The notes under the pieces: generated by a model
Told to the model about the DNA's origin: nothing
The model's database searches: none
What the model saw: the letters and a program-made list of their open reading frames with translations, nothing else
Translations under genes and position numbers: made by a program
In this document: piece after piece, positions 1 to 32,000 of the stretch
How positions within the stretch are numbered: the stretch's first letter is position 1
How the letters are laid out: the number at the start of each line of letters is the position of its first letter
NCBI GenBank assembly: GCA_048882505.1
Contig: JBHLRO010000015.1
Location: 29,696 to 61,695, forward strand
Reading direction: 5' to 3'
DNA: 32,000 nt
Origin: Candidatus Thorarchaeota archaeon
Lineage (GTDB): Archaea > Asgardarchaeota > Heimdallarchaeia > Hodarchaeales > Hodarchaeaceae

Positions 1-1
1 C

Positions 2-1339
2 TTAAAAACCCCCTTTGAGGTCGTTCAGGCGGCACGTACCCTAGGTATGTTGATCAAATCCTCGGGAAGTGTACGAAAGGGATTAGGGGCGCTTCGACAA
101 GATATCAATGTTAGTATTGAGGAAGGAGATCGTGTTGAATTGAAAGGAATACAGCAACTCCAGCTAATCCCCGATGCGATAGATTTGGAGATCAAACGTC
201 AGATCGGCTTGGTGAAAATTAAAAAGGAGTTGGAAAAACGCCAAGTGAAACCTGAAGGTACGCCTCTTCGTCTCAGGGATATCACTGACGTTTTCAAGAA
301 AACAAAATCAAAAATGGTCAACCTTGCCCTAAAAAGAAAGGAAAGGATATTTCTTCTCTCTCTTGAGGGATTTCAGGGATTGCTAGGCTTCGAACTCCAA
401 CCAAATAAGCGATTTGGCACTGAGCTATCCGATCGGGTTCAAGCTTTTACCGATCTTAAAGGAATAATCCACAGTGATGAAGATCTAGGAAGTTACGGAT
501 TTTCACAGGGAGAGATTGACGACATTCGGAAAGAGGCTTTCTCTAACGATTCCGCTTTTATTATTGTAATAGGTGAGGAAGAAGAAGCCAAACGAGCATT
601 GACATTCGTACATGATCGTATACTTGATGCCTTTAGAGGAGTTCCTCAAGAGACAAGACGAGTAAATGCTGAGGGTATTTCTACCTTTATGAGAGATCTT
701 CATGGTCGAAGCCGCCTATATCCAGATACTGATCTGCCCCCCATTGTAATTGACCAAGAAAAGGTTTTGAAAATTGAGAAAAACCTTCCTGAACCCTTTT
801 GGGATAAGATCGAGCGAATTCGTTCCACTTATGGTATTTCGGGCAAGTTAGCGGAAGATCTGGTTTATGATGATAAAATCGAAGTCTTCGAAGAGTTAAT
901 CGCCCGAAACGCCCCTATAAAAACGGTAATAACAACATTGACGCAAACTTTGACTGCTTTATCACGAGACAAGGTTAATATCCATGCTATTCAAGATAGG
1001 CACCTTCTTGAAATGTTTGAAGCAATAAATCAAAAACAAATAGCAAAAGAAGCTATTCCAGATATTTTGACACTGATAGGAGAGAATCCCACTCGAAGTA
1101 TTTCAGCAGTTATCACGGATCTAGGTGGAGGAATGTCCCAGGAAGACTTAGAGCGGCTTATCGAAGAGGTATTGGACAAATCAAACAAGTTAATCTTGGA
1201 TCGGGGTATGGAAGCGCAATCCCCGTTGATGGGTTCGGTGATGAAGCAGGCAAGGGGAAAAATCGATGGCAAAGTTGTTAGTGAAACCTTACGACGGTTG
1301 CTTCAAGCTCGCTTAAAACACATTAATGAGGTGAAATAG
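2..1339 (+). CDS. gatE: Glu-tRNA(Gln) amidotransferase subunit E, 5'-truncated by the window edge
   Basis: The frame is open from base 2 (LKTPFEVVQAARTLGM...), so the track start at 47 is internal. GatE motifs: RQDINVSI, VELKG.Q, an AspRS-like insertion (GIIHSDE), VPQETR, RLYPDTDLPP, and a C-terminal Yqey-like tail (LMGSVMKQARGKIDGK). Lies 2 nt upstream of gatD. Confidence 0.96.
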   Translation, partial: LKTPFEVVQAARTLGMLIKSSGSVRKGLGALRQDINVSIEEGDRVELKGIQQLQLIPDAIDLEIKRQIGLVKIKKELEKRQVKPEGTPLRLRDITDVFKKTKSKMVNLALKRKERIFLLSLEGFQGLLGFELQPNKRFGTELSDRVQAFTDLKGIIHSDEDLGSYGFSQGEIDDIRKEAFSNDSAFIIVIGEEEEAKRALTFVHDRILDAFRGVPQETRRVNAEGISTFMRDLHGRSRLYPDTDLPPIVIDQEKVLKIEKNLPEPFWDKIERIRSTYGISGKLAEDLVYDDKIEVFEELIARNAPIKTVITTLTQTLTALSRDKVNIHAIQDRHLLEMFEAINQKQIAKEAIPDILTLIGENPTRSISAVITDLGGGMSQEDLERLIEEVLDKSNKLILDRGMEAQSPLMGSVMKQARGKIDGKVVSETLRRLLQARLKHINEVK

Positions 1340-1341
1340 AA

Positions 1342-2691
1342 ATGTCCAAAGAGGAATACGCGGGATATCTGGGATCAGCACTGCTCTGGCTTCAAAACAA
1401 CCAGCTTGAAGTGTGGGATGAAATTGAAGTTGTCAAAAGGGGTTCAACAATAAATGGCGTCATTCTTCCCCGGAATGAACTCGCCAATCCAGAATACGTT
1501 ACCTTGAAACTTGCTACTGGCTATAACATTGGAATTAGTACAGGGGGAATTCAGTCAGTAAAAAAAACAGGTCGAAGAAAAGGAAAATATCGTGTTCCTC
1601 AGACCGATGCGCCTCTAAAAACTGATCTTCCGTTTATCCCAATTCTCGGGTGTGGAGGAACCATTGCTAGCCGTCTAGATTACGAAACTGGAGGAACCAT
1701 TCCTGCCCTATCCCCCGAAGAACTGTTATCATCGTTTCCAGAAATTGCAGATTTGGCAAAAATAGAAACACGATTGCTTTTTGAGTTATTCTCCGAAAAT
1801 ATCGCATTTGAGCATTATGCAAAGGTTTTAGCAGAAATAGAACAAATAATAAAGCAAAAAAAGGCGCAAGGAATTGTATTGACGCATGGCACTGATACAA
1901 TGGCTTTTACAGCTGCAGCGCTCTCCTTTGCAATAACAAATTCCCCCATTCCTATAGTCATTACCGGTTCCCAACGATCTTCTGATCGCCCCTCGTCCGA
2001 CTCATTTTTTAATCTGTACCATTCCGTCATGTATGTTTCATCACCGGAGGCCAAGAAAGAAGTCGTAGTCATTATGCATGAAACATCCTCCGATACCGCA
2101 TGCTCAATACATCAAGCAACACGTGTACGGAAGATGCATAGCAGTCGGCGGGATACATTTCAAACAATCGGCGCTGCCCCTTTAGGCCGAATTGAAGGCG
2201 GCAAGATCGTGTACAACCAAGAAAGTACGCCCTTCTTACAAGATAAGGCCGCCGAAACGAGGAAATTTCAGATTAAAAAGAAGTTTGAGCCGATGGTGGC
2301 CATGTTTCACCATTATCCTGGGGTACGACCGGGCAACTTAGAGTACCTCTTGGAAAACGGCTACAAAGGTATCGTACTGGTAGGTACTGGACTTGGCCAT
2401 ACTTCTTCAGAGCTTATTCCATTGGTTCAAACAGCCACCACAGATTTGGGAATGGTGATTGTAATGGCCACACAAACACTACATGGTTTCACTGGAATGT
2501 CTGTCTACGAAACAGGCCGTCGTTTGGTAAAAGCTGGGGTTGTACCAGTAGGGAATATGCTCCCAGAAACAGCCTATATTAAACTTTCTTACCTTCTGGC
2601 CAATTACAGCGTTGATAAGGTCAAAGAACTGATGCCTACGAACCTCAAAGGAGAGATTCTCTCTCGGGAGCGTTATAATGCCTTTCCCTGA
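1342..2691 (+). CDS. gatD: Glu-tRNA(Gln) amidotransferase subunit D (asparaginase-like glutaminase)
   Basis: N-terminal GatD domain (KLATGYNIGI), GGTIASR, HGTDTM, SQRSSDRPSSD, RKMHSSRRD, MLPETAYIKL; adjacent to gatE. Confidence 0.97.
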   Translation: MSKEEYAGYLGSALLWLQNNQLEVWDEIEVVKRGSTINGVILPRNELANPEYVTLKLATGYNIGISTGGIQSVKKTGRRKGKYRVPQTDAPLKTDLPFIPILGCGGTIASRLDYETGGTIPALSPEELLSSFPEIADLAKIETRLLFELFSENIAFEHYAKVLAEIEQIIKQKKAQGIVLTHGTDTMAFTAAALSFAITNSPIPIVITGSQRSSDRPSSDSFFNLYHSVMYVSSPEAKKEVVVIMHETSSDTACSIHQATRVRKMHSSRRDTFQTIGAAPLGRIEGGKIVYNQESTPFLQDKAAETRKFQIKKKFEPMVAMFHHYPGVRPGNLEYLLENGYKGIVLVGTGLGHTSSELIPLVQTATTDLGMVIVMATQTLHGFTGMSVYETGRRLVKAGVVPVGNMLPETAYIKLSYLLANYSVDKVKELMPTNLKGEILSRERYNAFP

Positions 2692-2873
2692 AAATATTAT
2701 ATCAAATCCCTCTCTGTAACTCCCCATTCTGCTCGTAAGTAAAGGTTTATTTAGGAGCGAGTAACAGGGATAAAATGGTGGTGTTGGAAACCATTGGAAA
2801 TTTGGTTCATTAATACAATTTTTTAGATCGTCTATTCACATCCACCTACTTGATTGAAAGGAGACATTATCCA

Positions 2874-3395
2874 ATGAACGACACCGAATATCGTGTTTCT
2901 ACTTCTGTTTCAGCTGAGATTAAACGCTTAATGCGTAATATCGAGATATATCGTGCCCAAACCTCAGATTTTTACGAGGAATTACGCAAGCACGCCGCAT
3001 ATTTAAAGGCTTTCAGTGAAGGAGATGGTACCGAAGCAAAGAAAGCCTTGGAGAGAATTAATGTCATAATTAATGAACTTCTTGATCAGTATTGGGAATT
3101 GAATGAATCTCTGGTAGCTTTAGAAGGGGTCGAATTTCTAGAGAGCAACCTTCCTAGAACTGGCATCCAACTCTCTCGAGAAATCATCCAAATCCTTAAG
3201 CAAATGGAACCGACGTTACAGAATGCCCATAAATCACTCCACTCAAACACATTTTCAGGAATGACCGAAATCTACACGGTTATCAACAACAAAAAGTTTT
3301 CTCACCTAGATGATGTACTAAAAAAACTCTCTACGGTCATTGATCAAAGGGCAATTCGCAAATTAGACCATCTAAGACAAAAGAGAATTATCTAG
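2874..3395 (+). CDS. Hypothetical soluble, probably alpha-helical protein
   Basis: Open frame of 173 aa from the ATG at 2874, preceded by AAGGAGA about 9 nt upstream (preferred over the track TTG at 2850). No recognisable motif. Confidence 0.7.
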   Translation: MNDTEYRVSTSVSAEIKRLMRNIEIYRAQTSDFYEELRKHAAYLKAFSEGDGTEAKKALERINVIINELLDQYWELNESLVALEGVEFLESNLPRTGIQLSREIIQILKQMEPTLQNAHKSLHSNTFSGMTEIYTVINNKKFSHLDDVLKKLSTVIDQRAIRKLDHLRQKRII

Positions 3396-3485
3396 GTTCG
3401 CGATACTGAGGATTACGGGTTTAGTGGTAAACGGAAAACTAAGAGTCCACGCCCCTCTTTTTACAAGTTAAACAGAAAAAAGACA

Positions 3486-4061
3486 TTATTCGATAACAGG
3501 TTCACCACAAGATGGACAGCTGAACGCACCAGGAGGAATTCGGTTTCCACATCGCTTGCAAGTCCATATTTCCTGTTTGGATTTTGCCCAAACCTTTCTA
3601 GTTCGCTCTTTTTCAATATTTGGTTCCTCCACGACTTTGGTTGCATTTCCCGTCACGAACGCGGTAATACAAGCAACCAATGTACATGCTGTGGTTCCCA
3701 AACCAAATTCAACAAGAGCTGAATTGGTGCTTAAGGCGTTAATATTGGCTGAAGCAAGAAATCCTGCTCCAAGAATGGTCCCTAGTAATCCAGCAAAGCC
3801 CCCCCAAAACCCATTCCTAGCCCGAACTCCTGCAATGGCACCTGAGATTCCCCAGGCCACTAAAACAGCCCAAAAGGATGTCAAAGAGTCCGATGAGAGA
3901 AACATTCCCTGAAACATACTTTGAAGCACAGGCTGAAAAGCAAGTGTTGTTAATGAAGTAGCATTGGCAGGATCAAACACTAATTGTGCGATTTCTAGAG
4001 CAGATAGGCCAACGGAAAAAACAAGAATCACATTGATCAAGGGGTTTGTGGTTTTCGCCAT
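3486..4061 (-). CDS. Membrane protein (about 4 Gly-rich TM helices) with C-terminal zinc ribbon
   Basis: Hydrophobic GxxxG-rich segments followed by CKRC-x10-CPSC. ATG at 4061 (TTG at 4070 is an alternative start). Confidence 0.8.
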   Translation of the reverse strand: MAKTTNPLINVILVFSVGLSALEIAQLVFDPANATSLTTLAFQPVLQSMFQGMFLSSDSLTSFWAVLVAWGISGAIAGVRARNGFWGGFAGLLGTILGAGFLASANINALSTNSALVEFGLGTTACTLVACITAFVTGNATKVVEEPNIEKERTRKVWAKSKQEIWTCKRCGNRIPPGAFSCPSCGEPVIE

Positions 4062-4226
4062 GATACTCAACCTGAGTGTTTTTCAGCCAGTAATATTGCC
4101 ATACCATAACTACGATATTAACAATTTCCTTTATTTCGATCCTAAGATTAGCCTTTTCATGAACAATTACATAATTACTAACCTTCGGATAGCAATTATC
4201 CAGTTTACAAGGAGCCGAGCTAGTCG

Positions 4227-6245
4227 ATGCGCCAGATGTCCAGTTTAGATATTTTTTCGATAGTACAAGAGTTACAGGGGTTACTCAACTACCGAATTGA
4301 CAACGTGTATCGAGACTCCTTAGATCGTTTCTTTCTCCTAAAAATGAAAGGACGAGGACCCTACAAAAATCCCTTTCTCCTGATCGAACCAGGCATTAGA
4401 ATCCATCTTACCGAGTTTAAGCATTCTGTCCCTGAGCGACCCTCTGATAAAGTATTGAACTTGCGAAGTCACATCAAAGGAGCCGAAGTAATAGAAATCA
4501 GTCAGATCGATTTCGATCGCCTGATAAAGATAGAGCTCAAGGGAAAGCAGCGATATATACTCTATGTCGAATTGTTCGGAAATCGACCAAATTTCTTGGT
4601 GGTTGATGAAATGGGCAGAGTTATTTACGCTTTATGGTATAGAAAAATGAGACATAGAGATATCTTGCCAGGAAAAGGGTTCGAACTCCCCCCTTCACGC
4701 GGAAAAGCGATTCTGGACATGGAAATGCCTGAACAGCTAGAAGGGATTATTTTTTCTGGTTCTGATCCTAATGAAGAAATTGTAAAGAGATTAGCTCGAG
4801 GATCGGGGGGAGGCGGGCATCTCATGGAGGAAATATTGGCGCGGGCAAATATTCCCAAAACGACTCCAGTTAAGTCCGTAGGTGGTCAGGATATCAAGCA
4901 GATAGTAAACGCCATTATCTCCCTTAAGGACGATCTCCAGAAGCTGGAGCCAGCCATAATCCTCGATGAAAAGGGGGAATTATGTGGCTATCAACCAATC
5001 AACTTCTATTCGAATCCTCATCCCGTTAAGCCTGTTGAGAAGTTTTCAGAGGCCCTGGATTTCTTTTATTCCAATATAGTAGAAACTAAATCGATCGAAT
5101 TTACTCGGGAAAATCAGCAAAAACAACGGCTTCTAAAGATTTTAAGCAGTCAAAAAAAGACCGTAAAGGAATATGAAGAGAAACAGAAACGTTTGAAGGA
5201 ATTGGGTGATATAATCTACAAATATTTTGATACTATTCACGAATTATTGTCAACGATTACCACAGCGAGAAAGAAAAACATCCAATGGGAAGAAATTAAG
5301 ACCAAATTAATGCAGGCCAAAAAACAGGGCGTACCTTCAGCCATGATTCTTGAAAAGATTTTTCCTGGCCGTGGCGTGGTCCAATTGAATTTGGGATCAA
5401 CCCAAATCGAAGTAAATTTCCGGAAATCGGTATCCGAGATTGCGAACGAATATTACGAGCGGGCCAAGAAAGCGGGTAAAAAAATCGCTCCTGCTCAAGA
5501 TGCCATCGGAACTACAGAACAAAAAATCGCAGTTTTGACTGAAGGCCTTGAAGTACAAACGCAAACCGAAACGGTGGCCTCCAGGCTGAAACGCAGAAAA
5601 AGAAAGTGGTACGAAAAATATCATTGGACAAGAACCAAAAACGGCTTCTTAGTGATCGCTGGAAAAGATGTTTCTACGAATGATGAGATTGCGAAGCGCA
5701 GAATGGGAAAAACTGATCTTTTCTTTCATGCAGAGTTACAAGGGGCTCCATACACCGTCCTTTTGATGAATAGCAGCGAAAATGAGCTTTTAGAAGCTGA
5801 CATCAAGGCAGCAGCGCGCCTTGCGGCTGCATTTTCGAGTGGTTGGAAAGCTGGATACGGAGCGGTTGATGTTTATTACGTTTCCTCAGAAAACGTTGGA
5901 TTTACCGCTCCTAGTGGAGAATACCTGCCGAAAGGAGGAATTATGGTACGTGGTTCCCGAAAATACGTTAGAGGTGTCCAAATGAACCTAGCAATAGGTA
6001 TCGAAATCCTTGAGGAGAACGCAGCTGTGGTATACGGTACGGAGGAAGATATTCGAGAACTTAGTTACATCTTGGTGATTATAAAACCTGGATCGACGTC
6101 CAAAGGAAAGATTGCAAAACAGATCAAGAATATCTTTTTAAAAAAGGCCGCAGATCCGACCGTGAAAGCTAAGGTACAAGCGATCGATCTGAATGAATTT
6201 GTAAACGCAATACCTCACAGCTCTATTGTTTCAGAGGTGGACTAG
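4227..6245 (+). CDS. rqcH: Ribosome quality-control factor Rqc2/RqcH (NFACT/NEMF family)
   Basis: MSSLD N-terminus, NFACT-N DFDR motif, ELFG..N, HhH region, coiled coil, NFACT-R (WYEKYHW, VIAGKD, FFHA, PSGEYLPKGG). Confidence 0.92.
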   Translation: MRQMSSLDIFSIVQELQGLLNYRIDNVYRDSLDRFFLLKMKGRGPYKNPFLLIEPGIRIHLTEFKHSVPERPSDKVLNLRSHIKGAEVIEISQIDFDRLIKIELKGKQRYILYVELFGNRPNFLVVDEMGRVIYALWYRKMRHRDILPGKGFELPPSRGKAILDMEMPEQLEGIIFSGSDPNEEIVKRLARGSGGGGHLMEEILARANIPKTTPVKSVGGQDIKQIVNAIISLKDDLQKLEPAIILDEKGELCGYQPINFYSNPHPVKPVEKFSEALDFFYSNIVETKSIEFTRENQQKQRLLKILSSQKKTVKEYEEKQKRLKELGDIIYKYFDTIHELLSTITTARKKNIQWEEIKTKLMQAKKQGVPSAMILEKIFPGRGVVQLNLGSTQIEVNFRKSVSEIANEYYERAKKAGKKIAPAQDAIGTTEQKIAVLTEGLEVQTQTETVASRLKRRKRKWYEKYHWTRTKNGFLVIAGKDVSTNDEIAKRRMGKTDLFFHAELQGAPYTVLLMNSSENELLEADIKAAARLAAAFSSGWKAGYGAVDVYYVSSENVGFTAPSGEYLPKGGIMVRGSRKYVRGVQMNLAIGIEILEENAAVVYGTEEDIRELSYILVIIKPGSTSKGKIAKQIKNIFLKKAADPTVKAKVQAIDLNEFVNAIPHSSIVSEVD

Positions 6246-6263
6246 CTGGTTAATACAGGCGGA

Positions 6264-6929
6264 TTACATTATGTCATCATCCGTGATATGATCATCATCC
6301 ATCGGAGAACCGAGGAGACAATCCGGACATAGAGTGTATCCGCTCATCGATGATAATTCCTCAGAATAGTTGCCACAGTCATCACAGAATCCTTTAAAGA
6401 GAGTTTTTGTATGGTTCACATCATTGGGGAGAGATTCAATAAGAAGTCTTTCACGACGGATCCGAAGAAGGCCAGGGGAAAATCGTAAGATATCATTTGT
6501 AGAAACAATAGCAAGAGGGCGATCCTCCTCGTCTACGACAAGCATCCGTTCGATATCATATTGACTCATAAGAAGCATCGTATTTTCTAAGGTTTCATCT
6601 TCAGAAACGATATGAACCGGCGATGACATGACATCATCCGCTATTATTATTCCTGGGTCGAGTCCTCGCCCTACCACCCGAGTAATGATGTCTCCCTTCG
6701 TAATGATTCCTATGATGTCTCCATTCACACCTTCATCAGCTGTTAGAAGGACAGAACCAATCTTATGATCCATCATCAGCTTTGCCGCTTCCGCCACTGG
6801 GCGATTTGCGGACATTGTAACAATTTCTTTGGTTAGAGAAGTTAATAGAGTACGAAGTCGAATATCGCTCTCACCTATGTCGTTTGACCTCAGTGTGTCG
6901 CTTTCGTCTAACCCATTACTCGGATTCAC
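6264..6929 (-). CDS. Tandem CBS-domain protein with C-terminal zinc ribbon
   Basis: Two CBS repeats (KIGSVLL...GIITKGD; MSSPV...IVSTND) and C-terminal CDDC-x15-CPDC. GTG start; exact start uncertain. Confidence 0.88.
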   Translation of the reverse strand: MNPSNGLDESDTLRSNDIGESDIRLRTLLTSLTKEIVTMSANRPVAEAAKLMMDHKIGSVLLTADEGVNGDIIGIITKGDIITRVVGRGLDPGIIIADDVMSSPVHIVSEDETLENTMLLMSQYDIERMLVVDEEDRPLAIVSTNDILRFSPGLLRIRRERLLIESLPNDVNHTKTLFKGFCDDCGNYSEELSSMSGYTLCPDCLLGSPMDDDHITDDDIM

Positions 6930-6953
6930 TCTTGTTTCATTCCTTGTTGTTTA

Positions 6954-6975
6954 TTAGAGGTATAAAGACCTCTAA
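6954..6975 (-). promoter_or_regulatory. Inverted repeat enclosing a TATA-like box upstream of the CBS gene
   Basis: TTAGAGGT-ATAAAG-ACCTCTAA: perfect 8-bp arms. The minus strand reads TTTATA at the centre, about 33 nt before the GTG at 6929. Confidence 0.5.
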
Positions 6976-7043
6976 GTATGTTGACTTCGAATCCTAATAA
7001 AATGTTCGTATTGGTGCGACCAATGTTTTGCCATTCGAGAGAC

Positions 7044-10000
7044 TCAGATAAGTTTGGTGGGCCGTGGGCCTCGGTCAAACAGCATTTGCTTGCGTAGGTT
7101 CACCAGTTTTATCCAGGCCTTGGAATATGCCGATATTTCAGTATTATATGTTTCTTGCAGCTGTTCAATGATATGTAATAATCGAACTACCCATCCTGCC
7201 GATAACGATAAACTGATTAAATCGCTATGACAAACAGGACACAATGAGGAGAGTGGTATGCGTCGAAATACCGTTTTACACCTAGTACAACGGAAAGGTT
7301 GAAGAAAAAACCGGTTCATCGAGTTTGAAGTTTTGATCATGAAGTCATTCTGGAGGATTCCATCCACGAAATCACTTTCTTCAATTCCCCGTATCCGTGG
7401 AAGGATTTTGAGGATGGATTCAACCTTAGAAATAATCGTTTTGGTTTTAAACTGGTTTTCCAAGCGAAAAGATGAATAATTATCTATTATGTGGATTTTG
7501 GGTATGGAAGGGGCCAGATAGGATTGTTCGTATGTCATAAGATCTTCTCTGAGTGGATTTTCGTTCAATGATCTGTAATAAAGAAGATTCAGGGGCACGG
7601 AGCTATATTTGCTTGCTAAGGATAATCCCTCCCAGCTTTCTGGAAAATGAACGATCATGGGAATATCCATGCTTCCCCCCCGCTGAGTAGGGTAGAATTC
7701 TTTGGAGAAATTTAATAACACATCGAGCAGGAGAGTAATTGAGTCAACATCTCCATTGCAATTGCGAGTTTTTAAGCTATGCCAGAGCGGATGGGCCAGA
7801 AGGACATTTACGTCTTTGATGTGTCCAATTACCCTGCCAACCACTGCAATTGCAGAAAATGGAGAGAGTCCCACAATAATCGTACCAATCAGGGTTTCCA
7901 GTGTTTTACGTCTATAGTAGCGTGGGAGGCTGTATAGAGAGGACAATTCATCATCCACAAACTTTGTTTGCTTTATTAGAAAATCACCAGCGGACTGGTT
8001 AATGATCACATCAAAAGGGAAGAGTTCAACCATCTGGTCTTCATTTTTTAGCTCATCTCCATACACATCATGCGAATATCCAAGTAATTTTAGATCCGAA
8101 ATGGATGTATTAATTTCTTTTGGCGTAAAATGCGTCAAAGGGGCATTAGTCATTTCAAATCTCGAAGTGCCATCCTTATAGACGAGAAGATCGTATTTAG
8201 CTCTTAATATCCCTTTGGCTAAATGTTCAGGAATATGGTTACGACTATTAAGATAAGCCACCCCCTTAATCTTATCTACTTTAGCTTCTCCAGTCAGTTG
8301 AAAGGCCAATTCCAGTTGCGTTGCTAGATGAATGGGTTTGTAATGAGAAGGAAATGCATATTGCCCGCATGTGGTGCAATTTCTTTCAGCGGAAATATGT
8401 CCCTGCTTGCATACGTAATGTTGGTCCGTCTGTTCATCGCATTGAGGACAGAATACCTGGTAGGTAGATATCTCGCACGAGGCACAATACCGCTCTGCGA
8501 GGCGTACGTTTATTGTCGATTCACCTGCCGCCTTTAAAACATCTTTTTGACTTCCCCCGTATGATCCAATGGGAAATAAGACGTGAGCTGGCGGATTAAG
8601 ATGTCTCGGTTCTGCTTTCTCTACTCGGAGGATCTTTAAACCAATTCTACGGTGGCATAGAGATTTTATCTGAATGCCAGTTAAATGAGAAAGTATTTCT
8701 TCAATTGTGGGCGGTTCGGGTGATTTTAAGAGAATCTGGGTTAATTGTTGCTTTTTCCCCTTGAGGGCTTGGATAAATAGCTCAAACCGTGGACTACGCA
8801 GTTGATCTCCTTCAATTGTAAAGGGAACTCCAAGGTTACTTAAAATTTTAATCAAATCCGCATCTTGGGGAAACAAATCACTGTTCGACTTATCGATCAG
8901 TAAAAGAAGCTTTTCAAGGTTTCCAATAGCAATTTCATTCCAGTTGAAGGAGTAGTAAGGGTGAAGAGGGGTATTAGATAATCTAGATAGTCCTACAGCA
9001 ACCTCTTGAGGAGGTGGATTTAATATGGGAGATTCGAGATATCGCTTCAACGTGTCTACTGGGATGCTTAGTTTTGCTGCTAAAAATTCTAATCCTCTAG
9101 CTTGTTTAATCATGGCGGCATAAACTTCTTGACTCCACCATTCTTCGGTCCAACTTGCCTCTTCAATAGTTTCAGTTGCAGGGATATCGTCGGGTGAGAG
9201 AAGTAGGTCTCCCATCTCCCAGACTAGCTTGATCTTGTCCTTTAAATCACTAAATTCCGTAATAGATTCCACTCTAATGGTGGAACCATCCTTAAGCTCT
9301 ATATACGGACCAAGTAATGAAGATACTGGAAATAAAGTGATTGGACGATCCATTACATCAATAATAACATTCGTTCCAGGTGACAGCAGCTCTAAGAAAT
9401 GCATAGTTGCTGGGTGAATCCCTACTGCACCCTGTCCAGTATTACGGGCTATTCCATATCTAAGTCGGAATCCACCAGGAGCTTTTGATCGAGAAAGTAA
9501 CGGCCTTGTGCCCCTGGCATCCTTGGAAGAAAAGGATGGTTTTTTCCGTTTTTCAGTTACATGAGGTTTAAGCCATTCCCATTCTAGCAATTCGGCCGTC
9601 GTACGTTGTTCAGCGATAATGTTAATATTATCCATGAGTTTTTCTAATGTGACACACATTCCCATGCGTAATTGATTGTGGATATTGGGTAAATTTCTAA
9701 ATCTTCGAACTTCGATCCGTTCCGATGGTTCTCCAGTAATCTCAACCCCAATACTTTGGATTAGGGTCTCCACAAGATCCCTACGCAAATCTTGTGACCG
9801 ATCTATTAGGGCTAGGAATAATTCCATCTCCTCGATATATCGGTTAACTAAGGCTGGAGACGGTCGAAATCTCTCGATGTGCAGAAGTCTCCTAATATAG
9901 TCTGCGATGAGAATGACGAGGCCGATTATATCTCCTCGAACGTATCGTACAGTATTACTAAAAAAGAGGGTGAGATGATTTGTCCTATTCGAGATAAAAA

Positions 10001-10379
10001 TCTTCGGAATAATCTCTTGGGGAATACTGATCAAACCTCGACTCAGAATGACAAGTGCACTGTGAATAGCCAGGCGGATTAATTGGTTTGGAGATAACTT
10101 GACAAATCGCTCATTAACGATTTGTTTGGCAACCTCTGCAGCAAGTTGCAGCGCATTTTCGTGACTGAACAGATACTGAGGAAGATGTTTGTCGAGACCT
10201 GGGATATTAAGGATTGCTAGGATGTTTTCTTTGGAAGAAAAGGTTAGGCGGGATTCAACTGAATCCATAGGATCGTATTTTCTCGCCCTAGCCTTTGAAG
10301 CAATCGTCAATTGAGTATTAATGTTATTTCTTAAACCTAAACTATATTGTTCGAACTCTGGCACATTCATGGGTTTCAC
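7044..10379 (-). CDS. polC: DNA polymerase D large subunit (DP2) homolog, full-length but divergent and predicted catalytically inactive
   Basis: Colinear DP2 motifs: ASKARARKYDP, GGFRLRYG..RNTG..A.GIHPATM, HVLFPIG..GG, KGILRAK, KDGT.RF..T.APLTHF, LLLDVLLNFS, RGG.MD.P, Zn modules CASC/CPQC, C..H/CTTC and CTRC/CPVC. The catalytic motif reads KTRNCNGDVD (7743-7772) instead of KRRNCDGDED. GTG at 10379 overlaps the upstream stop; ATG at 10370 is an alternative start. Confidence 0.92.
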   Translation of the reverse strand: MKPMNVPEFEQYSLGLRNNINTQLTIASKARARKYDPMDSVESRLTFSSKENILAILNIPGLDKHLPQYLFSHENALQLAAEVAKQIVNERFVKLSPNQLIRLAIHSALVILSRGLISIPQEIIPKIFISNRTNHLTLFFSNTVRYVRGDIIGLVILIADYIRRLLHIERFRPSPALVNRYIEEMELFLALIDRSQDLRRDLVETLIQSIGVEITGEPSERIEVRRFRNLPNIHNQLRMGMCVTLEKLMDNINIIAEQRTTAELLEWEWLKPHVTEKRKKPSFSSKDARGTRPLLSRSKAPGGFRLRYGIARNTGQGAVGIHPATMHFLELLSPGTNVIIDVMDRPITLFPVSSLLGPYIELKDGSTIRVESITEFSDLKDKIKLVWEMGDLLLSPDDIPATETIEEASWTEEWWSQEVYAAMIKQARGLEFLAAKLSIPVDTLKRYLESPILNPPPQEVAVGLSRLSNTPLHPYYSFNWNEIAIGNLEKLLLLIDKSNSDLFPQDADLIKILSNLGVPFTIEGDQLRSPRFELFIQALKGKKQQLTQILLKSPEPPTIEEILSHLTGIQIKSLCHRRIGLKILRVEKAEPRHLNPPAHVLFPIGSYGGSQKDVLKAAGESTINVRLAERYCASCEISTYQVFCPQCDEQTDQHYVCKQGHISAERNCTTCGQYAFPSHYKPIHLATQLELAFQLTGEAKVDKIKGVAYLNSRNHIPEHLAKGILRAKYDLLVYKDGTSRFEMTNAPLTHFTPKEINTSISDLKLLGYSHDVYGDELKNEDQMVELFPFDVIINQSAGDFLIKQTKFVDDELSSLYSLPRYYRRKTLETLIGTIIVGLSPFSAIAVVGRVIGHIKDVNVLLAHPLWHSLKTRNCNGDVDSITLLLDVLLNFSKEFYPTQRGGSMDIPMIVHFPESWEGLSLASKYSSVPLNLLYYRSLNENPLREDLMTYEQSYLAPSIPKIHIIDNYSSFRLENQFKTKTIISKVESILKILPRIRGIEESDFVDGILQNDFMIKTSNSMNRFFLQPFRCTRCKTVFRRIPLSSLCPVCHSDLISLSLSAGWVVRLLHIIEQLQETYNTEISAYSKAWIKLVNLRKQMLFDRGPRPTKLI

Positions 10380-11092
10380 GAGAAGACTCGGACACCATTT
10401 GGGAACGTTACATTTAGAATGCCAACATTATCTAGGGTTGGGATGGAGGGGAATCGATAAACACCCGAATGATCCGAATTTGAGACGGGGAATATAGGCG
10501 TGGTTCCATTTAAGATATAAATAGAAAATACGTCTTGAAAAACGAATTGTGTACCAGATGACTGTTGTACAATAACGGAGTTACCCTTAACCTCGGCCCT
10601 GGCTATGAACGATATATTAAAAGTTTCTATGATCGTAGCCGACGGCTGTAAGGAATTCATTTCTAAATCAAACTCAGCAAATATCTCACTAGTGTAAATT
10701 TTGTCGTCTGAAACATTTGAAAAAGGGGGTTGATTTCCTATAAGACGAAAAGTGATAGGGTTAAGGCTAAGAGAAATGAAAACTTCTTGTACGCTATTGA
10801 GATCTTCAAAATCAGAAATAAAAGTCTCAATTTCGGCCATTGCGGAATCATTGGTGGTAACGCTTCCATCGATTGTATAATCTGCGAGTATGAGTTCTAA
10901 GAAATGTTGTAGCTCGCGTTTAGTATCACCATATGGCTCGATAAGCCCTTCACGATCCACCGCAATCCGGGTACCTCCATAATTCACTAAAACCAATGTC
11001 ATAGCAATAACATAAATGGCTATCAACATAGTTGCTAAAATAAACATTTGTCCTTTTCTATTCCCCAAATGGCGGGCTTTGAGCAAAGTCAT
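10376..11092 (-). CDS. Pilin-like protein with class III (type IV prepilin-like) signal peptide
   Basis: Basic leader NRKG|QMFIL followed by a hydrophobic helix (ILATMLIAIYVIAMTLVLV). Confidence 0.75.
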   Translation of the reverse strand: MTLLKARHLGNRKGQMFILATMLIAIYVIAMTLVLVNYGGTRIAVDREGLIEPYGDTKRELQHFLELILADYTIDGSVTTNDSAMAEIETFISDFEDLNSVQEVFISLSLNPITFRLIGNQPPFSNVSDDKIYTSEIFAEFDLEMNSLQPSATIIETFNISFIARAEVKGNSVIVQQSSGTQFVFQDVFSIYILNGTTPIFPVSNSDHSGVYRFPSIPTLDNVGILNVTFPNGVRVFS

Positions 11093-11093
11093 T

Positions 11094-11609
11094 TTAGATC
11101 TTCTCCCATAAATAGAGCCTCACAACGAATTGACCTCGAAACTGACCGAGAGCAGCAGAGGCGAACGAACTGAGAAAATAATTGGCTGTCACACTATTCC
11201 CCCCCTCAGCTAGGGATCCGATCTCACTTCCTGATCCGATATGTACAACATAGTTGGGATCCATTGTACCATTTGAAACTACATGAGACAAAAGGGCATA
11301 ACCCGTTTTTACGGGAAGAATGGTGGCAATATAATCATTTAACAGGTTCCGATAATTCACATATTCCGTGATGAAACTAGTATCATTATAGAGGTAAATG
11401 ACAGGTCTCAAAATACCCGCTTCATCCGCAGTGGTTAAGATGTCCGTGGCCATACGATCCAGGCTTGAGGTATCTTCTGACTGTTGTACAAGTCGTTCTG
11501 CAGAGTTAATGAGTAGAAGAGCAAGCACCAACATGAGTGAAACCGCGATGAGCGTTTCTGAAATCTGAAGCTGCCCACGGTGGACGCTTCTTCGCTTAGC
11601 AGTTCGCAC
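11094..11609 (-). CDS. Pilin-like protein with class III signal peptide
   Basis: KRRSVHRG|QLQISE followed by a hydrophobic helix; the RGQxxxxE pattern is typical of archaeal minor pilins. GTG start. Confidence 0.78.
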   Translation of the reverse strand: MRTAKRRSVHRGQLQISETLIAVSLMLVLALLLINSAERLVQQSEDTSSLDRMATDILTTADEAGILRPVIYLYNDTSFITEYVNYRNLLNDYIATILPVKTGYALLSHVVSNGTMDPNYVVHIGSGSEIGSLAEGGNSVTANYFLSSFASAALGQFRGQFVVRLYLWEKI

Positions 11610-11612
11610 TTT

Positions 11613-12794
11613 TTACTCGCTCCAAAGAGTAATCGTACATTTCATCAACAAATTTCGGACTAGAACCGGATATGTCCTAGAAAGTCTAGATTCTGCCGAA
11701 AGTTCATCCTCTTGGGTTCCGAATATATCGTAAAACACGCCTGTCGTTGGAGTATGATCTAAAATCGCTGGATAAGAGCCTATTGCCACCTGATATGTAT
11801 CACCGATTTGGGCTATACTGAAAACAACTACAAGCCCATTAGTTGGAATAGGAATAGTTTCATTCCCGCGTACACTGGTTGATAAGTCCAAGGTGGTATT
11901 TGAAAATCCTCCAACTGTGTCCTGGTATAGGATGGAAACATAATGCTGATCTGGGCTTTGTATGAGTTGATCCGAAACCAACAAGGTCGTAGAGTTTATA
12001 CCTCCACCCCACACTGTGCTCGAAGAAGCCGTTCCTATTACCGCTTGACTGAATGCAGGATTGGGATCAATATAGGCCCAGTTCACACCCCAAAGAGCCC
12101 CTTTTTCTACAATACTTAGAACCATGTGCTCTGCATCAGGAATACCTGCATTAGGTATCAAATAATTTTTGGATGCCTGTCCTGCCGCATCAGTTATGGA
12201 AACCCCTAGGGAAGCGATCGTTCCAGTCGTAAAGTCAACCACAAAAAAATTGGCCTTTGCGGATGATATCGGAGACGCGTGTGCATTCCAGGTTCCTACG
12301 GTAATAATATTTGTATTATTATTGCTATTTAAGACCGCAACTTCGACAGAGGTTTCAAGAGTAGGTAGAAGGGCAAGCTGGAAATCTCTTCCTGAAGGGA
12401 GATGGATGGCCTCTTTTAGTGCTGTATAATCGAACGTACTATATCCAGATATTTGAAAGACTGGGAAATCTGTTCCTGTAACCAATCTGGCCATTTTTGC
12501 TGGATCTATAGTCAAAGAAACGGTGGAAATATCGCTACCCAATCCAAAAGTGGTAGGAAGTGTTTGCCGATATCCCCAATCTGGATCCCCCTCTTCCAGT
12601 AAGATTGAACGGGCAAAAATGTCGAGTTCTTCCACGGTTATTCCTTTTAAGGTGGAGACTTGAATTCCAGCTTGAATAGTGACAATTATCAGGATGAGTT
12701 GGGATAGCATGAGCATAAAGAGTAAAAGACTCACGATGAAGTCTACTGCTCGTATCTGTGCTCTTCTACGTTTGAAACGTCCATGGTATCCCAT
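11613..12794 (-). CDS. Large pilin-like/adhesin-like protein with class III signal peptide
   Basis: KRRRA|QIRAVDF followed by a hydrophobic helix, then EEGDPDWG and a beta-rich Thr/Ser/Val extracellular region. Confidence 0.75.
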   Translation of the reverse strand: MGYHGRFKRRRAQIRAVDFIVSLLLFMLMLSQLILIIVTIQAGIQVSTLKGITVEELDIFARSILLEEGDPDWGYRQTLPTTFGLGSDISTVSLTIDPAKMARLVTGTDFPVFQISGYSTFDYTALKEAIHLPSGRDFQLALLPTLETSVEVAVLNSNNNTNIITVGTWNAHASPISSAKANFFVVDFTTGTIASLGVSITDAAGQASKNYLIPNAGIPDAEHMVLSIVEKGALWGVNWAYIDPNPAFSQAVIGTASSSTVWGGGINSTTLLVSDQLIQSPDQHYVSILYQDTVGGFSNTTLDLSTSVRGNETIPIPTNGLVVVFSIAQIGDTYQVAIGSYPAILDHTPTTGVFYDIFGTQEDELSAESRLSRTYPVLVRNLLMKCTITLWSE

Positions 12795-12847
12795 TATAAT
12801 GCACGTTTAACAACTAATTTTCGACTTTCTAATAAAAACCCCGATTT

Positions 12848-13300
12848 TTATACCGAATCTTCAGCTTCAGAAGCACCGATATTTGAAACCTCAAGTTGAA
12901 TAATGACTTCCTCCACCCGATCCTTGAACTCCAGCAGTGTTGTTTCCAGCTCTGTTAACTGCAACCCTTTTTCCAACAAGCTTGTGGCCTGGCCTATCAA
13001 TTCATCGGCTTTCTGTGCTTTTCCACTACTAATCTGTGCGGTCAGTTCGGACAATTTGTCAACCTTAGTAACGATCTGATTTACCAAAATTTCGATCTGG
13101 GAAATCCTTCCCTCAAGCGGGGCTAGATCGACCTCAACAGGAGCAGAAACAGGACTTCCAGTGATTGAGGAGAGCTTACTTGGATCCATTGTTCCTGCTC
13201 CCATTCCTTGGACAAGCAAAAACTCCATATTCTGGATTTTATCCTCTAGTAAGCTGACTTTCGTAAGCAATTCTTCCAACATTTTTTCTTCTTTACCCAT
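12848..13300 (-). CDS. Acidic coiled-coil protein within the pilus operon
   Basis: Heptad-like Leu/Ile/Val spacing in two segments separated by a Gly/Ser/Pro linker. No TM segment or signal peptide. Starts 22 nt after the TadC-like stop. Confidence 0.7.
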   Translation of the reverse strand: MGKEEKMLEELLTKVSLLEDKIQNMEFLLVQGMGAGTMDPSKLSSITGSPVSAPVEVDLAPLEGRISQIEILVNQIVTKVDKLSELTAQISSGKAQKADELIGQATSLLEKGLQLTELETTLLEFKDRVEEVIIQLEVSNIGASEAEDSV

Positions 13301-13322
13301 TCTACATCACACAGAGTCAAAT

Positions 13323-14300
13323 TTAAACCAAGAACACTATTGATCCTTTGAAGATAATGTAGCAGGCCGCTAATAAGAAACACGAATGTCTGAGACCGAT
13401 TTTTGCATCTCCTTCTCCCATTTTTCCTGCAATCAAACCTGAAAATACCGCCTCAATGACCATCAGATGAAAAAATACGAGCTGGAGGCCGGCCAAATTA
13501 AATGGCAGTCCAGCTGTTGGACGTTGACCTTCCGTAACCGCAGAAACAATTTGGATTGCCAGCGTTTGAAAGAAAGAAACCAACAGGATAATCATAACAA
13601 TCGAAAATACGATAAAACTGGCATAAATAATCCAGGTATATGGTTTCATCGCACCGAGTCGTTCACGTTTTAATCCCAGGATTTCAGAGACATGAGTATG
13701 AGCAGATTCGAACACTTCCTCGATTGCACCGCCTGACCGTTCTGCTTCCAAAATCAATAACGAAGTCCTTTTCATGAGGGGAGTATCAGCATGCTCTGTT
13801 AATCCACGCAAAGTATTGCTGAAAGGAATTCCCCAGCTGATTTTGGCTGCCATCTTCTTCAGTTCAGGAGTGAGCGATCCATACTGATGTTTGGATGCCT
13901 CCATGATGGCGCGAGGAAGCGGGAGGCCAGTTTTTTGGGCATCCGAGATTTCCCTCAGCAATGAAGGAATGTGGTCGTCAATATCGTCACGCCATCGTCT
14001 ATCCGAGGTATAGGCCCAAGCGGGGACCAAAATCAGTGCGAAAATCGTAACTATTGTTGCATCAATAATGTCAAAGAAATTGAGGATTGGGTCTCGGATT
14101 ACCTCGCTAATGGATCTGAGAAAAGGATGAGCTTGCCCCTCTGGAATGGGGGGATCCGTTGGCGATGGCATTGAAACAGATCCGATATGTTCTAAAACGG
14201 GAATATAAAAACCGATAAGGACAATGACTGATATAATAATGAAGAGGATGCCAGAAACAATCCAGATTCTTTGTTCACGTTTTTCGGTTAACTTTCCCAT
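13323..14300 (-). CDS. Type II secretion F / TadC / FlaJ-like membrane platform protein
   Basis: IDDHIPSLLREI...TGLPL..AI, YGSLTPEL, WG, AERSGG motif, and C-terminal TM helices with SGLIAGKMGEG. Confidence 0.9.
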   Translation of the reverse strand: MGKLTEKREQRIWIVSGILFIIISVIVLIGFYIPVLEHIGSVSMPSPTDPPIPEGQAHPFLRSISEVIRDPILNFFDIIDATIVTIFALILVPAWAYTSDRRWRDDIDDHIPSLLREISDAQKTGLPLPRAIMEASKHQYGSLTPELKKMAAKISWGIPFSNTLRGLTEHADTPLMKRTSLLILEAERSGGAIEEVFESAHTHVSEILGLKRERLGAMKPYTWIIYASFIVFSIVMIILLVSFFQTLAIQIVSAVTEGQRPTAGLPFNLAGLQLVFFHLMVIEAVFSGLIAGKMGEGDAKIGLRHSCFLLAACYIIFKGSIVFLV

Positions 14301-14319
14301 GCAGTATCCTCCGATGTGT

Positions 14320-15207
14320 TTAGATTTCTCTTGAAGCTGATGTAACCAATAGAATCATAATTGACAACATAAGTGGCATAAGGAAGTAGGTCAATAACAG
14401 CATGACAGCTGTCCCCAACTGAGTGGCATCTGGGGATATCACAGCAAGAATAGCTAAAATGACTACAAAGAAGAGTGGAGCAACAACACCTAAGATCATG
14501 AAGATTTCTGCGAGAACCCCCAATTGTTCAATGAATTCCTTGGTCTCTTCTTCTTTAAGTTTCATGTGAGCCTTAGTTTCCGCAGCAAGATAGAATGTTA
14601 AGTCTCCACCACTTGTGATGGTTGCCGATATACCATCCAAGAATTTAGAAAATCGTTCACTGGGCGATCTGTCACTTGCAGTTCGTAATGCTTTTAGTAT
14701 ATCATATCCAAAAATTTCTATGTCGCGTGTAATCCGTTTACTCTCCTTAGAGATCTCAGGGGCCACAGACTCTTCACCTGCCAGAGAATAGAATAATCGG
14801 TCAGGAGGAACCCCACTGGAAGTCATAGCGGAGAGATAGGAAGCTGTGGAAGTAAGTCCTGCATCTAAAAGGAATTTACGATCCTGTGCCCGCATTGATG
14901 GCCAATACAAGAATGGAAGATATGTTAATAGTCCAATTAGGCCACCAAGTATCAATCCAATTATAATAATAAAGATTAATAGATCGGCTCCAAGAAAAGT
15001 TAATCCTCCAACAATTGAAAGAATCGTGACTAGGATTCCTACGAGTATTGAGCTGAAAATCGCGGTTCCTAAGTATGATCGAACAGAGATATCCATTCCA
15101 GCCTTTTTGAGGCTTGTACCCAAGCGATCAAAGCGGCCTTTTTCGATCCAAGGTTCCAAGTATCTGCCAAACCTCAAATAGCCAACTCGGCGAATAACTT
15201 TACTCAC
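14320..15207 (-). CDS. Type II secretion F / TadC / FlaJ-like membrane platform protein
   Basis: LKKAGM, SSGVPP, RDIEIFGYD, SPSERF..FL.G...TI.SGGDL..YL, several TM helices; directly downstream of the ATPase. Confidence 0.9.
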   Translation of the reverse strand: MSKVIRRVGYLRFGRYLEPWIEKGRFDRLGTSLKKAGMDISVRSYLGTAIFSSILVGILVTILSIVGGLTFLGADLLIFIIIIGLILGGLIGLLTYLPFLYWPSMRAQDRKFLLDAGLTSTASYLSAMTSSGVPPDRLFYSLAGEESVAPEISKESKRITRDIEIFGYDILKALRTASDRSPSERFSKFLDGISATITSGGDLTFYLAAETKAHMKLKEEETKEFIEQLGVLAEIFMILGVVAPLFFVVILAILAVISPDATQLGTAVMLLLTYFLMPLMLSIMILLVTSASREI

Positions 15208-15233
15208 AGAGAACCACCGAATGTTATCAATCC

Positions 15234-16742
15234 TTAAATTGCTTTTAGTTCACGTTTTGCTCGCTCAACGGTCTCTAGGGGGTTTTGATAATAGCTTGTG
15301 ACCACCTCGGCCACTTGAGAAAAGTGGGCCAATTTTTTCTTAACCATCCAACGTATTACCGTCTTTCGCCGCTCTAGCTCATCTAATACTTGAGCTTCGG
15401 TCAATCCTTGCCCTTCCTGAATCCCTTCTAATGTATATGAGCGTCCATAGTTTGTGAAAGTATCTTCCCGCGCGTTCCAACCAAAAACCTTGTTGGTTAT
15501 TAGCTCAGTCGTTACTGGATCTATTCCCACAATTTCGGTGCACTCGACAACCCGCCTTACCTGTTTTTCTCCCCGACGTACCTTTCGAAGAACCACAAGC
15601 ATGTTTAATGTCTGAATCAGGGTTCTGGGAATATTCATTGGTTCGTTTTCGAGCCGCCGAATGGTACCTGAAACACTGTCTCCATGTATCGTACCCATGC
15701 CTGTATGACCTGTAGCCATCGCCTGAAAGAGGTTGTAAGCTTCCGCTCCTCGCACTTCTCCTACGAATAGATAATCAGGTCTTTGCCTTAAAGCGGCACG
15801 GAGAAGGTCGTACATTGATACTTCTCCGCGTCGACTACCATCTGCTTCCCGACCTCCGTACCCTTCTCTAGCTACTGCTGGTATCCAGTTCTCATGGGGA
15901 ATATGCAGCTCCGCGGTATCTTCGATTGACACAATTTTCATTCCCGTTCTAATAAACATGGCCAAACTGTTAAGTAACGAGGTTTTTCCTGCTGCAGTAC
16001 CACCCGCAATAACCACAGAATTTCTATTCTCCAATGCATACCAGAGAAAAGCGGCTAGGTCAAAATCGATGGTGTTAAAGGTTACCATATCAGTGATAGT
16101 TAAGGGATCCGAGCGGAACTTACGAATTGTAAATGTGCTCCCACGCTGGGTAACCTCTCTGCCGTATGTGAGTTGAAGGCGGCTCCCATCAGGGAGGGCC
16201 GCATCGAGGAGCGGTCGAGCAACGCTAATGTGGCGTCCTGATCTTTGGGCAAGTTTGATGATAAATGCGTTAAGATCCTCTTCATTTTCAAATTTAACAT
16301 TTGTCTGGATACTTTCAAACTTTCTATGCCAAATATAAACTGGGATATCAACTCCATCGCATGATATGTCTTCAACGTTATGATCTTTCAGCATGGCGTC
16401 GATCCTGCCAAAACCCACGAAATCTCTTGATATATGATAGTTGATTTTATCAAAAGTCTTTTCATCTAACTTTAATCCATATTGTTTGGCAATCCCAATA
16501 ACCTTTTGCCGTAAATAGTCCCGTGCTAATTCAGGTGATTTTAGGACATTGAAATCGACGTCTAGCTCTTCCTCGAGTACGTCCTTGATCATAGTCAGGA
16601 TATCGGACTCCTTAGAGCTTAGAGGAACCTCCACCACGGTATATTTTGTTTGCTTTGTATCTGGATCTGTTGCTACCAAAGCATAGGAAAATGGGGGTAT
16701 TAGGGGATATGTCTCCCGAATTAAACTACTTGACTGTGCCAT
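15234..16742 (-). CDS. Type II/IV secretion / type IV pilus assembly ATPase (VirB11/TadA/FlaI family)
   Basis: Walker A GGTAAGKT, Asp box EDTAEL, LRAALRQRPD, Walker B FVGEVRG, His box TGH...TIH; also EDISCDG and FTIRKF. Confidence 0.95.
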   Translation of the reverse strand: MAQSSSLIRETYPLIPPFSYALVATDPDTKQTKYTVVEVPLSSKESDILTMIKDVLEEELDVDFNVLKSPELARDYLRQKVIGIAKQYGLKLDEKTFDKINYHISRDFVGFGRIDAMLKDHNVEDISCDGVDIPVYIWHRKFESIQTNVKFENEEDLNAFIIKLAQRSGRHISVARPLLDAALPDGSRLQLTYGREVTQRGSTFTIRKFRSDPLTITDMVTFNTIDFDLAAFLWYALENRNSVVIAGGTAAGKTSLLNSLAMFIRTGMKIVSIEDTAELHIPHENWIPAVAREGYGGREADGSRRGEVSMYDLLRAALRQRPDYLFVGEVRGAEAYNLFQAMATGHTGMGTIHGDSVSGTIRRLENEPMNIPRTLIQTLNMLVVLRKVRRGEKQVRRVVECTEIVGIDPVTTELITNKVFGWNAREDTFTNYGRSYTLEGIQEGQGLTEAQVLDELERRKTVIRWMVKKKLAHFSQVAEVVTSYYQNPLETVERAKRELKAI

Positions 16743-16959
16743 TTTAAATCACTTTTAGGTGTAAAATAATCCGCTGGGGGACACCTAGCGAGAGGAATGT
16801 CACCATGGTTTTTTTTCCGCAATGAAATAGATCTTTGGGGATTTTAATGGCGACATGGTTTGGTTCTTAATTCTCGTTACATTATCTTTTGAGACTTGTG
16901 TTTTTTTAGGCTTGCTATTAGGTTTACTAGACGGTGAACATATGCGTCTTGTTAAGGAA

Positions 16960-17409
16960 TCAAGATATAATGATGGTGATATTATTGGAAATTCTTTGAC
17001 TGTAAAGCGTGATGAATGGTGAAGTACTTACGAACTCTCCACTGGCCGACGTGGTATACCTAGGACCAAGGGAGAAGGTTACGGCATCGTCTATTTCTAG
17101 ATTTCGGGTAAAACCTCTGAGTCTAAGCCGCCCATCCGCAGTAGTTGACATCCGGATCGTATACCGAAATCCTTGGCCCAAGAAGTCAGGAAGATCGATT
17201 TGCATCTGGATAGTTTGATGAGACGCACGTAGGCCTAATACATTCTGCAGAATCTGGTTTTGAACCAATTTAAGGGTCTGGGTCATTTCAATATTCCCAA
17301 TATTGACGCGGAATTGCTCACTCATATTCAGGAACATCGCATTAGTGATTATCACTAGACTAAGTCCCAAAACGAATATTATTGCAAAGGTAATGTATTG
17401 AGAGGCCAT
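16960..17409 (-). CDS. Pilin-like protein lacking a basic leader
   Basis: N-terminal hydrophobic helix (MASQYITFAIIFVLGLSLVII), then an amphipathic helix and IDLP...G..Y beta region, inside the pilin cluster. In-frame TGA/TAG stops lie just upstream. Confidence 0.6.
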   Translation of the reverse strand: MASQYITFAIIFVLGLSLVIITNAMFLNMSEQFRVNIGNIEMTQTLKLVQNQILQNVLGLRASHQTIQMQIDLPDFLGQGFRYTIRMSTTADGRLRLRGFTRNLEIDDAVTFSLGPRYTTSASGEFVSTSPFITLYSQRISNNITIIIS

Positions 17410-17442
17410 TATGGCTCACTACTTTGATATTCACTACGAACT

Positions 17443-18402
17443 CTAGGGAGTTGAGAGATTTACATGGTAAATGACTGGCTGTACTATCACATCGAATCCC
17501 GCTAAGTTGGATATTCCTTGGAGACTTCTTGTACTCCAGATGGTGCTATCAATAGCTGGACCTCCCGAGCTCGAAATTCTTTCCCAAACAAGATCCAACT
17601 GCGCTAGGCCGCTCGTTCCTGGTACCACCACAGGAGGGGTACTATTCTGTTGTACATGCACAGAAACCTGCTTGAAATCTGTGCGAAGTGTGCCAAAGTC
17701 TCCCGATAGAAGTACAAGGAAAATCTGGAAGCGAATTTCGGGGGTGGGAGAAGTTTCGATGCTAAGATGGATAGCAATCCTATAATTCAAACTAATATGG
17801 TGACGGCGATCATTCTGATGACTTAACGTTAAATTCGTGATATCAGGCCATGCTGTGGTCGAGAATGGACCCGTTATGAAGACCTGGTCACGAATTTCGT
17901 AAGGATTTGGGCCTGTAAGGTATTGGAAACTTCCACGCGGTAACACGGCTTGCGGGCTGTTATAGACCCAATCTAAAATTCCTATGTCCAAAATTCCATC
18001 TTGTGGATCGATATCATTGAAGATGTTATACACTAGCTGGTCATTTCGATCGACAAGCCTTAATCCGACATGATAGGATTCAGGAGTATAGTCGATCTGA
18101 CCAGAGGGAACCTGCATTAGTATCGTGCTGAATCCACCTGGAGCTCCACTCTCACTAATCAAGGACTTGATGGTGGAATCGAGTTCCAAGAAACTATTAC
18201 GAACCGCGGTAATTGATTCCTCGGTTTGAGCTCGGTCAATAAAAGGTATTATTTGGATATATGTCACCATTACTCCAACTAGTATCAACGCAAAAATGAT
18301 CACAGCTGCTAGAATTGGTGAAACGGAGCGATGCCTGGATATAATTTTGCTAAATGACGGTTTTAATGTAGGGATGAATTTTTTGGACAAGAAATATCCC
18401 AT
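17443..18402 (-). CDS. Pilin-like protein with class III signal peptide
   Basis: RHRS|VSPILAAVIIFALILVG...IIP resembles the archaeal pilin N-terminus RAVSPVIG. The true start may be nearer the cleavage site. Confidence 0.8.
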   Translation of the reverse strand: MGYFLSKKFIPTLKPSFSKIISRHRSVSPILAAVIIFALILVGVMVTYIQIIPFIDRAQTEESITAVRNSFLELDSTIKSLISESGAPGGFSTILMQVPSGQIDYTPESYHVGLRLVDRNDQLVYNIFNDIDPQDGILDIGILDWVYNSPQAVLPRGSFQYLTGPNPYEIRDQVFITGPFSTTAWPDITNLTLSHQNDRRHHISLNYRIAIHLSIETSPTPEIRFQIFLVLLSGDFGTLRTDFKQVSVHVQQNSTPPVVVPGTSGLAQLDLVWERISSSGGPAIDSTIWSTRSLQGISNLAGFDVIVQPVIYHVNLSTP

Positions 18403-18458
18403 TTCATGTGCTTCTTTGCGAACAGCCCGTTTTGATTTAGGCGTACTGGTGCAATTCC

Positions 18459-18476
18459 ATCCTTTTTAAAAAGGAT
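18459..18476. promoter_or_regulatory. Perfect 18-bp palindrome, candidate operator/TATA region in the pilin-radA divergent intergenic region
   Basis: ATCCTTTTTAAAAAGGAT equals its own reverse complement and lies about 57 nt upstream of the pilin start at 18402. Confidence 0.5.
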
Positions 18477-18888
18477 TTTCGTTTTACTACGTTCCATTCC
18501 TAATTATGTGTTACCATTTAAAATGGCCCGATCTTTGTTATTATGGATTCTGATCATAGGCGGCATTAGGCCAGAATGAAAGATCAGAACTGGCATACGG
18601 ATTCAGTACTTTCAAAAAGGATAGTAAGTGTGGGATGCAGGTAAGATTGATAGATGAAAACCACTTTAAACGGAAATCAAATTTTTAAATCCCTGCTAAT
18701 GTAACTGTCCTCAGTTAGAATGGCCACATATCTAGCTTTAGCAATTTTAATCGTATTACTGAAACCATATAGGGTGGAAGAACGTATGCATAGAATATGT
18801 GAGGTTTTTGGAATTCTTTGAAGGAGATCCCGTAGTGGGGTACAAACGTGGAACGTTATTTGATGAATATGACTGGGTGAGGACACAA

Positions 18889-18915
18889 TAGTTTTATAGT
18901 ATAGTAGTTTTATAG
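18889..18915 (+). repeat. Direct repeat TAGTTTTATAG x2 upstream of radA
   Basis: Identical 11-mers at 18889-18899 and 18905-18915 (period 16), each containing TTTTATA. Confidence 0.6.
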
Positions 18916-18968
18916 AGTAGTACGTAGTATTCCTAATACGAGACTCACCTTTAAGGTATGGGAAGATA

Positions 18969-20003
18969 ATGCCTCCCAAAAAGAAAACTGAAGAAACTAA
19001 TTCAGAAGCCAAAGCCAAATCGGATAAAAAGCCTAGGAAAGCAACAACAATTACTGAACTTCCTGGAATAGGGCCATCGACAGCAACTAAACTGATAGAA
19101 GCAGGCTTTTCCACCCTGGAAGCAATAGCTACCGTTTCCATTGGAGAATTGATGTCAGTAGCAAGCATGGGTGAAAAAACCGTAACCAAAATCATTGAGG
19201 CGGCGAGAGAAGCCTTGGACATCGATTTCGAGACTGCAAAATCGGTTTTAAATCGACGAAGTGGCTTGGCTAAGATTACCACTGGTAGCCAAAAGCTTGA
19301 TGAGCTCTTCGGGGGTGGTATCGAAACAGGCGCAGTTACAGAACTATATGGCGAATTCAGGACTGGAAAGACGCAGATTGCACACCAAGTTGCCGTGACT
19401 ACCATGCTTCCGAAGGAAAAGGGGGGATTACGAGAAGGGGATGAGTACCCTAAGGTGGTGTACGTCGATAGCGAAGGAACCTTTCGTCCTGAAAGAATCG
19501 TATCGATGGCTGCAAGATGGGAAACTGATCTTGATACGAACCAGGTATTAGATAACATATTACATGGCCGAGCTCATAATTCTGATCACCAAATGGTACT
19601 AGTAGAAAAAATGGTTAAGGAAGTGCTTCCTACAGAACCAGTTAGACTGATGATAGTAGACTCCTTAATTGCACATTTTAGAGCTGAGTACGTCGGTCGT
19701 GGCACTCTTGCCAAAAGGCAGCAAAAACTCAATCAACATATTCATACGATACTTCGTGCTGCCGAGATGGCCAATCTTGCTGTAATCGTAACGAATCAAG
19801 TGCATGCGAAACCTGATCAATTTTTCGGTGATCCGACCGCTCCAGTCGGTGGACATATCGTAGCCCATGCAGCTCAAACCCGGGTTTATCTTCGAAAATC
19901 CAAAGGAGAAAGACGTATTGCTCGGATTGTCGATAGTCCTCTCCTTCCCGAGAATGAGGCCATTTTTGGATTAACCGCTGATGGTATTGTTGACGTTACA
20001 TAA
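18969..20003 (+). CDS. radA: DNA repair and recombination protein RadA
   Basis: HhH N-domain (ELPGIG), ITTGSQKLDELFGGGIET, Walker A GEFRTGKTQ, EGTFRPER, IVDS, FRAEYVGRG.L..RQQKL, VTNQV, GGHIVAH, RIARIVDSP. Confidence 0.98.
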   Translation: MPPKKKTEETNSEAKAKSDKKPRKATTITELPGIGPSTATKLIEAGFSTLEAIATVSIGELMSVASMGEKTVTKIIEAAREALDIDFETAKSVLNRRSGLAKITTGSQKLDELFGGGIETGAVTELYGEFRTGKTQIAHQVAVTTMLPKEKGGLREGDEYPKVVYVDSEGTFRPERIVSMAARWETDLDTNQVLDNILHGRAHNSDHQMVLVEKMVKEVLPTEPVRLMIVDSLIAHFRAEYVGRGTLAKRQQKLNQHIHTILRAAEMANLAVIVTNQVHAKPDQFFGDPTAPVGGHIVAHAAQTRVYLRKSKGERRIARIVDSPLLPENEAIFGLTADGIVDVT

Positions 20004-20058
20004 CATATTAGTTTTTGGGTCAATTACGTGTTGATTTTCAGCCTTTTGAGGGATCGAA

Positions 20059-20247
20059 ACGTCGAAATCAAAGGGATGGTGGCGATGCGGGAATTGTGGT
20101 TACATTTATAAACCAGAAATCGGCGACGCCGTTGCTAAAGTTCCCCCTAATACGTCTTTTGAAGATTTACCATCGGATTGGATCTGTCCTGTCTGTTTTA
20201 CGGATAAAAAGGCATTCTATGTTTTTAAAGCCAAGAATAAGCCTTGA
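20059..20247 (+). CDS. Rubredoxin (62 aa), absent from the ORF track; candidate non-canonical ACG start
   Basis: Hand translation: (M)SKSKGWWRCGNCGYIYKPEIGDAVAKVPPNTSFEDLPSDWICPVCFTDKKAFYVFKAKNKP*. It has both CxxC knuckles and the FEDLP.DW.CP.C signature. An in-frame TGA lies at 20047-20049 and there is no in-frame ATG/GTG/TTG. GAGGG (20048-20052) sits 6 nt before ACG. Confidence 0.85.
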   Translation, partial: TSKSKGWWRCGNCGYIYKPEIGDAVAKVPPNTSFEDLPSDWICPVCFTDKKAFYVFKAKNKP

Positions 20248-20277
20248 GAAGGCCCGATTTTGATTGGGACAGGGTTA

Positions 20278-21708
20278 CTAGAGTTTTCCGTCCTGAAGAT
20301 ATTCTACCATTTTAGAGCCGGCTCCTATCCAATCATCAGCTGCTTCAGCGAAAATCTCTTGGGCACGCTTAGTAGCTTGTCCCAGTATCTCTTGTAAATC
20401 AATCAATTGAAATTTTTTGTCCTTTAGGATGATTTTTCCATGTATGATAACATCATTCACCTCGTGCCCCGTCATCGAATAGACCAAATTGGGAATAAAA
20501 TTATTAAAGGGGTAAAAAACCAACGGAGTCATTTCAAGCTCCTTAAGGTTGATTGTGATAATATCTGCCGCCTTTCCAACCTTTAATGATCCGATTTGCT
20601 GTTCAAGTCCCAGCACTCGCGCGCCATTAATGGTGGCTAACTCAAGTGACTGCCAGGGGGGAAAAGCAGTTGGATCCTGATGAAGAACCTTGGTTAAGAG
20701 GGCATTCATCCTAATTTCCCGAAAAAGGTTCACGTGTCCCGTGCCTGGTGCCTGATCAGATCCTACGGCTGCGTTACCTCCAAGCTGAATGTAGTGGCCT
20801 ATCGGCGGGATAATACCATCGATTGAGGAAATGGCCGATGGGCACCCTACCATATGGACGCCCCGTTCAACCATTAGTTTTCGCTCTGCTACATTGGTTG
20901 CATGAATGTGAGCTGCTACGAGAGAATCACTTAGAAATCCGTATTTGCTTAATATACTAACGGTTGTTTCAGTTTCCCCGTAACGGCCCTTGATCTGAAT
21001 ATTTTCACGCTCGCCTTGAGCGATGTGCATGTGAAAACGACATCCCCTCTCAATTGCTTGTCTTTGGACCTCCTCAAGCAAACCCAATGAAATCATATCC
21101 AAAGCCTGAGGACCATACATACAGGATACTAAGGAATTATTACCAAATTCTCTAAACACATCATTGGCTCGTTTTAATGCTTTTTCCCCCAATTCTCGGT
21201 CAAATTCATATAAATCCGTGGGGCCAAGCCGTGTACGATCTGAAACCACCTCGTGTATCGTTTCGATGCCCACAACCCGGGCATGAAACGGTAGATATAC
21301 CTCTCGAATAATAGATCCAACGGACTGGCTATATTCAGCAAATGTCGTTGTGCCGGTTCTAATTCCTTCCAATACCCCGAGTTTTGATCCAAGGATTAGA
21401 TCATCGAGTGATAAGTGTCTGGATATCGGCCGTAATCCTTTGGTCATCCATTCTATTTCTGGAAGATCCTGAGCTGCTCCCCTTAGAAGTGTTAATCCTG
21501 TGTGGGTGTGGGCGTTTATTAATCCTGGCATAGTAAGTTTATTGGCTCCATCAATAATTAAATCCGCATTACGACCCTTTAGATCCTTTGTTAGTCCAAC
21601 ATACACAATACGTCCATTAGTTACTCCTATTGCTCCATCACGAATAACTCCTAACCCACTATTACCTTCTAACGTCATTAACCATGTATTAAGAATTAAG
21701 AGATCCAT
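20278..21708 (-). CDS. Metal-dependent amidohydrolase, MTA/SAH deaminase / Atz-Trz-like family
   Basis: PGLINAHTH, HMHIAQ, AAHIH, GSD, AT.NGARVLG...GSL.VGK.AD. Substrate not determinable from sequence. Confidence 0.9.
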   Translation of the reverse strand: MDLLILNTWLMTLEGNSGLGVIRDGAIGVTNGRIVYVGLTKDLKGRNADLIIDGANKLTMPGLINAHTHTGLTLLRGAAQDLPEIEWMTKGLRPISRHLSLDDLILGSKLGVLEGIRTGTTTFAEYSQSVGSIIREVYLPFHARVVGIETIHEVVSDRTRLGPTDLYEFDRELGEKALKRANDVFREFGNNSLVSCMYGPQALDMISLGLLEEVQRQAIERGCRFHMHIAQGERENIQIKGRYGETETTVSILSKYGFLSDSLVAAHIHATNVAERKLMVERGVHMVGCPSAISSIDGIIPPIGHYIQLGGNAAVGSDQAPGTGHVNLFREIRMNALLTKVLHQDPTAFPPWQSLELATINGARVLGLEQQIGSLKVGKAADIITINLKELEMTPLVFYPFNNFIPNLVYSMTGHEVNDVIIHGKIILKDKKFQLIDLQEILGQATKRAQEIFAEAADDWIGAGSKMVEYLQDGKL

Positions 21709-21720
21709 TTTCGTATCATC

Positions 21721-22455
21721 CTATTCGGATTGTGTGAAAAGATTAAGAAGACTTGATAGGTCCCCATCTTGGCATACAAAATCTGCCACTTCTGCTACCT
21801 TGAAGGAGCTCGGTTCTATGGCGATAGCTGTTCCTGCCGCTTTAAGCATGGAGATGTCTGAAGCAGAATCACCAAAGGCGATCGAATTGTCTGGTGAAAC
21901 ATCGAAGCGATTCAGAAGATTTTTTAGGATAAGACCCTTTTTTTGGAATTCCACGTTGATCATTACTTCACCTGTGATACGTTGATTTCGACGTACGATT
22001 TCATTGGCGATCCAAAAATCAACATTAAATCGTGCTGCAATCTTTGCTACGATATCGCTTAATCCCATGGAGATAATGACTAATATACACCCATTTTGTT
22101 TGAAAAATGTCATGATTTTGTCAATTCCCGTACGTAATTCCACACTATTGAGTGCAGCCTGATACTCTGTCTCATGACGGTTAACCCAGGCTCCTGCATC
22201 GATAATACAGAACTCTTGGTATGAAATTTCATTTTTCATGAATCTTTGCAGTGCTGGTTTTCCAATAGATTCCCATGTACCGAAATATTTGTGAACCACC
22301 TGCCACGAAGACCGGGAGGCCCTAGTAGTGAGTGTTCCATCGCAGTCAAATGCTACAAGCCATGGTTCTTCTTTGGAAATGTTGAATTGCCTGCGTACCA
22401 TTGGAAAACTCTCGAAAAAGAAATTCCCTCGCTTAATCACAGGGAAAAGTTGCAT
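21721..22455 (-). CDS. HAD-superfamily phosphatase (phosphoserine phosphatase-like, subfamily IB)
   Basis: Motif I FDCDGTL, motif II ISMG, motif III K, motif IV GDSASD. Start uncertain (22455 or a later Met). Ends 12 nt before the amidohydrolase start. Confidence 0.88.
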   Translation of the reverse strand: MQLFPVIKRGNFFFESFPMVRRQFNISKEEPWLVAFDCDGTLTTRASRSSWQVVHKYFGTWESIGKPALQRFMKNEISYQEFCIIDAGAWVNRHETEYQAALNSVELRTGIDKIMTFFKQNGCILVIISMGLSDIVAKIAARFNVDFWIANEIVRRNQRITGEVMINVEFQKKGLILKNLLNRFDVSPDNSIAFGDSASDISMLKAAGTAIAIEPSSFKVAEVADFVCQDGDLSSLLNLFTQSE

Positions 22456-22469
22456 TTCTTCGCTCTGGA

Positions 22470-22492
22470 TCTATTAGATTAAGATTAATAGA
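22470..22492. promoter_or_regulatory. Inverted repeat in the short divergent promoter between the HAD gene and the kinase/N-hydrolase gene
   Basis: TCTATTA-GATTAAGAT-TAATAGA: 7-bp arms, 9-bp spacer. Confidence 0.35.
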
Positions 22493-22553
22493 CTCCTTGA
22501 AAATCTGGCAAATAAAAGGATTTTGCTCTCCATATCTGGGTACTGTGAGAAAT

Positions 22554-23585
22554 ATGAGAGTAATCGTAAGTGGTATATCTGGCTCTGGACGATCGGACTC
22601 CCTTGCTGACTTGAAACAATATATCAAGAAGAATTACCCTAATAAGAAACTTATCATCTTTAACACAAATCGTGCCATGCGTGAGATGGCCAAAGAGCTC
22701 CGCATTGATGTTAAACGAGAGAAAATGCTTGATCTCTCACCAAACACTCTTCAAACACTTCGATCTTCAGTATTCGAACGCATTTTGAGGGAAGTAGAAG
22801 ATTATGAGGAAAAGTATGAGGATGTTGCGATAATTCTTGATACTCACGCCACTTATCGGTGGAAAGAGCATTTGGTTGCTGGTTGGGATTTTGGATATCT
22901 CACGAAATTCAATCCTGATCTCTTTCTAACCATTATAAACGTAATCAACGATATATACGAAACCCTAGAGGCGAATCCCTTATGGGGAGGAATGAACAAT
23001 CGGCTTCAGTTGGGAATCTGGCAGGAAGAGGAGGCCTTTACTACAAAGCTTATGGCGGACATTCTCAAAAAGCCCTTCTACATAATTGCCAGAAAACAAC
23101 CTCCTGAAACTCTGTATCGTTTAATCTATGAGCATGAAGTTAGCGATAAGGTGTATCTTTCATATCCTATGACCCATATACGTGATCCTGATAAAAAAAA
23201 AGAAGTTGAAAATCTCGCCCAAGAACTACGGGCTTTAGGTTTTGTTGTGTTTGACCCCTCAACAATGGAACTTGAAAAAAACCATGGAGACATTCCTGAA
23301 GATATTCGTGTGTATGATTTCTATCAGACTGTTTATAGAGATTTCCAGTTGATAGATCAGGGCACAATGGTGGTTGTATACTATCCTGAGATTGTACACT
23401 CGTCAGGAGTCGTTAATGAACAAGCGTACGGGTTTAGGAATAACAAATATGTCTTTGCGGTCTTTCCTGCCAAAAATTATAGTCCATTCACGTCATTTTT
23501 TGCAGACAAGACTTTTTTTTCCGTAAAAGAGCTAATTCAGTTCCTCAAGGACGACTTTATTCCTGCACGAGAACAAAGAGCCTAA
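22554..23585 (+). CDS. Fusion of archaeal adenylate/NMP-kinase-like P-loop domain and nucleoside 2'-deoxyribosyltransferase/DNPH1(Rcl)-like domain
   Basis: N-half: RVIVSGISGSGRS, LDTHA, FNPDLF. C-half (from about 23148): VYLSYP, VFDP, RDFQLID, SSGVVNE. ATG at 22554 preferred over the track TTG at 22497. Confidence 0.75.
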   Translation: MRVIVSGISGSGRSDSLADLKQYIKKNYPNKKLIIFNTNRAMREMAKELRIDVKREKMLDLSPNTLQTLRSSVFERILREVEDYEEKYEDVAIILDTHATYRWKEHLVAGWDFGYLTKFNPDLFLTIINVINDIYETLEANPLWGGMNNRLQLGIWQEEEAFTTKLMADILKKPFYIIARKQPPETLYRLIYEHEVSDKVYLSYPMTHIRDPDKKKEVENLAQELRALGFVVFDPSTMELEKNHGDIPEDIRVYDFYQTVYRDFQLIDQGTMVVVYYPEIVHSSGVVNEQAYGFRNNKYVFAVFPAKNYSPFTSFFADKTFFSVKELIQFLKDDFIPAREQRA

Positions 23586-23611
23586 CCCGGATATTCCTGA
23601 TCCTGATAGTT

Positions 23612-24169
23612 CTATGGCATCAGATCTGCTTCAATGTTGCTAATGAGACGGCAGTCATCACACTTTAGATGACATGACGGTTCATCGAAGACAGTTTTCG
23701 AGGGATTAGGCGATAAAGGTATCCAGAATGGCTTCTCCGTGAACACTTCCGATTCCTTGGCAAAATACGAATTTTTTCGTTTAACACCAGTAAGACGGCC
23801 TAATGGGAAGATATCCAAAAAATGGGCAAGGTCCTCTCTCTTCTTAGAGAGAAGACAAATAACCAGATTATATTCAAATCCTGATAGGCTGAAAATCTGA
23901 ACGGCAAGTGGACACGAGGTAAATCGCTCTAAAATCGCTTTTTCAGTGAGTGGATTTGCAATCTCTACAAATGAGAGGGCGTGGCAAAAATCTAATTTGG
24001 AAGCATTGGCCGTCATCTGGATTCTAATATAACCTCGTTCAACGAGCGATTCAAAACGACGTTTTACAGTAGCTTTTGACAGTTTAAGTTCATTGGCGGC
24101 CTTATTGAAGGAATTCCGGGGATTTCGTTTGAAATATTCAACAATACCCTGATCTTTCTCATCTAACAT
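23612..24169 (-). CDS. Lrp/AsnC-family transcriptional regulator with C-terminal Cys motif
   Basis: LDEKD..I...F..NPR.SF...A..L.LS..TV..R...L...G HTH, a RAM-like domain, and a tail C-x3-C-x2-C. Confidence 0.88.
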   Translation of the reverse strand: MLDEKDQGIVEYFKRNPRNSFNKAANELKLSKATVKRRFESLVERGYIRIQMTANASKLDFCHALSFVEIANPLTEKAILERFTSCPLAVQIFSLSGFEYNLVICLLSKKREDLAHFLDIFPLGRLTGVKRKNSYFAKESEVFTEKPFWIPLSPNPSKTVFDEPSCHLKCDDCRLISNIEADLMP

Positions 24170-24267
24170 TCAGGCCAAACTCTTTTCTCTGTTATTCCTT
24201 CTTAGTTATCAATATTCCTTGATCAGATTTTCTGTTATTTTATCCAAATCGGTTATTTTTGCGCGAT

Positions 24268-27200
24268 TTACGCCCTTATTGGAACTGCAGTAGAGCGAAA
24301 ACTTCCTAAAGGTTCAAGTTTGCCTTTCATGTGAGCTTGCATGCCCTTAACAGCCATTGGCTTCAGGTTGGACATCATCTTAGGAAGCATGGTTGGCAAT
24401 AATTTCTCCATCGTGTAGGGGAGGATATAATCCATTCGATCTTGCATCTGGGGATATTTGGCCATGCCCGGAATGGTTATGGACATATACTCCTTGATCT
24501 GAGGTAGCATCTTCGGTAACATCCCTGGTAACATCATCTTGAACATCGTTGGCATAATAAAAGGAAGTTTACCCATTAATCCCATTATAGGGGACATTAC
24601 GTAGCTCAATCGAGTCACTCGCATGAGCTTGAACATAGTTTTAAATAGTCCTGGCATGGACTCCATCATCTCGGGCAAAAGATGAGCCATCATCTCATTT
24701 AATCCTTCAGGAGTCATAAGGAGAATAGCAGGCTCGAATACCTCGTTCCAAACATGAAGAACTGTTGCCGTTGGATCGGTTAATGGGTTCTCCCCCATAC
24801 TTTCTAGGACTATGTCTGTCATGTCTCTGATAGGCAGATCAATATTATTCTTATCAGCACCAACACGCATCTGGAATTCACAACAAGGACATGTCGCATA
24901 AACTTCTTCGGCTCCAGAATCTATGGCTTCAGTCAGTTTTATCTTCGCAATGTCATTACTTGCGTCCCAGCTGCCGATTCGAGTCAATACGGATCCACAA
25001 CAAAGCGATTTCTCCCTATTGTGTTCCATTTCACGAAATTCTACTCCAGGCACGGCTTGAAGGACATTACGGGGGTTTTCATAGTAATCACTAGGACGTA
25101 AGAGATGGCAACTATCATGCCATGTGACCTTTTTATTCCTCTCATTTGTCAATTTAATCTTGCCTTCTTGGATTAGCTCGTCTGTGATCTTAGAGATGTG
25201 TGTTAGTTCGATCTCCTCCCACATCTTTTTCAGCTCAGGCTTTTTATCAGACATTTTCTCTGTGAACGCTGGATAATAGTGAGCCATGGCTGCAAAACAT
25301 CCTGGACATGAAATTACAAGGTTTCGAATTCCCTGACCATAAATAGTCCTGATATTCTTCTCCATCGTGTCTTCCCAAACATCCCATAATCCTGCCATCA
25401 GGCTGGGTACACCACAGCAATTCTCCTCTTTCCCTAATAAGGTGAAATCGAGACCACCTTTTTTCATGATGGTTACTGCACCATGGGCAATATTTGGTTC
25501 CACAAAGCTGGCCGTACAGCCTGACCAGTACCCCAACTCCGCTTGTTTTCCAACATTTTCCAAAGCTTCAGCGGGAATCCAATCATCACGATGCGCTGGA
25601 TCATGGGCCCAAATGTTATTCCCAGTCACGATGCCTCCGGCCATCATATGAAAGGCTGGAAAAGTAGCACAATTCTTATTTTCAATCAAAACCCCTCGCA
25701 TCTCATCCCATAGAGACTGGATATTGATATCTAGCTGGCAAACGCCGGGTTGCTCACATCTGTTACAGGTTGTGCATAAAAGGAATTCTGCAGCCATTTC
25801 ATCGGTCATTTCGGCTTTTCCTTTCGCCAATTGTTTCAAATAGTAAAATTTTCCCCTGGGCGAGGCTTTTTCTAGTCTCCTTCCTTCAAAAATGGTGCAA
25901 ACCTGCTGGCAATATCCACATTGGGCACATGTAAAAGCTTCCCAAACCAAATCATCAGGGATATATTTTGCTCTACGACGGCCACGAAGTTTTCTGGTCA
26001 CGATTTCCATTGGAGTTAAGAAGGAACGGATAATGGGGAAGTTTGCCATGAACATTGCTAATCGTAGTGTGCGAGCTTTAGGAAACAGAACTTTTCCTGG
26101 ATTGAGAAGGTTATTAGGATCATTCTCAATTTTAAAAGCCTTTAAATTATCAACAAGATCCTTTCCAAAGATATTCGGAGCCTCTGAGACAAAATATAAG
26201 CCAGTTCCGTAAGCCCGTCCACCACGCTTTTTCAGGATGCGCAAAAACCTCAAGCTCTTTGAAAAGCTTAATGAATAGCCCCATGAGCGTTCATCTCCAA
26301 GGTTAAAGGTCAATAGAACGCTCTCATCTGGGGTGGACATGATCCCTTCTATTGCAATTCCTTTCAACTGCTTCTCGCTAAGCGAGAGAACCTCAGCCAA
26401 CTTAGAAGTCTGTGAAATTCCTTCCGAAGGAACCAGCGTTGGGCCCAACCGTTTTATGCGCATCATGTAATATCGTTCATCCCATTCATGAGTGGCAATT
26501 TCCTGAGAATATCGAATTCCGCCATATTTTCTAAAAAGGGTATCCAGGTTTGATTCGATTGATTCCAAATCGTGCCCCTTAACAGCGATTAGGATAAAAT
26601 ATCCCTCCTCTGGCAATAGAACGGGGCCAAGATAATCTGGATCTCCGTGAGAATGTTCCGCTGCTCGTTCTGCCTGTTCTTTCATGGCAAGATTCTTTAA
26701 ATGGAGATAGTTTGGTGTTAAAAAGCTAACATGCCAAATCGGAAAATCTCCCTCTGGCAAGGCCATCAGTACCTCTTGCAATCCCTTTGCTGTCGGAACA
26801 CCAAAAGCAAGGGGAATAATGTCGTGTTTATTTTCAACTCGGAGGGTTATTTTGGAGACCAGGCCCGTCGTCCCCTCCAGGCCATAATAATACTTTAGAT
26901 CCTCACCTGATACTGTTTTTATTGAACCGTCGAGATGAACAACCTCTATTGACTCAACAACGTTCAAAAATGATCCATTTTCGTACGAACCGACTCCTGA
27001 ACCCCCCATGGCGAAGAATCCTCCAACAGAACTACCAGGAGCTGAAGTGGGATACATCTTCAAGGCGAGATTATGTTTTTCGAGTTCATATTCCAGATTC
27101 TTCCAAACGATTCCAGGCTCGACCGTGACCAATTTAGACTCGGAATCGACTCTGAGGATCCTTCTAAACCATCCGAAATTCAAAACTAATCCTTTATTTA

Positions 27201-27471
27201 TCGGTACGGCTCCTGCATAGCCACCAGTACCCTTTCCACGGGGGATTAGAGGGATATTGTAAGTACGTGCTATTTCCACAGAATGTAGGATATCTTCTAG
27301 ACTTTCAATTCGTATCACCGCATCTGGTGTTGTTTTCAAAAATTTTAAGATGGGTGACGGCAAAACTGCCACATCATGGCTGTTAACCATGCGTTCTACT
27401 TTATCAAAAGAAATTTTGTTGTTAAAAGTTTCTTTCAACTTGGGAATAATGGCGGATTTCATGAGGATCAA
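24268..27471 (-). CDS. FAD-binding and Fe-S oxidoreductase (GlcD-GlcF-like fusion; alpha-hydroxy acid dehydrogenase-like)
   Basis: PRGKGTG..AG FAD-binding PCMH domain, GLEGTTG, DP..LLNPGK, two 4Fe-4S motifs (CAQCGYCQQVC; CTTCNRCEQPGVC), CCG domains (GC/CCG/CPGC; HDSC/CCG/CPCC), and a Met-rich tail. TTG at 27471 or ATG at 27462. Confidence 0.9.
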   Translation of the reverse strand: MILMKSAIIPKLKETFNNKISFDKVERMVNSHDVAVLPSPILKFLKTTPDAVIRIESLEDILHSVEIARTYNIPLIPRGKGTGGYAGAVPINKGLVLNFGWFRRILRVDSESKLVTVEPGIVWKNLEYELEKHNLALKMYPTSAPGSSVGGFFAMGGSGVGSYENGSFLNVVESIEVVHLDGSIKTVSGEDLKYYYGLEGTTGLVSKITLRVENKHDIIPLAFGVPTAKGLQEVLMALPEGDFPIWHVSFLTPNYLHLKNLAMKEQAERAAEHSHGDPDYLGPVLLPEEGYFILIAVKGHDLESIESNLDTLFRKYGGIRYSQEIATHEWDERYYMMRIKRLGPTLVPSEGISQTSKLAEVLSLSEKQLKGIAIEGIMSTPDESVLLTFNLGDERSWGYSLSFSKSLRFLRILKKRGGRAYGTGLYFVSEAPNIFGKDLVDNLKAFKIENDPNNLLNPGKVLFPKARTLRLAMFMANFPIIRSFLTPMEIVTRKLRGRRRAKYIPDDLVWEAFTCAQCGYCQQVCTIFEGRRLEKASPRGKFYYLKQLAKGKAEMTDEMAAEFLLCTTCNRCEQPGVCQLDINIQSLWDEMRGVLIENKNCATFPAFHMMAGGIVTGNNIWAHDPAHRDDWIPAEALENVGKQAELGYWSGCTASFVEPNIAHGAVTIMKKGGLDFTLLGKEENCCGVPSLMAGLWDVWEDTMEKNIRTIYGQGIRNLVISCPGCFAAMAHYYPAFTEKMSDKKPELKKMWEEIELTHISKITDELIQEGKIKLTNERNKKVTWHDSCHLLRPSDYYENPRNVLQAVPGVEFREMEHNREKSLCCGSVLTRIGSWDASNDIAKIKLTEAIDSGAEEVYATCPCCEFQMRVGADKNNIDLPIRDMTDIVLESMGENPLTDPTATVLHVWNEVFEPAILLMTPEGLNEMMAHLLPEMMESMPGLFKTMFKLMRVTRLSYVMSPIMGLMGKLPFIMPTMFKMMLPGMLPKMLPQIKEYMSITIPGMAKYPQMQDRMDYILPYTMEKLLPTMLPKMMSNLKPMAVKGMQAHMKGKLEPLGSFRSTAVPIRA

Positions 27472-27795
27472 TCTCTGGAATTGTTTACATTAGTTACAAT
27501 AGTTGCATCTGAAATTTTGGTAAAATGCATAAGCATCGTTGATTTCAGACCTAAGAATGCTCAAGTAAATATGGTCAGCAATCTTTTAAATAGATTGGCA
27601 CTTTCGCCACTTAATCATTGAATAGCTGTCAATTCCGCCAGTCGATGAAAGATTCTTCTATAAAATAATGATATTGTAGAGGGACCTTCACAAGACTCCA
27701 AAAAAGGGGCGTAGTCCCCAAAAGTACATTTCTAGGGAATCGTGGAGAATGAATTCCCAGAATTTTTAATATTTTAAACCGAAAATCCGAGATAC

Positions 27796-28203
27796 CTAAT
27801 CCTCGGTCCAAACCATAATTAAAAAACTACCAACGATTAAGATTACAAGCGGTATTAGTAGAATAAAAATTTCTGGGATTGTTGTTTCGTCAAACGGTTT
27901 GTTGGTTGTTACAAGATCTATAGGATAGAGTATTAGTTCCAAGATCGAACCCAATAAAGAAACCAAAAACGTTAAGGAGGCAAGGAATACATCAGCGGGG
28001 AAAAAACCTGTCGAATCTATATCTTGAGGCCTGACAACAACGAAACCTCCGAGAATAACCCACATCAGTAATACTAGGAGAGCACTCTTAAATTCTACAA
28101 TCAATGAGACTAGTTCTGACAAGCTGCGACGGAGTTTGGCCAGAAATGGCCTTATGTATATACTCATCCTACTGGAAAATCTGCTCTCTGACAAAACTGT
28201 CAT
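27796..28203 (-). CDS. Small membrane protein (about 3 TM), coupled to the ABC permease
   Basis: Three hydrophobic segments; ATGA 4-bp overlap with the permease stop at 28200-28203. Confidence 0.7.
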   Translation of the reverse strand: MTVLSESRFSSRMSIYIRPFLAKLRRSLSELVSLIVEFKSALLVLLMWVILGGFVVVRPQDIDSTGFFPADVFLASLTFLVSLLGSILELILYPIDLVTTNKPFDETTIPEIFILLIPLVILIVGSFLIMVWTED

Positions 28204-30302
28204 CCTCCAAAAGCTGTCCCTGTTCTCTCACCTAAAAGCCTTTGAGTAATAGCCATACCTATAGTAGCAACCAATAATTGAACTAATCCCATAACACCTG
28301 ATATCAGGAAATCCCCATCTTGAATCCTGTCATAAAGGCCTTTTGTTAGAGGTTTAGATAAACTTGAACGGGGTAAAAACGGAAATGGCTCGAACGGGTG
28401 CTTTATTGGAGTTAAAACGATCGAAGTGGAGACCTCTGTAAAGCTCGTGATGAATGACAAAATTCCTCCAGCTAATACTCCACTAGCCATTAAAGGTATA
28501 GTAACGCGGCGCAGAGTGGTAGCTGTTGTTGCTCCCAAATTGTGGGCGACTTCTTCTAAGGATACGTGTACTTGTCGAAGCATAGCTGTTGAAGATTGTA
28601 CTGCGTAAGGCATTCGCCGCATAGCATAAGAAAAGACGAATACGAACCAAAAGGAGGTAAAACGAAAAGCAAATGGACTGTCAGGAATACCCTCACGAAG
28701 TGATTGACGTAATAGATTGGTTATGAGACCTAAAATTGGAATATAATCCAGGTCAGCAGGGATTAACCCCCAAATGCCGTTCAATGCCGTTGGGGTATCG
28801 AAAAAGGCCACATAACCTATGGCTAACACAATACCTGGGATCGCAAAGGGCATTGTAGCAAATATCTCCAAACATCTTAGATTTAACGTTGTCCCTATGA
28901 AAAAAAACCCGATAGCCACGATTATTGCGGGCGTAAGCATCAAAACTAGCTTTTCGGATCCTGGCGTGACCTTCGCTGACAACTGGGCCCCTAAAATCAA
29001 TCCGATGTATCCACCGATAACGGCCATAATCACACTTATCCCCTTTAGATTCTTTTTTCGAACAATTAGATACGATACAATTATTCCAACGACAATCGTA
29101 AGAATCATCGCCAAGGCGGAATAGATTAATGAATTCCATATCATTCCCATAATTTCGGTGCTTTCCAAAATTTGGGTAATCCCATCTAAGGTCCATAATG
29201 TAGGAATGTATTCGCCAATTTTTATTCTCTCCACAAAAGCAACGAGAATAATTCCTATATGCGGAAGTAAAGAAATAACGAAAAGAGTTGTTAAAACCAA
29301 ATAAATGAGGAGTACTTTTCCTCTGGAAGCTTGTTTCATCATTCTGGCTTGTTCCATTCCAGATACTTTTTCTGGTGAATAATCCCTCATGCCCACGACT
29401 TTTGATGCAAAGATCAAAGCTATCAAGCTGATAAAGAGTATGATTATGATTAATGCATAAGCTCCCTCAACATAGGCTTCTTGAGTCTCAATGAGATCTC
29501 TAAAAGCTACAAAAGGTGCATATTCAAAGAAATCCAAGACAATAGGAGTTCCTAGATCGCTTATAGACCACATGAATACCAGGACGGCACCTGCAACAAA
29601 TCCTGGAGTAATTAAAGGGAGTATAATCTGTCGATATAGACTCACGCCAAAGCTTCCTAGATTGCGAGCTTGTTCTTCCTGCGCCGGATCAATCTTGCTA
29701 TATGATGCGGACGCATTGAGAAAAATAAGCGGCCAGAGGTGTAACGATTGCATGAAAATAATTCCCCATATGGATTTTCCTAGAAAGTCAGGAAGACCAG
29801 GAATAAACCAAGGGAGCGTATCATCTTGAAAGAAATTTGATACAACGCCGTTTCGATCCAATAATCGACTTAAAGCAAATGCTCCGACAAAGGGAGGACT
29901 TACTAAAGGTAAAATAGTTAATACTTGAAAAAATCTTTTTCCTCTAAACTTATACCTGCTAAAAATTACAGTAACAGTGAGTCCAATGACACTAGTTATG
30001 ATTGTAGTTGTTAATCCAGCAAAAAGCGCATTTATCAGACTCAGACGATAAAAATCATTTTCGAAACAATATATAAAATGCCTAAAGAAATCTAACGGGT
30101 TGGCGGGATCTAGATCGCTAAAATTAAAGGCCGCAACTGAAACATTAAGTATTGGTAAAAACATGAAAACACTAAAGATTATCATAAGGATGGTGAAAAT
30201 GCTGAGCGATCCTAGCTCATATTGGGAGAAAAATGTTCGAGTTTTTTGTCGTATTCCAGGTGTTATCTTTTCTTGCTTCGCTGTTACAGCGGATACCATC
30301 AA
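28200..30302 (-). CDS. ABC transporter permease, FbpB/ThiP/AfuB family (two fused BPD_transp_1 modules)
   Basis: LPLVSPPFVGA, IDPAQEEQARNLG (EAA 1), MPFAIPGIVLAIG, RRMPY, SLEEVAHNLG (EAA 2); more than 12 hydrophobic segments. Confidence 0.93.
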   Translation of the reverse strand: MMVSAVTAKQEKITPGIRQKTRTFFSQYELGSLSIFTILMIIFSVFMFLPILNVSVAAFNFSDLDPANPLDFFRHFIYCFENDFYRLSLINALFAGLTTTIITSVIGLTVTVIFSRYKFRGKRFFQVLTILPLVSPPFVGAFALSRLLDRNGVVSNFFQDDTLPWFIPGLPDFLGKSIWGIIFMQSLHLWPLIFLNASASYSKIDPAQEEQARNLGSFGVSLYRQIILPLITPGFVAGAVLVFMWSISDLGTPIVLDFFEYAPFVAFRDLIETQEAYVEGAYALIIIILFISLIALIFASKVVGMRDYSPEKVSGMEQARMMKQASRGKVLLIYLVLTTLFVISLLPHIGIILVAFVERIKIGEYIPTLWTLDGITQILESTEIMGMIWNSLIYSALAMILTIVVGIIVSYLIVRKKNLKGISVIMAVIGGYIGLILGAQLSAKVTPGSEKLVLMLTPAIIVAIGFFFIGTTLNLRCLEIFATMPFAIPGIVLAIGYVAFFDTPTALNGIWGLIPADLDYIPILGLITNLLRQSLREGIPDSPFAFRFTSFWFVFVFSYAMRRMPYAVQSSTAMLRQVHVSLEEVAHNLGATTATTLRRVTIPLMASGVLAGGILSFITSFTEVSTSIVLTPIKHPFEPFPFLPRSSLSKPLTKGLYDRIQDGDFLISGVMGLVQLLVATIGMAITQRLLGERTGTAFGG

Positions 30303-30439
30303 AATCCCTTCAATTGAATTAAATTGATTCAGAAAACTTCAATTCAAATATTTTCGTAGCATTCATTTCAAACACGCTACCAACCATTGGATCAGAAGAT
30401 CCCAACAGAAGAAAAACATCAATATTCATTCAAAGAATC

Positions 30440-30457
30440 AAAAAAAAAAGGAAAAAA
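30440..30457 (-). terminator. Oligo-U tract (candidate archaeal terminator) after the binding-protein gene
   Basis: The minus strand reads T6-CC-T10 about 50-70 nt downstream of the stop at 30509. Confidence 0.5.
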
Positions 30458-30508
30458 GGGGGGATAGCCAGAGTCAAGAGAGAAACAGGTTATAGGGGAG
30501 ATCTATAT

Positions 30509-31996
30509 CTATTTTCTCTTTCGTCGGGATACAACCATGGCACCGAAGACTAACAGCAAAAGGATGGCTTCAAAGCCTGGACTTGGTCCTCCAGTTGTCG
30601 TAGTGGTGGTTGTAGTTTGGATTGGATTGCCATAGTCTTTTGGTGCTTCTGTCTTTGCGGCATCGAAATTGGCTGCACCTTCAGAGGCCCAAAGACCTGT
30701 TACAGCTGAGTCATGATAATCCAAGGAAAGTAGATCACCAAAAGTACCATCGAAGTTCGATGGTAATTTCGTGTACATTGCGAGTGCATTATCTCGTGCT
30801 GTAGCGTCGGTGGCTTTTCCAATCGCATCATAGGCATCGGCTGCTTTTTGGGCATTGTCTCCCAATACAAACCAGTTGGCAAAGAGTTCTCTTGCCCTGG
30901 AGTGAATTGCGCCATCGATGGAAACATTGAATGGATCAATTAGTGGAAATGCTGGATTTATATTTCCAGAAGCATCCCAAGCTCTGGGGATCCGGTTACT
31001 TTCCGGTACTGCTTCCTTATTGGCAGGAATTCGATATTTGCCCACTTTTGCTTGCCCTTCTGTACTGGTCACATAATCAACGAATCGCTGTGCCTGAGTC
31101 GGATTGGGGGCACCCGTAAGGACTGCAATAGGATCAGGACTGAAGGTGGAAGCGCCTCCATAATTGAATCCTAAAACATTACTCAGAGCAATGTAATCCC
31201 AGGCAAAATAATCGATGGTAAGAGCAATTCCATATGTTCCTTCAAATACACTAGCTGGCGGCTTTGAGCTGCCCACTGTAAATTCTCCCATGTTACCTGC
31301 TATTTTCGCCCAAAGACTCCATCCTTCTGACGAATTGCCATCAGGAGTTATAGCAGCGCTATCTGCCTGGGTGTTAAATTCCTGAAGAATCATTTTTATG
31401 GAGGCTGTGGTTGATCCACTAGTTTGCGGGTTCGCCATGGTGATGTGCCCTTTATAGGAGTGATCGGCTAGATCTTCCCACGACGTGGGAATTTCCAATC
31501 CTTCCGCTTCTAGGTATTCTGTGTTATACATGATGCCAAATCCAGATATCGCCGCGGCATACCAGACGGGCTGGTTTGGCGTATCACCTGAATCATCTTT
31601 CAGATGCCACCCAGACAAGAATGCGGAAATATTACCGTCTTCTGTTACGTTATAGGGTTCTAAAAGACCTCCTTCTTGGCGCCTCTGCTCAAATTCAAAC
31701 TCGCCACCACCCCACCAAACGTCAGCAAGTGGAGTACCACCCCAAGCCGAAACTTGTGTTGAAGAAGCGGAGGAGTCCTTTTCTATTGTATCGACAGTGA
31801 TTTCGACCGCGAATGTATCGTTATACCATTTTCGAAAAGCACTGATTACATGCCCTGCAAAATCTGCAGAGTGTGGATGTATAATAGTGAGAGAATCCAC
31901 AGCAGGAGCAGCAGGAGCAGCTGAGCTGTTGCTCATTGGTAAAAGTAATCCCAAGAGCATGAATCCAAGCAAAACGCCTGAAGCATATTTTTTCAT
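30509..31996 (-). CDS. ABC transporter extracellular solute-binding protein (AfuA/FbpA-like) with C-terminal PGF-CTERM-like anchor
   Basis: Signal peptide MKK+hydrophobic without a lipobox Cys; ADVWWGGG, GIMYN, NPQTSGS, PDPIAVL, FVDYV.S.EGQ; tail T8-GGPSPGF-hydrophobic helix-RRKRK. Confidence 0.92.
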   Translation of the reverse strand: MKKYASGVLLGFMLLGLLLPMSNSSAAPAAPAVDSLTIIHPHSADFAGHVISAFRKWYNDTFAVEITVDTIEKDSSASSTQVSAWGGTPLADVWWGGGEFEFEQRRQEGGLLEPYNVTEDGNISAFLSGWHLKDDSGDTPNQPVWYAAAISGFGIMYNTEYLEAEGLEIPTSWEDLADHSYKGHITMANPQTSGSTTASIKMILQEFNTQADSAAITPDGNSSEGWSLWAKIAGNMGEFTVGSSKPPASVFEGTYGIALTIDYFAWDYIALSNVLGFNYGGASTFSPDPIAVLTGAPNPTQAQRFVDYVTSTEGQAKVGKYRIPANKEAVPESNRIPRAWDASGNINPAFPLIDPFNVSIDGAIHSRARELFANWFVLGDNAQKAADAYDAIGKATDATARDNALAMYTKLPSNFDGTFGDLLSLDYHDSAVTGLWASEGAANFDAAKTEAPKDYGNPIQTTTTTTTTGGPSPGFEAILLLLVFGAMVVSRRKRK

Positions 31997-32000
31997 CTGT

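Follow-up and report, generated by a model that had tools for sequence, protein, structure and literature searches.

A catalytically degenerate PolD large-subunit homologue directly behind a type IV filament operon in one Hodarchaeales genus

The catalytic loop of DP2, the large subunit of PolD, contains two aspartates, D956 and D958, which are essential according to an alanine scan cited by PMC4996933; H931 acts as the steric-gate histidine (PMC7708050). DP1 is homologous to B-subunits (PMC7544198, PMC4996933). The former paper (Kazlauskas et al., 2020) describes the archaea of the Heimdall B3/LC3 group as having a Pol-epsilon-like PolB and no active DP2. Among archaeal type IV filaments, PMC13705601 classes a 'system 1', which includes the Epd pilus of Methanococcus and is the ancestor of bacterial Tad. 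M. maripaludis needs its split-platform Epd genes for natural transformation, and ComEC is absent from archaea (PMC10133366). Here we examined a stretch of 32,000 nucleotides (the window) from a Hodarchaeales genome of the Heimdall B3/LC3 group; B3_Heim is among its matched genus relatives.

On the minus strand of the window nine genes of the same orientation are followed by a full-length DP2 homologue, here termed DP2* (7044..10379, minus strand). They code for five class III signal peptide proteins, a PilB/ArlI-type ATPase, a split platform protein and a coiled-coil protein. Each of the five pilin-like proteins starts with a short basic stretch, which a hydrophobic helix follows. The operon begins with pil1 (17443..18402, minus; 319 aa) with the N-terminus ...SRHRSVSP/ILAAVIIFALIL (processing region also given as HRSVSP/ILAAV) and a weak match to DUF7289; its orthologues within the genus have the same place and are 47-53% identical. 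The small pil2 (16960..17409, minus; 149 aa) starts with MASQ/YITFAIIFVLGL (MASQ/YITF) and has syntenic orthologues of 43-49% identity in the genus. The assembly ATPase of the PilB/ArlI/GspE family (15234..16742, minus; 502 aa) matched Pfam T2SSE at 8.7e-37. Among solved structures it is closest to A. fulgidus GspE2 (2OAP; 421 bits), with FlaI at a lower 287 bits; against the NCBIfam FlaI model it reached 422 bits, which is under the cut-off of 550. It is about 90% identical across the genus (dN/dS 0.018). The platform is split into TadC1 (14320..15207, minus; 295 aa; Pfam T2SSF 1.3e-14), an N-terminal half which aligned to positions 5-244 of the 555-position ArlJ model, and TadC2 (13323..14300, minus; 325 aa; T2SSF 1.7e-16), which aligned to the C-terminal halves of UpsF and ArlJ. 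The next gene, cc150 (12848..13300, minus), encodes a soluble coiled-coil accessory protein of 150 aa with neither signal peptide nor membrane helix and without a match in Pfam or NCBIfam. It was found after TadC2 in families f2, f3, f4 and f6 as well, its dN/dS is 0.008, and an Atlas lead towards archaeal FlaC scored only 0.79. Three pilin-like genes conclude the cassette: pil7 (11613..12794, minus; 393 aa; RRAQ/IRAVDFIVSLLLF, beginning RRAQ/IRAV) with a large C-terminal domain, pil8 (11094..11609, minus; 171 aa; HRGQ/LQISETLIAV; weak match to DUF7262) and pil9 (10376..11092, minus; 238 aa; RKGQ/MFILATML). Homologues of pil7 with similar length exist in 66 of 83 Heimdallarchaeia genomes, and proteins of similar structure (TM 0.7-0.8) occur in Bathyarchaeota and Thermoproteota.

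The gene order, strands and spacing were as an earlier note on this DNA had claimed, and the Pfam matches (T2SSE, T2SSF twice, the three DP2 domains and Rad51) bore out its gene identities. The gap between pil7 and pil8 is 3 nt, that between pil8 and pil9 is 1 nt, and pil9 and DP2* share a GTGA overlap. The note had these spacings and the tight coupling right; the DP2 start calls for a correction. In 15 of 17 aligned relatives DP2 starts with an ATG 6-9 nt past the TGA of pil9, usually preceded by GAGG; an ATGA overlap occurs in one relative, and the nearest relative of all resembles the window. Therefore the ATG at 10370, 5 nt past the stop, is the probable start in the window, likelier than the overlapping GTG. 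With either codon the coupling is tight, and the pil9 end TCG-TGA is conserved across the genus. The DP2 homologue is physically fused onto the end of this filament operon. A gene whose product combines a CBS pair with a Zn ribbon (6264..6929, minus; Pfam CBS 9.4e-22) lies 114 nt downstream of DP2*. It comes after DP2* in every fetched genus locus long enough to reach it; in the loci of other families no CBS gene adjoining DP2 was found. At the other end radA (18969..20003, plus strand; Pfam Rad51 4.9e-90 and HHH_5), one of four RadA-like genes of the genome, diverges from pil1 across 566 nt (18403..18968), as the note had stated. Its orthologues at this position in the genus are 77-96% identical, further paralogues 66% or lower. 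Relatives have a block GAT.TAAG-GATTTTTGTATT in common in the pil1/radA region, which in the window is only loosely alignable.

DP2* contains the N-terminal, central and catalytic Pfam domains of DP2 (1e-78, 4e-69 and 9e-37) and matched P. abyssi DP2 with 530 bits. It is a single-copy protein: its own genome, all 20 relatives and two single-contig genomes gave one DP2 match each. DP2* is the only DP2 of the lineage and not a paralogue recruited to the pilus. Alignment to P. abyssi DP2 (6HMS, chain B) confirmed the dead active site which had been suspected: the catalytic loop (7743..7763, minus) reads NCNGDVD instead of NCDGDED, i.e. D956 is replaced by N. In relatives it reads NCNGD[IV]D, SCNG[AV]xD or NCSGNID. 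The equivalent of D958 is kept in the window clade and the last loop Asp in every member examined; the B3 clade of the genus has lost D958 too, and in G022, a genome of the sister family, no acidic loop residue remains. The selectivity motif (7854..7862, minus) is PFS instead of PHT, the steric-gate His being replaced by F, RMGRP has turned into KILRV, and the C-terminal PIP box is gone with its Q changed to P. Altogether 119 of 315 columns invariant in canonical DP2 (38%) are replaced, and in many of them all 39 Hodarchaeales sequences (100%) carry one and the same new residue. As judged from these alignments, the residues that polymerisation requires are missing from DP2*. Every cysteine of Zn-I and Zn-III is retained. 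The dN/dS of 0.089 is similar to that of neighbouring genes; DP2* is under purifying selection. The protein has no signal peptide or membrane segment.

The absence of DP1 from the window, noted earlier, was confirmed: the single DP1 gene of the genome lies on another contig, convergent with and adjoining cdc6/orc1. In the aligned genus sequences the PDE motifs I, II, IV and V of DP1 are kept. In motif III an N is exchanged for E, giving GEHD in 18 of 19 sequences and GERD in one. Across the genus DP1 identity drops in step with that of DP2*. A model of DP1 with DP2* residues 950-1111 scored 0.61 (best of three controls, 0.00) and passed a mark that 51 of 78 solved complexes attained, as against 2 of 108 mismatched pairs; DP1 and DP2 are a textbook pair, and since similar complexes are solved (6HMS, 6T8H), this pass may reflect structures already known to the predictor. 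The runs agreed in at least 36% of contacts with the interface at 1025-1057, the Zn-III finger; the pLDDT of the partner was at least 39, therefore its own fold is uncertain and modelled with low confidence. The model would place DP1 on the C-terminal zinc finger of DP2*. DP1 was not found in either of two sister-family genomes (85% and 80% complete). If this absence is real, pairing with DP1 is not the whole reason for the persistence of DP2*. The genome also encodes a PolB of 1504 aa with Pol epsilon as best solved relatives (1e-56).

How far does the adjacency extend? In 19 of 20 genus relatives pil7 and DP2* reside on one contig with a junction gap of 9 nt or less. Because of this the adjacency is no accident of one genome. 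The gap and the GAGG before the ATG persist while DP2* diverged to 45% identity. However, the whole 20-kb flanking block is as syntenic within the genus as the junction, so its retention in 19 of 20 relatives adds little. The pil9-DP2* junction has outlasted many accidental fusions, a point against the reading given below. In the sister family both genomes have a degenerate DP2 away from the pilus operon. In G023 this operon ends against a convergent priS, and DP2* lies behind a beta-eliminating lyase gene; in G022 DP2* faces a Zn-ribbon gene. Across Heimdallarchaeia the same cassette is found while active DP2 genes lie elsewhere. Its end adjoins unrelated genes: in f3 this is Hsp20, and in f6 a co-directional NFACT gene comes next. 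The canonical DP2 of other families is on a contig other than that of the cassette or, in one complete genome, 830 kb off. The adjacency is restricted to one Hodarchaeales genus, and a single rearrangement accounts for it. The step to a competence-like system in which a dead DP2 handles incoming DNA for RadA is not supported: a rearrangement of this kind was among the outcomes which the note itself had named as counting against its proposal, DP2 is already degenerate in the sister family away from the pilus, and the cassette occurs with active DP2 elsewhere.

Since the adjacency goes back to a single rearrangement, it most likely reflects a shared transcript and not a new DNA-uptake machine. 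The best reading, which we hold to be probable with considerable room for doubt, is that DP2* is a non-catalytic PolD scaffold carried on the pilus transcript, presumably with no functional link to the filament. The nine upstream genes would build, separately from DP2*, an archaeal-kind type IV filament with a split platform: a class III peptidase encoded elsewhere would cleave the prepilins, the ATPase and the two half-platforms would assemble a surface filament, and pil7-pil9 are probably minor or tip subunits. By default its role would be adhesion or cell-cell contact. DP2*, unable to polymerise and with its PCNA box lost, would have turned into a scaffold that retains the fold, the zinc fingers and the C-terminal DP1-binding finger. 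DP1, with its nuclease motifs largely preserved, is most likely still its partner in a replication or repair module that serves as a structural element or holds the nuclease, and DNA synthesis would be left to family B polymerases, one of them Pol-epsilon-like. In the ancestor of the genus the DP2*-CBS gene pair would have arrived directly behind pil9 and would since have been read through from the pilus promoter.

Co-regulation without contact is conceivable, by analogy with Ups pili and repair genes in Sulfolobales: a DP2*-DP1 repair nuclease under the pilus promoter would rise together with filament and RadA under stress. DP1 retains metal-binding PDE motifs while the polymerase residues of DP2* are gone, PIP-box loss suggests detachment from a PCNA-bound replisome, and the region divergent with radA holds the genus-conserved block. 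This block is, however, not clearly present in the window itself, the motif III exchange renders DP1 activity uncertain, and the same single evolutionary event underlies the arrangement. We consider this explanation unlikely. Less probable still is that DP2* remained a polymerase which uses the two remaining acidic loop residues (N-G-D-V-D), indeed very improbable. Strong selection on DP2* and the conservation of the last loop Asp and, in the window clade, of the D958 equivalent would agree with it; yet the essential D956 (scan cited by PMC4996933), the steric-gate His and RMGRP are gone together with 38% of the invariant columns, D958 is lost in the B3 clade, G022 has no acidic residue, and PMC7544198 lists the group as being without active DP2.

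Between these two in probability, and quite unlikely, stands a DNA-exchange machine. Here the filament would take up or exchange DNA, and DP2*, alone or with the DP1 nuclease, would bind or process the incoming strand at the membrane and pass it to RadA. The earlier note had proposed such a competence-like system; the restriction of the adjacency to one genus and one evolutionary event, with flanks as syntenic as the junction, argues against it. The sister family has the DP2 degeneration without the adjacency, the widespread cassette has other tail neighbours, DP1 resides at cdc6/orc1 away from the pilus, and pilins are extracellular whereas neither a signal peptide nor a membrane segment is present in DP2*. 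Of the suggested partners, ComEC gave no match and DprA only one below cut-off. On the other hand, the tight junction was kept across a deeply diverged genus, and DP2* preserves a DNA-binding fold and zinc fingers with new lineage-fixed residues. The radA gene is divergent here and 5-11 kb away from the cassette in 14 genomes of family f3, but there a glycosyltransferase, a Ras-like GTPase and other genes intervene. This distance in a second family and the role of Epd genes in transformation (PMC10133366) make a DNA-related role of the filament possible.

Compared with PolD DP2 of P. abyssi and T. kodakarensis (5IJL, 6HMS, 6T8H, 6KNB), DP2* is of the same length class and aligns end to end with all three domains, the Zn-I/Zn-III cysteines and the DP1-binding C-terminal domain; it differs by the loss of D956, steric-gate His, RMGRP, PIP box and 119 invariant columns and by a gene location away from DP1 and cdc6. 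It belongs to the same lineage as the Heimdall_B3/LC3-like PolD group of PMC7544198, with which its genome shares the lack of an active DP2, a divergent DP1 and a longer Pol-epsilon-like PolB. The pilus operon context is absent from the excerpted account of PolD given there; the results on purifying selection, on the loss of the PIP box and on the uniformity of GEHD in DP1 come from the present analysis. The filament resembles 'system 1' in that one operon contains the ATPase, two platform genes and several class III signal peptide proteins. It differs in that neither an Epd-specific pilin nor EpdA, the dedicated peptidase, was identified and that the closest relatives of the window ATPase are A. 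fulgidus GspE2 and ArlI. With the Ups pili and Ced importer of Sulfolobales and with bacterial competence pili, ComEC, DprA and RecA, the locus shares a filament near a recombinase gene; we know of no polymerase subunit in those systems. In eukaryotic Pol epsilon an inactive C-terminal polymerase half and Dpb2, an inactive DP1 homologue, form a replisome scaffold. That module has a family B fold, whereas DP2* is a two-barrel protein whose DP1 retains most nuclease motifs, and the known scaffold sits in the replisome, where DP2* would have only a putative place. By analogy, both would be dead polymerase modules which selection retains along with a partner of the DP1 family, the synthesis being left to another polymerase domain.

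In the window, nine co-oriented minus-strand genes, pil1, pil2, an ATPase gene, TadC1, TadC2, cc150, pil7, pil8 and pil9, run into a gene for a homologue of DP2, the large subunit of PolD (10379-7044, minus strand; here DP2*). This is as the earlier note had described it, and its divergent radA (18969-20003), 566 nt upstream of the first pilus gene, was likewise confirmed; the radA product has the Pfam domains Rad51 and HhH. The last junctions are spaced as reported (3 nt, 1 nt, then the GTGA overlap), yet GTG is a less likely start for DP2* than ATG at 10370. In 15 of the 17 aligned relatives DP2 starts with an ATG 6-9 nt past the pil9 stop, usually after GAGG, which makes ATG 10370 the likelier start in the window; the other two are the closest relative, which matches the window, and one with overlapping ATGA. 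The intergenic regions, read by eye, contained TATA-like and T-run candidates, all weak, and Rfam and tRNA scans of the whole window gave no match. No RNA runs carrying window 7044-14300 or 9400-11200 were listed, only DNA metagenome runs. Between radA and pil1 a block GAT.TAAG-GATTTTTGTATT was at least 80% conserved in 13 aligned sequences (12 relatives and the window), aligning only loosely in the window itself (18403-18968); it may serve as a shared promoter or a regulator site. Elsewhere in the window a 362-aa protein (22497-23585) joins an AAA_17 kinase-like domain to DUF4406, a nucleoside deoxyribosyltransferase-like domain; its gene adjoins that of a HAD hydrolase, and this is conserved in the genus. 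A 1067-aa fusion (24268-27471) combines an FAD-binding domain, 4Fe-4S dicluster domains and two CCG domains.

DP2* has 1111 aa and carries the three DP2 Pfam domains, N-terminal, central and catalytic, in one chain (9.4e-37, 3.6e-69 and 1.2e-78); against DP2 of P. abyssi (6HMS chain B) it scored 530 bits. The catalytic loop, NCDGDED in P. abyssi, is NCNGDVD in the window and NCNGD[IV]D, SCNG[AV]xD or NCSGNID in its relatives. GLAPHTSA of P. abyssi is GLSPFSAI in DP2*, i.e. the selectivity motif PHT has become PFS. Polymerase activity depends critically on the invariant aspartates D956 and D958 (PMC4996933), and the His of PHT is a steric gate which also aids dNTP binding (PMC7708050). We aligned 39 Hodarchaeales DP2 sequences with 72 canonical ones and took as invariant those columns conserved in at least 95% of the canonical set, and as replaced those changed in at least 80% of the Hodarchaeales. 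The steric-gate His was present in 0% of the 39 Hodarchaeales sequences versus 100% of the 72 canonical ones. Replacement affected 119 of the 315 invariant columns, including D956, the steric-gate His, RMGRP and the Q of the C-terminal PIP box, and upheld the earlier claim of a catalytically dead DP2 homologue. Many replaced columns carry one new residue in every Hodarchaeales member; 145 of the 315 were kept, among them all Zn-I and Zn-III cysteines. The PIP box (QxxLxxF, for PCNA) is missing, as the DP2* tail GPRPTxL stops before the aromatic pair of the canonical KP[KR]Q[IV]SLxDF. DP2* thus lacks the intact pair of catalytic aspartates, the steric-gate His and the PIP box of an active PolD.

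A decaying pseudogene was ruled out by a dN/dS of 0.089 between the window and its closest relative, which is within the range of neighbouring genes, together with the lineage-fixed replacements. The loss of catalytic residues, the dN/dS in the purifying range and the fixed replacements argue that DP2*, as judged from its sequence, is a functional protein but not a polymerase. There is no spare copy: DP2* is the sole DP2 of its genome, and DP2 is equally single in each of the 20 genus relatives and in two single-contig genomes. The latter rule out that a second, active DP2 resides in the missing 5% of the genome. In one single-contig relative the DP2* gene (G015:C1:2667766-2671071) contains an in-frame TGA and the deposited protein has 868 aa. 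Another member of the genus (G006; 1.4 Mb single contig, 71% complete) gave no match for DP2, DP1 or pil7; either the assembly is partial or this relative is much reduced.

A single gene for DP1, the small subunit of PolD, is located on another contig of the genome (L002:1324-2892, contig C24), convergent with cdc6/orc1. The PDE motifs I, II, IV and V are kept; at motif III GNHD is replaced by GEHD in 18 of the 19 aligned genus sequences and by GERD in one. DP1 was found in 20 of 21 genus genomes, and its identity across the genus falls in parallel with that of DP2*. Two of these genes, in G008 and G012, contain one TGA each. DP1 was not found in the two genomes available from the sister family (85% and 80% complete). 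On the side of DP2* all four cysteines of the Zn-III finger are present. When DP1 was modelled with residues 950-1111 of DP2*, the complex scored 0.61 versus 0.00 for the best of three controls; among solved complexes 51 of 78 attain that mark, among mismatched pairs 2 of 108. The modelled interface comprises residues 1025-1057, the Zn-III finger, with a contact agreement between runs of at least 36%; the pLDDT of the partner was at least 39 and its own fold is uncertain. Because the P. abyssi complex has been solved, this result demonstrates likeness and may reflect memory of that structure.

The remaining genes of the operon resemble those of an ordinary archaeal type IV filament. The 502-aa ATPase matches T2SSE (8.7e-37, Pfam) and belongs to the PilB/ArlI family; its nearest relative is GspE2 of A. 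fulgidus (2OAP, 421 bits), followed by FlaI at 287 bits. The two membrane proteins encoded next each match T2SSF (Pfam) and correspond to the N-terminal and C-terminal halves of ArlJ/UpsF. They constitute a split platform of the PilC/TadC/ArlJ type. In a recent classification two platform genes are the hallmark of 'system 1' (Epd-like) filaments (PMC13705601), and in this respect the window operon is alike. Five products are pilin-like: their short basic N-terminus is followed by a G/A/S-Q or SP site and then by a hydrophobic helix; these class III signal peptides were called by eye, without a dedicated predictor. A class III signal peptidase is indicated elsewhere in the genome by a marginal Peptidase_A24 match (G000:C18:13165-13440; 26.8 bits, cut-off 26.5). 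The 150-aa product cc150 is a soluble coiled-coil protein for which an Atlas look-up returned sub-threshold leads only (FlaC_arch 0.79). An archaellum was rejected since none of the nine operon products has a KaiC/RecA-like (ArlH) or archaellin domain and the ATPase scored under the cut-off of the FlaI model. Surface filaments of unspecified type have been seen on cultured Hodarchaeales, and pil7 has look-alikes in Bathyarchaeota and Thermoproteota as well.

The adjacency of DP2* and pilus genes was traced through the genus and beyond. The order gatD, NFACT, CBS, DP2*, pilus genes and on to radA was the same in 17 genus loci wherever the contig extends; across these loci the identity of DP2* drops to 45%, that of the ATPase is about 90%. 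By contig count, pil7 and DP2* share one contig in 19 of 20 genus relatives. Because the flanks are equally syntenic, this is one event seen repeatedly. The adjacency is confined to the genus, did not recur in independent lineages and does not track the trait. The other Heimdallarchaeia families have a canonical DP2, in many cases interrupted by an intein at its catalytic Cys; the gene is located on a separate contig from the pil7 homologue or, in one complete genome, 830 kb apart. The cassette TadC1-TadC2-cc-pil7-pil8-pil9 is present in those families without DP2: in family f3 it ends against Hsp20, in f6 an EMC6-like gene and NFACT come after it in the same direction. The cassette also has eukaryote-like neighbours in other families: in G041 an EAP30/Vps36-like gene and a rhomboid gene are upstream (L061:12438-13904), and in G028 a gene for a Ras-family GTPase adjoins TadC1 (L057:6757-7299).

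In the sister family DP2 is single-copy in both genomes and degenerate too, with RTANGDID in G023 and zero acidic residues remaining in G022. Therefore, the loss of activity is common to both sampled families of the order. There, DP2* sits behind a beta-eliminating lyase gene (G023) or faces a Zn-ribbon gene (G022). The G023 operon stops after pil9 against a convergent gene for the primase small subunit (L053:5912-6883), a second replication gene adjoining this cassette, arranged differently from DP2*. When metagenomes were searched with DP2* of the sister family (L054) no relative came up, so that the findings for this family depend on two fragmented genomes. Either the fusion of DP2* to the pilus genes originated in the genus, or the sister family has lost it. 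The pilus association is a single rearrangement retained in one deep genus, and the conserved functional system of DP2*, pilus and RadA proposed earlier was not borne out.

The reading we favour, and hold to be probably correct, is that DP2* would be a non-catalytic PolD scaffold which retains its pairing with DP1 and whose gene would be read on one transcript with an ordinary type IV filament operon. Residual polymerase activity of DP2* is most improbable in view of its replaced active-site residues. A co-regulation of DP2* with repair, to which the divergent radA might point, is unlikely. The window-type radA is 77-96% identical within the genus. Hodarchaeales genomes have 3-5 RadA/Rad51-like genes below 1e-60 (e.g. 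G000:C2:354335-355303); apart from the window-type copy they fall into groups with identities of about 66-70%, near 60% and near 44%. In 14 f3 genomes from 5 genera the contig with the best match to the window-type radA also carries a pil7 homologue, 5-11 kb away. The linkage of radA and cassette is thus common to f1 and f3 and wider than the DP2* fusion. NFACT is linked to the cassette across families much as radA is, so that old synteny here need not signal function.

The same data bear on the proposal that a retired polymerase subunit was re-used as the filament's cytoplasmic DNA handler which, with the DP1 nuclease and RadA, receives incoming DNA. If true, this would be a new archaeal pathway of DNA uptake or exchange in the closest known relatives of eukaryotes. 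It gains from the proximity of radA and pil7 homologues in f3 and from the requirement of Epd genes for transformation in M. maripaludis (PMC10133366). On the other hand, glycosyltransferase, Ras-like GTPase and other unrelated genes separate radA and cassette in the one annotated f3 locus (L057, G028:C1:2793000-2812900), the adjacency arose once and NFACT shows a similar linkage. Two of the uptake partners suggested earlier did not turn up: the window genome had no match to ComEC, and DprA reached 24.9 bits, under the cut-off of 29.6. This is a weak test and says little because archaea, transformable ones included, lack ComEC (PMC10133366). On balance we regard a role in DNA uptake as quite improbable and retain the non-catalytic, DP1-paired scaffold. 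According to the comparative evidence the pilus context arose once and is not required for the persistence of DP2*; it matters only if it is functional. Transcriptomes and proteomes of cultured Hodarchaeales now exist, which makes a clear and cheap test possible.

Few known archaea are as closely related to eukaryotes as the Hodarchaeales, whose replication bears directly on the origin of the eukaryotic replisome. The best database matches carry the names Hodarchaeales or Heimdallarchaeota; B3_Heim is among the genus relatives. In Kazlauskas et al. 2020 a Heimdall_B3/LC3-like group is defined with an inactive or divergent DP1, without an active DP2 and with an epsilon-like PolB that has a zinc C-terminal domain (PMC7544198). 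The anatomy and the dead-polymerase call made for this locus are correct, and the dead DP2 is already in the literature; our literature search found no mention of its pilus context. The window genome has four PolB-family genes, among them one for a 1504-aa family B polymerase (L107:3622-8136, contig C12); among solved structures this polymerase comes closest to the catalytic subunits of eukaryotic Pol epsilon (1e-56). The sole PolD large subunit of Hodarchaeales is a predicted pseudo-enzyme under selection which has lost its PCNA box and has a probable tie to DP1. In this it resembles the inactive polymerase half of Pol epsilon, which goes with Dpb2.

Follow-up and report, generated by a model that had tools for sequence, protein, structure and literature searches.

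The minus strand of the window (the whole stretch of 32,000 nucleotides that was analysed) carries a homologue of DP2, the large subunit of PolD, set between three pilin-like genes and a gene for a CBS-domain protein:

10376..12794, minus strand: a run of three type-IV-pilin-like genes for proteins of 238, 171 and 393 aa, immediately 5' of the DP2 homologue and in its orientation; the last overlaps its GTG by 4 nt
7044..10379, minus strand: the gene for the PolD large-subunit homologue, hereafter the variant DP2; 1111 codons from GTG 10379, the real start probably being ATG 10370, giving 1108 aa
6264..6929, minus strand: CBS-domain gene, directly 3' of the variant DP2 gene and syntenic across its family
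8367..8486, minus strand: Zn-I (C632, C635, C644, C647) and Zn-II (C657, H661, C668, C671) of the variant DP2; the eight ligands are invariant in a 21-member clade alignment
7230..7289, minus strand: Zn-III (C1031, C1034, C1047, C1050), in the C-terminal domain; invariant in the clade and part of the predicted DP1-binding surface

An earlier note on this DNA, made from its letters alone, had described an uninterrupted DP2 frame of 1111 aa, and the ORF (7044-10379, minus strand) does run without a break. Membership in the DP2 family is indicated by its length of about 1100 aa and by three Pfam domains that occur in order, PolC_DP2_N, PolC_DP2_central and PolC_DP2_cat (E = 9e-37, 4e-69 and 1e-78). 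A phmmer comparison with chain B of PDB 6HMS (P. abyssi DP2) gives E=9e-158 at ~32% identity, and DP2 chains of the PDB align to residues 285-1092 (E about 1e-157); judged by these matches the protein is homologous to the DP2s of solved structure. A full-length AlphaFold2 model, built from a 21-row clade alignment, was poor (mean pLDDT 58.5, pTM 0.36, catalytic domain <50).

Canonical DP2s (P. abyssi 6HMS/6T8H; T. kodakarensis 6KNB; Thermococcus sp. 9degN) share with the variant DP2 a similar length, the succession of N-terminal, central, catalytic and C-terminal domains, and three Zn modules. The claim that all three modules are kept was essentially right: Zn-I and Zn-III have the form CxxC...CxxC, Zn-II is a Cys-His-Cys-Cys variant (C657-x3-H661...C668-x2-C671), and all twelve ligands are invariant in the 21 clade members. 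The differences lie in the motifs NxDGD, PHT and K..R..K, which are degenerate in the variant DP2, in the C-terminal PIP box, which it lacks, and in equivalog scores, which fall below both NCBIfam cut-offs (751 bits versus 1269 for PRK04023.1; 665.8 versus 702.15 for TIGR00354). Proteins of this clade are named "hypothetical protein" at NCBI.

Degenerate motifs of the active site and C-terminus

Four segments of the variant DP2 depart from the canonical sequence:

7743..7772, minus strand: degenerate acidic (a-) motif K870-D879, KTRNCNGDVD versus the consensus KRRNCDGDED
7854..7862, minus strand: degenerate nucleotide-selectivity (s-) motif P840-F841-S842, PFS for PHT; the steric-gate His931 is replaced by Phe
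9345..9365, minus strand: degenerate basic (b-) motif I339..V342..R345 in place of K392..R395..K398 (DPBB-1), from an ungapped phmmer alignment to P. abyssi DP2
7047..7100, minus strand: clade-specific conserved C-terminal tail, consensus LNKxLLFDxGPRPTTL[IFL], replacing the canonical PIP box Q..L..F[FM]

Read on the minus strand, positions 7772-7743 are aaa act cgc aat tgc aat gga gat gtt gac, encoding K870 T871 R872 N873 C874 N875 G876 D877 V878 D879. Because the AAT at 7755-7757 encodes Asn (N875), KRRNCDGDED becomes KTRNCNGDVD. The earlier note had singled out this Asn at the site of the first catalytic Asp, together with flanking R-to-T and E-to-V changes, and all three substitutions reappear in an alignment to a canonical Heimdallarchaeial DP2 (AKRRNCDGDEDA). 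Active enzymes carry NxDGD preceded by RR; the variant DP2 has Asn for the first Asp and Thr for the first Arg (D964 to N and R960 to T in 9degN numbering). That both Asp of the DGD are essential, as the earlier note stated for Pyrococcus PolD (D956/D958), agrees with the critical pair D956 and D958 of P. abyssi (Sauguet 2016) and with the abolition of activity by D964A and D966A in 9degN PolD (PMC7708050), bearing in mind that the published 9degN mutants of the catalytic Asp are D-to-A and the change here is D-to-N.

Degeneration is wider than had been noticed, in that the s-motif, the b-motif and the C-terminal PIP box are also altered. In 9degN PolD, H931Y and H931R abolish activity (PHT being called invariable across PolDs), K398A nearly abolishes extension, and R960A has reduced activity (PMC7708050). 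The variant DP2 terminates in ...KQMLFDRGPRPTKLI, whereas canonical DP2s finish with a box of the type Q..[LI]..F[FMC]; this C-terminal PIP functions in primase and PCNA binding (PMC8096248). Since the active-site motifs are all degraded, the variant DP2 most likely does not polymerise. The earlier expectation of no or very low polymerase activity is thus supported at the level of sequence, by replacement of the first Asp, of the s-motif His and of the key b-motif Lys and by loss of the second Asp in a subclade.

Distribution, phylogeny and selection

We compared the gene's own family (f1) with a second family of Hodarchaeales (f2) and with sister families of the same class (f3-f5). The change of the first Asp is common to ~20 related genomes whose DP2s are 45-93% identical, the residue being N in all f1 loci save one with S. 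The f2 homologues are full-length and more degraded than those of f1; the DP2 motifs of f3-f5 are canonical. They are canonical also in 141 of 150 representatives of DP2 diversity (50%-identity clusters), the nine exceptions comprising six fragments or clade members, two other degenerate lineages and one truncated protein without the motif region. Loss of the first Asp is far above chance, and among the 150 representatives it is confined to the Hodarchaeales clade and two odd lineages.

The earlier note had called for a phylogeny that might reveal a long-branch inactive clade, and such a clade is present: it is monophyletic (local support 100%) on a long stem, 0.85 substitutions per site, in a tree (MAFFT FFT-NS and FastTree, local support values) that leaves its position relative to other Heimdallarchaeia unresolved. 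A second, intact polC, also proposed as a check, was sought with Pfam PF24846 and with the variant DP2 protein as queries and was not found in this genome (94.5% complete), where the variant is the sole DP2 recovered. Relatives in which a DP2 was found have one copy each, including a closed chromosome of 4.9 Mb.

Ratios of nonsynonymous to synonymous change indicate constraint throughout. For the variant DP2 genes dN/dS is 0.09-0.14 overall. The pair L002-L003 gives 0.093 (dS 0.35); other clade pairs give 0.07-0.14, and one nearly identical pair gives 0.27 (dS 0.06). By domain, dN/dS is ~0.1 in all, lowest in the catalytic domain (0.06-0.11), and a canonical Heimdallarchaeial pair gives a similar 0.091. 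These values bear out the suggestion that selection, rather than pseudogene decay, has shaped the frame, and the sharing of the change among ~20 independent genomes does the same for the argument against a single sequencing error. A sequencing or assembly error or decaying pseudogene, which the unusual motif itself and a single in-frame TGA in the copy of one relative (G015) might suggest, is accordingly given a negligible probability and rejected: the substitutions are shared, the frame is intact and purifying selection extends over every domain.

The stretch around the a-motif is the best-conserved part of the variant DP2 in the clade (CNGD[IV]DS[IM]TLLLDV). The acidic residues D877 and D879 are kept in most members.

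Such retention, with extreme conservation around the motif, leaves room for residual or altered chemistry, and one may conceive of a working DNA or RNA polymerase with a rewired site, in which D877 and D879 would act together with Asn ligands or with a different metal. The low dN/dS of the catalytic domain would suit such an enzyme, as would the relaxed sugar selectivity that follows loss of the steric-gate His in 9degN PolD if the replacement is small (PMC7708050). We regard it as highly unlikely nonetheless, because a bulky aromatic at the gate (H931Y) kills 9degN PolD in the same study; the second Asp is also gone in four f1 members (CNGA/CNGV), and one clade member has CSGN; the Lys that contacts the primer 3' end (b-motif) is R, Q, G, N or D in the clade; one f2 homologue has no acidic loop whatsoever; the PIP box is lost; and three intact family-B polymerases (PolBs) are at hand.

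DP1, family-B polymerases and the pilin-like genes

The gene for DP1, the partner subunit (C24 of this genome; 523 aa), adjoins Orc1/Cdc6, away from the variant DP2 locus, and DP1 is kept in 20 of the 21 f1 genomes. Its phosphoesterase motifs I, II, IV and V are intact, and motif III has changed from GNHD to GEHD in all f1 members. Searches of the two f2 genomes (80-85% complete) with a DP1 protein, Pfam PF04042 and a clade profile did not find DP1; the clade profile does match human POLD2 (E=6e-8). When DP1 (residues 120-523) was modelled with the C-terminal domain of the variant DP2 (residues 1000-1111), ipSAE was 0.86, against 0.00 for the best control, a mark that 58 of 80 solved complexes attain, as do 2 of 110 mismatched pairs. 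Runs agreed on at least 95% of contacts, with partner pLDDT of at least 80, and placed the predicted interface at residues 1021-1057 and 1083-1101 of the variant DP2. The modelled interface resembles the solved one; since PolD complexes have already been solved, the score conveys likeness of interface and not binding, and in that sense the model supports, without proving, pairing of DP1 with this domain.

Three PolBs with intact polymerase motifs are encoded in the genome, two with clear PIP tails and a Pol-epsilon-like one with a PIP-like tail. They are C18 (DFASLYPS, YGDTDS and the tail QINLMEFF; above an NCBIfam PolB equivalog cut-off), C1 (DFRSLYPN, YGDTDS) and C12, the last being the Pol-epsilon-like enzyme of 1506 aa (ELDTDGIW, a C-terminal CxxC..CxxC and QKLFF). 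This enzyme occurs in 20/21 f1 and 2/2 f2 genomes (22/23 of the order) and in 0/17 genomes of f3-f5, a distribution that matches that of the degenerate DP2.

The proteins encoded upstream of the variant DP2 have N-termini resembling class-III signal peptides. The order 393-171-238-DP2-CBS is kept in all f1 loci examined, and junctions are at most ~10 nt, even at 45% DP2 identity with saturated dS; no pilin linkage was seen at the DP2 loci of f2 or of the canonical-DP2 families f3-f5. Because it is missing from the canonical families, the linkage arose in the lineage of the dead enzyme, and the placement of the f1 gene last in a pilin-like operon is a hint that it may act elsewhere than in the replisome. 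The dead DP2 might, for instance, have been exapted in Hodarchaeaceae as the DNA-binding part of a pilus-associated machine for DNA uptake or transfer, a role with which the constant gene order, the tight junctions and the new conserved tail in place of the PIP box would be in keeping. We think this improbable: synteny is just as strong for the CBS and NFACT genes further down, so that the arrangement may reflect general conservation of gene order in one family; the f2 homologues lie away from pilin genes; and DP1, a predicted binder of the C-terminal domain, is kept beside Orc1/Cdc6. If true, it would amount to the exaptation of a replicative polymerase to a cell-surface system.

A probably non-catalytic DP2 and its relation to known systems

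The reading that we consider likely is that the gene encodes a full-length DP2 which has lost catalysis and which strong purifying selection maintains in a non-catalytic capacity, DP1 most likely still being its partner. Bulk DNA synthesis would now be the work of the PolBs, among them the Pol-epsilon-like enzyme peculiar to Hodarchaeales, and the DP2-DP1 pair would persist in the replisome as a module that gives structure or bridges other parts, with DP1 docking on GINS and the C-terminal domain and new tail of DP2 binding another partner; the pair might also act to carry the DP1 nuclease. With the tail for PIP/primase binding lost, and DP1 recovered from neither f2 genome (80-85% complete), the retained function may not require DP1.

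Loss of an active DP2 had been described before. Kazlauskas, Krupovic, Guglielmini, Forterre and Venclovas (2020; NAR 48:10142; PMC7544198) list "Heimdall_B3/LC3-like" among the lineages that "lack active DP2", on the basis of two MAGs and one supplementary alignment (section 20, Suppl. Figs S15-S16). That group corresponds to our clade as follows: Hodarchaeales is the order to which LC3 and B3 are now assigned, and members of the variant DP2 cluster are named Candidatus Hodarchaeales; the DP2 of both groups is without an active site; the co-occurring PolB described there, B10 (PolEpsilonN-like) with a C-terminal Zn motif, corresponds here to the C12 enzyme. The DP1 of that group is called divergent and possibly inactive; here DP1 has GEHD with the four other motifs intact. 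Inactivity having been stated there for LC3/B3, the present case is not new in kind, and it is in detail that it exceeds the published account, so far as the text consulted extends: the state is seen in ~20 species and, further degraded, in another family; the a-, b- and s-motifs have been lost along with the PIP box; purifying selection has been measured; GEHD occurs in DP1 throughout the clade; and linkage to a pilin operon is conserved. Our search, which left subscription journals mostly outside its reach, found no later report of a dead PolD in Hodarchaeales.

Most archaea outside Crenarchaeota are considered to replicate mainly with PolD (PMC7544198), and recent papers on Asgard replication score it simply as "present" (PMC12770985; bioRxiv 2024.04.22.590592). 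Hodarchaeales have been proposed as the sister order of eukaryotes and are the sole order with a Pol-epsilon-like PolB (Eme et al. 2023). A whole order whose only PolD is predicted to be polymerase-dead and is strongly selected would imply a switch of replicase from PolD to PolB inside Asgard archaea, with a non-catalytic DP2/DP1 module kept. It cautions that homology alone is insufficient for scoring PolD as present, and it makes the variant DP2 of Hodarchaeales a concrete system for finding indispensable non-catalytic functions of PolD. Eukaryotes show what such a switch ends in, DP2 having been lost and inactivated DP1-like B-subunits kept.

Eukaryotic Pol epsilon reportedly contains, in Pol2, an inactivated C-terminal PolB module, in addition to Dpb2. 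By analogy, the variant DP2 and DP1 might be likened to that module and Dpb2, making the pair the archaeal equivalent of Pol epsilon's non-catalytic half, which would organise a PolB-driven replisome in the very lineage that also invented a Pol-epsilon-like enzyme; in each case a polymerase module that has lost catalysis would stand with a DP1-family B-subunit beside an active PolB. The folds are unrelated, however (PolB versus two-barrel DP2). Inactivated archaeal PolB2 is said to be a further full-length homologue of a replicative polymerase with lost catalytic residues.

Two metagenomic DP2s among the non-canonical representatives are likewise full-length with catalytic residues lost, P0067 (KHRN-CGGEVD, SPKAS) and P0148 (KVRN-CNGNTD, SPDSS). 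Unlike the variant DP2, both keep a PIP-like C-terminus, and on the tree they fall apart from the Hodarchaeales clade, although the branch that unites the two may be an artefact of long-branch attraction. They are possibly the Nitrososphaeria-like group of Kazlauskas et al. (2020). The gene for P0148 lies ~3 kb from a DP1-Cdc6 pair.

Motifs and C-terminal tail of the window DP2

The gene considered here (DP2*, the window's degenerate copy of the PolD large subunit, DP2) and its altered acidic motif lie as follows.

7044-10379, minus strand: DP2* ORF, 1111 codons from GTG, uninterrupted
7772-7743, minus strand: degenerate acidic motif K-T-R-N-C-N-G-D-V-D, with AAT (Asn875) at 7757-7755

An ATG at 10370, three codons past the GTG, is more likely to be the start, as relatives open with M-I-E-x-E-F. 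By its sequence the product is unmistakably a PolD large subunit, matching all three Pfam DP2 domains (E=9e-37 to 1e-78) and aligning with the solved DP2 chains of P. abyssi and T. kodakarensis at E ~1e-157; its scores fall under both NCBIfam "equivalog" cut-offs (751 vs 1269 bits and 666 vs 702), and members of its clade are labeled "hypothetical protein" at NCBI.

An earlier note had read Asn in place of the first catalytic Asp, and translation of the minus strand bears this out. In P. abyssi DP2, D956 and D958 form an invariant, catalytically critical pair (Sauguet et al. 2016, PMC4996933). Three PolD active-site motifs were defined in Thermococcus sp. 9degN (Zatopek et al. 2020, PMC7708050): an acidic motif, K959-R960-R961-N962-C963-D964-G965-D966, in which D964A and D966A are dead and R960A and R961A reduced; a basic motif, K392/R395/K398, in which K398A is nearly dead; and a nucleotide-selectivity motif, P930-H931-T932, called invariable across PolDs, in which H931Y and H931R are dead. 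In DP2* the acidic motif carries R960->T and D964->N (9degN numbering), the selectivity motif reads PFS instead of PHT (residues 840-842), and the basic motif reads I339..V342..R345 instead of K..R..K, an assignment made by ungapped alignment with P. abyssi DP2 and confirmed against 150 representatives. Canonical DP2s end in a PCNA-binding (PIP) box with the pattern Q..[LI]..F[FMC], which in T. kodakarensis is bound first by primase and then by PCNA (PMC8096248); in DP2* it is replaced by another tail, LNKxLLFDxGPRPTTL[IFL], conserved across the clade. Since all three motifs are altered and the PIP box replaced, the acidic-motif change belongs to a wider, coordinated loss that takes in both the catalytic and the processivity apparatus.

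DP2 inactivation was noted previously for two MAGs of the LC3/B3 lineage, now assigned to Hodarchaeales, in section 20 of Kazlauskas et al. 2020 (PMC7544198), where it is attributed to acquisition of a B10 PolB. The passages found in later Asgard replication papers (PMC12680538, PMC12770985, bioRxiv 2024.04.22.590592) treat PolD as present and do not mention it. The phenomenon being known for the same lineage, DP2* adds a further member; the new findings are the extent of the degeneration across the order, the joint loss of three active-site motifs and the PIP box, the quantification of purifying selection, the family-wide GEHD motif of the small subunit, DP1, and the conserved linkage to a pilin operon.

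Distribution, selection and phylogeny

A search for a second, intact polC found none, the window's genome (4.3 Mb, 83 contigs, 94.5% complete), that of an Asgard archaeon in the order Hodarchaeales, containing a single DP2. The age and spread of the degeneration are apparent from its relatives. Homologues 45-93% identical to DP2* occur, one gene each, in 20 of the 21 other genomes of the family (split across contigs in two), and every copy with a readable motif region has lost the first Asp, to Asn or, in one, to Ser; in four full-length copies the second is also gone (CNGA/CNGV). The second family of Hodarchaeales contributes two homologues, more degraded yet full-length, with zinc fingers retained.

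G023:C598:2-3052, minus strand: DP2-like gene (L089), 1017 aa, open-ended
G022:C220:78-3590, minus strand: DP2-like gene (L090), 1170 aa

One reads KNRTANGDIDS; the acidic loop is gone in the other. In three other families of the class RRNCDGDED, PHT and K..R..K are preserved, and several of their DP2s have an intein inserted at RN|C. Among 150 diversity representatives, degenerate DP2 was confined to this clade and two other lineages (P0067 and P0148). The latter, both metagenomic, have degenerate acidic, basic and selectivity motifs (KHRN-CGGEVD; KVRN-CNGNTD) and a retained PIP-like C-terminus, and could correspond to the Nitrososphaeria-like group described by Kazlauskas et al. 2020; P0148 (L091/L092:6001-9441) lies ~3 kb from a DP1-Cdc6 pair.

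DP2* is under strong selection. By the Nei-Gojobori method, dN/dS comes to 0.093 in L002-L003 (dS 0.35), the closest pair that is informative, to 0.07-0.14 in other pairs and to 0.27 in one nearly identical pair (dS 0.06), and constraint extends to every domain, the former catalytic domain included (0.06-0.11); a comparison pair of canonical Heimdallarchaeial DP2s gave 0.091. The family-wide shared change, intact frame and low dN/dS rule out a sequencing error or a decaying gene, in agreement with the earlier note, which had argued against a single sequencing error and for selection over pseudogene decay. That note had also proposed a DP2 phylogeny to look for a long-branch inactive clade, and such a clade was recovered by FastTree (90 rows, 1086 columns), with 100% local support and a stem 0.85 substitutions per site long. 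Where the clade branches with respect to other Heimdallarchaeia should not be relied on, given the long branch and a tree built with no mixture model. One DP2* copy (L005, G015:C1:2667766-2671071, minus strand), from a single-contig genome 70% complete, contains an in-frame TGA that could be a sequencing error or local loss.

Available PolBs and the DP1 partner

Four PolB genes are available in the window's genome (G000).

C18: PolB, 838 aa; DFASLYPS, YGDTDS, tail QINLMEFF; above one NCBIfam PolB equivalog cut-off
C1: PolB, 890 aa; DFRSLYPN, YGDTDS
C12:94621-99141, minus strand: Pol-epsilon-like PolB (L081), 1506 aa; ELDTDGIW, long low-complexity linker, one C-terminal CxxC..CxxC ribbon, terminal QKLFFDE
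C5:69079-71310, plus strand: PolB paralogue (L083), 743 aa; without DTD motif, ending in PIP box QNLNQFF

The C5 paralogue is probably inactivated, given its missing DTD motif. The 1506-aa type occurs in 20 of 21 genomes of the window's family, in both of the second family and in none of 17 from the other three, and across the 41 genomes searched is limited to Hodarchaeales. Its distribution is exactly that of degenerate DP2, a match that counts as essentially one evolutionary event because the genomes are kin.

DP1 is retained in 20 of 21 genomes of the family, with dN/dS of 0.14-0.21.

G000:C24:10272-11840 (L032:1321-2892), minus strand: DP1, 523 aa
L032:11-1267, plus strand: Orc1/Cdc6 gene adjoining DP1

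Of its five phosphoesterase motifs only III is altered, from GNHD to GEHD throughout Hodarchaeaceae (to GERD in one); I, II, IV and V remain intact. Three kinds of query did not find DP1 in the two genomes of the second family (80-85% complete). A modeled complex of DP1(120-523) with the DP2* CTD(1000-1111) gave an ipSAE of 0.86 against 0.00 for the best control, a value attained by 58 out of 80 solved complexes and by 2 out of 110 mismatched pairs, with at least 95% of contacts agreeing between runs and partner pLDDT of at least 80; this pass may come from likeness, because PolD complexes are already solved. The interface looks preserved, binding itself not being implied by the model. PMC12680538 reports no yeast two-hybrid binding of the Hodarchaeal Pol-epsilon-like PolB to Hodarchaeal DP1, a result that fits with DP1 remaining the partner of DP2*.

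We infer that polymerisation by DP2* would have been lost, with bulk DNA synthesis done by PolBs, and that DP2*-DP1 would persist as a non-catalytic, at most exonuclease-carrying, module. The earlier note's observation is real, and its interpretation, no or very low polymerase activity with a non-catalytic role, is supported by the degenerate motifs together with selection. The nearest analogy is eukaryotic Pol epsilon, which has an inactive C-terminal polymerase module with Dpb2.

Linkage to a pilin-like operon

Upstream, DP2* adjoins the following genes.

10376-19558, minus strand: type-IV-pilus-like operon, running straight into the DP2* gene
15234-16742, minus strand: T2SSE ATPase of this operon
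13323-15207, minus strand: two T2SSF membrane proteins of this operon
10376-12794 and 16960-18402, minus strand: several proteins with class-III-signal-peptide-like N-termini

This linkage is at odds with a purely replisomal role of DP2*. General synteny inside one family could account for it; a functional tie between DP2* and the pilin-like operon is the improbable reading. Among the loci examined the linkage is absent from the second family and from families with canonical DP2. In all loci of the window's family examined, DP2* directly follows three type-IV-pilin-like genes, at junctions of no more than ~10 nt. The window junction is a 4-nt overlap, GTGA. A CBS-domain gene comes next after DP2*, and the last three operon genes, DP2* and the CBS-domain gene are syntenic throughout those same loci.
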